64,000 bases of DNA from Candidatus Poribacteria bacterium (lineage in GTDB: Bacteria > Poribacteria > WGA-4E > WGA-3G), in contig CAXXUA010000002.1 of NCBI GenBank assembly GCA_963663765.2, forward strand, positions 160,001 to 224,000, written 5' to 3'. Positions 1-64,000 of the stretch are shown one piece after another (positions within the stretch are counted from its first letter, which is position 1; each line of letters starts with the position of its first letter). The notes below the pieces were generated by a model, which was given only the letters and a program-made list of their open reading frames with translations, had not been told where the DNA came from and did no database searches. Both the position numbers and the translations under genes were made by a program.

Positions 1-2
1 GG

Positions 3-1241
3 CAACCTCTTCCACAAGAAACATCTCTTCTTCTTGATAAACTGCGTTTCCAATATAAAGATAAGATAATTGAAAAGCGTTCATTTGAATCTTATACCTA
101 TGGGTATTGTGAATACAATGTGTATCCAAATGAGTATTATGAAAAAGAATTGGAAGTCTATTGCGGCGATATGGAACCTGAACAAGCAGCAAACTACCTG
201 GAAACTGTAGGTAGGTTTAGTCTGGCACTTCTCAAACGTTTGGATACTGTGCGCGCCTATCATTACTTAAAGACATTAGGCCATTTACCTGAATCACGTG
301 AGTATACAGAACGTGTCATCGCAGAAAATCCCGGGACACCGATTGAACTTGAAGCAAGGTATTACCTTGCTGATGTTCTGATTCCTTGGAACAAAGAATC
401 TTACTCCGAAAAAGCACAAGCGTATCAAGAGATACTTGAAATTGAACCGAATTCAATAAATGCCTTAGGATTATTAGCGAGTGCTTTGGTGCAAGATGAC
501 AAACCTGCTGAAGCAATTCCTTACTTAAAACGGGTAAATCGCCTGAATCCTGAGGCAGGATTTTTTACGTTAGGTGAAGCGTATGAAAAATTAGGGGATG
601 TTAAAACTGCTTGGACATACTACAAAAAGGCATTATCATATCCGTTTCCACCACAGACAGTATTTCTCAAGTTACATATTGAGCATATTGAAGCAGGTAA
701 TCCGATTTATAAGTCAGTGCTATCCGCGCGTGAACCTATTTCAATAGACGCACACGCGGATGAACACAGAAAGGAATCTGTTATGCCAAAAGAACATATA
801 CATCATACCGAAATTTTACCTAATGATGGCCCTTTGGCAGAACCTGATTCCACTATTCTATCGGATATCCGTGTTGAAAACGCCGAAAAGCGTCGTGCTG
901 CGGCGAAAGCAGCACAACAAGCTTACGATGATTTGCAAAAACATCAAGAACGCACACAAAAGGAACTTCAAAAGGAACTTAACGATTTTCTGCAATGGAC
1001 CGCAACGATTATAAATGCTGAATCTCCAATGGATACTAACAATTTCCTCATGAAAGAGATGGAAGCGCATCTTAAGGGGGGTCAAGCACAGTTTGAACCA
1101 GAACGTATTATCCGCGCATTTGAATACACTCACAGATACGGTGAAACGGATGGTCTCAAACATCTTCACCAAAAAGACACTAAACTCGCCAAAGAAATTC
1201 AACGGTTTAAAACGCCAGAAAAAAACTCTAATCCACTATAG
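3..1241 (+). CDS. Tetratricopeptide-repeat protein, 5'-truncated by the window edge
   Basis: TPR-like helices (ALGLLASAL, FFTLGEAYEKLGDVKTAWTYYKKAL). The frame stays open upstream of the GTG at 120 to the window start. Confidence 0.8.
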   Translation, partial: QPLPQETSLLLDKLRFQYKDKIIEKRSFESYTYGYCEYNVYPNEYYEKELEVYCGDMEPEQAANYLETVGRFSLALLKRLDTVRAYHYLKTLGHLPESREYTERVIAENPGTPIELEARYYLADVLIPWNKESYSEKAQAYQEILEIEPNSINALGLLASALVQDDKPAEAIPYLKRVNRLNPEAGFFTLGEAYEKLGDVKTAWTYYKKALSYPFPPQTVFLKLHIEHIEAGNPIYKSVLSAREPISIDAHADEHRKESVMPKEHIHHTEILPNDGPLAEPDSTILSDIRVENAEKRRAAAKAAQQAYDDLQKHQERTQKELQKELNDFLQWTATIINAESPMDTNNFLMKEMEAHLKGGQAQFEPERIIRAFEYTHRYGETDGLKHLHQKDTKLAKEIQRFKTPEKNSNPL

Positions 1242-1591
1242 GATTTACAATCACACAACTACACATCATAATAACATTTTTCAAACAATCAAGCTACAAG
1301 CATTTTCGAGATTTCATTGATAACAATATCTTCCGTCCTCTCGGATGGAAACCTACCAAAAAACCACCGAACTATTCCCTCATCGGCACTGCTGTTTCTG
1401 AAAATACAGAAGAATCTAAGGCATTTATAGTGGATCGACATACAAATCAGATGCGTACTGTCAAAGTAGGTGACACCATCGGAGAAGCATTAGTAAAAGT
1501 CATTGAAGCAAAACGTGTCCTATTAAACGCAACAGGAAAAGAGATTGTGGTGCATTGCGGAAAAATGCAGTTCTTGACGCGCTTTCGGTAA
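1238..1591 (+). CDS. Small unannotated ORF or pseudogene, GspC/PilP-like beta domain
   Basis: Open frame reads IDNNIFRPLGWKP...SLIGTAVSE...KAFIVD...VKVGDTIGEALVKVIEAKRVLL to TAA at 1589-1591. It has no ATG/GTG/TTG start near the 5' end. Confidence 0.45.
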   Translation: MGFTITQLHIIITFFKQSSYKHFRDFIDNNIFRPLGWKPTKKPPNYSLIGTAVSENTEESKAFIVDRHTNQMRTVKVGDTIGEALVKVIEAKRVLLNATGKEIVVHCGKMQFLTRFR

Positions 1592-1726
1592 TGGCAAAAC
1601 ATGCCTTAATGTATATGGAAATTAAAACCACTATTCTGTTGAAGTTCTGTAGAAGCAATCCTACAATTTAGCTGAAAAATACGACAACTGAATGACTCTG
1701 GATTTGTATTGCATATTAGCGAAGTT

Positions 1727-3328
1727 TTACTTAAAAATCGGTAATATAAAGGGCTCAATAACCTTTATGTAGATTGATATAACTGCAAAAATAGAATAGA
1801 ATCCAGCACACAACAGCAAACCTATCTGCTTCCAAATCGGCGGTTGTATCTCTTTTGGAAGGAATCTTCTATTGACAATAAACGTATGGATTGAACACAT
1901 GACTAACTGAAAACCACCAATTGTTGCCGAAACAATAATCATAAAGAGCGGTTTTGCCAAATACATAGCGATGACACCCCACACAATATAGACCGCAAGA
2001 ATAGGATAGTATATCCATTTTGCATCATGTTCGTCCATTTTTCTCGCGTTACTAAAACCTGTCCAAATTATGTCCGTAAAACGTCTTGGAACACCATCAA
2101 CCCCTCCCAGTTGTGTTGAGAACAACACCCAAAATCCACATAACAACGTCAGGTACCACAAAACTCTACCACCAACTTGTGCTAATCCAGGAGAATCGAA
2201 TGTAGATTCTAACTCTAAAGCCACTTTCTCGGAGAGTCCCTCGGCTTGGATTGCCGCCGCATCCCATTGACCAATTTTTTCACCAGAGTCAACATAAGCT
2301 ATCGTTAACATTGCAGGTAGTGCCAAACCGATAAAGCATCCTATCAGCCAGATATAATATTGCTCAAATCGGACATACTTCCACCATTCGCGGAATCGTT
2401 CCAAATTCTCAGGTGTAATGCGAAAGACTTTACCCAAATGGGATAGTTTTACATGCTGACCACCGATGATGGAAGGGATTGCCCCCACCAGACTTCCCAT
2501 ACCCCAACCCTTATCTCTTACATAATTGGAAATCGTAATGTTGCCCAAACCACCACTACCAGCATAAGCGGCAAATGCACCGAGTAATAACCAATCAAAA
2601 TCTGCGCTCATTATATCATCAGGCAGCGCACCAAAACTAAAGAAACCTTTTATCACAACCCACCATGTTTTTGGTGGCACAAGAAATAGATCTACGACGA
2701 CCAAATATCCAATAATCCACACGACCATAAAAAGTAACACTTTTTCAAGAGCGTTGTATATCTTTTTACCGAACATCACAATGGCGATACAACCAAAAAA
2801 GATCAAGTATGCGAAAATCCTTACTGTATTCTTATCCGATGCGATCTGTGCCAACACAGCAGGATCATCAGCACCACCAGCCGTAGGAATTACACTCGTC
2901 GGCATGTGTCCCAACCAAGCTGCTGCCAATGCTGTCGCAGCAGTCATCGCCCATGCTGGCCAGATACTAAAAAAGTCAACACTAGAATACAAAATCGCCC
3001 AAAACCGTGGTCCTGGCTTACAACGCATGTATCCACTCAACATCGGTTCGCCGGTATATAACGTGTAGCGGATCGCCTCAGTGTTAAGAAATGATTGAAG
3101 TACAATAGAAATCGTTGCAATCCAAAGCAGTGTACCACCATATTGTGCCGTTATCGCAGGACCTAACAACCATTCCCCACTGCCGATAGATGCTCCCAAG
3201 GCAATAATTCCAGGACCAAGTATGCCAGCAAATGCTAAACCAAACTTATATCGTGGAGGTGCAGGTAAATTTGTAACTTCCCAATCGGGTAGTGTTCCAC
3301 CATCAACACGTTCATTCGTTTCTTCCAT
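1727..3328 (-). CDS. Nramp/APC-superfamily membrane transporter
   Basis: Many TM segments, N-terminal LGPGIIALGASIGSGEW motif, GGAG RBS upstream. Confidence 0.8.
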   Translation of the reverse strand: MEETNERVDGGTLPDWEVTNLPAPPRYKFGLAFAGILGPGIIALGASIGSGEWLLGPAITAQYGGTLLWIATISIVLQSFLNTEAIRYTLYTGEPMLSGYMRCKPGPRFWAILYSSVDFFSIWPAWAMTAATALAAAWLGHMPTSVIPTAGGADDPAVLAQIASDKNTVRIFAYLIFFGCIAIVMFGKKIYNALEKVLLFMVVWIIGYLVVVDLFLVPPKTWWVVIKGFFSFGALPDDIMSADFDWLLLGAFAAYAGSGGLGNITISNYVRDKGWGMGSLVGAIPSIIGGQHVKLSHLGKVFRITPENLERFREWWKYVRFEQYYIWLIGCFIGLALPAMLTIAYVDSGEKIGQWDAAAIQAEGLSEKVALELESTFDSPGLAQVGGRVLWYLTLLCGFWVLFSTQLGGVDGVPRRFTDIIWTGFSNARKMDEHDAKWIYYPILAVYIVWGVIAMYLAKPLFMIIVSATIGGFQLVMCSIHTFIVNRRFLPKEIQPPIWKQIGLLLCAGFYSIFAVISIYIKVIEPFILPIFK

Positions 3329-3864
3329 AGGTCACTCCTAATCATATCAAGACTATAACCCTTATTTTACTAAATAGGAAGTTATGAATCAAGAAGAATA
3401 TCTATAATCATCCATAGAAAATCAAAAAAATGAAATACTCATCACATTATACAAATATTTACTTGACAAACACATTTTATATATATGTTATAATTGTAAT
3501 TACATAACGAACATCAATGAAAAATGTCTCTAAATCTGTAAAAAATATGCAATATGAACTGCGAAAAAACCAAAACTCAAGAATGTTACACTTTCCAAAA
3601 ATTATATTTTTTAATTCTCACAAATTAGCACATAAAATACCTATAAACCCTTACTATAACTGGGTTTTAGTCCAAATATTAAGAGTTACCAAAAAAACGA
3701 AAAGAGTGTCCATTTGGAAACTTTTTAAGGTAGGGGCAACACATGAAATGCTGAGAAAAACTCAAAAATTCAACATCAATGTTTCGTAAATGCAAATATA
3801 ATGCTTTTGGCAAGGTGTTGTCTGAATCACCAAATCAATAATAATAATCATGGCAATTACCATG

Positions 3865-4097
3865 CGGGGAATGCCTACCGTTGGAGAAATATATGATTAC
3901 CCGATTAATAAATTAATCTTCAATAGGGACAATATGTTTATTCTTCTATGTCGTTCCTACGGAACTCAATTGGGGTGGAAAACATTTTCTATAAAAATAG
4001 CGTCCCTTCGGGACTATAGACACATACAAGAGGGTATCACATAAAATTAACGACATAGCAAAATATTATCAAAAATATTGAAAACTAAATAATCCTG
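3865..4097 (-). repeat. Degenerate repeat cluster: partial CAGG-TIR MITE with GTCCC-TAC-GGGAC-type palindromes
   Basis: The reverse complement of ~3930-4097 matches the left part of the elements at 21521 and 39918. 3872-3925 matches 19694-19747 inverted. Confidence 0.75.
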
Positions 4098-4190
4098 TCC
4101 TCCATATTTTCTTGATTATCTCCATAATGTATGCTATATTATGTAAGGGCAAATTACCTAACACCTTAGGTTTTAGTTAAGGAAAGATTC

Positions 4191-4952
4191 ATGGGAATCA
4201 CAAATTGGTTAAACACAAATAGTGGCGTAGTCATTGGGATTGCAACTGTTGTCCTTGTGGGCATAACAGGTTATTATGCTTATCTAACGTGGAAAATGCT
4301 AAAAGCATCTAACACACCAGAAATCGCGATCTCACTACGTCCTCATGAAGCATATATCCATTGTGTTATGCTTTGCATAGAGAACATAGGTACAGGCGCA
4401 GCTCATGATCTACAATTCACAATAAATCCTCCTTCTATAGAACATCTTGACATACCATTTGAGAAAATCGGGTTCCTCAAATGCGGAATTGCTTACTTTG
4501 AACCCGGACGGAAAATTGAACAGTTTATAGTGAGTGTGACGAATAAGTTTGATGAACTAAAACAGACACCTTTTGAGATTGGTATAACGTATAGAGATTC
4601 TGTGAAACTTAAACATCACCGTTCTTTTCATCTTGATTTCGGTCTGAACGAAGGCATGGCACACATTGACAGACCACCACTTTTTGAGATTGCCAAATCT
4701 ACGAAAGAAATGCAAAGAGATATACGTAATTTCGTAACTGGTATTTATAAACCTACAATTCTCACAGAATCAACTTCTGAGCATCCCCTAAGACAGCCTA
4801 CCAATACACTTGAGACACGTATTGAACAACTCCCGAACGAGGTTCAAAAGAAAATATTACAAGAATTTTCTAATCTTGTCACGAAGTGGGAAGAGAAAGT
4901 ACGAGGAAACGAACAGAATGAGGAAACAATAACGGTTGAAGATATATCATAA
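4191..4952 (+). CDS. Hypothetical protein with N-terminal TM helix
   Basis: 253-aa ORF, AAGGA RBS, hydrophobic VVIGIATVVLVGITGYY segment. Confidence 0.75.
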   Translation: MGITNWLNTNSGVVIGIATVVLVGITGYYAYLTWKMLKASNTPEIAISLRPHEAYIHCVMLCIENIGTGAAHDLQFTINPPSIEHLDIPFEKIGFLKCGIAYFEPGRKIEQFIVSVTNKFDELKQTPFEIGITYRDSVKLKHHRSFHLDFGLNEGMAHIDRPPLFEIAKSTKEMQRDIRNFVTGIYKPTILTESTSEHPLRQPTNTLETRIEQLPNEVQKKILQEFSNLVTKWEEKVRGNEQNEETITVEDIS

Positions 4953-4968
4953 ATAGGAGATTAAATAG

Positions 4969-5199
4969 ATGACAGTTAATGTTCATATCTTCCCAAATGA
5001 ACAGTTATTATTGAAAATTCCTGATGACATTGAGGTGACTTCTGTGGGTAACAATCAGATATTATCACATAAGGAATTTAAAGTCGCATTAGAGAGATTA
5101 AATGCTTTAGTGAAAAAAATTGACGGTCCTGATGCTCAACCATTATCCGATAATGCAATGAGCCGCGAGAGCATATACGAAAATTACCCAAAACTATGA
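4969..5199 (+). CDS. Putative antitoxin (VapB-like)
   Basis: 76 aa, AGGAG RBS, ATGA overlap with the PIN toxin, C-terminal LSDNAMSRESIY motif. Confidence 0.7.
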   Translation: MTVNVHIFPNEQLLLKIPDDIEVTSVGNNQILSHKEFKVALERLNALVKKIDGPDAQPLSDNAMSRESIYENYPKL

Positions 5200-5639
5200 T
5201 ATTTCTGCTTGATACCAATGTTTTGTTGCGAATTACACGAAGTGCCGATCCGCTACATCAAATTGTTCATAATGCAGTGGACAAATTAGAGGAAGATGGT
5301 TATGAGTTACGGACAACATCACAAAATTACGCGGAATTCTGGAACGTGTCAACTCGTCCTGCTAACCAAAACGGTTTTGGACGCACAATACTTGAAACAG
5401 ACGATATTTTGTCTCAATTAGAGCGACTTTTCCCTTTGCTACAGGATTTACCTGAAATGTACCCCAAATGGAGACAACTTGTTGTAGATTATGAAGTATC
5501 AGGCGTTAAAGTTCATGATGTTCGATTAGTCGCATTAATGATTACTCATAATGTAACACATATCTTGACCTTCAACACTTCAGATTTTATCCGGTACGCT
5601 TCCGAAGGAATTGTGGCAATTGACCCAATAGTTGCTTAG
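5196..5639 (+). CDS. vapC: PIN-domain (VapC-like) toxin
   Basis: LLDTNVL, acidic E in AEFW, HDVRLVA and LTFNTSDF motifs. Confidence 0.88.
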   Translation: MIFLLDTNVLLRITRSADPLHQIVHNAVDKLEEDGYELRTTSQNYAEFWNVSTRPANQNGFGRTILETDDILSQLERLFPLLQDLPEMYPKWRQLVVDYEVSGVKVHDVRLVALMITHNVTHILTFNTSDFIRYASEGIVAIDPIVA

Positions 5640-5717
5640 TAAAGTAGGTAATAACATTTCTAAACGCAATAAGTAGTTTTGGACTTTCAATAAACATGAT
5701 AAAATGCTAAAATACCC

Positions 5718-5746
5718 TTGTGTAGACTGGGTTTATATGGTATAAT
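5718..5746 (+). promoter_or_regulatory. Sigma70-type promoter of the IS1595 transposase
   Basis: TTGTGT-17 bp-TATAAT with an extended -10 TG. Confidence 0.6.
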
Positions 5747-5876
5747 ATAGATAAGAAAATAGGGGGTTGTCAAACCCCCTAAATGAACACAAAAAGCGAG
5801 TTGCTTTTTGACGGTTCTTAACTTATCTGGTATTGTATCAGAAATCCGTCAGAAAAAGCAACTCCTAATCAAGGAG

Positions 5877-7334
5877 GGGTGTGTAAAGTTTTTGTCACAA
5901 GAATGTACTGAATACAGATCTTGCTTAGTATTAGGTTAAATGGTATCCTTCTAAAAAACACTTTTTTATCAGAGAGGATACCAATGTTTAGTATATCATT
6001 AGCAAGTTGTGAAGTCGAAGAGTTTAGAGAAGATGCAATCCATTTTGTAGAAAAGATCAATAATGTTTTACACACCCTTAGTTCAGACAGTCTTTATGTA
6101 GACGCTATGGAGATAATAGCCTTAGAGACGATGCGTTCGTTAGGTCAAATGATGTTAGAAATGGGTGTTCTCAAACATTCCGTTGAACAAGTTTCTGGAT
6201 CTGTTGAATGTCCACAATGTCAACAAGCGTGTCGTCCGTATCGTAAAAGAGAACGCCGTATTACGACGCTATGTGGTGTTATTCGTGTTGACCGTTGGGT
6301 GTATCGTTGTGCTTCGGGTCATTATCATTTTCCGTGGGATACGAAAGAAAAGTTGAAAGGTCAATACACACATCGTGTAGCTGAAGTGATGTGTCGTATG
6401 TCTGCGCGTCTTGACTTCAGGGAGGCAGCAGAGGAGTTGTTTCGTCAAGGGATAGAAGTCAGTCATACGACCCTCAATCAAAATGTGCGTGAATGGTCAA
6501 AAGCGTTGCGGGATTCACAACAAGTGGAAACACAAAAACTTGAGGCAAATCAGCGTTGGTATGTGAGTTGTGATGGATGCCACACCAACTCACAAGAGGG
6601 GTGGAAAGAAACCAAAGTTGGTTGTATTTATAGAGATTATCCACAACCTCCAAATAGTTCTGGTGCGACACCGAGTGCGAGAACACCAAGCATTCGTTAT
6701 GTTGCGGAGCGTGAGAATGCTGCTCATTTCGGTAAAGCGTTGTATAAGTTAGCAACGCAGAGCGGCATCTATCAAGAAGATATAGGCACGCAAGAGGTCG
6801 TGTTTATCGGAGATGGAGCGGCGTGGATATGGAACTTAGCGGCTGAATACTTCCCGAATGCTGTAGAGATTGTGGATTACATGCATGCCAAATCACATCT
6901 TTATGATGTGGCTAAAGTTGCCTTTGGTGAGACAGAAACAGAAGACGTAGAAACTTGGGTCACAGAGACAGAACCCTTTCTTTTTGATGGCAACATTCCA
7001 GAAGTTGTCTCACGTATCCGTGCTTTAGCCACACAGCACCCAGACGTTTGTGAGATTTTAGTAAGAGAAACAGGTTATTTTGAAAAACACGCGAAACGGA
7101 TGCAATATAAAACGTTTAGAGATAAGGGGTATCAGGTTGGGAGTGGTGTGATTGAGAGTGCGTGTAAACATGTTGTGGGACAAAGGTGTAAACAAGCTTC
7201 TATGAGATGGGAGAAACCGGGTATTAATGCTGTTCTAAGTTGGAGATGTCTGTTGAAGAATAATGCCTGGGACAGATATTGGTATCCAGACACAAAAGCC
7301 GCATAACACTTAGTGACAAAAACTTTACACACCC
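5877..7334 (+). mobile_element. ISKra4-family insertion sequence
   Basis: 22-bp TIR GGGTGTGTAAAGTTTTTGTCAC at both ends. 8-bp TSD TCAAGGAG at 5869-5876 and 7335-7342. Confidence 0.93.
5984..7306 (+). CDS. ISKra4-family (UPF0236) DDE transposase
   Basis: CxxC zinc ribbon, SCDG, GDGAAWIW, DYMHA and GSGVIESACK motifs. The ATG at 5984 follows GAGAGGA and is preferred over the TTG at 5921. Confidence 0.9.
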   Translation: MFSISLASCEVEEFREDAIHFVEKINNVLHTLSSDSLYVDAMEIIALETMRSLGQMMLEMGVLKHSVEQVSGSVECPQCQQACRPYRKRERRITTLCGVIRVDRWVYRCASGHYHFPWDTKEKLKGQYTHRVAEVMCRMSARLDFREAAEELFRQGIEVSHTTLNQNVREWSKALRDSQQVETQKLEANQRWYVSCDGCHTNSQEGWKETKVGCIYRDYPQPPNSSGATPSARTPSIRYVAERENAAHFGKALYKLATQSGIYQEDIGTQEVVFIGDGAAWIWNLAAEYFPNAVEIVDYMHAKSHLYDVAKVAFGETETEDVETWVTETEPFLFDGNIPEVVSRIRALATQHPDVCEILVRETGYFEKHAKRMQYKTFRDKGYQVGSGVIESACKHVVGQRCKQASMRWEKPGINAVLSWRCLLKNNAWDRYWYPDTKAA

Positions 7335-7349
7335 TCAAGGAGTATTCTG

Positions 7350-8228
7350 ATGGATTTGTTGAAAGTGATGGAGCGTTTCCCTGATCAAGAGTCTTGTATT
7401 GAGCATTTAGAGAGGATTCGGTGGAAAGGCAAACCGAAGTGTCCGCATTGTGAAAGTGAGGTTGTCCGAAAGCGAACAGAGGAAGAATTGGGGCGTATCG
7501 GTCGTTGGCAATGTCATGATTGCACTGCAACATTCAAGGTGACGTGCAAGACAGTGTTTCACGGGACAAAGATAGGGTTACAGAAATGGTTTCTGGCGAT
7601 TTCGTTGATTATGAATGCGAAGAAGTCGTTATCCAGTTATCAGTTATCTCGCGATTTAGAGTTGAATCAAAAGACTGCTTGGTATATCATGACACGTATA
7701 CGTGCGGAGATGGCTAAGGATCGCGTGGTGCTACAAGGTATCATTGAAGCAGATGAAACCTATATCGGTGGTAAACCTCGCAAAGCAAACAAAAAGGTAG
7801 ATAGAAAACCTGCGAAACGCGGTCGTGGAACGGAAAAAACTGCCATTCTGGGAGCAGTTGAACGCGGGGGTAAGGTTGTCGCAAGGATGGCAAAAGAACT
7901 AACGGGACGTGCTATCCTGGGCTTTATTCAGAACGTTGTGAATATGAAAGACTCTACGTTGATGACGGATGAATATAGAGCATATCTGTCGCTTGGACAC
8001 AAGATGCAACATTATATCATCAATCACCAGGAGCAATATGTTGAAGGTGACGTCCATACAAACACAATTGAGGGATTTTGGAGTCTACTTAAACGGGCGT
8101 GGTATGGAAGTCACCACCATTACCAAACAGAATACATCCCCTTGTATGTGGCAGAGGCGTGCTATAAGTATAACTATAGGAGCGTTAACAGCATTTTTGA
8201 TAAGTTTGTCAATGAAAGTATGCGATGA
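7350..8228 (+). CDS. IS1595-family (ISXO2-like) DDE transposase
   Basis: CPHC...CHDC zinc ribbon, EADETYIGG, TDE and HTNTIEGFWSLLKR motifs. Confidence 0.93.
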   Translation: MDLLKVMERFPDQESCIEHLERIRWKGKPKCPHCESEVVRKRTEEELGRIGRWQCHDCTATFKVTCKTVFHGTKIGLQKWFLAISLIMNAKKSLSSYQLSRDLELNQKTAWYIMTRIRAEMAKDRVVLQGIIEADETYIGGKPRKANKKVDRKPAKRGRGTEKTAILGAVERGGKVVARMAKELTGRAILGFIQNVVNMKDSTLMTDEYRAYLSLGHKMQHYIINHQEQYVEGDVHTNTIEGFWSLLKRAWYGSHHHYQTEYIPLYVAEACYKYNYRSVNSIFDKFVNESMR

Positions 8229-8609
8229 TGGATAGTAGAAAATCTATGGCAAAAGTATTGAAGAGAACGGATTTGACAAAGACAGTAATGATCCTTTGAA
8301 ATCTGTTTTTTATGAAAGTGAGCATTTAGAAGAACTGTGTCTTGTAAGCCATTATTTGTCAGAAACATTGTCCCACCATATTGCTAAGAACGAACTGATT
8401 CATGATGCAGAGGGTTTGGAGACATCCAGTGTGCCTGATGAGTTTTAAGGGATTTTTGCAAGTCCAAAACTACTTATTGCGTTTCTAAATAATAATGTCT
8501 CATTGCAAAATTGGAAGAAACCCCACCCTCCCATACGCTATCGCTATGGGAACCCTTCCCTTTTGTCAGTGGGACTTTAAGAAATCCTTTATGACAGTTT
8601 CTTAAATAG

Positions 8610-8732
8610 CAGGACTTACGCACACAACGGTAGGCGTGCTTTGTAAGCGCGCCGGAAAACCATAAAAACGCTGATAATGGCGTCATTTTCATCATAATTT
8701 TTGATTAAATCAAGAAAACTACGTAAGTCCTG
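8610..8732 (+). mobile_element. MITE, CAGGACTTACG-TIR family (empty allele)
   Basis: TIRs CAGGACTTACG/CGTAAGTCCTG, 5-bp TSD AATAG. Confidence 0.9.
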
Positions 8733-8768
8733 AATAGAAATGGTATAATATAGTAAAAAGAGGCATGC

Positions 8769-9938
8769 ATGCACATATTGCACACAGCCGATTGGCATAT
8801 CGGACAAAAACTCTATGAACGACAACGAATTGAAGAACATGAACAGTTTTTGAATTGGTTACTAAAAACAATAATACAAAAGAATGTTGAACTCCTCCTC
8901 GTTTCTGGCGACATATTTGATACATCCCTGCCATCAGCAGATGCAACAAATCTTTATTACCGTTTTCTCCATCAACTCTATTCGGAAACAGAAACGCACA
9001 CAATCATCATCGCCGGAAACCATGACTCTCCCCGACACTTAGAAGCACCACGCGAGTTTCTCAAAATGGGACGGATCCACGTCATCGGTCTTGCAAATGA
9101 ACCAGCAGAATGTATAATTAATATTCCACCGGACGATCCTCAAGTCTCTGTTGCAGCCTTACCATTTCTGTCCGAAAATGATCTCCCCCATGTTTCTTAT
9201 GAATCTGAGATAGAGAAAAGTGAACGATACCGCGAACGACTTAAGTCCTTTTATGCTGATTGTGTAGCTCTAATGCCAAAGATACTTCCAAAGATTCTGA
9301 TGGGACACCTATTTGTTCACGGTGGAAAAGAGACAAAATCTGAACGAAATATACAAATCGGAGGAGCAACTGCAATACGTGTCAGCGACTTCCCTGATGA
9401 TGTTGATTATGTTGCACTGGGACATCTACACCGACCACAAACTCTAAAAAACAAAAATTATCCAATATGCTATTCTGGTTCACCCATACCCATGAGGTTT
9501 AATGAGGCAAGTTATCGGAAAAAAGTATCGCTTCTGGAAATCACTGATGAAGGTGAGTTGTCATTAGCTGAAGATATTGAAATACCTGTTTTCAAAGAAC
9601 TGTGTACTGTAGAAGGTGATGAAAACGAGGTTAAGATGCAAGCACTATCAGAGAATTGGAACGATAAATATATCCAAGTCAAATTGACATTAAACGCTGT
9701 AGCATTAGGTATTAACGATGAAATTCGGGGTGTATTTGAGGAACGGGGTGGTGATGTCCTTAGTGTTGAGATTGAGTTGCCTCAAGCAATAAAAACACAA
9801 AAAATAAAAATAGAGGATATGAAACAACCCACAGATATTTTCCAACAATTTCACCAAGAACAATTTGGCAAAAAACCAGACGAATCTATGTTAAATACAT
9901 TTAAGGATTTAGTCCAATTAGTTGAAGAAACACCATGA
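8769..9938 (+). CDS. sbcD: Exonuclease SbcCD subunit D
   Basis: HTADWHIG, GDIFD, GNHDS, GHLF and ALGHLH phosphoesterase motifs; adjacent to sbcC. Confidence 0.95.
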   Translation: MHILHTADWHIGQKLYERQRIEEHEQFLNWLLKTIIQKNVELLLVSGDIFDTSLPSADATNLYYRFLHQLYSETETHTIIIAGNHDSPRHLEAPREFLKMGRIHVIGLANEPAECIINIPPDDPQVSVAALPFLSENDLPHVSYESEIEKSERYRERLKSFYADCVALMPKILPKILMGHLFVHGGKETKSERNIQIGGATAIRVSDFPDDVDYVALGHLHRPQTLKNKNYPICYSGSPIPMRFNEASYRKKVSLLEITDEGELSLAEDIEIPVFKELCTVEGDENEVKMQALSENWNDKYIQVKLTLNAVALGINDEIRGVFEERGGDVLSVEIELPQAIKTQKIKIEDMKQPTDIFQQFHQEQFGKKPDESMLNTFKDLVQLVEETP

Positions 9939-12900
9939 AATTATGTAAATTGAAACTCAAGAATCTAAATAGTTTTCGTAATGATGTAGAAATAGATTTT
10001 GAAGAACCACCGTTAGATGACGCGTCACTCGTAGCAATTACCGGACCTACAGGTGCTGGTAAGACAACACTTTTGGACGCAATCTGTGTCGCACTATACG
10101 GTAAAACACCCCGCCTAACAGGAAGTGGAACTCGAAACCCAAGACATCTGATAAGTCATGGTGAAAATGAGGCGTTCGCAGAAGTCTATTTTGAGGTAAA
10201 CAAAAAACGATACCATGCAACTTGGTCTGTTAGACAAACAAAGAATACAAACTATCCCCCAACAACACAACTCTTCGATGAGAATGGGAAGTCTATTACT
10301 AAGAACGTTAGACAGGAAGTAGAATCCATTTTAGGACTGGATTTTTCTGCTTTTAAACGTTCAATCATGTTAGCGCAAGGCGATTTCGCCGCATTTTTAA
10401 GAGCAAGTAGTGAAGAAAGACGGGGTATACTGGAAGCCACAGCTGGTATATATATCTATGATTTACTAAAAGAACATTTGTTAGAAAAAGTCAGTGAGTT
10501 GAACAGGATTTATGATGAGGTGGATAGAAAAATTGAACAAATACCAGATTCCTCACAAGAACAGGTTGAAAAAGCAACAGCAGAACTAAAAAGTCTGAAA
10601 ACGGAAGTAGAAAAGTTAGAGGAACAGCATCATAGAATTGAAACGGAAAAGAGTCAAGAAACAAAACGGAAAGAAAACTTTGAAAACCTGCAAACTGCAG
10701 AAAAAAGACTAAGAGAACTTATCAATCAACAACTGAACATAGACGAACTGAAAACCGAACTTGAACGCGCTGAACGAGCAAACCAACTGCGGGCTGAAAA
10801 GCAGTCTTATGAGACAGCCAAGGCAGACCACACAAATGCTGAATCTGAACTAAAGCAAGCAAAAAAAGACCTTACTGATGCGAAAACGGAGTTAAATACG
10901 CATAAAGATCAGTTTGAAAAAAAAGAAAAGACATATTTGAAAACATCTGATAATCGAAATAAGAAGCTAACTATTTATACAGAGGCGAAATCGGATGTGG
11001 CGCGCGCAAAAGAAAAGTTTTCGGAAGCAGAGGATCGTTCTCCTACTTTACAGTCACTGAATAATAATATAGACACTGTAGATAACACATTAACACAGAA
11101 TACTACCCAACGAGATGAACTGGAAAGACAAATTAACGAAGCACAAAATTACATCAAAGAAAATCCGTTGCCATCTGACCGACAACAACGACTCGTCAGA
11201 GTGAGTGAGTTATTGACTGAAATTAACTCACAACAAGCAAACTTAGACGCAAAAACTAATACGCAGGCAGAACACATCTCAGAAATACAGGAATTGGAAG
11301 AGCAAATCACAGAACTTACAAACAAACGAGAGAAACTCAACGAAAAAAAGAAGAAACTATCCAAATCTCTTAAACAAGTTGAAACTCAATTCAAAAAACT
11401 TCAAGAAAAAGGAACACTTGAAGAATGGCAAAGCAGAAGATCTAAAGCAATAAGGGCGCAACTCATAGCACAGCAATTTGAAATTACCGGTAAGCAACTT
11501 GGTGATGAAACTGAGAACTTAGAGTCATTACAGCAACATAATGGGACACTTTCTGAAGACTTAGAAGACCTTCAGAGTAAAATATTGGATGCTGATCAAC
11601 TCTGTAAAAGCGAAAATGCTGAAGTTGAGAAGTTGGAAGCAAACATCCAATTGGCAAAATTAGCAGACCACGTAAATGAACTACGCGAACAATTAGAATC
11701 AGGTGAACCTTGTCCGGTCTGTGGTGCTACAGACCATCCTGATGCTGACAAAGTTGAAATTGAAAGTAAAGAACAAGTAAAAGTCATTCAGAAATCCTTA
11801 AAAAAAGCAAAAGCGAAAGCAAAAAAGGCACAGGAACAGCACCAGAAATTTTTGAATGACCAAGTACGTACCGAACATGATAAAGAATCCACTGCAAATG
11901 AAATTGCTGAATGCAAAGAGTTGCTTGAAAACTTGCGAACTGATATAAACGATATTCATGAGAATTGGCGAGAACTGTATGAATCTACAAACATCTCATC
12001 AGATTGGGTTCAAGAAAAACTGACAGAAGCAGACGCTGCGATTGAAAACCACAACACCACTCATGATACTTACAATGAAAAAACATATAGACTAAATTCT
12101 ATTACTCAAGAACTTGAGACCTGTGAACGCGATCATAAACGCGAAAGCGAACAAATGGAAAATACCCAAAACCGATTACATACTGTAACAGAACAGATAG
12201 AAGACCTAAAGGAAGACATCAAGGCTACCCAGGAACGTTTTTGGGAGTCAATGCCAAACCCTTTCCACGAAGATACACCCGCTGAAGCTGTCAAGAACTT
12301 CAAGAATAAGATTGATAAGGTTGATAAATACGATCAGAAACTTACTAAAATGGACACTGAACTCCAGAAACTTATTGTAAATATTAAGCATAACGAAATT
12401 AATATTACTAACCTGAACCAACAGCTTAAGGAAGTTAAGGGTAGAATCAAGCAGTATCAGAGTGAAGGTGAATCTATACTGGAAATCGTGCGGGAGAAAA
12501 CTAACGGATTAGAAACCGAAAATGAAATAAACGATGCTATCCAGAAGTTGGACACTAACTTAAACGAAAAAAAGAAAGCACATGATGATGCTCAGCAAGT
12601 ATTACAGGATACCAAAAATCTACACACACAAAAAACAACTGCACACACATTCTGTTTTGAACGATTGGAAGAAATGCACAATAGACTTGAGTCTGAAAAA
12701 GAAATATATTTCAATAAATTGGAAAAAGAAGGATTTGAGTCCCCCGACACTCATCAAAACGCGTTTCGCGATGATACACAGATGCAAGAAATAATTGAGA
12801 AAATTGAAACCCATGAAACTGATAAGCAAAACCATAAACAAACTATTTCTCAACTGTCACCACAATTTAAGAAAACCCCGTTTGATTCAGATACACTAAT

Positions 12901-13546
12901 AAAGATTTCTGAAAAAGAAGATGAAATTGATGCACAGATTCAACACACACGAGAACAAATTGGTGCAAAACAAAATGAACTTAAAAACTTGAAAGATGCT
13001 GTTAAAAAACGAGAAGAACTTGATTCCGAATTACAAGCAGCAAAGCAAGAACTAAAACGTTGGCAAACACTGCAAGAAACGATTCCCGCAAATGCATTGC
13101 GCGATTTCGCATTAGATATTACATTCAAACAGGTCAGTGTTATAGCCAACGCTCACTTGGAATACCTAACATCTGAAAGGTATCAACTCAAAGTAGAAAA
13201 CATAGGAAAATTGACCGTCCTTGATAGGTGGAACGCAAATGAAGAACGACCGGTTGAAACATTATCTGGTGGAGAATCGTTTTTAACAAGTCTTGCTCTG
13301 GCACTTGCTCTTTCTGAACTCAGCAAAGGCCGTTCACAACTCAATTCTCTCTTTCTTGACGAGGGTTTTGGGACATTGGATGCAGAAACATTAGATATTG
13401 CTATTGCTGCTTTGGAAGGACTCCGCATGCAAGGTAGGAGTATCTATCTAATCAGTCACATTCAGGAATTAACAAGACGTTTACCCGTTAAAATAAATGT
13501 TCGGAAACGGGGTAATGGAAGTTCGTATGTTGAAGTAAGAGATTAA
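9935..13546 (+). CDS. sbcC: Exonuclease SbcCD subunit C (Rad50-like SMC ATPase)
   Basis: Walker A GPTGAGKT, long coiled coil, CPVC zinc hook, LSGGE, LFLDEGFG. Confidence 0.95.
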   Translation: MKLCKLKLKNLNSFRNDVEIDFEEPPLDDASLVAITGPTGAGKTTLLDAICVALYGKTPRLTGSGTRNPRHLISHGENEAFAEVYFEVNKKRYHATWSVRQTKNTNYPPTTQLFDENGKSITKNVRQEVESILGLDFSAFKRSIMLAQGDFAAFLRASSEERRGILEATAGIYIYDLLKEHLLEKVSELNRIYDEVDRKIEQIPDSSQEQVEKATAELKSLKTEVEKLEEQHHRIETEKSQETKRKENFENLQTAEKRLRELINQQLNIDELKTELERAERANQLRAEKQSYETAKADHTNAESELKQAKKDLTDAKTELNTHKDQFEKKEKTYLKTSDNRNKKLTIYTEAKSDVARAKEKFSEAEDRSPTLQSLNNNIDTVDNTLTQNTTQRDELERQINEAQNYIKENPLPSDRQQRLVRVSELLTEINSQQANLDAKTNTQAEHISEIQELEEQITELTNKREKLNEKKKKLSKSLKQVETQFKKLQEKGTLEEWQSRRSKAIRAQLIAQQFEITGKQLGDETENLESLQQHNGTLSEDLEDLQSKILDADQLCKSENAEVEKLEANIQLAKLADHVNELREQLESGEPCPVCGATDHPDADKVEIESKEQVKVIQKSLKKAKAKAKKAQEQHQKFLNDQVRTEHDKESTANEIAECKELLENLRTDINDIHENWRELYESTNISSDWVQEKLTEADAAIENHNTTHDTYNEKTYRLNSITQELETCERDHKRESEQMENTQNRLHTVTEQIEDLKEDIKATQERFWESMPNPFHEDTPAEAVKNFKNKIDKVDKYDQKLTKMDTELQKLIVNIKHNEINITNLNQQLKEVKGRIKQYQSEGESILEIVREKTNGLETENEINDAIQKLDTNLNEKKKAHDDAQQVLQDTKNLHTQKTTAHTFCFERLEEMHNRLESEKEIYFNKLEKEGFESPDTHQNAFRDDTQMQEIIEKIETHETDKQNHKQTISQLSPQFKKTPFDSDTLIKISEKEDEIDAQIQHTREQIGAKQNELKNLKDAVKKREELDSELQAAKQELKRWQTLQETIPANALRDFALDITFKQVSVIANAHLEYLTSERYQLKVENIGKLTVLDRWNANEERPVETLSGGESFLTSLALALALSELSKGRSQLNSLFLDEGFGTLDAETLDIAIAALEGLRMQGRSIYLISHIQELTRRLPVKINVRKRGNGSSYVEVRD

Positions 13547-13628
13547 CGTAAATTAATGTACGTTTTTTGGTATACTTATAATAGAGATGTTATTTGTAAC
13601 AAGTGTCTAATTGTTCCTATGAATAAAA

Positions 13629-13818
13629 CAGGACTTATGCAGTTTTCATGATTTGATGAAGAATTATTACGAAAATGGTGTATTTTTCAGCATTTTTTCG
13701 GTTTCCAGCGCGCTTACAAAGCACCAAATCAAGAAATCAACGGTATGAATCATGGCGAATGCCATACGCGCATTCGCCAATATGCATTCCCCGTCTACAA
13801 TTGGGCGCGTAAGTACTG
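13629..13818 (-). mobile_element. MITE, CAGGAC family, with inserted hairpin module
   Basis: Slightly degenerate TIRs, flanks TAAAA/TAATA, insert at 13725-13792. Confidence 0.85.
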
Positions 13819-13908
13819 TAATATTTACTATTTTTGAACTCAATCTCAGGAAAATAATTATACTGTACGTTCTATGATAAATCATTGTAACATAATTGGA
13901 GGCATTAT

Positions 13909-14667
13909 ATGCAATTTGGTTTCATGTCGTCTGTCTGTCCGCCGTTCACGTTGGCAGAACTCATTGACAAAGCAAAACAATACAACTACGAACATTTGGA
14001 ATTCCGTGTAGAATGGGGACACAAACACGGTGTTGAACTGGATTCTTCATCCCAACAACTAAATGATGCAAAAAAGCTCTTAGCTGACAGTGGGATAACA
14101 TTATCATGTATCGCAACAGGGGTCAGATTCATTAATCCCGACGCACAAAAACGGACAGAACAAGTTGAACTATTGAAACGGTACATAGACCTTGCACAAA
14201 AGATGGATGCAAAGAATATACGTTTCTTTGGTGACCCTGTACCAAAAACACCCGTTGAAATAGATAAAACATTAGATTGGGAAGCAGATGGTATCCGCGC
14301 TTGTGACGGTTTAGCTGGTGATGCAGACGTCGCACTCTGTTTAGAGACACACGGTAATCTTCTCGCAAGCTACTTAGCAGAAGTCTTATACCGTGCCGAA
14401 GCACAAAACACTTATGTGAACTGGCACGCAGCACATCATGTCAGACACGGACAACCTGTGGATGTCGCTTATGTACATCTACGAAATAAAATAAGACATG
14501 CACATGTGAGTTTCGGTAATGAAGGTGACATGCCAGATACAGAAAGGGATTCTCTGCAACTGCTCAAAAAAGATAACTATGAGGGGTTTATCTCTATAGA
14601 GGTTATCAATCCAAAAGATTCAGAGGCAGTACTCAAACGACATGCAGAACTATATAAAACTCTCTGA
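13909..14667 (+). CDS. Sugar phosphate isomerase/epimerase (xylose-isomerase-like TIM barrel)
   Basis: LETHG, HAHV and ISIE motifs; GGAGG RBS. Confidence 0.85.
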   Translation: MQFGFMSSVCPPFTLAELIDKAKQYNYEHLEFRVEWGHKHGVELDSSSQQLNDAKKLLADSGITLSCIATGVRFINPDAQKRTEQVELLKRYIDLAQKMDAKNIRFFGDPVPKTPVEIDKTLDWEADGIRACDGLAGDADVALCLETHGNLLASYLAEVLYRAEAQNTYVNWHAAHHVRHGQPVDVAYVHLRNKIRHAHVSFGNEGDMPDTERDSLQLLKKDNYEGFISIEVINPKDSEAVLKRHAELYKTL

Positions 14668-14708
14668 TTCGGTTGACGTTATAAGACAAGGTAGAATTAA
14701 CGATAAAC

Positions 14709-14735
14709 GGTGGGCATGCAGGACGCATGTCTACC
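14709..14735. terminator. Hairpin between convergent genes
   Basis: GGTGGGCATGC...GCATGTCTACC stem. Confidence 0.45.
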
Positions 14736-14744
14736 AAATATCAT

Positions 14745-15074
14745 CTATACACTAAATGATTCTCCGCAACCACAAGTGTTTTTTGCATTCGGATTGCTTA
14801 TCTTGAAACCAGACTCCATTAGACCGTCATTGTAATCTAATACCGAACCCGCAAGATATAGTGAACTGCGCGGATCAATGAACACTCTTAGACCGTGAAA
14901 CTCATAAACTCTATCTGTCTCTTTTTTGCCACTGAATTCAAGGCTATATTGAAATCCTGAACATCCACCCCCAATAACCTGCATGCGTAACCCAAGATCC
15001 TCTTCGGTACTACTATCGTTGCTACTTATGAGTGTAATAGCTTTTTGTGCTGCAGCTTCTGTTACATTAATCAT
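14745..15074 (-). CDS. iscA: A-type Fe-S carrier (IscA/ErpA/HesB)
   Basis: GGGCSGFQY and CGCGESF motifs. Confidence 0.9.
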   Translation of the reverse strand: MINVTEAAAQKAITLISSNDSSTEEDLGLRMQVIGGGCSGFQYSLEFSGKKETDRVYEFHGLRVFIDPRSSLYLAGSVLDYNDGLMESGFKISNPNAKNTCGCGESFSV

Positions 15075-15448
15075 TGCAATGTCTCCTGTTTTGAAAATGA
15101 ACTTACTATCGCATTTTTGAGCACTTCTTCTGCGTAGGTCGCAAAACGTAATTTGTCCTCTGGTAGTCCACCTAATGCGTTTGAAATATCCGATTCGGTG
15201 ATATTATCTGCAGCTGAAATGCTGTTATTGATGACCAATTCTGTAAGCACTGAACCACTTGCTATCACTGTTGGACACCCGAACGCACGAAACTTCGCAT
15301 CAATAACAATACCATCTGATATTTTTAACGTTAGTTTCAGCATCTCCCCACTAGCTGCAGAACCGATTGTCGCTGTACCATCCGCATCAGCAATTGTACC
15401 AACATTAAGTGGATTTTCAAAATGTTCAGTTACCTCTTGAGAATACAT
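15071..15448 (-). CDS. iscU: IscU/NifU-N scaffold-like protein with degenerate ligands
   Basis: MYSQEVTEHFENPLNVG, KFRAFGCP, LGGLP motifs; only one Cys retained. Confidence 0.8.
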   Translation of the reverse strand: MYSQEVTEHFENPLNVGTIADADGTATIGSAASGEMLKLTLKISDGIVIDAKFRAFGCPTVIASGSVLTELVINNSISAADNITESDISNALGGLPEDKLRFATYAEEVLKNAIVSSFSKQETLQ

Positions 15449-15630
15449 AGCACATTACCAACTAAGACATACAACGCATCACAATAACTTCTTTTATTCC
15501 ATATTATAACTTATAATTATTCAAATGTCAATAACTTTACACATACCAACTACAATTCCCACTTGATAATTTTTCAAGTTTTGTTTATTATATAGGGACA
15601 CTTTGGTTGATTACCGGAATCATTTATTAA

Positions 15631-15822
15631 CAGGACTTACGCACCTAACGGTAGGCGCGCTTTGAAGGCGGGGAATGCCAAAAGGCATTCATACCCGGGG
15701 AATGCCAAAAGGCATTCATACCGTTGATTTCTTGATTTGGCGCTGGAAACCAAAAAAATGCTGAAAATTACACCTTTTTCGTCATAATTCTACATCAAAT
15801 TATGAAAACTGCGTAAGTCCTG
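15631..15822 (+). mobile_element. MITE, CAGGAC family, with tandem hairpin insert
   Basis: 13-bp perfect TIRs, TSD ATTAA, insert at 15670-15739. Confidence 0.92.
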
Positions 15823-15842
15823 ATTAAAAGGAGGACACGAGT

Positions 15843-16865
15843 ATGGCAGGTAAACTGAAAGTGGCAGCTGTAGGTTGTGGTGGAATCGGATTGTTACATC
15901 AGCACGGTTATCTGAAACATCAAGGTGCAGAATTGGTGGCTGTGTGTGATATAGACACTAACAAAGCAAAAAAACGCGCAGATGAACTTAGTATTGACAA
16001 GTGGTATCCATCCATTAAAGAAATGCTTGCGAATGAAGAGTGTGACCTCGTCGACGTAGTGACTGCAGACAATTTACATTTTGAACCTGTGATGGAGTGT
16101 CTTGAAGCTGGAAAACATGTTATTTCTGAAAAACCGCTGGCTCTTGACATAAATGAAGCAGAACAGATGGTGACAAAAGCAGAAGAAAAAGGTGTCCACC
16201 TCGCTATAGACTACAATAGACGCTTTGCACCAGGTTATGTACAAGCAAGAAAATGGTTTGACAATAATGCTATCGGACAGACATATTATCTTGATATGAA
16301 ACTATCACAAGGTGGACCCGCCTCAACTTGGAAAGGTGAGTATTATCTACTCTACGAATTACAGACGCATGCACTGGACCTATTACGCTGGTTTGGTGGA
16401 GAGATTGTTGGTGTTTGTGCAGAAATGGTAAAACCAAGAAAAAATGAAGCACGCGAAGGTGAAAACGCTTGTTTTACAAGCATGGCAATCTCACTGCGAT
16501 ATGAAACAGAAACTGTCGCAACGTTGTTGGCAAGTTGGGATAGCGATTTTATCCATCCAATTGAGCGACTTGAAATATGCGGTTCAAAAGGTGAGATCCT
16601 TGTTGATAATGTCCTCAACAAAGCAACACTCATGAAACGCGACAACCAAGTTGTTGAAGAATATCGTCCTTCTATTTTCCGAAATGAACAACTCGCTTTT
16701 GATGGCACTTTCGCGCTACGTATGGCTGCATTGGTTGATGACCTACTAAATAACCGAATCCCAGAACCTACTGGTAAGGACGGTTTGCAGGCAATGCGGA
16801 TCACTGAAGCAATCGTGGAATCATGGAAAGAAAAACGTGAAATCATGGTAAAAATAGACAATTAA
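15843..16865 (+). CDS. Gfo/Idh/MocA oxidoreductase
   Basis: GCGGIG Rossmann motif, EKP motif, AGGAGG RBS. Confidence 0.92.
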   Translation: MAGKLKVAAVGCGGIGLLHQHGYLKHQGAELVAVCDIDTNKAKKRADELSIDKWYPSIKEMLANEECDLVDVVTADNLHFEPVMECLEAGKHVISEKPLALDINEAEQMVTKAEEKGVHLAIDYNRRFAPGYVQARKWFDNNAIGQTYYLDMKLSQGGPASTWKGEYYLLYELQTHALDLLRWFGGEIVGVCAEMVKPRKNEAREGENACFTSMAISLRYETETVATLLASWDSDFIHPIERLEICGSKGEILVDNVLNKATLMKRDNQVVEEYRPSIFRNEQLAFDGTFALRMAALVDDLLNNRIPEPTGKDGLQAMRITEAIVESWKEKREIMVKIDN

Positions 16866-16888
16866 CACTGTGCAATACTACATTAAAC

Positions 16889-17056
16889 CAGGACTTACGC
16901 ATTAAACGGTAGACGAGGAATGGTATATAACATTCATACCTAGGGAATGCCATTGGGCGAAGGCGCGTACGGCATTCGCAGTGGTTCATACCGTTGATTT
17001 GCCGGTCGCGATTTTCTCAGGAAACCACCAAAATACCTAAAACTGAATAACCCTGG
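16889..17056 (+). repeat. Chimeric MITE remnant
   Basis: CAGGACTTACGCA left end, hairpin modules, and a right end AAAACTGAATAACCCTG belonging to the CAGG family. Confidence 0.7.
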
Positions 17057-17123
17057 CTTAAGTGTGTAATTAATTCTAAAATCTACCATAATATGATACA
17101 ATTGAAATAATAGGGCAGATATA

Positions 17124-18035
17124 ATGGACTGGAAAGAACCCCTACAAGATATAATAACCCAACCCACCACACGACTACGGTTCGCTGAACCACTTGCAAA
17201 GCATACACACTTCGGAATCGGTGGAGAAACAACCGCATTAATAGAAGTCAGCACAAGAGAAGAATTAGCAGCGTTAGCACGTTTTCACAGAAAATGGAAT
17301 ATACCGGTCGCAATCATCGGTAGAGGTGCAAATATGCTGGTAAGTGATAAAGGTTTCAGCGGAATCTGCATAAAATTAATCGGTGAATTAGCACAACTAA
17401 ATGTTGATGGAAATGTTGTTACCGTGGGCGCAGGATTTCCTTTACCAGCACTCTCTAAAGAGATGTCCAGAAAGGGTCTAAGCGGCGTGGAATTTGTTCT
17501 CGGCATACCGGGTACTGTCGGGGGCGCACTCACCATGAACGCTGGGGCATGGGGAAGCAGTTTTGGGGATGTTGTAACAAACGTAACTGTGATGCAGGAT
17601 ACAGGTGAACTCCTAAAGTTAACGCGCTATGAAGCAAACTTTGAATATCGGCGCAGCTGTCTGCATACCTACTTCTGCATCGTAGGGGCAACTTTAACAC
17701 TCACACCTGGAGAAGTAGATACAATTACGGCTAAAATGAACAAACTCTTTAAACAGAAAATAGAAACGCAACCTTTTGTTGAAGAGAATGCCGGGTGTAT
17801 GTTCAAAAATCCACCAGGAGACTCGGCTGGACGACTCATAGACATCAGCGGATTGAAAGGACACCGTATTGGCGGTGCAGAAGTGTCCACAATACACGGA
17901 AATTTTATCCTCAATACCAACAACGCTACAGCAGCAGACGTCTTAGAATTGGTTGACTACATCCAAAATCAGGTGCGTAATAAAACAGGTATCTCACTCG
18001 AAACAGAGGTAAAACGCTTAGGTTTCAAGACATAG
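17124..18035 (+). CDS. murB: UDP-N-acetylmuramate dehydrogenase
   Basis: GRGAN, GIPGTVGGALTMNAGA, GCMFKNP, HGNF and LETEV motifs. Confidence 0.95.
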   Translation: MDWKEPLQDIITQPTTRLRFAEPLAKHTHFGIGGETTALIEVSTREELAALARFHRKWNIPVAIIGRGANMLVSDKGFSGICIKLIGELAQLNVDGNVVTVGAGFPLPALSKEMSRKGLSGVEFVLGIPGTVGGALTMNAGAWGSSFGDVVTNVTVMQDTGELLKLTRYEANFEYRRSCLHTYFCIVGATLTLTPGEVDTITAKMNKLFKQKIETQPFVEENAGCMFKNPPGDSAGRLIDISGLKGHRIGGAEVSTIHGNFILNTNNATAADVLELVDYIQNQVRNKTGISLETEVKRLGFKT

Positions 18036-18122
18036 AAAATTCATCCCTGACAATATAATTCTTTTACAACCCATTTTAAAAAAAGTCAGATAGCAAAAAG
18101 AACAGCTGAATTTAGGATAAAA

Positions 18123-19346
18123 CTAAGGACGAATGACCGTGCCGTCCATCCGACGAACCGGTGACCAACCCCCATTGAGCGGATGTTCAGGAAACGGAAA
18201 ACGTGCAGCAAGTTCCTCATTTACATCTATGCCGAGTCCAGAAGCTTCATTAACCCAAAAACAACCATCCCGAATCTCTGGACACCCTGGGAAAACCTCT
18301 TTGGTATTCTCACCGAAGACATGTTGCTCCTGAATACCGAAGTTGTAACACGCTAAATCTAAGGCAACATTTGCTGCATGTCCAACAGGAGAAACATCAC
18401 CCGGTCCGTGCCAAGCAGTACGCACACCGAAAAACTCACACAACGCCGCAAGTTTCCGAGCTGGACTAATACCCCCGATTTGCGAGATATGCACACGTAT
18501 AAAATCAATGAGTCGGTCCTTGATCAGATGAACATACTCATTCGGGTTGTTAAACAACTCTCCCATCGCAATTGGGATACTCGTTTGTTGCCGCATCAGT
18601 TGGAAATAGTCCACATCTTCAGGTGCAAACGGGTCTTCAAGAAAAAACAGGTTATACGGTTCCAAGCCTTTAGCAAGATTGATCGCTTGAATGGGCGGTA
18701 TCCGTTCATGCACATCATGCAGAAGTTCTACCTCATCCCCTAACTTATTTCGAAGATGATCAAAAAGTTTGATGACGGTATTGACATAAGGCGTGGGTTC
18801 AAATGCTGGAGAACTACGCTTTCCACCACCCGCACCATAAGTAGTATAACCAGGAATCGCAACCTGTGCACGAACATAACGATACCCTTCTTCCATATAC
18901 CGCCTTACACTGTTCTCAACATGCTCAAAACTGCCACCACCTGCATGCGCATAGAGTGTTGCTGCTTCACGACATTTTCCACCCAATAGTTGATAAACGG
19001 GCATATTTGCACGCTTCCCCATAATGTCCCACAGGGCAATGTCCACACCACTGAGAGCGTTGTTCAAAACCGGTCCATTTCGCCAATACGAACTGACAAA
19101 ACTTGTTTGAAAAATATCTTCTATGTTGCTTGGATCTTTCCCAATCAAGAAAGGTTTAAGGTACTCATCAACAGCTGTGGCAACAGCAAGCGGTCGTTGT
19201 GTAAACGTTGCACAACCAACACCGTATAAACCAGGTTCACTCGTTTCAACCTTTACAACGACAAGCCGAATCCCATCAGGCGCAGTCAGAATAGTTTTGA
19301 TGTCTGTTATCTTCAAAATTGCAGTTCTCCTATTATCTATTACCAA
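18123..19346 (-). CDS. Enolase-superfamily sugar-acid dehydratase (ManD/RspA-like)
   Basis: YWRNGPV, HDVHER, FLEDP, MGEL and AWHGPGD motifs. Confidence 0.92.
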   Translation of the reverse strand: MVIDNRRTAILKITDIKTILTAPDGIRLVVVKVETSEPGLYGVGCATFTQRPLAVATAVDEYLKPFLIGKDPSNIEDIFQTSFVSSYWRNGPVLNNALSGVDIALWDIMGKRANMPVYQLLGGKCREAATLYAHAGGGSFEHVENSVRRYMEEGYRYVRAQVAIPGYTTYGAGGGKRSSPAFEPTPYVNTVIKLFDHLRNKLGDEVELLHDVHERIPPIQAINLAKGLEPYNLFFLEDPFAPEDVDYFQLMRQQTSIPIAMGELFNNPNEYVHLIKDRLIDFIRVHISQIGGISPARKLAALCEFFGVRTAWHGPGDVSPVGHAANVALDLACYNFGIQEQHVFGENTKEVFPGCPEIRDGCFWVNEASGLGIDVNEELAARFPFPEHPLNGGWSPVRRMDGTVIRP

Positions 19347-19622
19347 ATTAACCTAAATTGTAAGGACAGGTCTCAAGGGAATGCCGAAAGACAATCATAC
19401 CGTTGATTTGGTTCCCACCCGTGTTCTCTATACTAAAAACAATACACATCACGTTAATTGGGTATAATTTGTTTAGTATGCTAAGTTCTTATGCTAAAAT
19501 TTACCAAACTGAATAGGGCTTGTCAAGCGAAATCTGACGAAGGGATGTGAAAAGTTCTTTCTACAACAGACGCGTCAATTTATGGATTTTAACCTCTTGT
19601 GGGAGGGGTTTTCAACCCCGAT

Positions 19623-19908
19623 TACAGTAAGACATATAATTAATTGGACATTTTGAGCATCAAACATTTAGTTTGTGCTGATGCAGACACAAACTAAATG
19701 AAGATTAATTTATTAATTCGGTAATAAAATATTTCTCCAACGGTAGGCGGGGGAATGCCTAAATGGCATCCATACCCGGGGAATGCCTTACTGGCATTCA
19801 TACCGTTGATTTGGAGGTCGCTCCTACCAAATAAAAGAATCGGATACTTACATGACAGCCAATATGGTAAATTGTAGAAATGTAAACTTATTTTCAAATT
19901 TCACCATA
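19623..19908. mobile_element. TA-bounded MITE-like element carrying REP hairpins
   Basis: Imperfect ends TACAGTAAG.../...TTTCACCATA; segments shared with 37253-37578 and 58842-58970. Confidence 0.6.
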
Positions 19909-20053
19909 GTTGTTTTTTTCAAAATTTCGCAAAAACAAGAAACAGCCTTAAACCCATACCACGACACGGTCGAGAACACTTATGAAAATAGGATAAAAAA
20001 CAAGAAAAAACAACTAAAAAATTACGCGATTACACAGGTTACTCATATTTTCT

Positions 20054-20082
20054 TTGACAATCATGACATGACAAAGTATAAT
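20054..20082 (+). promoter_or_regulatory. Consensus sigma70 promoter
   Basis: TTGACA-17 bp-TATAAT. Confidence 0.7.
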
Positions 20083-20129
20083 ATAGCACATTATTTTTTC
20101 ACAATTCTAATTACCTATGAGTGAATAGG

Positions 20130-20308
20130 ATGAGAAATCCGTTTTCAAATATATTCAATAAGTACTCCAAAAAGGTCGGACTTCCCCCTAGCATACTCAT
20201 ATATGCTGGTGAAGAACGGGATGAATCCACAAAAATTGAGCTGATTGATTACAATGACACGCACTGTCAAGAAAGTATAGTTGAATCCATCAATGATTAT
20301 GTTAGTTA
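20130..20308 (+). pseudogene. corA: N-terminal fragment of CorA Mg2+ transporter
   Basis: SKKVGLPPSILIYAGE...KIELIDY resembles the CorA N-terminus. It is cut by a MITE and the remainder is absent. Confidence 0.65.
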
Positions 20309-20501
20309 CAGGACTTACGCACCTAACGGTAGGCGGGGAATGCCAAAACGGCATTCATACCGTTGATTTGGCGCTTTGTAAGCGGGGAATGCCAAAAGGC
20401 ATTCATACCGTTGATTTGGCGCTGGAAACACAAATAATGTTGAAAATTACATCATTTTCATCACAATTCTTGATTAAATCATGAAAACTGCGTAAGTCCT
20501 G
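20309..20501 (+). mobile_element. MITE, CAGGAC family, with two independent hairpin inserts
   Basis: Perfect TIRs, TSD AGTTA, inserts at 20335-20370 and 20384-20418. Confidence 0.92.
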
Positions 20502-20536
20502 AGTTATTGTTATCATATGGGTGTGAAGGAGTTATT

Positions 20537-21133
20537 ATGCAATTCAATTCAAGTAATAAACATTGTACACCATTATTACTACTTTTAATTTATATTGCAT
20601 CATTAAGTGGTTGTGATCAGTATGATAATTTGAAGAACAACCCACCCAAAATCAACAGTCTTGATGTTCCTGAAAAGGTTCAATATGGTGAAACAGTTGA
20701 ATTCAAAGTTTCTACTTTTGATGCTGAAGAGGATACCTTAACCTATTTGTGGTACGTTTCGGATGGATCATTAGTTGATGATACCAATCCTATCGTAAAA
20801 TGGATAGCTCCTGAATTACCAGATAAGGAAGTCGTACCATCAGTTACAGTTACAGTGTACATCAATGTTCGAGACGAAGGTGAAGATGATATTTCCCAAT
20901 CTGCTTCAATATCAGTTTATTCAAAAGTTTATGAAGTAGCAAACACACTCAGTGGAGAATATGAACTTCTAAGAACCCAAGTTGACGAGGCCACATTAGA
21001 TCCTTCAAGCGGAACTATGCGTTTGACCATTTCTACGTTTACAAGTGAATTTGATACAGGAGACCAATTCTACTCAGGCGCTTATGAACTGGTAGAACCC
21101 TTTGATGAAAATATCAGAACAAAACAATGGTGA
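20537..21133 (+). CDS. Lipoprotein with Ig/PKD-like domain, possibly truncated
   Basis: AAGGAG RBS before the ATG at 20537, lipobox LSGC, NNPPKINSL...LTYLW segment. Confidence 0.7.
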   Translation: MQFNSSNKHCTPLLLLLIYIASLSGCDQYDNLKNNPPKINSLDVPEKVQYGETVEFKVSTFDAEEDTLTYLWYVSDGSLVDDTNPIVKWIAPELPDKEVVPSVTVTVYINVRDEGEDDISQSASISVYSKVYEVANTLSGEYELLRTQVDEATLDPSSGTMRLTISTFTSEFDTGDQFYSGAYELVEPFDENIRTKQW

Positions 21134-21491
21134 AAGAATCATTGTTCCTGACAATACAACAATTTCTGATGAAGCTATTAAATTGATTGAAGAAAAAGCA
21201 ATAACAGATGCAAAAAATGATGCAAAAAAACATATTAATAAAACTATTTGGTTTTCTGTTGGGTGCTTTCTACCAGTGGTTGGACCCATATATTCTCAAA
21301 GAAAAATCAAAACTATACCACTCGCGAGGACCCTTGGAAAATCACCTGAATATATCGCATTCTACACAGATAACTATCGTCTTGAAATAAAAAAACAACG
21401 ATTCACTTGGGGGTTAAGTGGGTGTATTGTTGGGGGACTCACAGACGCATGTTTGATCGGCATTCTTATTAATAGATATGTAATTCATTGA
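21102..21491 (+). CDS. Hypothetical membrane protein, possibly a C-terminal fragment
   Basis: Two hydrophobic segments, weak start, overlaps the previous ORF. Confidence 0.55.
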   Translation: MMKISEQNNGERIIVPDNTTISDEAIKLIEEKAITDAKNDAKKHINKTIWFSVGCFLPVVGPIYSQRKIKTIPLARTLGKSPEYIAFYTDNYRLEIKKQRFTWGLSGCIVGGLTDACLIGILINRYVIH

Positions 21492-21520
21492 TTCAGAATT
21501 CATTAGTAAAGGCAAAAAGC

Positions 21521-21854
21521 CAGGGTTATTCAGTCTTCAATATTTTTGATAGTATTTTGCTATGTCGTTAATATTATGTAATACCATCTTATCCATGTCT
21601 TTAGTTCCGTAGGAACGACATAGAAGAATAAACATATCGTCCCTACCGAATCAACGCCAAATGCGCCAAATCAAGAAATCAACGGTATGAATGCCTTTTG
21701 GCATTCCCCGTGTGGCATTTGGCGGGACTAAAGAGCGATATTCATGTTTCAATAATGTAGAATTGATGCGTAAAGTTCGGTTAGGAAACCGAACCTGGAT
21801 ATTAACTTTCAGTAAATCTCAAGAACAGAAAACTCTTAAAACTGAATATCCCTG
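21521..21854 (+). mobile_element. MITE, CAGG-TIR family
   Basis: Ends CAGGGTTATTCAGT / ACTGAATATCCCTG, flanks GCAAAAAGC/GCAAAAGGC, colinear with 39918-40768. Confidence 0.85.
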
Positions 21855-21882
21855 GCAAAAGGCGGATAAGTGTAGTTTTAAT

Positions 21883-22611
21883 ATGTATCATATTTTTTCA
21901 ATTAACTCCATAGTAGTCTTTAAAACTGCATTTACCTTATTACTGTTATTGTCTTCTGTTCTACCTGCTTTTAGTCAATTTGCGGATTTACCGAATGATG
22001 CCAAGACAGTGGATTTTGGGTTTTCTGGCGATAGAAAATCGCAAACACTCTCATTGACTGGAGTGCTCCCTTTCAAGAATATAAACGGATGGGGTGGAAT
22101 TTTTGGATCGCGAGCAACGGGTGAAAACACTGTCCTTTCAGAAACCATAAAGATACATATACAAGGCGGCATGCGCGTCAGTAAAATCGGTATTGAAGCT
22201 TTTACTGATTTAGAACGCAACATTAGCAAAGGCAGCGCATTAACTTCACAAATCGGGAGTTATATTAGACCGGGCATATATCAAAATGGAACTCTCCGTA
22301 TATCAGGAGGAGTTGGATACTTCATTGAGAATATTCAACCTCATAAAGATCTAACATTACGCAAATTTGATCCTACTTCATTTAGATGGTTAACGTTTTC
22401 ATCTATCGGCTGGAAGAAACTAAATACAATACTGAAATTCACACCAGAAGTTGGTTTCAAAAACTACCGATTTTCAGCAGAACCCGCACTTACTATCGGT
22501 ATTACTACCAGATTGGGATTGCGGTTAAGCGGGTCATTCACATACAATAGCGCACCATTAACCGAAAATTTACAATATAAATATCTCTCAATATTACGTA
22601 TCACACTTTGA
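21883..22611 (+). CDS. Predicted outer-membrane beta-barrel protein (DUF481-like)
   Basis: Signal peptide after the ATG at 21883 and alternating amphipathic strands. The upstream ORF extension lies inside a MITE. Confidence 0.6.
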   Translation: MYHIFSINSIVVFKTAFTLLLLLSSVLPAFSQFADLPNDAKTVDFGFSGDRKSQTLSLTGVLPFKNINGWGGIFGSRATGENTVLSETIKIHIQGGMRVSKIGIEAFTDLERNISKGSALTSQIGSYIRPGIYQNGTLRISGGVGYFIENIQPHKDLTLRKFDPTSFRWLTFSSIGWKKLNTILKFTPEVGFKNYRFSAEPALTIGITTRLGLRLSGSFTYNSAPLTENLQYKYLSILRITL

Positions 22612-22742
22612 ATATTTGGATTAGAATATTATACACAATTATTTTAAAACGACATTCTACCTGTTATCAATTCTATTAAGTGAGAAATAATCAGACATGG
22701 ATGTTTTACTGAACAATCTCACATAACAGAAGGAATTATACA

Positions 22743-25028
22743 ATGCTTTTTAACTTTGGACAACAAAACAGATCAAGAAACAGGGACAGTAATACTGTTC
22801 AACAACATGGGCACGGTTTTGGAACTGCACCTGTATTTCTTGCATCTATAAGTACTATCCTTGGAGCAATTCTCTTCTTACGTTTCGGATATGCTGTCGG
22901 TCATGTAGGACTATTCAATAGTATCGCCATCATTTTAATCGGACATCTCGTAACAATACCAACAGTTTTGGCTGTTTCAGAGGTCGCTACAAACCGTCGT
23001 GTGGCAGGTGGAGGAGCATATTATATCGTTAGTCGTTCCTTCGGAACCAGCATCGGTGGAACAATCGGAATCGCACTGTATATTTCTCAAGCAATATCTA
23101 TAGCATTCTATATGGTAGCATTCGCTCAAGCATTTGGTCCGGTATTTGAATGGATAGTAATCAACTATGATAGAATTGAAGGTCCCATCGATCTCCGATG
23201 GTTAAGTCTACCAGGCACTATTATACTTATTCTAATGATGTTAACCAAAGGCGCAGATATGGGGGTCTCATTGCTGTGGTTAATCTGTGGCTTACTTACA
23301 GTGTCACTGGTGACTTTTTTTATGGGTAAACCACTTGCTAATATTGATCCTGACAGTTTGCGAATTACACAAGGCATAGTAGGAGGTGATTCTTTCGGTA
23401 AAGTCTTTGCAATATGTTTTCCAGCATTTACCGGTATGATTGCCGGTTTAGGTCTATCTGGTGACTTGAGGAATCCTCAACGCAGTATACCTCTTGGCAC
23501 CATTGGGGCAACTCTTGCTGGACTGGTGATATACCTACTTGTTGCTGTTAAACTGTTTCAAAGTGCACCACCTGAACAACTCGCAAATGTGGATGAAATC
23601 ATTATGGCAAAGATCTCAATATGGCCAGCAGCAATTTATATCGGATTGGCGGCAGCTTCGTTTTCATCGGCACTCGGTTCAATCATGGTAGCACCGAGAA
23701 CACTTCAAGCTCTTGCAAAGGACAATGTTTTGCCAATACCTGCTTTAAACCGACTCATGCAAACTGGAGTTGGAAAAAGCAAGGAACCTATTCCCGCAAC
23801 ATTCGTATCCGGTATCATTGCAATCGTTTTTGTAGCAATTGGTGAACTTAACTATATTGCTCAGATTCTTACCATGTTCTTCTTAGTAACTTATGGAGCA
23901 CTCTGTATTGTCTCTTTTCTTGAACATTTTGCAGGAAATCCTTCTTACCGACCAACCTTCCATTCTCGCTGGTACGTATCACTGTTAGGTACAGTGATGT
24001 GCGGATTGATGATGATACAGATACACCTATTTTTCGCTATCGTATCCATCGTACTAATGATAGCAGTATATATCGGACTCCGTAGGGGTAGTAGCGAACA
24101 ACGTGGTATGTCAGCAATATTTCAAGGCGCTATGTTCCAATTGACAAGATGGCTACAAACAACATTGCAGAAAAACAGAGTTAATCTATCGGAAAGTGGT
24201 TGGCGTCCTTCAATCGTTGCAATTACACAATTTGGTGAACGACGACTCGGACATTTCGATTTGCTACGGTGGTTATGCCATAGACACGGATTTGGACACT
24301 TCATTCAGTTTTTTCCAGGAGATTACTCCTTCCCTGAAGAAATATCCGCGCGAATTCATGTCGACGCACTCATCCAACAAACTGAAGCAAGTAAAGCTGG
24401 TATATTTGTAGATTCACTTATATGTCCTTCCTTCCAACTTGCTTTAGCACACGTCCTCCAAATGCCAGGTATCTCTGGTTTACCCAACAACTCCATCCTG
24501 CTGGAATTTGACAAAAACCACCCTGAAGAAATTGGTGAGGTAAAACAAGGTTCATTGCTTGCTGTGGAATCTTTGTTTAATGTTCTGATATTACGTTCAA
24601 CAAAATACCGTTTTGGATACCGTTCATCAATTCATGTTTGGGTAAATGATGCTAATATTAGCAACGTACCCATGATGTTGTTACTCGCATATATTTTAGT
24701 TGGGCACCCAGAATGGAAACGGGCAAAAATTCGTCTGTTTGCTTGTTCAGATTCTTGGGAAACCGAACTTGATGCTGATGAACTCGCAACAGTCATAAAA
24801 GAAGGTAGACTCCCAATCTCAATGCAAAATGTCACATCGGTTTCCTACGACAACTATGAAACATTAGAAGCAGAAGTTACACAGAGATCCGCACAAGCGG
24901 ATTTGGTTATCGTTGGGTTAACCTTAGAAGATATCACATCAGGGAACTTAGAACAAGAACTACAACGATACCAAGGTGTAAACGATGTCCTATTTGTCCA
25001 CTCAATTGAAAAAATCGCAATTGACTAA
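22743..25028 (+). CDS. Prokaryotic cation-chloride cotransporter (SLC12-like)
   Basis: LGAILFLRFG, GGGAYYIVSRSFG and FPAFTG...SGDLRNPQRSIPLGT motifs, plus a large C-terminal domain (WRPS). Confidence 0.88.
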   Translation: MLFNFGQQNRSRNRDSNTVQQHGHGFGTAPVFLASISTILGAILFLRFGYAVGHVGLFNSIAIILIGHLVTIPTVLAVSEVATNRRVAGGGAYYIVSRSFGTSIGGTIGIALYISQAISIAFYMVAFAQAFGPVFEWIVINYDRIEGPIDLRWLSLPGTIILILMMLTKGADMGVSLLWLICGLLTVSLVTFFMGKPLANIDPDSLRITQGIVGGDSFGKVFAICFPAFTGMIAGLGLSGDLRNPQRSIPLGTIGATLAGLVIYLLVAVKLFQSAPPEQLANVDEIIMAKISIWPAAIYIGLAAASFSSALGSIMVAPRTLQALAKDNVLPIPALNRLMQTGVGKSKEPIPATFVSGIIAIVFVAIGELNYIAQILTMFFLVTYGALCIVSFLEHFAGNPSYRPTFHSRWYVSLLGTVMCGLMMIQIHLFFAIVSIVLMIAVYIGLRRGSSEQRGMSAIFQGAMFQLTRWLQTTLQKNRVNLSESGWRPSIVAITQFGERRLGHFDLLRWLCHRHGFGHFIQFFPGDYSFPEEISARIHVDALIQQTEASKAGIFVDSLICPSFQLALAHVLQMPGISGLPNNSILLEFDKNHPEEIGEVKQGSLLAVESLFNVLILRSTKYRFGYRSSIHVWVNDANISNVPMMLLLAYILVGHPEWKRAKIRLFACSDSWETELDADELATVIKEGRLPISMQNVTSVSYDNYETLEAEVTQRSAQADLVIVGLTLEDITSGNLEQELQRYQGVNDVLFVHSIEKIAID

Positions 25029-25069
25029 AGACAAATAGTGTCCTGATGAACATTATGGGATAGTAATTC

Positions 25070-26272
25070 ATGGGAGATTTACTCCAACAATTTGATAAGT
25101 TCCTAAAGAAACCCGCCATTCGGTTGGAACAAGATGTAAGTTTTGGAAATTTGTTTCTTCTAATCGGGGTTCTGGTACTAACTTTTATTATTGCAATATT
25201 CTTACGTCGATGGTTCCGAAGGTTATTTGTTAGATTGAAAATTCAAGGTAACCTTCAAAACCGATTACTTGCTATTCTGTTCCTTATCATAATGATAGTG
25301 GGTATAGGGGTAGCTTTCAACGTATCAAAAATAAGTTCTGAACTAATTGACACAGTTTTTAACTACCCTCTTGCCGATCTATTTCAAACCAGCAAAGATA
25401 CTGTGGAATCCGATGCAGGTGATGAAACATCTATAACTGATGATGAAGAAGTCAGAAGACTTACAATAGCAAGACTATTTTACGGTTTTGTTATCGTCTT
25501 TGGCATGTTTATTCTCTCAAAATATGTCCAAGTTGTTATCAGAACACAAGTATTGCAGTCATTTCAAATTGAGAAACACAACCAATTCATAATACTTCGT
25601 TTATTTCACTTTTGTCTTATTACGATTGGGGTTTTAATCAGTCTTAGCACACTTGGGATTGGTCTAACAAACATAGCGTTGATATTCGGTGGGTTGAGTA
25701 TCGGCATTGGTTTTGGTTTACAGAACACTGTTGCGAATTTGATTTCAGGTTTGATATTGATTTTTGAACGCCCTATCAAAATTGGTGATTTAGTGGAAAT
25801 TATGGATGTCAACATATTTGGTAGGGTGAGTAGTATCAACCTACGTTCAACAGTAATTATGGCAGTTGATGAAAAGGAAGTCATTGTTCCCAATTCACAA
25901 TTGATTACAGAACCGGTTCATAACCTAACACATTATAATAATAGGTTTCGGGTTCACATACAGGTAAGTGTTTCGTTTAACTCAGATGTAGAACTCGTAA
26001 AAAATGCACTAATTGAGGTCGCGTATGCACACCCTGAGGTGATTAAAGAACCGACACCTGAAATGGAAAACGTTACTGCCCCATTTGTACGATTTATAAA
26101 CTTCGGAGAATCGTCTTTAGACTTTGAATTGTTTGCTTGGATTCCTGATTCTTTCTTAAGATTTGATGTTGCGAGTGATCTTCATTTTATGGTTTGGGAA
26201 AAATTTAAGGAACACGACATCAAAATCCCATTCCCACAACGCGACGTACATTTCTTCCCAACAGAAAACTAA
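25070..26272 (+). CDS. MscS-family mechanosensitive channel
   Basis: GIGFGLQN...SGLILIFERPIKIGD, FGESSL and IPFPQRDV motifs. Confidence 0.93.
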   Translation: MGDLLQQFDKFLKKPAIRLEQDVSFGNLFLLIGVLVLTFIIAIFLRRWFRRLFVRLKIQGNLQNRLLAILFLIIMIVGIGVAFNVSKISSELIDTVFNYPLADLFQTSKDTVESDAGDETSITDDEEVRRLTIARLFYGFVIVFGMFILSKYVQVVIRTQVLQSFQIEKHNQFIILRLFHFCLITIGVLISLSTLGIGLTNIALIFGGLSIGIGFGLQNTVANLISGLILIFERPIKIGDLVEIMDVNIFGRVSSINLRSTVIMAVDEKEVIVPNSQLITEPVHNLTHYNNRFRVHIQVSVSFNSDVELVKNALIEVAYAHPEVIKEPTPEMENVTAPFVRFINFGESSLDFELFAWIPDSFLRFDVASDLHFMVWEKFKEHDIKIPFPQRDVHFFPTEN

Positions 26273-26315
26273 CAGCAAACGGGTTCCCAGTCTTCTCGGT
26301 TTCATTCCTTACATT

Positions 26316-26978
26316 CTATTGCTCAATATCTGTGTGTCGTATTACCTCACCTTTGACAAGGTAATACACCTCTTCTCCGATATTTGCTGCAAGGTCTCCT
26401 ACACGTTCCAAATGCCTAAATAGTATCAGAAGACTAAAACCCGGTTGTATAAGTTCTGGTTGCTCTGTCAAAACTGAATAAAGTTGATCTACCATCTGTT
26501 GATAAGTTTCATTAACTTTGATGTCACGTTCCCTGAGTTCTCTTGCAAGATCTTCATTTCTATTAACCAACGCATCAAGCGCATCATTCACCATTTCTTG
26601 TACTAACTGCGTTGCAGATGGAAGATCAACTATCGGCGGCATTGGAGGATATGAAATCAGTTCAATACTACGTCTCGCAATTGAAACGCATTTATCTGCT
26701 AATCTTTCAATACTTCTGTTTACCTTTTGTGCCATCACCAGATAACGCAATTCAAAAGCAACAGGTTGGTGTCGAGCAATGAGTTGGATACATCTTGCCT
26801 CAATATCATTTTCAAGTTTGTCTACAGTATCGTCAATAGCAATCACACGTTGGGCAAGTTCCACGTCGCGATTAAGAACCGATTGAACTGCATCACGGAA
26901 CATGGTTTCTGCTATCCCACCCATCTTTAATAGTTGGTGTTGAAGTGCTTTGAGCTCTGTTTCAAGATAATGTTGCAT
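26316..26978 (-). CDS. phoU: Phosphate signalling protein PhoU
   Basis: HQPVAFELR, ERLAD and ERVGD motifs; last gene of the pst cluster. Confidence 0.93.
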   Translation of the reverse strand: MQHYLETELKALQHQLLKMGGIAETMFRDAVQSVLNRDVELAQRVIAIDDTVDKLENDIEARCIQLIARHQPVAFELRYLVMAQKVNRSIERLADKCVSIARRSIELISYPPMPPIVDLPSATQLVQEMVNDALDALVNRNEDLARELRERDIKVNETYQQMVDQLYSVLTEQPELIQPGFSLLILFRHLERVGDLAANIGEEVYYLVKGEVIRHTDIEQ

Positions 26979-27002
26979 CGTTCTTACACGGAAATCCTTT
27001 GT

Positions 27003-27773
27003 TTATCCTAATCTTCCAGTCACGTAGTCCTCAGTTCGTTTGTCTTCTGGGTTAGTAAAAATCTGTTCAGTCTGTCCAAATTCAACCAATTCACCACAAT
27101 ATAGGAAACCAGCCACATCAGAGACACGAGCTGCTTGACGTCTCTTGTTGGTAACAAAGATAATGGTATAATGCCTTTTTAGTGTCTGAACTATTGCTTC
27201 CAATTTAGGAGTTTCTGTAGCATCTAATTGATCGCAAGGTTCGTCAAATATCAGGACCTCTGGATTTGCTGCTAAAGCACGAGCAACACAAAGTCTTTGT
27301 TTTTGACCATTTGACAGAACATCAGGTGAAGATTTTAAATCGTCACATACTTCAGACCAAAGTTGTGCTTTTTTTAGACTCTCTTCAACCAAAGAATATT
27401 GCTCAACCGAAGGTCTAATTCCCCTTAGACGCGCACTATACGCAACGTTGTCATAGATTGACTTCCTAAACAGTATTGGATGATCAAAAACCATTCCGAT
27501 CTGTTTTGCTATATCTGAAGCTTTAGTTTTAGGTGAATATATATCTTTTCCATTGAATATAATCTCACCAGTTAATTTGAAGCTTGATGTAAAATCATTT
27601 AATCGGTTAAAACTTCGCACCAATGCAGTCTTACCACTATTTGAAGGACCAATAAATGCAGTAACTTGCTTTGGTAGGATATCAAAGGTCAGGTCCTTTA
27701 ATATGTGATTCTTTCCATACCAAACATTTAAATTGTTTATTTGTAAGGTAGGAACTTTATTTACCTTCATCAT
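27003..27773 (-). CDS. pstB: Phosphate ABC ATPase, third copy (degenerate)
   Basis: PstB-like C-terminus (TEDYVTGRLG); GPSNSGKTA, LSNGQ, H-loop VTN. Confidence 0.8.
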   Translation of the reverse strand: MMKVNKVPTLQINNLNVWYGKNHILKDLTFDILPKQVTAFIGPSNSGKTALVRSFNRLNDFTSSFKLTGEIIFNGKDIYSPKTKASDIAKQIGMVFDHPILFRKSIYDNVAYSARLRGIRPSVEQYSLVEESLKKAQLWSEVCDDLKSSPDVLSNGQKQRLCVARALAANPEVLIFDEPCDQLDATETPKLEAIVQTLKRHYTIIFVTNKRRQAARVSDVAGFLYCGELVEFGQTEQIFTNPEDKRTEDYVTGRLG

Positions 27774-27824
27774 ATTTCGTTCAACCCAAGTATTACTATA
27801 AGTTTTTAAATGGTGTATAAACCA

Positions 27825-28553
27825 CTAACTATTGCTATTTTTTTGAAGAATACTTGAAAGAATGCATGACAATAGTGCTAAAGATATTAAAACGAAAACG
27901 TTGCTTGAAATCTCAAATGAACTCACATTTTGTATAATTGAAGTTCTTATTTCGCAAACAATGACGAGTAAAGCTGCGATTGCAAGTACACGTGATAATG
28001 CAGTGAAGATACCCCCAATAATCTTAGAAAATGCACGCGGGAATACATGGTCAGCAATCACCTGTAATCTGTCTGCACCCAACGCATACGCCGCTTCTCT
28101 AACTGATAATTCTACGCCTTGAATTGCATTTTGTGTTGTCTGAATTGTAACCGGTACAACAAGAAAAACGATTCCTAAAACAAATGTGAAATCTGCGAAT
28201 AATTTAACCTGAAATAAAAATATTAAAACCACTAATATCGCGTATATTACAGAAGGTATGTTTGCTAAAATTGAGATCTGTTGATTGATAACACGATAAT
28301 ACCAAGTAGTATCTGATAACCATTCTTCTATGTAAAATGCAAAAGCAATACTCAACAACAATGCTACACATAAAAACGGAATCATTCTGTAGAGACGACC
28401 AATCAAATCAGATTCAGAATCCATGTCCATCGGTGCAGATAGTATTTCACTATCAACATCAAACACTTCCGTTGTCACAACCCATACAAAAACGCATGCA
28501 ATTATCAATGTTGCTAACGCTATGATTTGAATAAACAGTTCAGACCTGTTCAT
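27825..28553 (-). CDS. Divergent PstA/PstC-like permease
   Basis: ILANIPSVIY and the EAA loop REAAYALGA; shorter than canonical. Confidence 0.75.
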   Translation of the reverse strand: MNRSELFIQIIALATLIIACVFVWVVTTEVFDVDSEILSAPMDMDSESDLIGRLYRMIPFLCVALLLSIAFAFYIEEWLSDTTWYYRVINQQISILANIPSVIYAILVVLIFLFQVKLFADFTFVLGIVFLVVPVTIQTTQNAIQGVELSVREAAYALGADRLQVIADHVFPRAFSKIIGGIFTALSRVLAIAALLVIVCEIRTSIIQNVSSFEISSNVFVLISLALLSCILSSILQKNSNS

Positions 28554-28650
28554 GGTTTTAGCATTGCTTTATGAGAAATGCCTATCTCCCGACAGGCTTT
28601 CTTAGGCAGCCTAAAGATTTTAACCCATAGAAGCACTCTATTGTTAGTAT

Positions 28651-29424
28651 CTATCCGTAACGCATCTGCACATAATCTGCTGTTTTTGGATGTTCAGGAG
28701 TCTCAAATAGGGCTTGTGTCTCTCTATGTTCTATCAGTTCACCAAGAAACATGTATATACACTCAGTGCTTACGCGGCGCGCTTGTGCCATATTATGGGT
28801 TACGATTAAGAAAGTGTATTTTCCAGCAAGTATTCCCATCAGTTCTTCAACTGCCAGAGTGCCTTTAGCATCAAGTGCAGAACACGGTTCATCCATCAAT
28901 ATGATCTGTGGTTTCAGTGGTAGCAAACGTGCAATACATAGTTTCTGTTGCTGTTCCAACTGTAATGATGTCGCACGTGTTTTTAACTTATCTTTTAGAT
29001 CTTCCCAAAGAAAAACGGAGGTGAGCGCTTCTTCAACGATCTCATCAGATTGGCTTCGCGTTAATCTTCCAAAAGGTGAGTGTATCCGGAGACCAAATAG
29101 GATGTTTTCGTAGACTGAAATTGGTAACGGATTTGGACGTTGAAATACCATACCCACGCTTTTTCGTAATTCCAACAATGAAACATCTGGATCATAGATA
29201 TTTTTACCTAATATCTTTATCTCACCTTCTGTTGTGACGTTTCCATAACGTTCATTCACACGGTTAAAACAACGTAGGAGTGTCGTTTTCCCGCATCCAG
29301 AAGGTCCTATGAGTGCCGTGATTTTTCCCTCAGGTATATTTACACTCACATCCATGAGTGCTTGAAAATCACCATACCAAAGACTGAGATTCTTTGTTTC
29401 AATGCTGTGGTTGTTCGTTTCCAA
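28651..29424 (-). CDS. pstB: Phosphate ABC ATPase, second copy
   Basis: GPSGCGKT, MDEP, VTHN; signature motif is LQLEQ. Confidence 0.88.
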   Translation of the reverse strand: METNNHSIETKNLSLWYGDFQALMDVSVNIPEGKITALIGPSGCGKTTLLRCFNRVNERYGNVTTEGEIKILGKNIYDPDVSLLELRKSVGMVFQRPNPLPISVYENILFGLRIHSPFGRLTRSQSDEIVEEALTSVFLWEDLKDKLKTRATSLQLEQQQKLCIARLLPLKPQIILMDEPCSALDAKGTLAVEELMGILAGKYTFLIVTHNMAQARRVSTECIYMFLGELIEHRETQALFETPEHPKTADYVQMRYG

Positions 29425-29523
29425 GTAATGTACTCCTCTTTCACTATCTCTTACCGTTCTGTGGTGTGTCTATTTATTTCTTAGTGACATCAGTAAATAT
29501 GTTACCAATGTCTATTTTGTATG

Positions 29524-30945
29524 CTGACATACTCCCCAAGCTAAAGCATGGGGGTTCTTAGTTCTTATATTGGAAACGGTTTGAGTTTTTTCCAAACGAC
29601 TTTTCCTGCTTCCGTGTCTCGTGCCCTTTCCTGAACAGCGTTGGGTCTTATTTGCACTCCACAGGCGTGACTTTCGGTGTGTCCCACCGTAGTTGGTTTC
29701 AAGTTTATTGCAGCGTTGACATCTCTATCTATAGACATATCACATTGACTGCAGTGATACATTCTTTCTGAAAGTGTTAGGTCTTTCTTTTGGTGTCCAC
29801 AACCGGAACAGGTTTTACTACTTGCAAAGAACATATCTGCTTCTTTGACAGGTATACCGTGCACTTCTGCTTTTGTCTTGAGTTTTAGCAGGAAACCGCC
29901 TAATGCTGTATCTGACAATGCTTTTGCGAGGTTTCTGTTCTTCAGCATATTAGTAACCTTGAGTGTCTCAATACCGATCGCAGATGCAAGGTTGACAATC
30001 TCTGTAGTTGCTTTATGATGTGCATCGTTTCGGATACAAGCGATACGATAGTGGATACGTTCTAACTTGTGTTTTTGTTTGAACCAGTTGTTAGACTTGA
30101 AAACTTTTCTACTTAATCTACGTTGTTCTCTTGCTAACTTCTTTTCATATCGTTTCAGGGGTCTTGGATTATCATATTTCGTGCCATCACTCAATGTGGC
30201 AAGTGTGTTGATGCCTACATCTATACCAATCACAGGGTGCGTTGAGTTATCAACTGCTTCGGTGTCCTCTGTTTCTATGGTGATAGATACAAACCAACGA
30301 TGTGCTGTCCTTGAGATCGTCACTTTCATAATCTTACCCACAAAACGCAATGATTCAAACATGCTAATCCAACCAATCTTAGGAAGTTTGATACGCTTAC
30401 CTTCAACTTCTACAGATTGATTATTTGTGGTGAATGCGTCCTTTTTGCCACGCTTCTTGAACTTCGGAAATCTCGCACGCTTACCAACCCAATTCGCAAG
30501 CGCAGCAGACAAGTTACCAAATATGCTTTTATTGGCTACAACCTGATCCATATCTTTAGTCCAAGTATGTGCTTTCTTAGCAATATTAAATCGAGTGTTT
30601 AACTTCGCAGCGGATAAGAACTCATCATTTGCCAATGCAGACTTGAAATCTGCTAATGCATGATTATATGCAAATCTCGCATAGCCACACTGTTGTGCAA
30701 ACCATTTTCGTTGATTGTTATTTGGATTCAATGTAATCTTATGTGTTTTTAGCATGATGATATTCCAGTCCTATGAAGACGTCAGTTCCCTCTACTAAAG
30801 GTGTGTAGGTGTTAGTAGCACCTACACTGAACTGGTATAATGAGTATCTCATGTTTTAAACCAAAAATCAAGTTTTTTCTTGACACAAGCACTTAGCACG
30901 ACTACATCCCACTACCTAAAGGTAGGGGGTTTGTCGTGATTCTTG
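29524..30945 (-). mobile_element. IS200/IS605-family tnpB-only (IS1341-like) element
   Basis: Subterminal hairpins at both ends. The right end reads GAAC-hairpin-...TCAG; the left boundary after TTAT is approximate. No TSD and no tnpA. Confidence 0.8.
29565..30755 (-). CDS. tnpB: RNA-guided endonuclease TnpB
   Basis: HTH, RuvC-I GIDVG, RuvC-II IETL, CSGC/CSQC zinc finger, RuvC-III DRDVNAAINL. Confidence 0.95.
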   Translation of the reverse strand: MLKTHKITLNPNNNQRKWFAQQCGYARFAYNHALADFKSALANDEFLSAAKLNTRFNIAKKAHTWTKDMDQVVANKSIFGNLSAALANWVGKRARFPKFKKRGKKDAFTTNNQSVEVEGKRIKLPKIGWISMFESLRFVGKIMKVTISRTAHRWFVSITIETEDTEAVDNSTHPVIGIDVGINTLATLSDGTKYDNPRPLKRYEKKLAREQRRLSRKVFKSNNWFKQKHKLERIHYRIACIRNDAHHKATTEIVNLASAIGIETLKVTNMLKNRNLAKALSDTALGGFLLKLKTKAEVHGIPVKEADMFFASSKTCSGCGHQKKDLTLSERMYHCSQCDMSIDRDVNAAINLKPTTVGHTESHACGVQIRPNAVQERARDTEAGKVVWKKLKPFPI

Positions 30946-30977
30946 ATAATTCGTGAAAAATATTTGACTAACCTTTT

Positions 30978-31979
30978 CTAATATCTTAGTGGTGTTGGTA
31001 AGTCGGGACCGAGTACTGGTTGTCCTGCTTTTCTATATCTATCAAGAAGATCACTGTTTACACCACTTATGGCTTTACCTCTCCATACAGAGATAGCTCT
31101 TGCTATGAAAAGATTTGAGGTATCAACCGCTGCCTTCTGTGAGCGTTTAAACGCTTCTAATGCTTTCTCGTAATCACCCATTTGGAAATAACACAAACCC
31201 TCAACACCGAATAGTAGATAACGTGGGTCTAATTCTTGTGCTTTTCGGGCATAAATGAGAGCTTCTTCGGGATTTGGTCCTAACAGACACTTTGCAAGCT
31301 TGTGCAACACCCATGGATGACTCGGGTTCATCTGGTATAAACGACGAGTTCCTTCTGTTTTTTCTATACCATAAGGATTTGCACTACTTCCGCCTGCATA
31401 TACCCAGGTGAGTAGTGTATCAAAATCATCAGGATCCTCAGCATACGCAAGGTTCACCAATCTTGAGACTGAGGAACCAACTGCACCACCGTCCATTTCA
31501 ATTATTTGCCGCATGGATGTTACAAGACCATTTTCACCATTATTCCGAAAAAATTGCATCATTTGTTCATTATATTCTTGATTAGTTATTTTATTTGTTC
31601 TTCGAGCTTCAACCAATTCCCTTGATCTTTTCGCTCGACTAATCCACACTTCTACAGAAACAGTGAGCGGATCCCACGGTAAAGGAACTCCGCCTTTATT
31701 TTCGCGTGCAAGCTCAATATATTCGACACCTTTCAGGGACGCAAGGTAATCCAAATCACGGAAGTACTTTGCAGATAACTTTGCTGTTTTTCCGCGTGGT
31801 TTGGGTTTTGTTCCATTTTGTTTTACGTCAGAGAATATAGGTGTATCATCTGAGGTTACTTGTTTTGAAGACTCAACAGGAATATCTGAATTTGTCTTCT
31901 GTCCATATCCTGAACACCCACCAAAAATAAGTATTGAAAACATCAGTAAAACTGTCGAGTTCTTTATGCAAAATTTCAC
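30978..31979 (-). CDS. Lipoprotein with C-terminal TPR repeats
   Basis: Lipobox FGGC; GLCYFQMGDYEKALEAFKRS TPR. Confidence 0.75.
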   Translation of the reverse strand: MKFCIKNSTVLLMFSILIFGGCSGYGQKTNSDIPVESSKQVTSDDTPIFSDVKQNGTKPKPRGKTAKLSAKYFRDLDYLASLKGVEYIELARENKGGVPLPWDPLTVSVEVWISRAKRSRELVEARRTNKITNQEYNEQMMQFFRNNGENGLVTSMRQIIEMDGGAVGSSVSRLVNLAYAEDPDDFDTLLTWVYAGGSSANPYGIEKTEGTRRLYQMNPSHPWVLHKLAKCLLGPNPEEALIYARKAQELDPRYLLFGVEGLCYFQMGDYEKALEAFKRSQKAAVDTSNLFIARAISVWRGKAISGVNSDLLDRYRKAGQPVLGPDLPTPLRY

Positions 31980-32044
31980 TGTTTTCTTCCTATTGTTGGT
32001 TAAAGTTTAATAGTTGATAAAATTCACTATAAAATTCACACTCA

Positions 32045-32800
32045 CTATCCAAAGTTACCATTTACATAATCGTAGGTGGATTTTTCTGCAGGATTCTCTG
32101 AGAAAATTACATCTGTATCGGCTATTTCTATCAGGTCCCCGTTTAGCATAAAAGCGGTGCGGTGTGCCAAACGTTTTGCCTGCTGAACCAAATTCGTAAC
32201 AAGTAGAATTGTCATCTCATCTTTTAGTTCTTTGAGGACATCCTCAATACGCATCGTTGTTATAGGGTCAACAGCGATAGAAAATTCATCAAGACACAGT
32301 ATTTCAGGTTGATGGGAAAGTGCTCTGGCGATGGTCAAACGTTGCTGCTGCCCCCCTGATAGTTTTGTCCCAAGGCTATCTAAGCGATCTTTGACTTCAT
32401 CCCATAGTGCTGCTTGTGTTAAACATCGTTCAACGATTTCATCTAATTCGACTTTATCCCGAAGTCCTGACGTTCTCGGGGCAAATGCAACATTGTCATA
32501 GATAGACAGCGGCAACCCCACAGGCAACGGCAGCACCATACCTACTCGTTTTCGTAACCCATGCACATCAGCAATTGAATAGATGTCAACACCATCTAAC
32601 TTAACTGAACCTTCAACAGAAATGTCTTGCGTAAATTCCAGGGTTCGGTTGATAACTTTTAACAACGTCGTTTTCCCTGACTGCGCTGGACCGATGATGC
32701 CAAGGATTTCGTTTGGATAAACGTCTAAGGAGATCCCGTTTAATGCTTGGGTCTCCCCATATTTTACCTTAAGGTCGGTAATCTCAATTAAGTTCTGCAA
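32045..32800 (-). CDS. pstB: Phosphate ABC ATPase, first copy
   Basis: GPAQSGKT, intact LSGGQ, LDEFS, H-loop VTN. Confidence 0.85.
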   Translation of the reverse strand: MQNLIEITDLKVKYGETQALNGISLDVYPNEILGIIGPAQSGKTTLLKVINRTLEFTQDISVEGSVKLDGVDIYSIADVHGLRKRVGMVLPLPVGLPLSIYDNVAFAPRTSGLRDKVELDEIVERCLTQAALWDEVKDRLDSLGTKLSGGQQQRLTIARALSHQPEILCLDEFSIAVDPITTMRIEDVLKELKDEMTILLVTNLVQQAKRLAHRTAFMLNGDLIEIADTDVIFSENPAEKSTYDYVNGNFG

Positions 32801-32835
32801 AGTTTCCTCACCCTGTTAACTCTTTGTAGTTTTCA

Positions 32836-33156
32836 CTAAACTTTCTCAATAAATTTATAAAGTTTTATACTTCCTAAAACTATACCAACGAGAAATACTA
32901 CACCAATTATAGTACCAATTGCCGTAGTTGCTAAGAAGATGAGTTTCCCACCGGATGTCATGGGTCCCATATCCGAATAACCGACTGTCGTTAAATTAAG
33001 AAAGATAAAATACAATGCATCAAAAAATGAACCAAACATCTGTGGTTGTTCATCTTTTTCAAAATAGTAGAGACCATATGCCATAAAGAAAACCAATACT
33101 AACATCAGTAATAAAACTGTTAAGCATAATTGAAGTATTTTATTCTTGCTTTTCAT
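32836..33156 (-). CDS. Pore-only 2-TM potassium-channel-like protein
   Basis: TM-pore-TM layout with filter TTVGYSD. The ATG at 33156 is preferred because it follows a GAGGA-like tract. Confidence 0.75.
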   Translation of the reverse strand: MKSKNKILQLCLTVLLLMLVLVFFMAYGLYYFEKDEQPQMFGSFFDALYFIFLNLTTVGYSDMGPMTSGGKLIFLATTAIGTIIGVVFLVGIVLGSIKLYKFIEKV

Positions 33157-33895
33157 TTTCTTTTTCCTCTTCTTCTTGTAGTTCTTCTTCAACCCTTGCC
33201 TCAGTTAGAACGGATGCCAACAAACCAGATGGTATAGCAATGAGTCCAACTCCTACTAATGCAACTACAGCAGTAAAGATTTTGCCGCCAGGAGTAATTG
33301 GATACACATCACCATAACCGATTGTTGTTAGCGTCACAATTGCCCACCACATAGCATCAGGAATAGATCCAAAATCATCAGTTTGCGCATCTTTTTCAAA
33401 ATACCAGATGCCGCATGCAGCCAAATATACAAACAATGAGGATAGAATTACAAGTGCCAGAAGCTCCCTTTTGACTTCAGCTAATGCTTCAATCATTCTA
33501 TCCACTGCTAAAATGAATCGTGTCGCTTTAAAGATTCTAAAGATTCGTAAGAATCTGAGCACACGAAGCACACGAAACCCAGGGATTAGCACAAGAGATG
33601 GTAAAATTGCAAGTAGATCAATAATCCCAAAAAAACTAAATATAAACACCCTTTTAACAGGAGCTGCGTAAATACGTAATATATATTCTACTGTAAAAAG
33701 TGTAAAAAACGTCCAATCGGCAATTACAAAATATATTTTATAGTTATTACTAAGATCTTCTTCGGTTTCAAGCACGAAAACAACTGCTGAAGCGAGAATC
33801 AGAAATTGAATGAGTCCACTCAAAACAGGACCTTCAATGATTTCTCCTATTTTTTTCTTAACATCAGACTGTCCTTCATTTTCAACTTTCAACAT
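33140..33895 (-). CDS. 6-TM voltage-gated-type K+ channel
   Basis: S4 RVLRVLRFLRIFR; filter TTIGYGD. Confidence 0.92.
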   Translation of the reverse strand: MLKVENEGQSDVKKKIGEIIEGPVLSGLIQFLILASAVVFVLETEEDLSNNYKIYFVIADWTFFTLFTVEYILRIYAAPVKRVFIFSFFGIIDLLAILPSLVLIPGFRVLRVLRFLRIFRIFKATRFILAVDRMIEALAEVKRELLALVILSSLFVYLAACGIWYFEKDAQTDDFGSIPDAMWWAIVTLTTIGYGDVYPITPGGKIFTAVVALVGVGLIAIPSGLLASVLTEARVEEELQEEEEKENEKQE

Positions 33896-33994
33896 CGGTA
33901 ACTTCCATATTTACGCCTATCGGCGAGATAGAAATCCTCTGTAGGAATTTGAGGATGCCAGTCTTAAACACCCATCATTCCCATATCTGATAGG

Positions 33995-34912
33995 TCACCA
34001 CTTCTTTCGTGTTCTAAGATATACCCTTAACACAATTGCAGCTGCATTAACAAGTAACACACTCCCTACAAGGACAATAGCTGTCCCATAAGGAATGCCT
34101 TCTGTCACATCAGGTACTTGTGTAGAAATCGTATAGAGGTGTAATGAGAGTGCCATGCACTGGTCTGTTATATTATATGCGAAAACGTCACCTTCTGCAA
34201 TAGCTTTATAGAATACAGCACCAGTGAACATTATCGGTGCTGTTTCACCCGCTGCACGCGACACTTGTAAAATAACACCTGTTAAAATACCACTTATGGA
34301 ATTTGGCAACACGATGCGTCTGATGGTTTGCCAACGCGTAGCACCAAGATTCCAACACGCTTCTCTGAAAGACATCGGTACTGCTTTGAGTGCTTCTGTC
34401 GTACTTGCAATAATTACAGGAAGTGTCATAATCGCTAATGTGAGAGATGCAGCCAAAATTGACTCTCCTAAACCCGCAAATAACACAAACGCACCGACTC
34501 CGAACAGTGCATGCACAATACTTGGAACTCCAGCAAGGTTCACGACTGCTAAGTTGACGATACGTGTGAACCAGTTTTCACGCGCATATTCGTTAAGATA
34601 GACTGATGCAAAAACGCCAATGGGTGCTGCGACCATCAACGATACCACTACAAGATATATTGTTCCGAGGAATGGTGCCCACAGCCCGCCACCACGCATG
34701 TTGTCTTTAGGATTTGTGAATAGAAAGTCTAACGACAGAACAGGTATCGCTTTATAAAAAAGGTACCCGATGATTAAAAGTAACGGTAAAATCATCAGAC
34801 AGGTCATTACAAAAAAGAATAATTTAAACCCATTTTCAATAAATCGGTTCCTGCGCCCGATGTCTGTTTCGGTAAACATTTTCTCAGCTGTAATGCTTGT
34901 GTTCTGATTCAT
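33995..34912 (-). CDS. pstA: Phosphate ABC permease PstA
   Basis: NLAGVPSIV, EAA loop and RAAGETAP motifs. Confidence 0.93.
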   Translation of the reverse strand: MNQNTSITAEKMFTETDIGRRNRFIENGFKLFFFVMTCLMILPLLLIIGYLFYKAIPVLSLDFLFTNPKDNMRGGGLWAPFLGTIYLVVVSLMVAAPIGVFASVYLNEYARENWFTRIVNLAVVNLAGVPSIVHALFGVGAFVLFAGLGESILAASLTLAIMTLPVIIASTTEALKAVPMSFREACWNLGATRWQTIRRIVLPNSISGILTGVILQVSRAAGETAPIMFTGAVFYKAIAEGDVFAYNITDQCMALSLHLYTISTQVPDVTEGIPYGTAIVLVGSVLLVNAAAIVLRVYLRTRKKW

Positions 34913-34934
34913 ATAATTCCTATAGTTACATGTC

Positions 34935-36212
34935 TTAACTTTGTCGAATACCCTTAATAACTAAGTCAGCAATAAGGTTCACTACAAAGGTAATAGTAAA
35001 AAGTAAAATTCCGATAATAAACAGGACTTGGTAATGTTCATCGCCTCTTGCGACTTCTCCTAATTCTGCTGCGATGGTTGCTGTTAACGTGCGAATCCAA
35101 GAAAGCGGTCCTGATGGTATGTTCACTGAGTGGCCTGTCGCCATCAACACTGCCATCGTTTCTCCTATTGAGCGAGCCGCTCCGAGCAAAACCGCTGCCA
35201 ACAACCCATTTTTTGCTGCAGGTAAAAGCACACGGTAAATCACTTGCCAGCGAGTTGCACCCAGTGCTTCAGCCGCTTCCCTATAGGAGTCTGGTACCGC
35301 TTTTAGCGCATCCTCTGCAATAGAAACGATGATTGGCACGCTCATTAGTGCTAACATAATACCACCGTTTAACATTGTCAGACCAATGGGGGCATTAAAT
35401 ACTGCAATAATCATCTGATTCATCAATGTCAAACCGATGAATCCCCACACAACGGAAGGTATCGCAGCGAGAAATTCAATGACGATTTTGAAAACTTCTT
35501 TCAACTTTGGACTGCAAAATTCTGAAACAAAAATCGCTGCACCAAGACCAAATGGGACTGCTATCAACATCGCTAAACCAGTTACACTGAATGTTCCCAA
35601 TATTAATGCTAAAGTTCCATATCTTTTGTTGTTGAGAGATGTTGGATACCACTCTTCGCTTGTAAGAAACTCCCAAATATCTAATCCTTTAAACAGGAAA
35701 CTTGCACCTTCTTTAAACACAAAGATAAAAATACCAAAAACAAATATGATTGAACTAATACCACATAAACTGATGTATACATCAATGATAGATTCGGAAG
35801 ATGTTTCTGAATCCGGTCCAAACTGATTGCTACCTTCAGTCCCTTTAACAATACCCAATTCATAAATTATCCAAAACACATTAATCAATAACACAATAAG
35901 AATGAGATGGAACGATATCCAAGAACCAGCAAATAACGGTGTTGAAAAAAGAAATATTGTTATAATCAGAGGTAAAAGGTGAAGTACTATCCAAAAAGTA
36001 GGTACATCTTTGTCATGCCAACGTTTCGTAGATACTGCTAAATGTATCCAGACAAGGATTAATAGGGGAATAGTTCCGAACGTTATTTTCGTATGTAGGT
36101 CATATACAGAAATGGATACTGCAAAGATAACTATTATTGGCAAATTCAGCAACCACCAAGCTGCCCTATTGATTCTACCTTTGAACGAAAAACACACACG
36201 TAAAAAATTCAT
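34935..36212 (-). CDS. pstC: PstC permease with N-terminal DUF805 domain
   Basis: FSFKGRINR/KRWHD/NQFGPD (DUF805) in frame with LAAIPSVV and RSIGETMAV (PstC). Confidence 0.88.
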   Translation of the reverse strand: MNFLRVCFSFKGRINRAAWWLLNLPIIVIFAVSISVYDLHTKITFGTIPLLILVWIHLAVSTKRWHDKDVPTFWIVLHLLPLIITIFLFSTPLFAGSWISFHLILIVLLINVFWIIYELGIVKGTEGSNQFGPDSETSSESIIDVYISLCGISSIIFVFGIFIFVFKEGASFLFKGLDIWEFLTSEEWYPTSLNNKRYGTLALILGTFSVTGLAMLIAVPFGLGAAIFVSEFCSPKLKEVFKIVIEFLAAIPSVVWGFIGLTLMNQMIIAVFNAPIGLTMLNGGIMLALMSVPIIVSIAEDALKAVPDSYREAAEALGATRWQVIYRVLLPAAKNGLLAAVLLGAARSIGETMAVLMATGHSVNIPSGPLSWIRTLTATIAAELGEVARGDEHYQVLFIIGILLFTITFVVNLIADLVIKGIRQS

Positions 36213-36230
36213 ATATTGCTGTAAAATCCT

Positions 36231-37154
36231 TTAGTTGGACGATAAAGGTACAAATCCAAGTTCTTCAACAATCTTTTGCCCTTCTGATGATAGAATCCAG
36301 TCCAGATAGACTTTCGCTTCACCTACCGGTTCACCGAGAGAATACATATACAAAGGACGTGCAATTGGATAAGTCTTTGCGATCACATTGGCAAGATTCG
36401 GCGCGTAATACGGTTCACCGTAGGCAGATGAAACCTTTACCATTTTGACATGATCGGTTGCATACCCCATTCCACTATACCCAATCGCACAGGGGGTACG
36501 ACCGATTACCTCCACAACATCTTTAGACCCGTGTAAATCCAATGAACCAAGTTCAAAATCACGTTCTTTACCCAATAGTGCTTCTCTAAAATAGAAGTAA
36601 GTACCCGAATTGGACTGCCGACTTATACGGATAATTCTGTCACTCCGACATCCAGAATTTGCTATACCGAGTTGATCCCATTTGGTTATAGTACCTGACT
36701 CGCCGTATATTTCTGCAAGTTGTGGAATTGTAATATTGTCCAAGGGATTATCTTTATGGACATAAACCGCGAGTGCGTCGTAACCAACAATATACTCAAT
36801 GGGTTCTTTACCTGTGTTTTTTAAAGCTTTCTGTTTTTCTTCTGCCTTCACTTGACGACTACAGTTAGCTATATCTACCGTCCCATTGATCAATGCAGCT
36901 ACACCCGTACCTGACCCTCCACCTGAAACCTCAACAGAAACAGTATCAGATATACCGGTATATGTTTCTGCCCAAGCTTGTGCCAGATTCACCATCGTGT
37001 CAGAACCCTTGTTTTTTATTTTTGTGTGCGCATCTCCATTAGTCACACCGTTCCCCGCATCTTTATTTGATGAACTACTGAAGATGAAAAAACTATACAA
37101 AGTTATGACAAGAATAATGACAACACCAAGACTCTTCAGATGACTTCTATTCAT
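36231..37154 (-). CDS. pstS: Phosphate-binding protein PstS
   Basis: KGSDTM, GGGSGTG and SRQSNSGT motifs. Confidence 0.95.
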   Translation of the reverse strand: MNRSHLKSLGVVIILVITLYSFFIFSSSSNKDAGNGVTNGDAHTKIKNKGSDTMVNLAQAWAETYTGISDTVSVEVSGGGSGTGVAALINGTVDIANCSRQVKAEEKQKALKNTGKEPIEYIVGYDALAVYVHKDNPLDNITIPQLAEIYGESGTITKWDQLGIANSGCRSDRIIRISRQSNSGTYFYFREALLGKERDFELGSLDLHGSKDVVEVIGRTPCAIGYSGMGYATDHVKMVKVSSAYGEPYYAPNLANVIAKTYPIARPLYMYSLGEPVGEAKVYLDWILSSEGQKIVEELGFVPLSSN

Positions 37155-37186
37155 AAATATTCCTCAAAATTGAAATTCTGTCATTA

Positions 37187-37195
37187 ATTATATCA
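37187..37195 (-). promoter_or_regulatory. Extended -10 promoter of pstS
   Basis: TGATATAAT on the minus strand, about 30 nt before the pstS start. Confidence 0.55.
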
Positions 37196-37252
37196 CGCAA
37201 ATGTTACGAAAATAAGACATTATAGATATAGTTTCTGTCACATCTTGTATAT

Positions 37253-37578
37253 TATGGTAGATTATGGAATTAATTACACACTTGTACAGGAAGGAGCGAT
37301 TCGGGGAATGTCTAAATGGCATTCCCCGAATCGCTCCTATGAAAAATAAGAATAGAATACTTATACCAATTCAAATAAATCTTGTCTCATTAAGGAATTC
37401 TACTGTTTACTGGCAGGGGGTTACTCTCTTCGGTAGGAGCGACCTCCCGGTCGCGACCGTGAGGTCGCTCCTACCAGATTTCCGCTGCTAATGAGACATT
37501 ATCACATGAAAATGGTATTACATGACAACCAATATAATAAATTGTAGAAATGTAAACTTATTTTCAAATTTCATAATA
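37253..37578. mobile_element. TA-bounded MITE containing a nested element (37364-37517)
   Basis: Right part matches 19817-19908. The insert has TACCA...TGGTA ends, subterminal TGTCTCATTA/TAATGAGACA and a TTA duplication. Confidence 0.7.
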
Positions 37579-37579
37579 A

Positions 37580-37701
37580 AAGGACTTACGCACCGAACGG
37601 TAGGCGTGCTTTGTAAGCGCGCTGGAAACCTAAATAATGCTGAAAATATCATCATTTTCGTCGTAATTCTTGACTAAAACATGAAAACTGCGTAAGTCCT
37701 G
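37580..37701 (+). mobile_element. MITE, CAGGAC family (empty allele)
   Basis: TIRs with first base C>A; AATAA on both sides. Confidence 0.88.
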
Positions 37702-37706
37702 AATAA

Positions 37707-37820
37707 AAGGACTTACGCATACTCCCTTGATAAGGGGGTTTAAAAGTCGTTATTTCACTAAATTTAACCCTCTAAATCTCCCTTATCAAGGGGACTTTAA
37801 GAGGAAATGCGTAAGTCCTG
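37707..37820. mobile_element. MITE with CAGGAC TIRs but unrelated interior
   Basis: AGGACTTACGCAT...ATGCGTAAGTCCTG enclosing CCCCTTGATAAGGG/CCCTTATCAAGGGG. Confidence 0.82.
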
Positions 37821-37834
37821 ATAAATTAGAAAAA

Positions 37835-39751
37835 CTAACGAACTATAGTTAAATTATCAATGCTATCTAACAACTGACTACTATCATTATAGACTTCTAA
37901 TCCCACCCTTTTCCCATCAACAGAAAAAAGACAAAAGTGCTTATCAATTGCAAATGCTTTGACCTTATCAACCCATGGAACTGATGTGTCTTGTACATAA
38001 TATGGAGCACCACACCCACCACTGATCACCTGCCAAACTGGAAACTGAAAATCTGGATTTATGGAGGAATCAATTAAAGTACGACTGTAGTTATGTTCAT
38101 CACCACATAATACTGCCAGCACTTTCGACTTGCTTGATACAATTTTCCAGAATCTGTTTCGCATATCAAGGACATCTCCCATTGGGACGGTGTTATCATT
38201 GTAACCACCTGTCCCACCCGCACCGGGAACACCCCAATACATTGCATCTTTGACATGTCCACCGTTTGGGAATGGAGGCTCATGGAGAATGATGAATACC
38301 CAATCTACATTCAGGTCTTTCTGGGCAGCATCCAATTCTTGTTGTAACCAACCCATCTGATTTGCCATGATATAACCTTCTCTGTTACCACCAAGGTGTT
38401 TTAGGGCGAGATTTATCGCAGTTTTATCCTGCGATTTCTGCCCAAACTCACTGAGATTTCTGTAACCTGTTGACCAATAATTGCTGTTCAAAGAGATAAA
38501 ATGAATTCTGCTGTATGTGAAAGAATAGACATTTTCACCATAAGAGGGTCCAACATTTTCTCCTCCCATATCACTACCACCTTTATTCTCAGGGTTTGGA
38601 ATACCCAACCCGTACTGACTTCCTTGAGGATTAACAAATTCTTTTGCAAAAATTGCTTCAGCACTGTTTTCTCCAACCGTTCCAGTAAACTGGATATAGT
38701 ATTCATCCTGCTTCAAATGTGGTGCAACAACTTTATAATATTTTCCTACCTGTTCATGGTTTCCGATTGATTCGTAGAATGGAATGTTTGCAGCGACTGG
38801 CTGGACCGTCCGCTTCCAAGTTTCAAGTTGTGCTGTATAATCTTGTACATCCGAGGTATAACCGTTGATAAGGTCACCACCAAAACATACAAAATCCGCC
38901 TTTTTGTTGTAGAGTTCTATGGCGAAACGTCCAAGATCTTTAGCATTAACGCCATTTTGTGCACGTTCTCCACCACCCACACCAGCACGTGAATCTGACA
39001 TAAAGCCGAATTTGAATGGAGATCTCATTCCCTGATCCGGCGCAGTCTTGAAGGTATATGTTGGCGTATTGATACCGTAATTGACTTGATATGAATAGCG
39101 TGTATTCGGTTTCAATTTCGTCAGATTAACTTCATGCTGGATAACTGGATTCAGAGATAAGAACTCTCTATTGTCTGCATGGACAGTACCTTTGGTAGGA
39201 ATGTCTGTTTCCCATGATATGACAGCGGAATTGTGTGTAACAAGATCGACAAACGGACCTTCAGTCAATGTTACAAGAGAGGTGTACTTTCCCGTTTTTG
39301 GTTCACCATCTCGCTTATAACGTAGTTGTCTGTCATAAGCACGTGTCGATTGAATGCGTGGATCAAAAATCTCTATACGATAGACGATAATCCCACCACT
39401 ATTTGCAATCAAACCAGTATCGTAATGAACATCTTCAAGCTTAGATATATCCATTTTTATTTGATGCTTTGTTTGGTTCTCATCAATAAGTGTTCCTTTT
39501 GCACTCTTGCGATATCGCGGGGTTGTCAATCTACCTTCCGTGTGCGGCACACCGTAATAAGCAATTGCAGCTGGTGTGTCAATCAATGTATCAAATTCAA
39601 CTATAGCATAAGATTCCTCAAATCCTGTAATTATTGGTTCATTTACCAAAAGCATATCTTCTCGGTAATCTATTGATGTCAAAGTAATTTCTTGTGCAAA
39701 AACACCTATAGATAAAAAAAATAGTCCTATAGAAATTAAGAAATGTTTCAT
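37835..39751 (-). CDS. Secreted purple-acid-phosphatase-like metallophosphoesterase with FN3 domain
   Basis: Signal peptide, FN3 segment (LKPNTRYSY), SDSR, GDL, GNHE, HEP and GDEHNY motifs. Confidence 0.85.
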   Translation of the reverse strand: MKHFLISIGLFFLSIGVFAQEITLTSIDYREDMLLVNEPIITGFEESYAIVEFDTLIDTPAAIAYYGVPHTEGRLTTPRYRKSAKGTLIDENQTKHQIKMDISKLEDVHYDTGLIANSGGIIVYRIEIFDPRIQSTRAYDRQLRYKRDGEPKTGKYTSLVTLTEGPFVDLVTHNSAVISWETDIPTKGTVHADNREFLSLNPVIQHEVNLTKLKPNTRYSYQVNYGINTPTYTFKTAPDQGMRSPFKFGFMSDSRAGVGGGERAQNGVNAKDLGRFAIELYNKKADFVCFGGDLINGYTSDVQDYTAQLETWKRTVQPVAANIPFYESIGNHEQVGKYYKVVAPHLKQDEYYIQFTGTVGENSAEAIFAKEFVNPQGSQYGLGIPNPENKGGSDMGGENVGPSYGENVYSFTYSRIHFISLNSNYWSTGYRNLSEFGQKSQDKTAINLALKHLGGNREGYIMANQMGWLQQELDAAQKDLNVDWVFIILHEPPFPNGGHVKDAMYWGVPGAGGTGGYNDNTVPMGDVLDMRNRFWKIVSSKSKVLAVLCGDEHNYSRTLIDSSINPDFQFPVWQVISGGCGAPYYVQDTSVPWVDKVKAFAIDKHFCLFSVDGKRVGLEVYNDSSQLLDSIDNLTIVR

Positions 39752-39864
39752 TGTCTTGTCCTTTCGAGTGATTTATAAATAAGATTTTACTTGAAATCAT
39801 TGAATTAAACTACAAATTTTTCACAGTTGTTTCTGATTTGTTTGTCAAAAGTGTGTCATTCACA

Positions 39865-39910
39865 AGGTGTGTAAAGTTTTTGCACAGAGGTACAAAAACT
39901 TTACACACCC
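39865..39910. mobile_element. 46-bp ISKra4-end-derived mini-element
   Basis: Two ISKra4-type TIRs almost abutting; no TSD seen. Confidence 0.75.
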
Positions 39911-40130
39911 AAAATAGCAGGATTATTTAGTTTTAGGTTTTTTTGATGATTATTTGCTATAACGTTAATAATATATGTTGCCATCTTGTCCATGTCTTTA
40001 GTCCCGTAGGGACGATATGTTTATAGAAAAATGTTATCTACTCCTCTTGAGTTCCGTAGGAACGGCATAGAAGAATAAACATATCGTCCCTACGGGACGA
40101 AAGAATTGGGAAGGGCACTCGTTTTCTATA

Positions 40131-40618
40131 GAACTTGTAGCGAGTAAGAGCTAAGAATTCAAAGTAAATGGAGATCTGAAGCAGAAAGAAAAGGACAAAA
40201 ATTACCTCTCTTTCTTTCCTTATTTCACCACATACTTATGGGTGTGTAAAGTTTTTGCACAGAGGTACAAACTTTTGTTCTCTTTAGTCCCGTAGGGACG
40301 CAATGTTTATAGATAGGTGTAATCACCCTCTCTTGAGTTCCGTAGGAACGACATAGAAGAATAAACATATCGTCCCTACGGGACTAAAGAACTGGTAAGG
40401 GCACTTGTTTTCTATAAACATATCGTCCCTACGGGACTGAAGAGTATGGTTGATATTAACAATATTTCCTTATATTGACACATATCGGTCTCTGTACCCG
40501 CAATCTCTCATTTAATCAGTTGCGGCGGGGCACAGAGATCCCGCTCTACAATGGAGAATGTGCAGTTTGTGCAAAAACTTTACACACCCCATACTTATGT
40601 CTTACTCACTATGACTTC
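40131..40618. mobile_element. Nested MITE with imperfect 25-bp TIR
   Basis: GAACTTGTAGCGAGTAAG...CTTACTCACTATGACTTC with an ATA duplication; empty site TTTTCTATAAAC at ~40408. Confidence 0.75.
40240..40589. mobile_element. ISKra4-type MITE
   Basis: TIR GGGTGTGTAAAGTTTTTGCACA at both ends; 9-bp TSD CATACTTAT. Confidence 0.9.
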
Positions 40619-40979
40619 ATAAACATATCGTCCCTACGGGACTAAAGAGCGATGTTCATGTTTCAATAATCTAAAACTGATGTATAAAGTTCGGTTAGGA
40701 AACCGAACCTGGGTATTAACCTTCAGTAAATCTCAATAACAGAAAACTCCTAAAACTGAATATCCCTGCAAAATAGAGAATTAATTGATAATACATCGCA
40801 CATCTGATAAGATGTTTGAATATTAGTTTTCATGCTATTCTGGATTTTGTTGTGTTTTGCTGGTTTGAATGAAATCAAATGTGTTATTAGTATAGAGACT
40901 CAAAAAAAACACATTTTCATCATTTTATTAATACTATGGTATTGACACATATACATAATAGGATAATATAGTTTTTGAT

Positions 40980-42581
40980 ATGACAACAGAAACAGATACC
41001 GTTCTTGAACTTAAGAATGTTACGAAGACATTTGGCAACCTTGCAGCTGTTGATAGCGTTAATTTTGATCTGAAAGCAGGTGAAATCCACGCAATTTTAG
41101 GTGAAAACGGCGCGGGTAAATCCACGCTTATGAATCTAATCTATGGACTCTACCAACCATCAGATGGAAACATATATATTTCAGGGAAAATCAAACAACT
41201 AAAATCCCCACGTGATGCAATTGCTAATGGTATAGGTATGGTACATCAACACTTTATGCTCATTGAGAACCTAACCGTAGCTGAAAATATAGTACTTAGT
41301 ACTTCACAATTCAGTTCATCGGATATCTTACCAAAACTTGATGCATCCATCACAGATTCTAAATCAAATGAATACCACAAACCAATTAAACTCAGCAAAT
41401 TTCGCTATAAGAAAAACGAAGCTGTGAATTTGACCGAAGCACACTCCAATAGATTCGGTTTGTCAGTAGATCCAAATGCACTTGTGCGAACTTTGTCTGT
41501 AGGCGCAAAGCAACGCGTGGAAATACTAAAAGCACTTGCAGTAGATGCACAAATACTGATTCTTGATGAACCAACAGCAGTCTTGAGTCCCAACGAGGTA
41601 GACGATTTCTTTCAAATATTGCGCGCACTACAGAACGATGGTAGATCCATTATATTTATTACTCACAAAATGGATGAAGTATTAGAAATTAGTGATAGAA
41701 TCACAGTTTTGAGTCGTGGAAAGAAAGTATATAACGGCAGGACAGGTGAACTCACCGCACAACAACTCGCAAGAGAGATGCTCGGTGAGGAAATTCCACA
41801 AGTTAAACGTGAGCAGAACGAAGCATCTAATGATTTAGTACTAAGTATTTCTAACCTGACTGTAAAAGGTATACGTAAAGAAATTGCAGTAGCGGATGTA
41901 TCCTTAAATACATATCGAGGTGAAATCGTTGGTATAGCAGGTGTTGATGGAAACGGTCAACGTGAATTAGCAGAATCAATTATGGGTTTACTTCCAATAA
42001 CTTCCGGCACAATAGATATATTAGGTAACCAACCAAAAGGCACAAATAACATTCGTCATTGTAGTGTCGGTTTTATCCCTGAAGATAGACGTACAATGGG
42101 CATCATAAATACCTTTACTGTTGCAGAAAATCTAATGCTGAATAAACCCTATTTAGATAATGTATCAAAATGGGGTGTAATTGACCAGAAAACAAAAACA
42201 GAAGTTGTGACAAAATTGATTGATACTTATGATATTCGTCCACCTTCATCTGAAATACCCGCCTCTTCACTATCAGGTGGAAATCAACAAAAAGTAGTTG
42301 TTGCCAGAGAACTTTCTCCACAACCTGACCTGCTAATTGCAGTAAATCCTACACGAGGATTAGATATAAATGCCGCACAGTTTGTACATCAAAATTTGCT
42401 TAAACAGAGAAATAGAAAAAAATCTGTACTTATAATATCAACTGAGTTAGACGAAGTTTTACTAATGAGTGATAGACTGTTTGTCATGTCAAGGGGTAAA
42501 CTTATAAATGCAACAAAACTACGTGACAATATAGAAGCATTGGGATTATTGATGACCGGAGAGACATTTCATGATGAATAA
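40980..42581 (+). CDS. ABC ATPase, CUT2/nucleoside type (two NBDs)
   Basis: GENGAGKST, ILDEPT, LSGGNQQK and PTRGLD motifs. Confidence 0.93.
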   Translation: MTTETDTVLELKNVTKTFGNLAAVDSVNFDLKAGEIHAILGENGAGKSTLMNLIYGLYQPSDGNIYISGKIKQLKSPRDAIANGIGMVHQHFMLIENLTVAENIVLSTSQFSSSDILPKLDASITDSKSNEYHKPIKLSKFRYKKNEAVNLTEAHSNRFGLSVDPNALVRTLSVGAKQRVEILKALAVDAQILILDEPTAVLSPNEVDDFFQILRALQNDGRSIIFITHKMDEVLEISDRITVLSRGKKVYNGRTGELTAQQLAREMLGEEIPQVKREQNEASNDLVLSISNLTVKGIRKEIAVADVSLNTYRGEIVGIAGVDGNGQRELAESIMGLLPITSGTIDILGNQPKGTNNIRHCSVGFIPEDRRTMGIINTFTVAENLMLNKPYLDNVSKWGVIDQKTKTEVVTKLIDTYDIRPPSSEIPASSLSGGNQQKVVVARELSPQPDLLIAVNPTRGLDINAAQFVHQNLLKQRNRKKSVLIISTELDEVLLMSDRLFVMSRGKLINATKLRDNIEALGLLMTGETFHDE

Positions 42582-43680
42582 TCTAATCGGATTAATTCGT
42601 GCAATAAAATTCCAATGTGTCAGTTCACTGGAAAACTATCCACGTTTTACCCAAATAGTGGTAATTCCACTGATAATATTAGGTTGTGCTTCACTTACAA
42701 ATGCAATCATTTTACTACTTTGTGGTTATAATCCTGTGACAGCTTATACCGCTGCTGCAGGATATTCGTTGTGTTCAATTCGTGGCTTAAGTGAAACACT
42801 TGTTAAAACCACACCTTTTCTAATGACAGGGCTATCGGTTGGTATTGCATTTCGGTGTGGGATTTGGAACATAGGAGCAGAAGGACAGTTTCTAATTGGG
42901 GCATTAACAGCAACTTGGTTCGGAACGAGAATAGCATACATGATCCCTCACACCCCATGGCTTGGTGTACCACTATGTCTTTGCATTGCGGGACTTGCGG
43001 GTGGTGTTTGGGGCGTAATTCCCGCTATTCTAAAAGTCACACGTGGAGTCAACGAAGTGATCAGCACCATCATGCTAAACTATGTTGCAATTCATCTTGT
43101 GGGACTGATGATAGAAGGTGGACCACTTCAAGAATCTTCTAAAATCGGTTCGCAAAGTGATTCAATAGTTAAATGGGTCTCCTTACCACGTTTTATTGAA
43201 GGTAATAGACTCCATCCTGGGATTGTTATTTCTATTATCTTAGCAATAGTCTTAACATTCGTCCTTTTTCGCACTACATTTGGGTATCAACTACGCGCGG
43301 TTGGTGAAGGGGCTGATGCAGCAAAAGCTGCTGGTATTTCTGTTATGCAAAACACAATTCGCGTTTTCTTTATTAGTGGCGCACTTGCAGGACTTGGTGG
43401 AGCGATTGAACTAACGGCACTTGCAGATGAACTCACAAAAAGTTTCTCACCAGGATATGGTTATACAGCTATAGCCGTTGCACTTATGGCAAAATTACAT
43501 CCGCTTGGTACAATTGCAACTGCACTCCTCTTTGGCGCACTCTCTGTTGGTTCATTTGCTATGGAAGGAGAAATCGGTATATCTGGTAAGATAACATGGA
43601 TGATGCAGGCAATAATCCTACTTTATGTTATAGGTTATAGTTCAGCAAGACTTTTTAATAAACAACCATCAAAACAATAA
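42571..43680 (+). CDS. Nucleoside-type ABC permease 1
   Basis: WNIGAEGQ, NEVISTIMLNY and GYGYTAIAVAL motifs. Confidence 0.92.
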   Translation: MMNNLIGLIRAIKFQCVSSLENYPRFTQIVVIPLIILGCASLTNAIILLLCGYNPVTAYTAAAGYSLCSIRGLSETLVKTTPFLMTGLSVGIAFRCGIWNIGAEGQFLIGALTATWFGTRIAYMIPHTPWLGVPLCLCIAGLAGGVWGVIPAILKVTRGVNEVISTIMLNYVAIHLVGLMIEGGPLQESSKIGSQSDSIVKWVSLPRFIEGNRLHPGIVISIILAIVLTFVLFRTTFGYQLRAVGEGADAAKAAGISVMQNTIRVFFISGALAGLGGAIELTALADELTKSFSPGYGYTAIAVALMAKLHPLGTIATALLFGALSVGSFAMEGEIGISGKITWMMQAIILLYVIGYSSARLFNKQPSKQ

Positions 43681-43724
43681 TAGTTGACGGATTATGGGGA
43701 ACTACAACATATTTGAATTCTATA

Positions 43725-43846
43725 CAGGACTTACGCAGTTTTCATGATTTGATGAAGAATTATGACGAAAATGGTGTAATTTTCAGGATTTTTTCGGTTT
43801 CCAGCGCGCTTACAAAGCACGCCTACCGTTGGGTGCGTAAGTCCTG
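43725..43846 (-). mobile_element. MITE, CAGGAC family (empty allele)
   Basis: Perfect 13-bp TIRs, TSD CTATA. Confidence 0.92.
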
Positions 43847-43944
43847 CTATATAGTTATCTGGCATGTTGCAAATCCAAAAATTTAGAAACATAGTATCTA
43901 TCCCAACAGTAGAATTACTTTATAACAACAAATATACGCGATAA

Positions 43945-44892
43945 TTGGAGAAAAAAACAAGGATGTTAGAAGACGTACTTGCTGCAACCATTCGTGGCGC
44001 GACACCCCTACTGCTGGCAGCATTAGGAGAATTGATATCTCAACGGGCAGGTGTTATTAACATCGGTATTGAAGGTATGATGCTAATTGGAGCTCTATCT
44101 GGTATGATAGGTTCCTACTATACAGCAGGAATACCAATGTTTGCTCCTTGGATCGGACTTATTGTGGCAGGTGTGAGTGGACTTCTTACAGCTATCATTT
44201 TCGTCTTCTTCGCAATAAAACTTAGAAGTGACCAGATTGTAATCGGTACTGCGCTCACACTATTCGCATTAGGTTTAACAGAAGTCGTTTTTCAACGATT
44301 TTCACAAATAGTAGGAAGTCAACAGAAAGTCACAGCTTTTCAAGACATTCATTTGCCTATTTTATCAGAAATTCCAATATTAGGTGATATTCTTTTTTCA
44401 CATAATATTATTGTATATCTCACTTTTCTCCTTGTCCCTTGTGTATACTTCTTTCTTTACCACACACAACTCGGTTTAAGAGTACGTGCTTGTGGTGAAC
44501 ACCCAAAAGCTATCTCAACTGTTGGTTCTAACGTCATACGAATTAGGACAATGTGTCTAATGTTTGCTGGCGCAATGGCTGGGATAGGGGGAGGCTATCT
44601 TTCACTTGCTGAAATACCTTATTTCACATCTGAAATGACAGATGGACGTGGTTTTGTTGCTTTAGCTATAGTAATTTTTGGCAAATGGCACCCACTAAAG
44701 ACGTGTGCTGCAGCATTGTTATTTGGTTTCGGATTTGCCTTGGACTTTCGTTTTCAAGCGTCAGGATGGGGTATACAACATCATTGGTTTTTGATGTTTC
44801 CATTCTTACTATGTTTAGCAGTATTGGCAGGTTTTGTCGGACGCGCAGATGCACCGCAGGCTCTTGGTAAACCTTATGATCCGCAAGCATAA
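43945..44892 (+). CDS. Nucleoside-type ABC permease 2
   Basis: GVINIGIEGMML, GRGFVALA and APQALGKPY motifs. The start may be the ATG at 43963. Confidence 0.92.
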   Translation: MEKKTRMLEDVLAATIRGATPLLLAALGELISQRAGVINIGIEGMMLIGALSGMIGSYYTAGIPMFAPWIGLIVAGVSGLLTAIIFVFFAIKLRSDQIVIGTALTLFALGLTEVVFQRFSQIVGSQQKVTAFQDIHLPILSEIPILGDILFSHNIIVYLTFLLVPCVYFFLYHTQLGLRVRACGEHPKAISTVGSNVIRIRTMCLMFAGAMAGIGGGYLSLAEIPYFTSEMTDGRGFVALAIVIFGKWHPLKTCAAALLFGFGFALDFRFQASGWGIQHHWFLMFPFLLCLAVLAGFVGRADAPQALGKPYDPQA

Positions 44893-44902
44893 TTCTAACG
44901 CA

Positions 44903-47900
44903 TTAAAATGTGTTACCAATCCGAAAATAGACCGAATTAGTTAACACATCAGGAACTGAAACGAGTGGGACCGCATATTCAATACCACCAATGATAGGAC
45001 CAATATTGAGACGTAACCCCACACCGACCGAAGAGGGTAACCATTTGTATTCAATATCTTCTAATGAACCCCAAACGTTACCAGTATCAAAAAATAGAAC
45101 ACCATGAAAAGGATTGAAAATTGGAAATCGTAATTCTGTGTTGAAAATAAACTGTACATTACCCCTATGCTTACCAGTAATATCTTCAGGACCGAGTCCT
45201 CTTTCCTCATATCCGCGAACAGTTGTACTACCTCCAGCCCAGAATCGTTCGAAGGATATTAGTTCTGTATCACTATTAGGATTGTCCTGAAGACCAGGTG
45301 TGTAACCAATACGAAAAGCGGGTGTAAATACAAGTCCACGTAAAAACAACTGTCTGTAATACCGAGAATCAGCAGTAATTTTTATGAAATTACTTTCACC
45401 ACCTAAGAACTTACCAGCATATTCTACAGTATATTCATTATACATACCTGATGTTGGATTCAAAGCAGGTAACCGACTATCTTGCCGCCATAAGAAGAGA
45501 AGACTGCTAACTGTCGTATCGGAGGATTCTACGGAAATATCTTTTAAGGAACGATAACTATATTCTAAGTTTAAACGGTGGGTCGTAGATAACTTTCTAC
45601 TCAGACTAAAACTACCTTGTAATGCTCTTACTTCATCATCTTCTTCTAATTTTCTTCCCAAAAATTGAAGACTACCGCTCGTTCTACCTATCAACCAAGG
45701 TTCAGTTAATGTTGTGCTATATAAATATCCACGTGTACCCCATCTTCCGCGCATTCCTAATCTTATATTTCTCCTGAAAAGGTTAAGATGATTCATCGTG
45801 ACTGTACCCCGCAAGCCATCTGCTGAGCTGAAGCCTCCACCAGCACCGAAGTATCTCGGCTTACTTTTTTGAATTGCAATTTCAACATCTCTGACATTAG
45901 GTTCAGACAACATCAAATTTGAACCATTCGTCGAATTAGTAAAACTTGATTGATTTTCAATGGATGCAGACTCATTAGCCTCAACCCGGATACCTGGTTC
46001 AAAAATGCCTGTACCATATAAATTCTGTATTGCTTGACTTAACTTCTCAGGTTTAAATATTTCACCTTGTAAATGTGCAACTTCACGGGTCAGTACTTTT
46101 TGAATTACACCAGTGTCACCAACGAAACTGAATGAACCAAAACTTATCTGTTCACCCTCAGAGATTTCAAAAAGCAAAATACCATGCTCATACACAGAAA
46201 GATGTTCTCTATCCTGATTAAGGGTATACCTTGCATTTCCATTGGCATCCTGAATTGTCCACTCATCTCCTATTTTTGTGGCAACATACATGCCAGTAAG
46301 TGTTAGTTCATGTTTATTAAACAGTTTCTTTAATTCTTGTGGAAGCATACCAGAATCCAATGTTGTTGTAAAATCACCTTTTAACTGAAATGTAGGTGTT
46401 TCCAACTTATCTAGGAATTTTGGATTCTCTATAACTATATCAATGTAACCAAGATCATGATATTCTTTTATAATTGCATTTTCATATCTTTTCTGTTCAA
46501 GTCGCGCATTTGGCACGGGAGGTGCATCCGGTAATGCAGCAGTTAAACTGGCAGTATCTATGACACTGTTTCCAATGAAATGACACCTATATATTACCTC
46601 TTTGTAAGGTTCTACGAAAGTAAGTTTAATCGAAACTTCACCTATATTTTTAGACTTCGTATTCTGTTTGCCTAATTCTTGTTTTACATCTAACTTTGGG
46701 TACCCCGCTTTTTCATAAAGAATTCTCAGACGCTTCTTATCAGTCTCCAGTGTCTGTTCGGAAAAAAAGCGTTTATTAAAATGTCGTGATAAAAAACTGA
46801 TCGGTCGGGAATCCATCTCACGGAGTAATTCATGATCAGCAAATGCATCATTACCTTCAAATTCAACTTTTTTCACGAGGTAACGTTTACCCAATTTGAT
46901 AGTAAATTTGACATGTAGTGGAGAATTTGTAATTTTTTCTAATTTTACTGTTGTTCCTTCGTAACCCCTAATATTAAAATGCGATTCAACAATCTGTATC
47001 CATTGTGATTGATCACTAATTGAAGAAGTAATATCACTCATAAGCTGATCTTTTTCTGATTCTTGTCTGTTATTGCGCAATTTTTTCCATATATTACGTA
47101 AAATGGATTCTTTAAATATAGGTTTGCCATTTTCATCTACAAAGTCAAGTAATAGTTGTGTTCCTTCGGTAATGCTAAACGTCACCACTCCTGATTTAAA
47201 GGTATAGTCTATTATTGTATTATGATAATACTTTTTTCTATATAAATCGCGAATTAATCTAAGATCTTCATCTATTACGGATTTTTGATAGATACCTCCA
47301 ACGCGTGTATGACATTTTTCTTTAATGTTCTCTGTGAAAATAGCCTTATTTCCCAGGATTCTAATTTCAGATACATAAGTGGGTTCACCTAAATCAATTT
47401 GATATGTTAATCTGCCACTTGAAGAAACTAAATTTATGTTTACTTCTGCTGAAAAATATCCGTTCTCTGCACAAACTTGCTTTATTGAATCTATATCATT
47501 ATGTGCAATTATTTGCACATACATATCACCGGGTTTTAATCGTAGTGAAGAATCAATATTACGCTCGAGTTCGTCAGAACGTACACCGATTATCGTAATA
47601 CTTTGGATACGAATCACATTAGTTAAATCAAATTTTAGTGAAACACCATCTGGTGTTTCTATGTGATAGACATAAACTTGATAGAACTGTTGTGAAGCAT
47701 ACAGTGATTTTACACTTTGTTGAATTTTATAACGCGAATATTGTGATCCGTTCTCTATATAGATCATTTCATTCAGACGTTCTAATACCTCACTATCAGA
47801 CACAAGATTTGTATCTATGTAGAATTCAATTTTAGTAATTTTCTTTTGTTGTATTGTATCAGTTGAGGTATCAAGGGATTGCATCGAAACATTGTTTTCT

Positions 47901-48022
47901 CCATAGACTGGTTTAAATACGAGAAAACAGAACAGTAACAATAAAAGTTTACGAAAGTTACACACTATATTTGAACAAACATGGGGGGATTTTGTGAAGT
48001 GATTGTAATCCAGATGATACAT
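44903..48022 (-). CDS. Omp85-family (BamA/TamA-like) protein with many POTRA domains
   Basis: POTRA repeats, AGGSTTVRGY, C-terminal F. Confidence 0.92.
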   Translation of the reverse strand: MYHLDYNHFTKSPHVCSNIVCNFRKLLLLLFCFLVFKPVYGENNVSMQSLDTSTDTIQQKKITKIEFYIDTNLVSDSEVLERLNEMIYIENGSQYSRYKIQQSVKSLYASQQFYQVYVYHIETPDGVSLKFDLTNVIRIQSITIIGVRSDELERNIDSSLRLKPGDMYVQIIAHNDIDSIKQVCAENGYFSAEVNINLVSSSGRLTYQIDLGEPTYVSEIRILGNKAIFTENIKEKCHTRVGGIYQKSVIDEDLRLIRDLYRKKYYHNTIIDYTFKSGVVTFSITEGTQLLLDFVDENGKPIFKESILRNIWKKLRNNRQESEKDQLMSDITSSISDQSQWIQIVESHFNIRGYEGTTVKLEKITNSPLHVKFTIKLGKRYLVKKVEFEGNDAFADHELLREMDSRPISFLSRHFNKRFFSEQTLETDKKRLRILYEKAGYPKLDVKQELGKQNTKSKNIGEVSIKLTFVEPYKEVIYRCHFIGNSVIDTASLTAALPDAPPVPNARLEQKRYENAIIKEYHDLGYIDIVIENPKFLDKLETPTFQLKGDFTTTLDSGMLPQELKKLFNKHELTLTGMYVATKIGDEWTIQDANGNARYTLNQDREHLSVYEHGILLFEISEGEQISFGSFSFVGDTGVIQKVLTREVAHLQGEIFKPEKLSQAIQNLYGTGIFEPGIRVEANESASIENQSSFTNSTNGSNLMLSEPNVRDVEIAIQKSKPRYFGAGGGFSSADGLRGTVTMNHLNLFRRNIRLGMRGRWGTRGYLYSTTLTEPWLIGRTSGSLQFLGRKLEEDDEVRALQGSFSLSRKLSTTHRLNLEYSYRSLKDISVESSDTTVSSLLFLWRQDSRLPALNPTSGMYNEYTVEYAGKFLGGESNFIKITADSRYYRQLFLRGLVFTPAFRIGYTPGLQDNPNSDTELISFERFWAGGSTTVRGYEERGLGPEDITGKHRGNVQFIFNTELRFPIFNPFHGVLFFDTGNVWGSLEDIEYKWLPSSVGVGLRLNIGPIIGGIEYAVPLVSVPDVLTNSVYFRIGNTF

Positions 48023-48024
48023 GA

Positions 48025-51000
48025 TTAAAACCGTCTATCCAACAGTTGAACATCAACACCGTACTCTCCGTTTACATCACGTTCCAATCTGATAGGAAAC
48101 CTTCTACCGAATAATGTAAATGGATATTCAGCGAATATATGACGTTCATCGTTGTTTAAACCTTTGGTGATTGTGAAGGTAAACCCACCTAACGAAAGTG
48201 ATAGGTTATTTCCTGGTAAAAGAAGAGCAAGAACGTCAGCATCTGTAAAGACTTCTGTTGTTGAAGAATTGATCGGTTCTGCCTGCAAACTGAGTTTTGC
48301 ATTATCAATATCTCCATTTTCAAGGATACCTGTGATTGATGCAGTAACCCTTAAATCTGCAGTGCTACCATCACTTAGTAATACACCAGGAATTGGGTTA
48401 GGTATTTTAAGAAAAATCTGTAGTTCTGGACTGAAGACCGTTGTACTATTGTTTCTAATTGTAGAATTCTCAACAATCTCAAATGTTGTTGTCAAGAAAG
48501 CAATTTTTCCACCAAGTAGCGAGACCGTACCGGTAAAAAGAGGTTCCTGGATAGGACCTGTGATTTGTCCACTGCAAGCGATTTCAATTTCTGTGTTTCC
48601 GGCAGTTGAAGAAAGTAAACGAAAGTTATTTGGTATATCAATTCCGATATTTAGATCAAGTCCACGTAGAATTGGTGCATAAGAAAGTATGTCAACTTCA
48701 CTAACTGTTCCCGATGAGAATGCACTTAGGATATCTTCCCAATCCCAATCTTGTTGGTAGTAGCCTGATTTAATATTTAAATTGCCTTCCAGAATGAGAT
48801 CGTCAACATTTCCATATAATTTTAACACATCTGAATCTAAATTGAATTGATATGCTCTGGGTTCGGCGAAAGTACAGTTGGTTAGTTCAGTTTCAAATCT
48901 GATATCGTTAATATTGAACCATTCTATGTTTATTTCTCCTTTAGTGGAAATGTTTCCATCATTCAACTGACCTTCAAAAGTAGTGAGTTCGATCTTGGAT
49001 TCAGTGAATTTAAACTGCGCGTTTGCATCTTCCAAAGAAATTGGCGAACCAACAATTTTAATCGCGACATCATCAAAAGTTCCTGTTCCGTTGAGTCGTG
49101 GTGTATCTGGTGTACCACTGATTGTTGCGTTGACAATTCCTTTACCATACGAAGTTTGAAAAAGAGGAGCAATAGGTTTTAAAATGCTGAGATCATTTAA
49201 CAGTAAGTCAAGTGTTACTGCTAACTCGTCATCTATTAACATCGCTTGAAGCTCAGTCAAGGACAATAAAAAGGGAACCTGACCAGAACAGGACAACTGA
49301 TTGCTACCAATTCTCATAATTGGTTTGTCTCCTGAGATATTCCACATCTTACCATTGATGTCATAATGAAGCTGAACTGAGAATTCATCAATAGACGCAT
49401 CATTGATTCCCAGTTCATTTCCAACAATATTTATTGACACCTCAGGTTTTTCATAAGTGCCAATTATATCTATGGAAGTAGTTAACCATCCAAGTTTGTT
49501 GTATGTTTCACGATATGCTGGTGGTAACCAAGGATTTATAGAAGATAAAGAGAAATTATCCAATTTCAAATTAGCAATCATTTCACCGTGCATATTCCAT
49601 CTGGCAAAACATGTGAATAATAAAGGTGCTTGTGTTTCATCATCAGGATTTGGAATGGTGTTTTTTAGTTTCAATGCTTTAATTTGAAAATTACCATTAA
49701 TCAGGGAAATCGGGATCAATTCTTGGTTTTGAAACAATAAATCGGTATCCATTGCGAAAAACCCAACCTTGATGTCCTCTATATTTAATTCTACTTCAGC
49801 CTTTTGAGTAAGTCGATCAAAGGTTATAACTTGAAGAGCCTTTGGAATTGGACTGTCCTCTCCATTCTCAAAAAAGGATTGAAGGGGTATACTTAGCTTT
49901 TTGAGTGAAGCGGTGACGCTACCTGTAACATCATTTAGAAAACCACTTGGAATTATATTTCTAAGCGTTGAACCCAATGGATAATTTCTCAATGAACATT
50001 CATAGATCTCAATGCTTTGCGGAGTTAATCCATCAAGAACCAATTTGTTTAGATCTTTTTGCTGTTCAAGTACCACTGTTCCATCTTCTATATCCAATTG
50101 TAACTTTGATACCTCAATAATGTCTTGTCGAGCGTTAAGCTGCACTTGGACGTTCCTTAGTGGATGTGGATATTCATGTAATACAAGTTTAGGTGCTTCA
50201 ACAGATATATTTCCTTCTAAATATAGTTTTGGTATTGTCCCTTTCAGTTGTAGGTTGATGTCGGTAACCCCATCCACTTCTGAAAAAACTTTATCAAGTC
50301 CAGGTAAGTATGTTATAGGTAGTTCAGTACCGATTAGTTGAAGTTTTATTGGTGATGTAGTAAAACGATCAATTAAATTAGTATTAATAAGTGATAAATC
50401 AAATGGAATCATACCTATTAGTTTTAAATTATCTCTACTTTTAGATAGTTCTATACTAACCATAATCTGTTTGTTGATATATTCAACATTCCCTTGCCAA
50501 AGTAAAGGTGAATCGCTGTCTTTCTGCAAAAGGGGTTTAATTGTGCCATTCCAGTGCATCGTGATATTTGGATTCATCAGTGTTTGATTAATACGAATAT
50601 CAACATTGGTTGAAGCTCTTGGTGATGAGATTTTCAATGGTAAATGTGAATTGAGTTCGCCTTTATCTAACCTGAACTCAAACGGCATTCTATTCTTAAT
50701 TTGATAGTTGTTTGCTTGTAAATTTATTTCATCAATTTTTGTAGATGTTATTACCTGATTCGGATCTAACTCTTTACCAGACAAAGTTGCAGTGCCACTG
50801 ACCGTCCCTTCTATTAATGGTGGTTTCTGATTGGAAAATGCAACAAAATCACCTATCTCCAATTCTTCAACAGATACTGCTAAATCTAACTCCATTATGT
50901 CATTGCCTTGTGTTGAAAACAGCATGTCACCAATTATATTAATACTGCCTGTTCCTATTTCACCATTTACAATCCAATCTTGTATATGCAACAGTTCTTC

Positions 51001-54000
51001 CTTGAAAGTCAAAACTAAATTCATCTGTTCCAACTCAATCGGTTTTGCAAAAGTACTAAATCGGATGGGATGATTTCTAACAGAATGGGTATTTAGTGTT
51101 AAGATCGGATTGGAAATGTTTCCGGTTAAATCTACTCCAACTACAAGGTTTCCTTCAACTATTTTGGTTTTTTTCATAGAAGGGTGGTTCAATTTCTCAG
51201 CAGGAATAAGGTTTCTAATAATATCTGAATACGCTGCTAAATCCAGATTGTCCCCCTTGATGTTTATGTCAAGATTTGATTCGTTAAAATTATTTTCATT
51301 TACGAATATATTCCCACCGATTTCTAATGGATTGTCTAATACACGTGCAGTGAATGGATTGATATGTATGGTGTTATTTTGATATGTTATTTCACCTCCG
51401 CTACTACTTATTTCAAAGTCTCCAGTGTAGGTCAATAGATTTAAGATTGGTAATTGCCAATTTAGGTTTATTGTTGGATTGCTGATATTACCCATTAAAT
51501 CCAGTTCGTAGTTTGCCTTACCAGTGATAGGGATTTTGAATGCTTCTCCTATCGCATCAAACACATAATCACCGTTGGAATTTGCATTGAAGTTCATAAC
51601 TTCACTCTTAGTATCAAGGGTACCAGTGAAATTTACAAATGCAGATTGATCTCCTTGCAAATTTAGTGAACATTCCGATACTGTCAAGATGTCATCTTCA
51701 AGTTTTATCAGAATGGGTGTCGCATTTGTAATAGGAAGTGAATTGTACTGAAACTGTGTTTTATTGATCTTGATATCAACGGTATATGGGTGAATACGTG
51801 TTCTGGATGGTTCTTCTGGTTGAGGAGCAGTTAAGTCCATTAGTGAACCCTTTATAGCAACAACACTATCTGCTGTACCTGAAACTTTCCCAAGTCTTTG
51901 ATCAAAAATCTTCAGAATCGGTGTAACATCTATTCCCTCAGTATTTAAAGTGAAGTGGTAATTACTCTCTTCAGTAGTATCTATTCTTCCTATTATGTTC
52001 GTTGACTCATTAAATCCTTTGCCAATAAACTTGAAGTAATCGTGTTCACCAATTAGCTGACTCTGTTTTACAAGAGTTGCATCCATATCTACGTCTCCAA
52101 GTAGGACGTTATCATAGATTAAATCAGAAAAGCCAAAATCAACTTTAATATCAAAATCTTCATGCTTTTTTTGTTGTGAACTAAGGTTGATATCCATTTT
52201 TCCATCAAGTGGAAACTCCGTAATACCCATTGCTAATGCCAGTTTTGCTAATTGAACCGGTTTATCAGTCCTGTTATTAATGTTTAATTCAAACTCTCCC
52301 TCATTTGTTACATGAGCATTCATATAGACCTGTTGACCGTTTGTCTTAATCTCAAAATTATTAATAGTTACTGAATAGTCATCAATTTCTAATGGTAGTG
52401 TAACAGTATCTAACTTAATTCCCCAAACTTTTCCACCATCAATTGTAAAGCTCCCTTTCCCATCAAGATTATTAATAAGGTTCCCAAATAGTTTTAACTC
52501 ACCACTCAACATACCTTCAATAGGAAAAGGTTGTTTGAATAATAGTTTGTTATAGTTTTCATCTAAGATAAGAGGATTCGCGACAATACTGATTCTGGTT
52601 GGAAGTTTCTCATCAAATTTGATTTCACCATCAATATCTATACTTGTATTTCTTGTCTGTCCATTATTTGTTAGGTGTGCATTTGCAATATATACCACTC
52701 TATCAGCAAATCGTAAATTTCCTGTTAGCTTTCCAATCGGTATTGGCTCACTTTCATTATGACTGTAAAATGCTTTGGATATTTCTGCATATCCCGTTGC
52801 AGTTCCATCTTTATAGACTTGTGCATCTATCATACCTAAACCAGAAAAGGGAACAGTGTTTGCAATTTTGCACAATTTACCGAAGTCAACATTCCCAAGT
52901 ATCACATTGAGTCTGTCAACAGAACCGCTTATGTCAACGATTGTATTATCTATTGTACCATCAACACGAACGTTTGAAGTGTTGGCATCTTCATAAGTAA
53001 TATTGCAGTCAAGCGATGAGTCTTCTAAAGGAATTGCTTTGTCTTGAACAAGTAACGTTGTACCAGACATTTGCATATTGCTTTCTAATTGAAAAACACT
53101 TGTTGTATTACCTGTAAATGATGCTGTTGCACTAAGTGTTCCAGTATGTATTCGCGGTGATTCTATTGTCAATTGGGGAAATGAAGATAAAAGAGAAGGT
53201 ATTTTGAAATCTGTAATTTCACAATTACCTTCATAGGTTTTTGGTTGTTTGACATAATGTTGTATCTGTTGGATGAGAGTACCTTCAGTTTTATTATCAA
53301 ATGAAATCTTACCATTTCCAGATAATTTTCCACCAGCTAACTCAGCACTGATATTGGTTATAGTAATTTGTGGTACATCAACTAAGTCTATATCTGAGTT
53401 AATGTTCAGTTTTGCGATGTTCAACTGCCCAGATTTTGGTTCTGAATTACCCTCACCAACAGTAGAGAAATGATTGACAGACAGTGCATCAGACTTCAAT
53501 GAAATATTTCCATTGAGTTGCGATTCTATGCCGGACAAAACCAATTCAGCATGACACAAACCTTTGAGTTGTATATCATACCCAAGTAGTTTTTGCACAT
53601 CAGATACATCTATTTCCGCGTCAACAACAGTATTCCAACTTCCCTTCACCAAATTACTCTTGAATTCCCCAACGTCTATAAGCGAGTTCCCAATTTGTAA
53701 CTTAAGTGATTCCGATATTTCAGCGCTTGCGGTTGATATAGCAAACTGCATATCCTTAATCTGTTCAATTGGCAATTCATATCCGTTAATGGTGAGATAA
53801 CCTTGACCTATAGAAAACTTTCCGGTATGCTCCCATTTATCTAACTGACCCGCTAAATTAACCTCAATTCTTGGTAGGTTCAGTTCTAATTTTTGTTCTA
53901 TATCAGTATAGTGAATTGCACCTCCATTTAGTTGAATTTTGGATATCGCAAACGCAAAGGAACTTTGAGATTTACTATCATCTTTATTTATGACTTGTGC

Positions 54001-54384
54001 TAAGTTTAGCACGCCATCCTCTGTTCGCACGACGTTTACTGTTGGAGAGTCAACTTGCAAAGCAGTAACAAGAAACTTGCGTCTCAACAGACCTAGTATA
54101 TTATACTTGAGAATGATCTTCTGAGTGAATAGAATAGGTGGTTTTTCTGAGTCACTTTTTTTAAGTGTAAAGTTTCTCGCTTCAACACCTGTTAGGATGT
54201 TTCCACTTAATTTATCAAGCGAAACTTCATAATCGTTAGAAATCTGTTGTTGAATTGCAGAAATCAATCTGGGCTTAATAAAGTTTTCTAAAAAATAGTC
54301 CGAGCTTATAAAAAGAAATCCTACGATACTACACAGAAGTATTAGCAAAGGAAGATAAATTAAAAGCACTTTTCGTCGTTTCAT
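48025..54384 (-). CDS. TamB/AsmA-like protein
   Basis: N-terminal TM anchor, 2119-aa beta-rich body, adjacent to the Omp85 gene. Confidence 0.85.
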   Translation of the reverse strand: MKRRKVLLIYLPLLILLCSIVGFLFISSDYFLENFIKPRLISAIQQQISNDYEVSLDKLSGNILTGVEARNFTLKKSDSEKPPILFTQKIILKYNILGLLRRKFLVTALQVDSPTVNVVRTEDGVLNLAQVINKDDSKSQSSFAFAISKIQLNGGAIHYTDIEQKLELNLPRIEVNLAGQLDKWEHTGKFSIGQGYLTINGYELPIEQIKDMQFAISTASAEISESLKLQIGNSLIDVGEFKSNLVKGSWNTVVDAEIDVSDVQKLLGYDIQLKGLCHAELVLSGIESQLNGNISLKSDALSVNHFSTVGEGNSEPKSGQLNIAKLNINSDIDLVDVPQITITNISAELAGGKLSGNGKISFDNKTEGTLIQQIQHYVKQPKTYEGNCEITDFKIPSLLSSFPQLTIESPRIHTGTLSATASFTGNTTSVFQLESNMQMSGTTLLVQDKAIPLEDSSLDCNITYEDANTSNVRVDGTIDNTIVDISGSVDRLNVILGNVDFGKLCKIANTVPFSGLGMIDAQVYKDGTATGYAEISKAFYSHNESEPIPIGKLTGNLRFADRVVYIANAHLTNNGQTRNTSIDIDGEIKFDEKLPTRISIVANPLILDENYNKLLFKQPFPIEGMLSGELKLFGNLINNLDGKGSFTIDGGKVWGIKLDTVTLPLEIDDYSVTINNFEIKTNGQQVYMNAHVTNEGEFELNINNRTDKPVQLAKLALAMGITEFPLDGKMDINLSSQQKKHEDFDIKVDFGFSDLIYDNVLLGDVDMDATLVKQSQLIGEHDYFKFIGKGFNESTNIIGRIDTTEESNYHFTLNTEGIDVTPILKIFDQRLGKVSGTADSVVAIKGSLMDLTAPQPEEPSRTRIHPYTVDIKINKTQFQYNSLPITNATPILIKLEDDILTVSECSLNLQGDQSAFVNFTGTLDTKSEVMNFNANSNGDYVFDAIGEAFKIPITGKANYELDLMGNISNPTINLNWQLPILNLLTYTGDFEISSSGGEITYQNNTIHINPFTARVLDNPLEIGGNIFVNENNFNESNLDINIKGDNLDLAAYSDIIRNLIPAEKLNHPSMKKTKIVEGNLVVGVDLTGNISNPILTLNTHSVRNHPIRFSTFAKPIELEQMNLVLTFKEELLHIQDWIVNGEIGTGSINIIGDMLFSTQGNDIMELDLAVSVEELEIGDFVAFSNQKPPLIEGTVSGTATLSGKELDPNQVITSTKIDEINLQANNYQIKNRMPFEFRLDKGELNSHLPLKISSPRASTNVDIRINQTLMNPNITMHWNGTIKPLLQKDSDSPLLWQGNVEYINKQIMVSIELSKSRDNLKLIGMIPFDLSLINTNLIDRFTTSPIKLQLIGTELPITYLPGLDKVFSEVDGVTDINLQLKGTIPKLYLEGNISVEAPKLVLHEYPHPLRNVQVQLNARQDIIEVSKLQLDIEDGTVVLEQQKDLNKLVLDGLTPQSIEIYECSLRNYPLGSTLRNIIPSGFLNDVTGSVTASLKKLSIPLQSFFENGEDSPIPKALQVITFDRLTQKAEVELNIEDIKVGFFAMDTDLLFQNQELIPISLINGNFQIKALKLKNTIPNPDDETQAPLLFTCFARWNMHGEMIANLKLDNFSLSSINPWLPPAYRETYNKLGWLTTSIDIIGTYEKPEVSINIVGNELGINDASIDEFSVQLHYDINGKMWNISGDKPIMRIGSNQLSCSGQVPFLLSLTELQAMLIDDELAVTLDLLLNDLSILKPIAPLFQTSYGKGIVNATISGTPDTPRLNGTGTFDDVAIKIVGSPISLEDANAQFKFTESKIELTTFEGQLNDGNISTKGEINIEWFNINDIRFETELTNCTFAEPRAYQFNLDSDVLKLYGNVDDLILEGNLNIKSGYYQQDWDWEDILSAFSSGTVSEVDILSYAPILRGLDLNIGIDIPNNFRLLSSTAGNTEIEIACSGQITGPIQEPLFTGTVSLLGGKIAFLTTTFEIVENSTIRNNSTTVFSPELQIFLKIPNPIPGVLLSDGSTADLRVTASITGILENGDIDNAKLSLQAEPINSSTTEVFTDADVLALLLPGNNLSLSLGGFTFTITKGLNNDERHIFAEYPFTLFGRRFPIRLERDVNGEYGVDVQLLDRRF

Positions 54385-54388
54385 CGTA

Positions 54389-55219
54389 TTAATTCCGATT
54401 TTGATGACTCTTTCCGTAAAACGTAAGATGTGAGGATTTTACAACATTACTGACAGCACCTGAAATGTCTGTATTTGTAATTTCAGCTGAGGAAGGTTTT
54501 TGAAGCCAGAGAAGATACTCAATATTACCAATGTCTTTATGAACTGGCGAGAATGTCAATCCCTTGTGAATATAAGCAAAACTGTGCTGAACATAGTTAA
54601 TCAGATTGATAAGTGTCTGTTTATGTACATCTGGGTCATCAACAATTCCACCCTTCTTCACATGGGAACGACCTGCTTCAAATTGAGGTTTGATGAGTGA
54701 AATAATATCGGTTATACCTAACTTTTCAACAACAACAGGTAAAACTTTTCGTAAGGAGATGAATGAGACATCAATCACTGCTATGTCAATTGTATCAGGG
54801 AAAAGGTGTTGGTCAATATGACGTATGTTTGTTCTTTCATGTACTTCTACACGAGGATCTTTTCTAAGTCTCCAAGCCAATTGTCCATATCCAACATCAA
54901 TTGCGTATACGTATTTTGCACCATGTTGTAGTAAGCAGTCTGTAAACCCGCCTGTTGATGCGCCGATGTCAATTACAACTTTGTTTTTTACAGACAAATC
55001 AAATTCATCAAGTGCTTTTTCAAGTTTCAATCCACCACGACTGACAAATTTCGGTGGTTGTTCTACCGTTATATTTGAATCAGGAAGTATTCGTTGTCCA
55101 GGTTTTAGAAGTGAGTTGTTGTTTACTTTTACCGCACCTGCCATAATCATTCGTTTCGCTTGGATACGACTTTGTGCAAAACCTCTCTCCACAAGGATAA
55201 TATCTAACCTTTCCATCAT
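54389..55219 (-). CDS. tlyA: TlyA rRNA 2'-O-methyltransferase
   Basis: S4 domain, SRGGLKL, DIGASTGGFTD and KPQFE motifs. Confidence 0.95.
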   Translation of the reverse strand: MMERLDIILVERGFAQSRIQAKRMIMAGAVKVNNNSLLKPGQRILPDSNITVEQPPKFVSRGGLKLEKALDEFDLSVKNKVVIDIGASTGGFTDCLLQHGAKYVYAIDVGYGQLAWRLRKDPRVEVHERTNIRHIDQHLFPDTIDIAVIDVSFISLRKVLPVVVEKLGITDIISLIKPQFEAGRSHVKKGGIVDDPDVHKQTLINLINYVQHSFAYIHKGLTFSPVHKDIGNIEYLLWLQKPSSAEITNTDISGAVSNVVKSSHLTFYGKSHQNRN

Positions 55220-55264
55220 TCTATCATATCTGTTCTGTTTTGGTAAGTATTATAGGGTATAAGT

Positions 55265-55398
55265 CCAGAGGTATTCAATTATCCGAAATGGAACTATTGT
55301 GGGGGTTTGTAACCTCGATTTCAACGAACCAGCATAACAAATCGGGGTTACAAATCCATCCCACAAAGATGTATAGTGACAATTGAATTCCTCTTGGC
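55265..55398. mobile_element. MITE enclosing an inverted REP pair
   Basis: CCAGAGGTATTCAATT / AATTGAATTCCTCTTGG ends; ATAAGT on both flanks. Confidence 0.65.
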
Positions 55399-55449
55399 AT
55401 AAGTCATTATAATGTTTGTGCAACGGATATCAACATAGAAAAGTTGACA

Positions 55450-57309
55450 TTATACACCAACTGCTAAGGAAATTCCCGCCCGAATAATGGCTTGTGTATC
55501 GTAACTATATCGATCATATAATGTATTCACATCACCATGTTCAACAAATCTATCTGGTACACCAAGTAAATTTACTTGAACATCAGTAATACCTTCAACA
55601 GCAAGTGCTTCAAGTATAGCACTACCAAATCCACCCATCAATATACCGTCTTCAACGGTAATGACCTTACCAATCTGTCTTGCCATATCAATGATTAATG
55701 AGGTGTCTAATGGCTTAACAAAGCGTGCATTTATGACACTTGCCTTGATACCAGTTTCGGACAATGTTTCTGCTGCCTCAAGTGCGGGGTAAACTCTATT
55801 TCCAATTGCTATGATTAATAAGTCTTCACCTTCCCGACATATCTCAGCCTCACCAATATTAATAGGTTTAGGTTCAGAATCTAATTCGACACCTAATCCA
55901 GTTCCGCGTGGGTAACGCAATGCAATAGGTCCCATTTCGTAACAAAGTGCGGTTTTGAACATGTGCTGTAGTTCATTTTCATCTTTAGGTGACATTAGTA
56001 CCATGTTAGGAATTGAACGGAGATAAGCCATATCAAAAACACCATGATGGGTAGGTCCGTCGGCTCCAACGAGTCCAGCGCGGTCGAGTGCGAAAACGAC
56101 AGGTAGATTTTGTATGCACACATCGTGGAGTATTTGGTCATATCCGCGCTGTAGGAAGGTAGAGTATATAGCAACAACCGGTTTGAGTCCTTCCGTTGCA
56201 AGTCCAGCTGCGAAAGTCACTGCACACTGTTCTGCTAATCCTACATCAAAACATCTATCTGGAAATGCCTCTGAGAACTTATCTAAACCTGTTCCACCTG
56301 GCATAGCTGCCGTAACACCGATTATTCGTGAATTTCTCTTAGCTTCCTCAATCAAAGTGCGACTGAATACATCAGTATACTTTGGTATTGCGGATGAGGG
56401 ACGGAGTGATTTCCCTGTCTTCAGGTCAAATTGTCCACTGACACTATAAAACCCGACTGGATCTTCTTCGGCAGGAGTATATCCTAAACCTTTTTTCGTT
56501 ACAATATGCACCAAAATTGGACCGGATAACTCACGGATTCCTGTAAGAACTGGTACGAGTGTTTCTAAGTCATTACCATCCAGTGGTCCGAAGTAGCGAA
56601 AGCCAAATTCCTCAAATAAGGTGCCGTGTTTTAAAGATGCTTCAATTTTTTGTGCAAGTACCTTTGCATCTGATGAAATAAATTCCATCAATTCCTTTGC
56701 ACCAGAACGTAACTTGTTGTATCCAGGTGAACTAATCAATTTATGAAAATGTTTTGAGATTGCGCCGATTGTTGGTGAAATTGACATCTGATTATCGTTG
56801 AGTATAACCACCATGTCTTTTCTAAAATCCCCTGCAGCATTTAATGCTTCAAGTGCCATACCACCCGTTAATCCACCATCACCTATAATCGCAATAACAT
56901 TGAAGTCATCGTTGTTAACATCCCGTGCTGCAGCAATTCCTAATGCAGCTGGAATTGAAGTGCTTGAATGACCGGCACCGAACACATCATATTTACTTTC
57001 TTCTCTACTCAAGAAACCACTAATTCCATCCGTCTGTCGCAACGTGTCAAATGTATCCAAACGTCCAGTTAGAAGTTTATGGGGGTATGCCTGATGACCA
57101 ATATCCCAGATTACTTTATCATACGGTGTATCAAAAACTGTGTGTACTGCAATTGCAAGTTCTACTGTACCGAAGTTCGGAGCAAAGTGTCCTGGATGTT
57201 TGGAAAGCACTGCAAGCATATATGCACGCATTTCCTCTGCGAGTGTTTCTAACTCACTAATACTCAAGTTTTTCAGGTCCGAAGGGTCGTTGATCTTTTG
57301 TAGGACCAT
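55450..57309 (-). CDS. dxs: 1-deoxy-D-xylulose-5-phosphate synthase
   Basis: WDIGHQAYPHK, GDGG...NDN and DRAGLVGADGPTH motifs. Confidence 0.97.
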   Translation of the reverse strand: MVLQKINDPSDLKNLSISELETLAEEMRAYMLAVLSKHPGHFAPNFGTVELAIAVHTVFDTPYDKVIWDIGHQAYPHKLLTGRLDTFDTLRQTDGISGFLSREESKYDVFGAGHSSTSIPAALGIAAARDVNNDDFNVIAIIGDGGLTGGMALEALNAAGDFRKDMVVILNDNQMSISPTIGAISKHFHKLISSPGYNKLRSGAKELMEFISSDAKVLAQKIEASLKHGTLFEEFGFRYFGPLDGNDLETLVPVLTGIRELSGPILVHIVTKKGLGYTPAEEDPVGFYSVSGQFDLKTGKSLRPSSAIPKYTDVFSRTLIEEAKRNSRIIGVTAAMPGGTGLDKFSEAFPDRCFDVGLAEQCAVTFAAGLATEGLKPVVAIYSTFLQRGYDQILHDVCIQNLPVVFALDRAGLVGADGPTHHGVFDMAYLRSIPNMVLMSPKDENELQHMFKTALCYEMGPIALRYPRGTGLGVELDSEPKPINIGEAEICREGEDLLIIAIGNRVYPALEAAETLSETGIKASVINARFVKPLDTSLIIDMARQIGKVITVEDGILMGGFGSAILEALAVEGITDVQVNLLGVPDRFVEHGDVNTLYDRYSYDTQAIIRAGISLAVGV

Positions 57310-57310
57310 T

Positions 57311-57541
57311 CTATACTCCGTTTTCGTTATCGTCTATTGATTCCCCATTGATTTCACTTTGTGCTTCTTGTGAAACGTTTTGCACTCTTACTTCAGCTTT
57401 ATCCAGAATTTCTCTACATTCGCGAACTAAACCGACACCTTCTTCAAAGAGTATCAGCGACGCGTCCAATTCTAATGTCTCAGGTGATTCTAACGTCTCA
57501 ACAATTTCCTTTAATCTTTCAAGTTTTTCTTCAAAAGTCAA
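57311..57541 (-). CDS. xseB: Exonuclease VII small subunit
   Basis: FEEKLERLKEIVETLE...FEEGV; follows xseA. Confidence 0.92.
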   Translation of the reverse strand: MTFEEKLERLKEIVETLESPETLELDASLILFEEGVGLVRECREILDKAEVRVQNVSQEAQSEINGESIDDNENGV

Positions 57542-57559
57542 ACTGTATCTCCTTACAAA

Positions 57560-58798
57560 CTACTCTAAACATTCATTAACAGTACACACAAGATTTCCTT
57601 GTGAGAGTTTTACATCAAGTCTTTCGTCCTTTTTGATCTGATGATTTGCAGTAATAATTTCACCAGAAACTGTCCTACAGATACTGTATCCACGTTTTAA
57701 TGTTGCTAATGGACTGAGTCCATTCAACTGTGCTGCTAAAGACTTCAATTGGTTGTTATTAATCTCAATTTTATCTATTATTGATTTTTGATATATTGCC
57801 TCCAGATTATCAATTGTTTGGGATAATTGATTTATGCTATCCTTTCTTTTCGTTGGTGATAAAGCATCCTTTAATGTAATAATTTGCTCATTTTTATTTA
57901 TTAGTTTCTGTAAAATTAGGTGATTGAGGCGTTCCTTTACTGATTTTAGTTGGGGGATAAGTTCCTGTAAATCAGGAACGACATGTCCTACAGCAGCAGT
58001 AGGTGTAGGAGATCGGTGATCAGCAACCATGTCAGAAATTGTAAAGTCTGTTTCATGACCAACAGCTGATACAATTGGAATGTTGGAATCAAATATTGCT
58101 CGTGCGACAATTTCCTCATTGAATGCCCACAAGTCTTCCATTGATCCTCCGCCACGTCCGATTATCAAGACATCAATGTCAGTTCGCTTATTCATTGTCT
58201 TAATAGCCTTTGCGATCTGTGATGCAGCTAATTCACCTTGAACAAGAGTGGGATGAAGAAGTAGTTCTGCCAAGGGGAATCGATTTTTAAGTTGCTTTTG
58301 AATATCCTGAATGGCTGCCCCTGTTTCAGATGTGATTACACCAATTTTATTTGGATACTTAGGAAGAGGCTTCTTATGTTGTGGATCAAAAAGACCTTCA
58401 TCTGAAAGCTGCATTTTTAAATCGTCAAATGCACGCTGCAATGCGCCTATACCAAGAGGTTCTACATCATTAACAATTATTTGATACTGACTACTTACAC
58501 CATAGATATTGATTCGTCCCTGTACCAGAACTTCATCACCATCACTTGGTCTGAATTTTAGCCGTGATGCACTACTCTTAAACAGAACACATCTGATAGT
58601 ATTTTTTTCATCCTTAAGCGTAAAATATATATGTCCTGATGTAGGTTTGCTAAGGTTTGAGACCTGTCCCTTTACCCATACATTTTGAAGTTGGGGTTGT
58701 TTTTCAACTATTCTTGATAAGGTCTTTATTATTTGTGTTACACTAAAGATAGTACGGGGTTGTGGTATGTCAAATTGCATTCTGTTAAACCCAATCAC
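57560..58798 (-). CDS. xseA: Exonuclease VII large subunit
   Basis: SGHIYFTLKD, RGGGSMEDL, VGHETD and TPTAA motifs. Confidence 0.96.
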   Translation of the reverse strand: MIGFNRMQFDIPQPRTIFSVTQIIKTLSRIVEKQPQLQNVWVKGQVSNLSKPTSGHIYFTLKDEKNTIRCVLFKSSASRLKFRPSDGDEVLVQGRINIYGVSSQYQIIVNDVEPLGIGALQRAFDDLKMQLSDEGLFDPQHKKPLPKYPNKIGVITSETGAAIQDIQKQLKNRFPLAELLLHPTLVQGELAASQIAKAIKTMNKRTDIDVLIIGRGGGSMEDLWAFNEEIVARAIFDSNIPIVSAVGHETDFTISDMVADHRSPTPTAAVGHVVPDLQELIPQLKSVKERLNHLILQKLINKNEQIITLKDALSPTKRKDSINQLSQTIDNLEAIYQKSIIDKIEINNNQLKSLAAQLNGLSPLATLKRGYSICRTVSGEIITANHQIKKDERLDVKLSQGNLVCTVNECLE

Positions 58799-58841
58799 AT
58801 GATCAAAATTTATTATATTTTATACAAGTGCAAATCCTGAT

Positions 58842-58970
58842 TATAGTAGACTTTAGAATAAATAGGACATGATGATCGGTTCGGTTTGGAAACCGAACTT
58901 ACATGGGGTGTTGTAGCACAAACTAAAAGTTTGATGTTCAAAATGTCCAAATATTTATTGTTTTACCATA
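58842..58970. mobile_element. TA-bounded MITE-like element
   Basis: Imperfect TIRs; shares a segment with 19643-19678 and the GTTCGGTT..GAAACCGAAC hairpin with the CAGG family. Confidence 0.6.
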
Positions 58971-58990
58971 ATTAATTATTCAAAAATTAT

Positions 58991-59779
58991 TCAAATTTGA
59001 TATTGAATTCGCTTGATACTTTCTGCAAAACCTGTATCATCATTCAATACAATCTGAACAGCATTTAACTTGATATTGTCTTTGGCAACACTAAATCTTG
59101 CTGGCATCATTGTTAAGAAACTATCAATTACTTGGTCTTTGCGACTTCCTATCACCGAATCGTGAGGACCTGTCATACCTACATCGGTGATATATGCAGT
59201 TCCTTTGGGAAGTATACGTTCATCTGCAGTCTGAACATGCGTGTGAGTGCCAATGACCGCACCGACTTTCCCATCAGCATGCCATCCCATAGCATTTTTC
59301 TCCGAAGTAGCTTCGGCATGAAAATCCAAAATAACATGAGGTGTTTCAACTTTTATCACAGGTAAAATTGAATCCAATTCATGAAACGGATTAGAATATC
59401 TATTCATAAATATCTGACCTGCAAGGTTGATTACACCTAATTTTGAGTGTCCATCAACTGATGAGACAAGGGTATAACCTCTTCCTGGTACATCAGCAGG
59501 ATAATTTGCAGGACGAATTAATTGCGGAGTTGTATCCACGAAGTCAAAAATTTCTTTCTGCGCCCAAACATGGTTACCTGTAGTGATTACAGATACACCT
59601 GAAGCTAACAACTGATCAACAATTTCAAATGTAAGACCTTTGCCTCCAGCTGCGTTTTCAGCATTTGCTACAATGAAATCATACGAATTTTCAGATGTTC
59701 TGTGAAGTTGTTTTAGAAACTCGGTTACTGCTCTCCTTCCAGGATTACCAACAATATCTCCAATAAACAGTATTTTCAT
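58991..59779 (-). CDS. ymdB: YmdB/TIGR00282 metallophosphoesterase
   Basis: GDIVG, NAENAAGG, DFHAEATSEK and GTHTHV motifs. Confidence 0.94.
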   Translation of the reverse strand: MKILFIGDIVGNPGRRAVTEFLKQLHRTSENSYDFIVANAENAAGGKGLTFEIVDQLLASGVSVITTGNHVWAQKEIFDFVDTTPQLIRPANYPADVPGRGYTLVSSVDGHSKLGVINLAGQIFMNRYSNPFHELDSILPVIKVETPHVILDFHAEATSEKNAMGWHADGKVGAVIGTHTHVQTADERILPKGTAYITDVGMTGPHDSVIGSRKDQVIDSFLTMMPARFSVAKDNIKLNAVQIVLNDDTGFAESIKRIQYQI

Positions 59780-59954
59780 TTTATTTTTTCACATTTCTCG
59801 TAATATATTACGGTATGCTTGTGCATTCTTTATTGTTGTGATATATGTCTATTACTCATTACTCCCCATTTCAAATTCGAAGCACAAGCTTTTTATTATT
59901 TTATTACCAAATCACTTGTAATGTATGTTCTGTATATATCAAAAAAGATAATAA

Positions 59955-60476
59955 CTAATATGCTTCTAAATTGGTAAGTGTAAATACGGATGCAAATGAA
60001 CATCCGAGTGCTCTTATTTTTTCCTCTCCCCCTGCTTGCCGATCAATGACTGCGATTACATGTTCCACTGTGTGTCCTTCTCCCCTTATCTGTTCTATTG
60101 ACGTACAGACTTGTCCAGCAGTCGTGATAACATCTTCTATTACAACAAGTGTGCTTTTACTTTTTACACCTCCTTCTATAAGATTACATGTTCCGTAGGG
60201 TTTTGCTTTTTTACGCACATAATAACAAGGAATTCCCGTTTGTAAAGAGATTGCAGTTGCAAGAGGAATTCCTCCTAATTCTAAACCTGCTAAACCATCA
60301 AAATTTGCAGGTAACAATTTTACCATCTCGCTTGCGATGGTAGAAAGTAACTTAGGCTCACTTTCAAATCTGTATTTATCCCAGTAGAAATTGCTAATTA
60401 GACCTGAACGGAGTTTGAACTCTCCAGTAAGATATGAAACGGATCGGATATGTTTTACCAACTCAGCTTTTGTCAT
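59955..60476 (-). CDS. pyrE: Orotate phosphoribosyltransferase
   Basis: GEFKLRSG, RKKAKPYG and VIEDVITT motifs. Confidence 0.92.
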   Translation of the reverse strand: MTKAELVKHIRSVSYLTGEFKLRSGLISNFYWDKYRFESEPKLLSTIASEMVKLLPANFDGLAGLELGGIPLATAISLQTGIPCYYVRKKAKPYGTCNLIEGGVKSKSTLVVIEDVITTAGQVCTSIEQIRGEGHTVEHVIAVIDRQAGGEEKIRALGCSFASVFTLTNLEAY

Positions 60477-60500
60477 AGAGATACCATTCTGAAGATTAAT

Positions 60501-61547
60501 TTAATACACCTCTATATGTGCAGTTCCAGATGAAATGACTTCTCCAATTACAGCAGCTTCAGGACAGTCGGCAGCATGAAGTTCGTCTAATGCTGCATCA
60601 GCATTTTCGGCTGGGAGTGCAAATAGGAGACCCCCTGAAGTTTCTGCTTCCATCAAAATATGTTGCATTTCATCCTTAACAGATTGATTGAATGTAATCT
60701 TGTCAGCAAGAAATTTTGAGTTTGCTATGTATGCTTGTGTATAGATTTTCTTTGCCACAAGCGCAGGTGCGTCTTCAAAATAAGGGACAGCATTGCTGTT
60801 TATTCTTAGTGTGACATCATTACCTTCTGCCATTTCTGTAGCATGTCCTAACAACCCATATCCAGTAACATCTGTACAAGCAGTAGCTTCATTTTTTACC
60901 ATCACTTCTGCGGCGGAAGCGTTTAGACGTGTCATAGATTCAACCAATTGTGGAAGTACTTCATCACTGATTTTATTGAATTTCAATCCGGTGGTGAGAA
61001 TGCCGATCCCCAGATTTTTTGTTAAGATCAGAATATCACCAGGACACGCCCCATAATTCCTAACAAATTTTTCCGGATGTACAACACCTGTAACAGCTAA
61101 TCCATACATCAGTTCAGGAGCGTCTACTGTGTGACCACCAAGAAGTGCAGCACCAGATTCTGCTGCTTTATCCGCTCCACCTTTGACAATGTCACCCAGA
61201 ATTGATAAATCAAGGTTATCTTTAGGCCAACATGCAATGTTCAAAGCAGTTTTTGGTACTCCACCCATACTATATACATCACTTAGTGAGTTTGTTGCTG
61301 CAATTGCACCAAATGTATAAGGATCGTCAACAATAGGAGTGAAGTAGTCTACTGTGTTGACAAGAGCAAGCTCATCAGATAATCGATATATACCCGCATC
61401 ATCAGATGTTTCTGTTCCAACAAGCAGATTTGGATCGGTAGATTTTGGAAGGTTTTCCAAAACTTGCGAAAGCTCACCCGGAGCAAGTTTTGATGCTCAG
61501 CCAGCACATTTGACTGTCTTGGTAAGTCTTATCTTTTTTTTTGTCAT
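60501..61547 (-). CDS. selD: Selenophosphate synthetase, selenocysteine-containing
   Basis: The true N-terminus reads MTKKKIRLTKTVKCAG-UGA-ASKL (TGA at 61499-61497). DDAG, TVDYFTP, GGHT and TDVTGYGL motifs follow. Confidence 0.94.
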
Positions 61548-61591
61548 TGTGTTTGTGTTGTATCTTTCCTTGATTGAATTCTTTATATTGT

Positions 61592-62194
61592 TTATGCATC
61601 AAATAGATAGTTAACTGCTTGTTGAAGTTGAAGAAAGATTGTGTTGAACTGTTCCATTGTTGCTTTTTCCCTCTTTTCTGTTTCTTTCCTATTGATATGT
61701 AATCGTAAACTCTCCATAATGCTTCTATAGTACCACGATTGTGCTTCTAACCTTCCATGAAAACGTTCCCAAACTATATCACCAATGACATCATACTCAG
61801 AGATAACTGTTCGTAGATTATGTAGTTTGTCAGCACAAGTGACAAGGCAAATCTCTGTACTTGCAGTTTTCAACGTTTCAATCAGTTCTGTTTTTCTTTC
61901 TCGCCACTTTAGAGATTTGTTTTCTGAACATGCATCAACTATCTCCGCAATTAGTTCACCGAAAGTATTGCGAATACATTCCAGTGTTATGTCAGTATCC
62001 TCAACAGTATCATGCAGAATTCCTGCTATTACAACATCCTCAGAACATCCTTCCCCCATAAGAATGAGACCTACTGCATACGGATGTGATATGTAAGGTG
62101 TTTCAGTGCCTTTTCGAAATTGTCCATCGTGTGCCTGTGCAGCGAGTTCTAACGCTTCTTCAATACGGTTTTTCCGTATACCTTCAACCGCCAT
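61592..62194 (-). CDS. RelA/SpoT-type HD-domain hydrolase (small alarmone hydrolase-like)
   Basis: HDGQFRK...PYISHP, LHDTVEDT and ADKLHN motifs. Confidence 0.88.
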   Translation of the reverse strand: MAVEGIRKNRIEEALELAAQAHDGQFRKGTETPYISHPYAVGLILMGEGCSEDVVIAGILHDTVEDTDITLECIRNTFGELIAEIVDACSENKSLKWRERKTELIETLKTASTEICLVTCADKLHNLRTVISEYDVIGDIVWERFHGRLEAQSWYYRSIMESLRLHINRKETEKREKATMEQFNTIFLQLQQAVNYLFDA

Positions 62195-62423
62195 AAATTC
62201 AATCGCGACTCGTGTTCGCGCCTATTCCTATAAGTTTACTTAACCTATCGTTAGAATTATAAGATAAAAACAGTCTTAAATGATACACTATTTTCACGTA
62301 CTTCGTCAAGATATTTTTGTAATGCGAAAGACACAACCAAGTTTTAGTTACTCACACTAACAACAAATATAAAATGAATCATAATAATCCAATCAACCTG
62401 AAAGTATTGATCTAACGAAAAAA

Positions 62424-62463
62424 ACGCGATTTTTCTTAACAAGGTTGTTAAGAAAAATCGCGT
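62424..62463. repeat. Perfect 19-bp inverted repeat, possible terminator
   Basis: ACGCGATTTTTCTTAACAA-GG-TTGTTAAGAAAAATCGCGT. Confidence 0.75.
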
Positions 62464-62487
62464 AAATATGTTAGACAGTGCAAAATC

Positions 62488-63999
62488 TTATTGTTGTTCA
62501 ATAGGAAAATTGAAAATACCTTTTTCATCTGTATTGATATAAAACTTATTTTGATGGATCAATAAATTATCAACACTATCTGGAATTACAGGTGTAATTG
62601 TCTTCCACTCATCTTGATGATCCAAAAGATAAACACTTTTCCTGCCAACCCCATATAGTTTATTTCCATCTACAAAAAACAGATCAATATCAATATTTCT
62701 ACGCGCGTTCTCTTTCATCAAATGCCATTCTTCACCTGTATCTGATGTTAATACCCCTCTGTAAGAAGCAACGTATATTTTTGATCCTACAATCTCTATG
62801 TCTTGGAATCCTATCAAGTTAATAGGTAAAACAGAAGTTAAATCCTTCCAATTCTTGCCGTCATCAACTGATTGTAATAGATGTCCATCTCCGCGTCCAA
62901 CAATAATGTTTTTATCCGATATTTCAATAGTTAATCTCCCGTGATCAGGAACTTTGCCAAAATCTAATTCTGTATCAGTCCACTCTGAGTCGCCGATTGC
63001 AGCTTTTAATAAATGTCGGTTTGATTCCAAATAGAAAGTATTTTTACTGATTGCCAATGTGCGAATCCTTGGATTACCTTCAAGTGTCATTAGATCTTCC
63101 ATTTGTTTTGCAGTTTTATCATTTATTCCTTCTTCTTTAATAGAATCAAAAAGAGCGTTTTTATCAATAGGTTCAATCCCTAACTTTTTTATAAATGAGT
63201 CTCCTCCGATTTCAGGTAAACCTTGAATTGGATTTAACTCAGTACCGTCAGAAGACAATTGACATATACATATTTTTTCAGACCTATCTCGAGCAAGCGC
63301 AAAGAATTTATCATCTACTATAGTGAGTTCAGATGGATAGTAGTCACTGCCTTTACCAGAATCAATCAGAACTGGAGCCCATGTATCTCCACCATCAGTG
63401 GAGTAGAGGATTTCATGTGGAGATTGCGCGTATAATCTGTTATTGTATGAGACCAAATCTCGGATTTCTGATCCTACTATTCCTCTCATAGATTTCAGCC
63501 ATGATTCACCCCCATCAATTGAACGGTTAATCTGATAATGTTCTTGCCTGTATATAGTATTATCGTTTAATGCAACTATAGAAAAATCAGGATCAGGAGG
63601 TAGATTTTCAGGGTGACCAAGATTAGTCCAAGATTTTCCACCGTCCCTTGAACGAAAGGTATTGATACCGAAAAGGATTACCGTTTTGCCTGAAACAACT
63701 AAACTGAATTCATCACTTACCGAATAGGTATCGGTTTGTTTCGGTGTAATTTCTATCCAGGAATTTCCTAAATTGTCTGAGCGAAATATTTTCCCTCCAA
63801 AATCTCTCCATCGATTCAATTCCTTATTTGATTGCAACATTTCTAACCGTTCTGATTTATCAACTGTAGTACTAATATAGAGCACCTTTTTAGAAACTTT
63901 CATAGCAACCACAGATTTAATATCTTCTTCATTCAACTTATGCCAAGCTCGTGATTTTAGACGATAGAGTCCATCCTCCGTACCAACAAACAAAGTCTT
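62488..63999 (-). CDS. BNR/Asp-box beta-propeller protein, 5' part beyond the window
   Basis: Repeated SxDxGxxW boxes; the frame is open to the window edge. Confidence 0.85.
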   Translation of the reverse strand, partial: KTLFVGTEDGLYRLKSRAWHKLNEEDIKSVVAMKVSKKVLYISTTVDKSERLEMLQSNKELNRWRDFGGKIFRSDNLGNSWIEITPKQTDTYSVSDEFSLVVSGKTVILFGINTFRSRDGGKSWTNLGHPENLPPDPDFSIVALNDNTIYRQEHYQINRSIDGGESWLKSMRGIVGSEIRDLVSYNNRLYAQSPHEILYSTDGGDTWAPVLIDSGKGSDYYPSELTIVDDKFFALARDRSEKICICQLSSDGTELNPIQGLPEIGGDSFIKKLGIEPIDKNALFDSIKEEGINDKTAKQMEDLMTLEGNPRIRTLAISKNTFYLESNRHLLKAAIGDSEWTDTELDFGKVPDHGRLTIEISDKNIIVGRGDGHLLQSVDDGKNWKDLTSVLPINLIGFQDIEIVGSKIYVASYRGVLTSDTGEEWHLMKENARRNIDIDLFFVDGNKLYGVGRKSVYLLDHQDEWKTITPVIPDSVDNLLIHQNKFYINTDEKGIFNFPIEQQ

Positions 64000-64000
64000 T

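Follow-up and report, generated by a model that had tools for sequence, protein, structure and literature searches.

Evidence that a 36-nt single-hairpin unit was gained or lost many times inside unrelated repeats of Candidatus Poribacteria

The unit and its copies in the window

In the 64-kb stretch of poribacterial DNA analysed here (64,000 nucleotides, hereafter the window), a single MITE copy carries two small hairpin inserts, which raises the question of whether such a hairpin, here called E, is a mobile unit in its own right and of how it would move. The first-pass annotation had answered that E is a minimal single-hairpin mobile unit that parasitises other repeats and is mobilised in trans by HUH/Y1 enzymes. 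Its reading of two separate inserts is confirmed, as 20335-20418, within the 191-bp MITE copy 20310-20500, reads TAGGC-GGGGAATGCCAAAACGGCATTCATACCGTTGATTTG-GCGCTTTGTAAGC-GGGGAATGCCAAAAGGCATTCATACCGTTGATTTG-GCGCTGG. The features of the window are the following.

8631..8652, + strand: empty site (MITE REP hairpin without E), empty form TAGGCGTGCTTTGTAAGCGCGC
13725..13792, - strand: E with 2 octamers, inserted in a MITE copy at site 1; its loop holds a second hairpin, GGCGAATGC...GCATTCGCC
15670..15739, + strand: E array (2 hairpins, 2 octamers) occupying site 2 of the MITE copy 15632-15821, left flank GAAGGC
16915..17001, + strand: degenerate composite, a decayed E hairpin, then E with another hairpin in its loop, GTTGATTT and a host-C-type right flank
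19377..19409, + strand: degenerate E with 2 core mismatches in a further host, GGACAGGTCTC...GGTTCCCACCCGTG
19750..19813, + strand: E array of 2 hairpins (loops TAAAT and TTACT) and 1 octamer, with mixed flanks
20310..20500, + strand: host MITE copy, 191 bp (basic 120 bp), ends AGGACTTACGCA...TGCGTAAGTCCT
20335..20370, + strand: E copy 1, hairpin (loop AAAAC), GTTGATTT and G, at GTAGGC^GCGC (site 1)
20384..20418, + strand: E copy 2, hairpin (loop AAAA), GTTGATTT and G, at GTAAGC^GCGC (site 2)
21667..21709, - strand: E of 1 hairpin and 2 octamers, its site being the loop of a hairpin of host B type, CCAAATGCCACAC^GCGCATTTGGCG
37601..37622, + strand: empty site, empty form TAGGCGTGCTTTGTAAGCGCGC
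43804..43825, - strand: empty site, empty form TAGGCGTGCTTTGTAAGCGCGC

The MITE copy at 20310..20500 bears one GTAGG-tagged REP hairpin, GTAGGCG[T/C]GCTTTGTAAGCGCGC. Copy 1 lies in the 5' arm of this hairpin and has a 7-bp stem of -6.9 kcal/mol as DNA (z -2.3), and copy 2 lies in the 3' arm and is among the few site-2 copies that keep GTAAGC. The other copies proposed for the window were all recovered, those at 19376-19410 and 16915-17001 in the degenerate state that had been described, and so were the empty alleles, whose form occurs three times in the window and in none of 100 shuffles. The array reported at 19749-19813 is present too, except that its flanks, GGTAGGC on the left (host A type) and GGAGGTCGCTCCTACC on the right (the reverse complement of the host C REP), are unrelated and that no empty allele was found for 19751-19812.

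E consists of a bulged hairpin of 27 nt, (C)GGGGAATGCC, a 4-5-nt loop and GGCATTCATACC, with a stem of 7 bp and an ATA bulge. Downstream come GTTGATTT, between 0 and 5 additional CTTGATTT octamers and usually a single G, the basic unit of hairpin and short tail being 36 nt long. With up to 3 mismatches allowed, its 19-nt core is found at 8 places in the window (0 in 100 shuffles) and 595 times in the genome, 351 of these exactly. Genome-wide, 617 hairpins are grouped into 500 arrays, and the hairpin is followed by GTTGATTT in 427 cases and by another hairpin in 105. Among the 617 hairpins the loop varies (TAAAT 176, AAAA 159, TTAAT 68, ATAA 46, ATACG 44) while stem and tail are constant, just as had been noticed in the window. 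The stem is maintained through paired changes (G-C to A-T in 30 and C-G to T-A in 38 of 629 units, with G-T intermediates). The tail GTTGATTT is not restricted to E: it likewise follows the hairpin class GCATTTGGC, in 126 cases, and the class GCATTCGGC, in 12. As a word it occurs 1279 times in the genome compared to 413 for the reversed word.

E has no terminal inverted repeats, unlike the 120-bp host MITE, and no GTAG/CGTC tag on its top strand. It is akin to the GTAGG-tagged REPs of the genome; its opposite strand reads AAATCAAC-GGTATG-hairpin, with a tag-like GGTATG beside the stem, and is similar to the host REP's CAACGGTAGG-hairpin. A search of Rfam with E gave no family, the sole match being a sub-threshold miRNA (22 bits against a gathering score of 70), and the literature search returned no match to its sequence words. 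This nano-repeat, which belongs to the sponge-symbiont lineage Poribacteria, is non-coding and non-autonomous.

Junctions, host sites and the MITE phylogeny

Genome-wide, an empty paralogue with identical 10-nt flanks is present for 291 of the 500 arrays. The insertion is clean in 237 of these testable arrays: the two junctions overlap by 1 nt in 198 of them, by 2 nt in 19 and not at all in 20. As had been stated, the target is thus not duplicated, an ambiguous G apart. The other 54 junctions are ragged, with 1-3 host bases replaced. Clean junctions are C^G in 196 cases, T^G in 19, C^C in 10, C^T in 5 and of another kind in 7; among 37 distinct 6+6-nt site classes, 19 are C^G and 26 have C at -1. 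The C^G site originally proposed is therefore a strong preference and not a rule, 41 clean junctions departing from it, and the final G, although usual, is absent in some hosts. Given that the left flanks of E are GGC, TAC, CCC, ACC or TCC, C is the sole base common to them.

E is found in GTAGG-tagged REPs (which flank the two RAYT genes of the genome), in the 120-bp MITE (219 oriented copies with inverted ends, 89 of exactly 120 bp), in a few unique hairpins and in E itself. At least 8 host site types were distinguished in this genome, in agreement with the observation that some hosts are unrelated REP types, and further ones were seen in 99 loci of other Poribacteria MAGs, with C before GGGG in every case. 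The commonest position, in ~200 of the 500 arrays, is directly 3' of the REP tag as GTAGGC/GGGG. The orientation of E relative to its host is always the same. As to the surroundings, 492 of the 500 arrays lie outside crude ORFs of at least 150 aa, and E has no fixed position relative to genes (139 arrays co-directional with the flanking genes, 159 opposite, 136 divergent and 52 convergent).

Both flanks are repeated in 287 of the 500 arrays and one flank in 160, and the loop type tracks the host site, TAAAT dominating at A1, AAAA at A2, TTAAT at B and AATA at D. Much of the copy number of E thus comes from co-amplification with its hosts, and independent E events are far fewer than 500. Taken to its limit, this would make E only a passenger, inserted or originally present once per host family and then amplified with the host and occasionally deleted. 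The MITE backbone tree speaks against such a history. Presence of E requires 42 changes at site 1 and 29 at site 2, close to the means of shuffled labels (42.9 and 30.5), while a control SNP requires 23 against a shuffle mean of 43 (0 of 300 shuffles as low). Presence of E is hence scattered like shuffled labels where the control SNP clusters, the filled copies are not one clade, and the possibility that all of them descend from one long ancestral MITE by deletion is refuted. At site 2, furthermore, 27 of 31 filled copies have GTAGGC and all but one of ~140 empties have GTAAGC (r2 0.79), when deletion from filled copies should leave GTAGGC empties. Many different hosts are occupied in other species, and E is abundant where host A is nearly absent. 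The passenger history, which we rate as barely credible, is largely refuted by the tree and by the site-2 empties.

At site 1, presence of E shows an r2 of 0.034 with a T/C SNP 2 nt away and of at most 0.072 with any column. E was gained as a discrete unit and without target duplication, in either the stem or the loop of hairpin-forming repeats and after a C (mostly at C^G, with GGC^G frequent), and these gains occurred many times, independently of the host phylogeny and of the SNP 2 nt away; ordinary homologous gene conversion is for this reason inadequate as an explanation. Overall, the data support many gains or losses of E as a discrete single-hairpin unit inside unrelated repeats.

Could such gains come about with no dedicated enzyme, through templated copying? 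The copying would take place either by template switching when replication stalls at hairpins or by short-patch gene conversion, with microhomology (GTAGG or ACC, for example) as the seed. Several observations fit. The 54 ragged junctions are of this kind, and the A-to-G change at -3 that accompanies E at site 2 resembles a templated copy of the donor flank. In hosts C and D two host bases are regularly lost, giving ACC-C-E and GTAGG-C-E respectively (the latter form is found in another REP of other species as well), and the mixed flanks at 19751-19812 and the persistence of E in genomes with no Y1 match point the same way. However, template switching usually leaves variable ends, whereas the left end C/GGGG is constant and the right end nearly so across unrelated hosts with no common flank. 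Moreover, E at site 1 is unlinked to the neighbouring SNP, and host B, host-type E and G sites show clean insertion with neither GTAGG nor a longer microhomology. We consider templated copying unlikely as the source of the gains.

The host REPs and E have a common strand polarity across hundreds of kb. The polarity domains were drawn from the orientation of E itself, so that only the host counts are informative, and these are +163/-39 for host A empties in one domain set and +10/-206 in the other. As the polarity is also seen in empty hosts it is not independent evidence for E; it is consistent with an ssDNA-based, replication-linked insertion of the whole repeat system. With a 100-kb half-window, 314 of 493 arrays have the top strand of E on the C-rich strand, compared to 265 of 493 with 200 kb, the GC skew being weak and noisy.

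Transposase genes and distribution among genomes

The genome encodes one intact RAYT, listed below, a second RAYT that is frameshifted and ended by a contig boundary (C10), and copies of IS200/IS605 TnpA+TnpB.

C4:621598-622074: intact RAYT, 159 aa

These genes lend the proposed mobilisation in trans by a Y1 HUH enzyme (RAYT or IS200/IS605 TnpA), acting on hairpin-defined ssDNA, its candidates, and the lack of target duplication and the strand polarity of the repeat system agree with it. In the ~200 of 500 arrays where E follows GTAGGC, a GTAG-tagged bulged hairpin is formed that is REP-like, although GTAGGC is there the flank of the host. According to the part of Messing 2012 available to us (PMC3479197), TnpA-REP of E. 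coli needs the GTAG tag and the bulge of the stem, cuts ssDNA at both sides of the hairpin and is able to transfer strands. The same source bears on the opposite side too, since a GTAG guide predicts cleavage at C^T and the junction of E is C^G.

The search for a Y1/RAYT gene flanked by E, or for an IS110 gene, did not bear out the first-pass annotation. E is the flanking repeat in none of 36 Y1/RAYT loci (6 in this genome and 30 RAYT-like loci of other species), each RAYT clade being flanked by its own GTAGG REP. The nearest E in this genome is located in the first host-A REP of the array preceding the C10 fragment, 590 bp from the Y1 match, and in G018 two E copies lie 1.2 kb from the RAYT. 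The resident IS (1757 bp, TnpA+TnpB) ends in CCCACTGCCTAAAGGCAGGGG and CCCACAAGCTAAAGCATGGGG, unlike E, and IS200/IS605 ends were ruled out as the source of E, being unrelated. The IS110 domains PF01548 and PF02371 gave 0 matches in this genome (G000) and were positive in 6 of 14 control genomes; the Y2/IS91 profile PF04986 matched none of the control genomes and hence carries no information. Among 20 cases of genes situated between two E arrays, the products look ordinary by their first 60 residues and none is a Y1 match.

The distribution across genomes was as follows. The E core is present in each of the 39 other genomes of the genus and in 58 of 65 of the sister genus (97 of 104 together), at 1 to 484 copies per genome. 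It is missing from all 7 genomes that represent four other genera, with the reversed control giving 0 everywhere. Among the loci listed from the sequence collection, the core was found in Candidatus Poribacteria MAGs only, together with one 'uncultured bacterium'. PF01797 (Y1) had no match in G024 (1 contig), G001 (4 contigs) and G010, whose completeness of 92-97% means that absence of a Y1 gene is not proven for them. These genomes hold 213, 168 and 158 E cores respectively (up to 3 mismatches), whose state of decay does not exceed that seen in other genomes (exact share 0.46-0.59). In all three the RAYT-linked host A REP is nearly gone (2, 3 and 7 copies). Conversely, G003 has 3 Y1 matches and 0 exact E cores, and G009 has 21 Y1 matches and 3 exact cores. 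Finally, a simple HUH cut-and-paste predicts neither the 54 ragged junctions of 291 nor the base change 3 nt to the left at site 2. The part of the original proposal that describes a discrete unit inserted in unrelated repeats thus stands, and mobilisation by Y1/RAYT appears improbable to us.

The near-identity of the core in 97 of 104 other genomes, at a coding identity of 84-88% in the nearest species (G045 and G016), could also reflect purifying selection on a cellular function, E being a protein-binding site or a structural signal in RNA or DNA, and the paired stem changes and the location of nearly all arrays outside ORFs would suit this. The lack of a fixed position relative to genes, the range of copy numbers and the Rfam result do not, and two orthologous intergenic regions in G045 and G016 are without the E-bearing MITE copies. 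In these two regions the whole MITE is missing, which permits no statement on E alone. As function alone would leave the origin of the copies unexplained, we give this explanation only a slim chance.

In four public runs from four studies the region 13000-22500 is covered by short-read contigs ending at repeats; one joint skips 15670-15739, at a repeat-level depth, and may stem from paralogues. Among metagenome contigs, 0 matches were obtained for the unique flank of one E (C5:~500155), itself situated in a unique hairpin. A metagenome scan with the E core yielded 127 loci, among them 8 orthologous pairs that are 100% identical throughout and hence carry no information on polymorphism. None of these comparisons revealed an orthologous locus that is polymorphic between strains or species.

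The reading that we favour, at a probability of about one in two, is that E is non-autonomous and is moved as hairpin-folded single-stranded DNA by a trans-acting strand transferase that is neither the REP-flanked RAYT nor the IS200/IS605 Y1 transposase. Such an enzyme would recognise the hairpin and tail and would act on single-stranded hairpin targets during replication. In a minority of events 1-3 bases of the donor flank would be copied or host bases replaced, so that the joining would not always be a clean phosphodiester swap. No excised or circular form of E was seen, and no enzyme was identified. More tentatively, E and the related AAATCAAC/GTTGATTT-tagged hairpins might all be moved by an undescribed hairpin-specific machinery other than Y1/RAYT, IS110 or DDE and conserved in the two Poribacteria genera. 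If so, E would be a 36-nt hyperparasite of REP elements, among the smallest mobile DNA units, and its mechanism class would be the same as that of the cyanobacterial small dispersed repeats (SDRs).

Relation to known repeat systems

The closest analogues of E are the REP/BIME elements and these SDRs. To our knowledge, precisely inserting non-coding elements of 20-40 nt have already been described (SDRs and some REPs) and their mode of movement was never settled. SDR1-8 of heterocyst-forming cyanobacteria, 21-27 nt long, were reportedly described by Elhai et al. in 2008 in Genome Res 18:1484, and we know of no transposase identified for them. As far as the available text of the later papers goes, SDR5 enters the HIP1 octamer at a point between fixed bases (PMC4390886, PMC5861425) and SDRs were not found outside Nostocaceae (PMC5861425). 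By these descriptions, SDRs resemble E as very small hairpin units (27 nt for the hairpin of E) inserted precisely in other repeats and in each other; they differ in that E belongs to another phylum, has an octamer tail common to several hairpin classes and has RAYT-type REPs as hosts. E acts in the manner of an SDR but, coming from Poribacteria and not from a cyanobacterium, is not classed as one.

IS200/IS605 elements are hairpin-defined, move as single strands with no target duplication and show a replication-tied orientation. Their two subterminal hairpins differ from each other and their target on the left, of 4-5 nt, is conserved, whereas E has one hairpin, only a left C and no IS-like ends, unlike an IS200/IS605 miniature. 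Features of this type are also given in the accessible part of Messing 2012 (PMC3479197). E further differs from classical DDE-derived MITEs, having neither terminal inverted repeats nor a target site duplication, and from IS110/IS1111 elements in that no DEDD transposase gene was detected in the genome.

Going by the portions available of the work on REP/BIME/REPIN and RAYT (TnpA-REP) systems (Nunvar 2010, PMC2817692; Bertels & Rainey 2011, PMC3116915; Messing 2012, PMC3479197), E shares with these elements a short imperfect bulged palindrome and hundreds of intergenic copies throughout a lineage. The repeats that host E do belong to this class, with a GTAGG tag and arrays flanking RAYT genes. 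E itself differs in having no GTAG/CGTC tag of its own, no RAYT that it flanks and no co-occurrence with RAYT across genomes, in being a single hairpin and not an inverted doublet, in its abundance where no Y1 match is found, and in its C^G junction as compared to the C^T of E. coli TnpA-REP. In the available part of Di Nocera et al., small target palindromes regularly contain inserted REP families, and hundreds of copies of the target in its unfilled state are likewise present in Thermomicrobium roseum; the repeats described there are GTAG-/CGTC-tagged REPs or dimers, and the junctions, self-nesting and independence of host phylogeny are stated as not analysed.

By its behaviour E would rank among the smallest known mobile DNA units, and as material it offers a fixed 36-nt unit, hundreds of filled/empty pairs, RAYT-type REP hosts and near-complete genomes that keep it with no detectable Y1 transposase. 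If a moving enzyme exists and is found, it would represent a new way of moving DNA into hairpins, and if there is none, replication or repair alone could spread a defined sequence. In practical terms, every copy of these repeats interrupts short-read assemblies of Poribacteria, and the repeats inflate the intergenic DNA.

A minor observation concerns the composition of the arrays. Two hairpins are accompanied by 2 octamers in 63 arrays and by 1 octamer in 5, and, derived on paper, an array of 2 hairpins and 2 octamers cannot be obtained from a 1+1 array by one contiguous insertion. Whole E units are also found in tandem, with a 36-nt period, at C6:362510-362726.

The repeat unit in the window and in the genome

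Two copies of E, a 36-base hairpin-plus-tail repeat unit, lie at 20335-20418 of the window with 13 nt between them, each consisting, in order, of GGGGAATGCC, a loop, GGCATTCATACC, GTTGATTT and a final G. They occupy the junctions TAGGC^GCGC and TAAGC^GCGC in a short hairpin resembling a REP, itself part of a 191-bp MITE copy (20310-20500), and the version of this hairpin without E, TAGGCGTGCTTTGTAAGCGCGC, is found at 8631, 37601 and 43804 (minus strand). The presence or absence of E at exact positions, as reported by the first-pass annotation, is thereby confirmed, and the contents of the remaining window coordinates that it named match its description. The 19-nt E core gives eight matches in the window at ≤3 mismatches as compared to none in 100 shuffles, and on folding as single-stranded DNA the unit forms a 7-bp stem at -6.9 to -7.2 kcal/mol (z -2.3 to -2.8). 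An array of chained E units at 19751-19812 displays a left flank of the host A type and, on the right, the host C hairpin in reverse complement (hosts A to D being hairpin repeat types with E inserted), so that it looks as if two different repeats were joined through E. Between E copies, 19560-19720 contains more small palindromes, such as GGGAGGGGTTTTCAACCCC, and a perfect 40-nt inverted repeat lies at ~19650-19700.

In the 6.35-Mb, 15-contig assembly containing the window (G000), the core occurs 595 times at ≤3 mismatches, 351 of these being exact, while a hairpin-pattern search recovered 617 units. The hairpin is followed by GTTGATTT in 427 of the 617 and by another hairpin (CGGGGAAT...) in 105, and the loops include TAAAT (176), AAAA (159), TTAAT (68), ATAA (46) and ATACG (44). 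These units chain into 500 arrays.

Composition of the 500 E arrays (octamer, the 8-nt tail repeat)
1 hairpin + 1 octamer: 262
1 hairpin + 2 octamers: 87
2 hairpins + 2 octamers: 63
1 hairpin + 0 octamers: 26
1 hairpin + 3 octamers: 17
1 hairpin + 4 octamers: 10
2 hairpins + 3 octamers: 9
2 hairpins + 1 octamer: 5
thirteen rarer combinations: 21 in sum

Octamer repeats beyond the first read CTTGATTT, and successive hairpins are linked by CATACC-C-GGGG. Whole units of E alone also stand in tandem with a period of 36 nt (C6:362510-362726). On the same contig, a regular tandem array of host hairpin plus E with a period of 78-82 nt is observed at C6:322737-323299, and 48 E arrays fall within the single 100-kb stretch C6:300-400 kb. 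Two stem pairs show two-sided changes, from G-C to A-T in 30 of 629 units and from C-G to T-A in 38 of 629, and G-T intermediates also occur; a few amplified lineages may account for these changes. In this genome 492/500 arrays lie outside crude ORFs of at least 150 aa, and no preference was found in the orientation of E relative to neighbouring genes.

Junctions and independence from the host

G000 was scanned for the 10-nt flanks of each array lying ≤6 nt apart, which gave an empty paralogue for 291 of the 500. The filled sequence equals the empty one plus one contiguous insert in 237 of these. Of the clean junctions, 198 show an overlap of 1 nt (a G), 20 show none and 19 one of 2 nt; hence, a single ambiguous base aside, the target is not duplicated. 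With leftmost placement they read C^G in 196, T^G in 19, C^C in 10, C^T in 5 and otherwise in 7, and in the T^G cases E comes after the tail of a second E copy. Among 37 distinct site classes, 19 show C^G and 26 a C at -1. The other 54/291 junctions are ragged, some being just point changes adjoining the insert, and two hosts are systematically so, namely GTAGG-AG-CGATC, which becomes GTAGG-C-E-CGATC, and GCGACC-TC-CCGG, which becomes GCGACC-C-E-CCGG. Insertion at C^G, as the first-pass annotation had claimed, thus holds for most junctions (237/291 clean, 196/237 C^G) but not fully, given the ragged cases and these two hosts.

A tree was built from 179 classifiable copies, among 205 length-filtered ones, of the MITE, a 120-bp element holding one GTAGG-tagged REP hairpin; 26 copies with other inserts were left out, and the alignment comprised the head and a 78-nt backbone, E and the REP being excluded. 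Site 1 is GTAGGC^GCGC in the 5' arm and site 2 GTAAGC^GCGC in the 3' arm of the REP hairpin.

Changes on the MITE tree
E at site 1: 51 copies, 42 changes, shuffle mean 42.9, 133/300 shuffles as low
E at site 2: 34 copies, 29 changes, shuffle mean 30.5, 81/300 shuffles as low
Control T/C SNP in the REP arm, outside the tree alignment: 114 T, 23 changes, shuffle mean 43.0, 0/300 shuffles as low

Given that the control SNP clusters while E is scattered like the shuffles, the tree is informative and the E-filled copies do not form a clade. Descent of all filled copies from one long MITE, the alternative that the first-pass annotation had set against its own claim, is therefore contradicted.

Linkage was examined in 155 MITE copies aligned after in-silico removal of E. 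At site 1, E shows a maximum r2 of 0.072 with any common SNP and of 0.034 with a T/C SNP 2 nt from the junction; being unlinked to all common SNPs speaks for precise gain or loss rather than homologous gene conversion. In the case of site 2, E goes together (r2 0.79) with an A-to-G change 3 nt leftward, and GTAGGC or a near form is found there in 27 of 31 filled copies versus 1 of ~140 empty ones. Frequent loss of E would make such GTAGGC empties common, yet they are rare, indicating that E brings the G along, as though the copying extended to a few bases of the donor flank. Furthermore, the loop type of E correlates with the host site, hence much of the E copy number reflects co-amplification with hosts.

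Host repeats, their RAYT genes and the enzyme question

The reading of E as a mobile unit is supported, and the interesting point of the system is what moves it. Six Y1_Tnp matches were found in G000. They belong to an IS200/IS605 element of 1757 bp (TnpA 139 aa, TnpB 370 aa; four copies or fragments) and to two RAYT-like genes.

Y1_Tnp loci of G000
C5:687134-690487, C3:286218-289571 and C5:549367-552720 (L001-L003): three IS200/IS605 copies, 98% identical
C5:351559-354873: fourth IS200/IS605 copy, rearranged
C4:621598-622074: intact RAYT-like gene, 159 aa
C10:~24500-25277 (L006): second RAYT-like gene, frameshifted after ~55 codons and cut by the contig end

The end hairpins of the resident IS200/IS605 element, CCCACTGCCTAAAGGCAGGGG and CCCACAAGCTAAAGCATGGGG, were considered as a source of E and rejected, being unrelated to it. 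The C4 RAYT-like gene is surrounded by arrays of GTAGGAGCGATCTCCGAATCGCGAC and GTAGGAGGGAACTCCGATTCCCGAC hairpins. In this 'REPtron', outside the window (C4:620098-623574, L106), 5 D-type and 4 D2-type GTAGG-tagged hairpins stand upstream of the gene and 31 D2-type copies downstream in regular periods of 37-120 nt (all at ≤3 mismatches), and these neighbours are shared by the orthologues in G005, G020, G007 and G004. Upstream of the C10 gene there are about nine tandem copies of CTGCAGGCGTGCTTTGTAAGCGCGC (host A), the hairpin hosting E in the window, and the first of this run holds an E. Elsewhere in the genus each RAYT clade is flanked by its own GTAGG hairpins, including host C, GTAGGAGCGACCTCCYGGTCGCGAC. 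Considering these REP arrays around RAYT genes, the hosts of E are ordinary RAYT-type REPs together with the MITE containing one (219 oriented copies, 89 of exactly 120 bp).

The MITE has the ends CAGGACTTACGCA...TGCGTAAGTCCTG (window 15632-15821 and 13630-13816; L128, L129), and the copy at 15632 is flanked by ...tattaa on the left and attaaaagg on the right, a sequence pattern that suggests a short A/T-rich target duplication. Further hosts are a hairpin with E's own tail (host B), a few unique hairpins and E itself. Host B, CGCCAAATGCC-ATAC-GCGCATTTGGCG, has 126 copies in G000 with the GTTGATTT tail as on E (e.g. window 21640-21730) and is enclosed by a larger GTCCC...GGGAC palindrome; the repeats are thus nested on at least three levels.

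Mobilisation in trans by an HUH/Y1 enzyme, proposed by the first-pass annotation, was not borne out. Indeed, E is the flanking repeat at 0/6 Y1 loci of G000, 0/10 RAYT loci of the genus and 0/20 further Y1/RAYT loci in other species, hence 0/36 overall. In G018 two E copies are found 1.2 kb from a RAYT gene, of which the immediate flanks are the RAYT's own REPs. Moreover, of 40 genomes in the genus, 36 contain a PF01797 match, the exceptions being G024 (1 contig), G001 (4 contigs), G010 and G042; genuine absence of a Y1 gene from these genomes (completeness 92-97%) is likely, though not proven. E cores (≤3 mismatches) are nevertheless abundant there, with 213 in G024, 168 in G001 and 158 in G010, of which a share of 0.46-0.59 is exact versus 0.35-0.59 in RAYT-bearing genomes, whereas the RAYT-linked host A hairpin has 2, 3 and 7 copies respectively versus 817 in G000. 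Thus host A follows its RAYT and E does not. In addition, G003 has 3 Y1 matches and 0 exact E cores, and G009 has 21 and 3. As for IS110 genes flanked by E, also suggested, a profile search found no IS110 domains in G000.

Kinship with REPs, distribution and strand polarity

The bottom strand of E reads AAATCAAC-GGTATG-AATGCC-loop-GGCATT-CCCC and the MITE REP CAACGGTAGG-CGTGC-loop-GCGCG-CC, and common to both is CAACGGTA-G adjoining the stem. In ~200 of the 500 arrays E directly follows GTAGGC, the host tag and E resembling a tagged, bulged REP hairpin, and in the fold of E after GTAGGC the host ACGGT pairs with E's ACCGT. In G000 the tail GTTGATTT occurs 1279 times versus 413 for the reversed word, and three or four hairpin classes bear it (ATTCATACC 466, GCATTTGGC 126, GCTTCTGAC 15 and GCATTCGGC 12). 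From such sequence likeness we infer that E may be a derived REP bearing its own tag, and it probably descends from a REP. However, compared to the REP/RAYT system, in which its hosts are standard REPs, E itself lacks a REP tag, flanks no RAYT and does not co-occur with RAYTs; since these three features define REPs, E is not classed as one. Its C^G junction also differs from that of E. coli TnpA-REP, of which the GTAG guide sets cleavage at C^T according to Messing et al. 2012 (PMC3479197). Like the REP families inside other palindromes (Di Nocera et al. 2013), E sits within palindromic hosts, and the small dispersed repeats of Nostocaceae appear to be its nearest counterpart in operation. In the literature searched, no paper with the sequence words of E was found, and there was none on REP, RAYT, MITE or palindromic repeats in Poribacteria among the matches listed.

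A hairpin scan of the genome collection gave at least 99 stretches, and the 80 listed are all from Candidatus Poribacteria MAGs but one, from an 'uncultured bacterium'. At ≤1 mismatch the core is present in 39/39 other genomes of the genus, 58/65 of a second genus of the family and 0/7 of four other genera, with 1 to 484 copies per genome where present; the exact core is found in 0/16 genomes of three other families, and the reversed-core control had no match in any of the 112 genomes. Numerous other hairpins serve as hosts of E in other species; the base preceding GGGG is invariably C there, and the right flank varies. At two orthologous intergenic loci (L128, L129) in the two nearest species the whole MITE is missing, short-read contigs end at the repeats, and matching metagenome loci with E are identical to one another.

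In G000 the orientation of E changes block by block, each block extending over hundreds of kb. For empty host A hairpins the counts are +163/-39 in one set of blocks versus +10/-206 in the other, and the block pattern is shared by host C and the MITE backbone, so the polarity is a property of the repeat system as a whole. It is consistent with strand-specific insertion linked to replication and does not single out E. The GC skew of the genome is weak. Joint orientation flips of host A, host C, the MITE and E are seen at C6 ~300 kb, at C3 ~300 kb and on C4 between 300 and 800 kb, and may mark a replication origin or terminus, or assembly joins.
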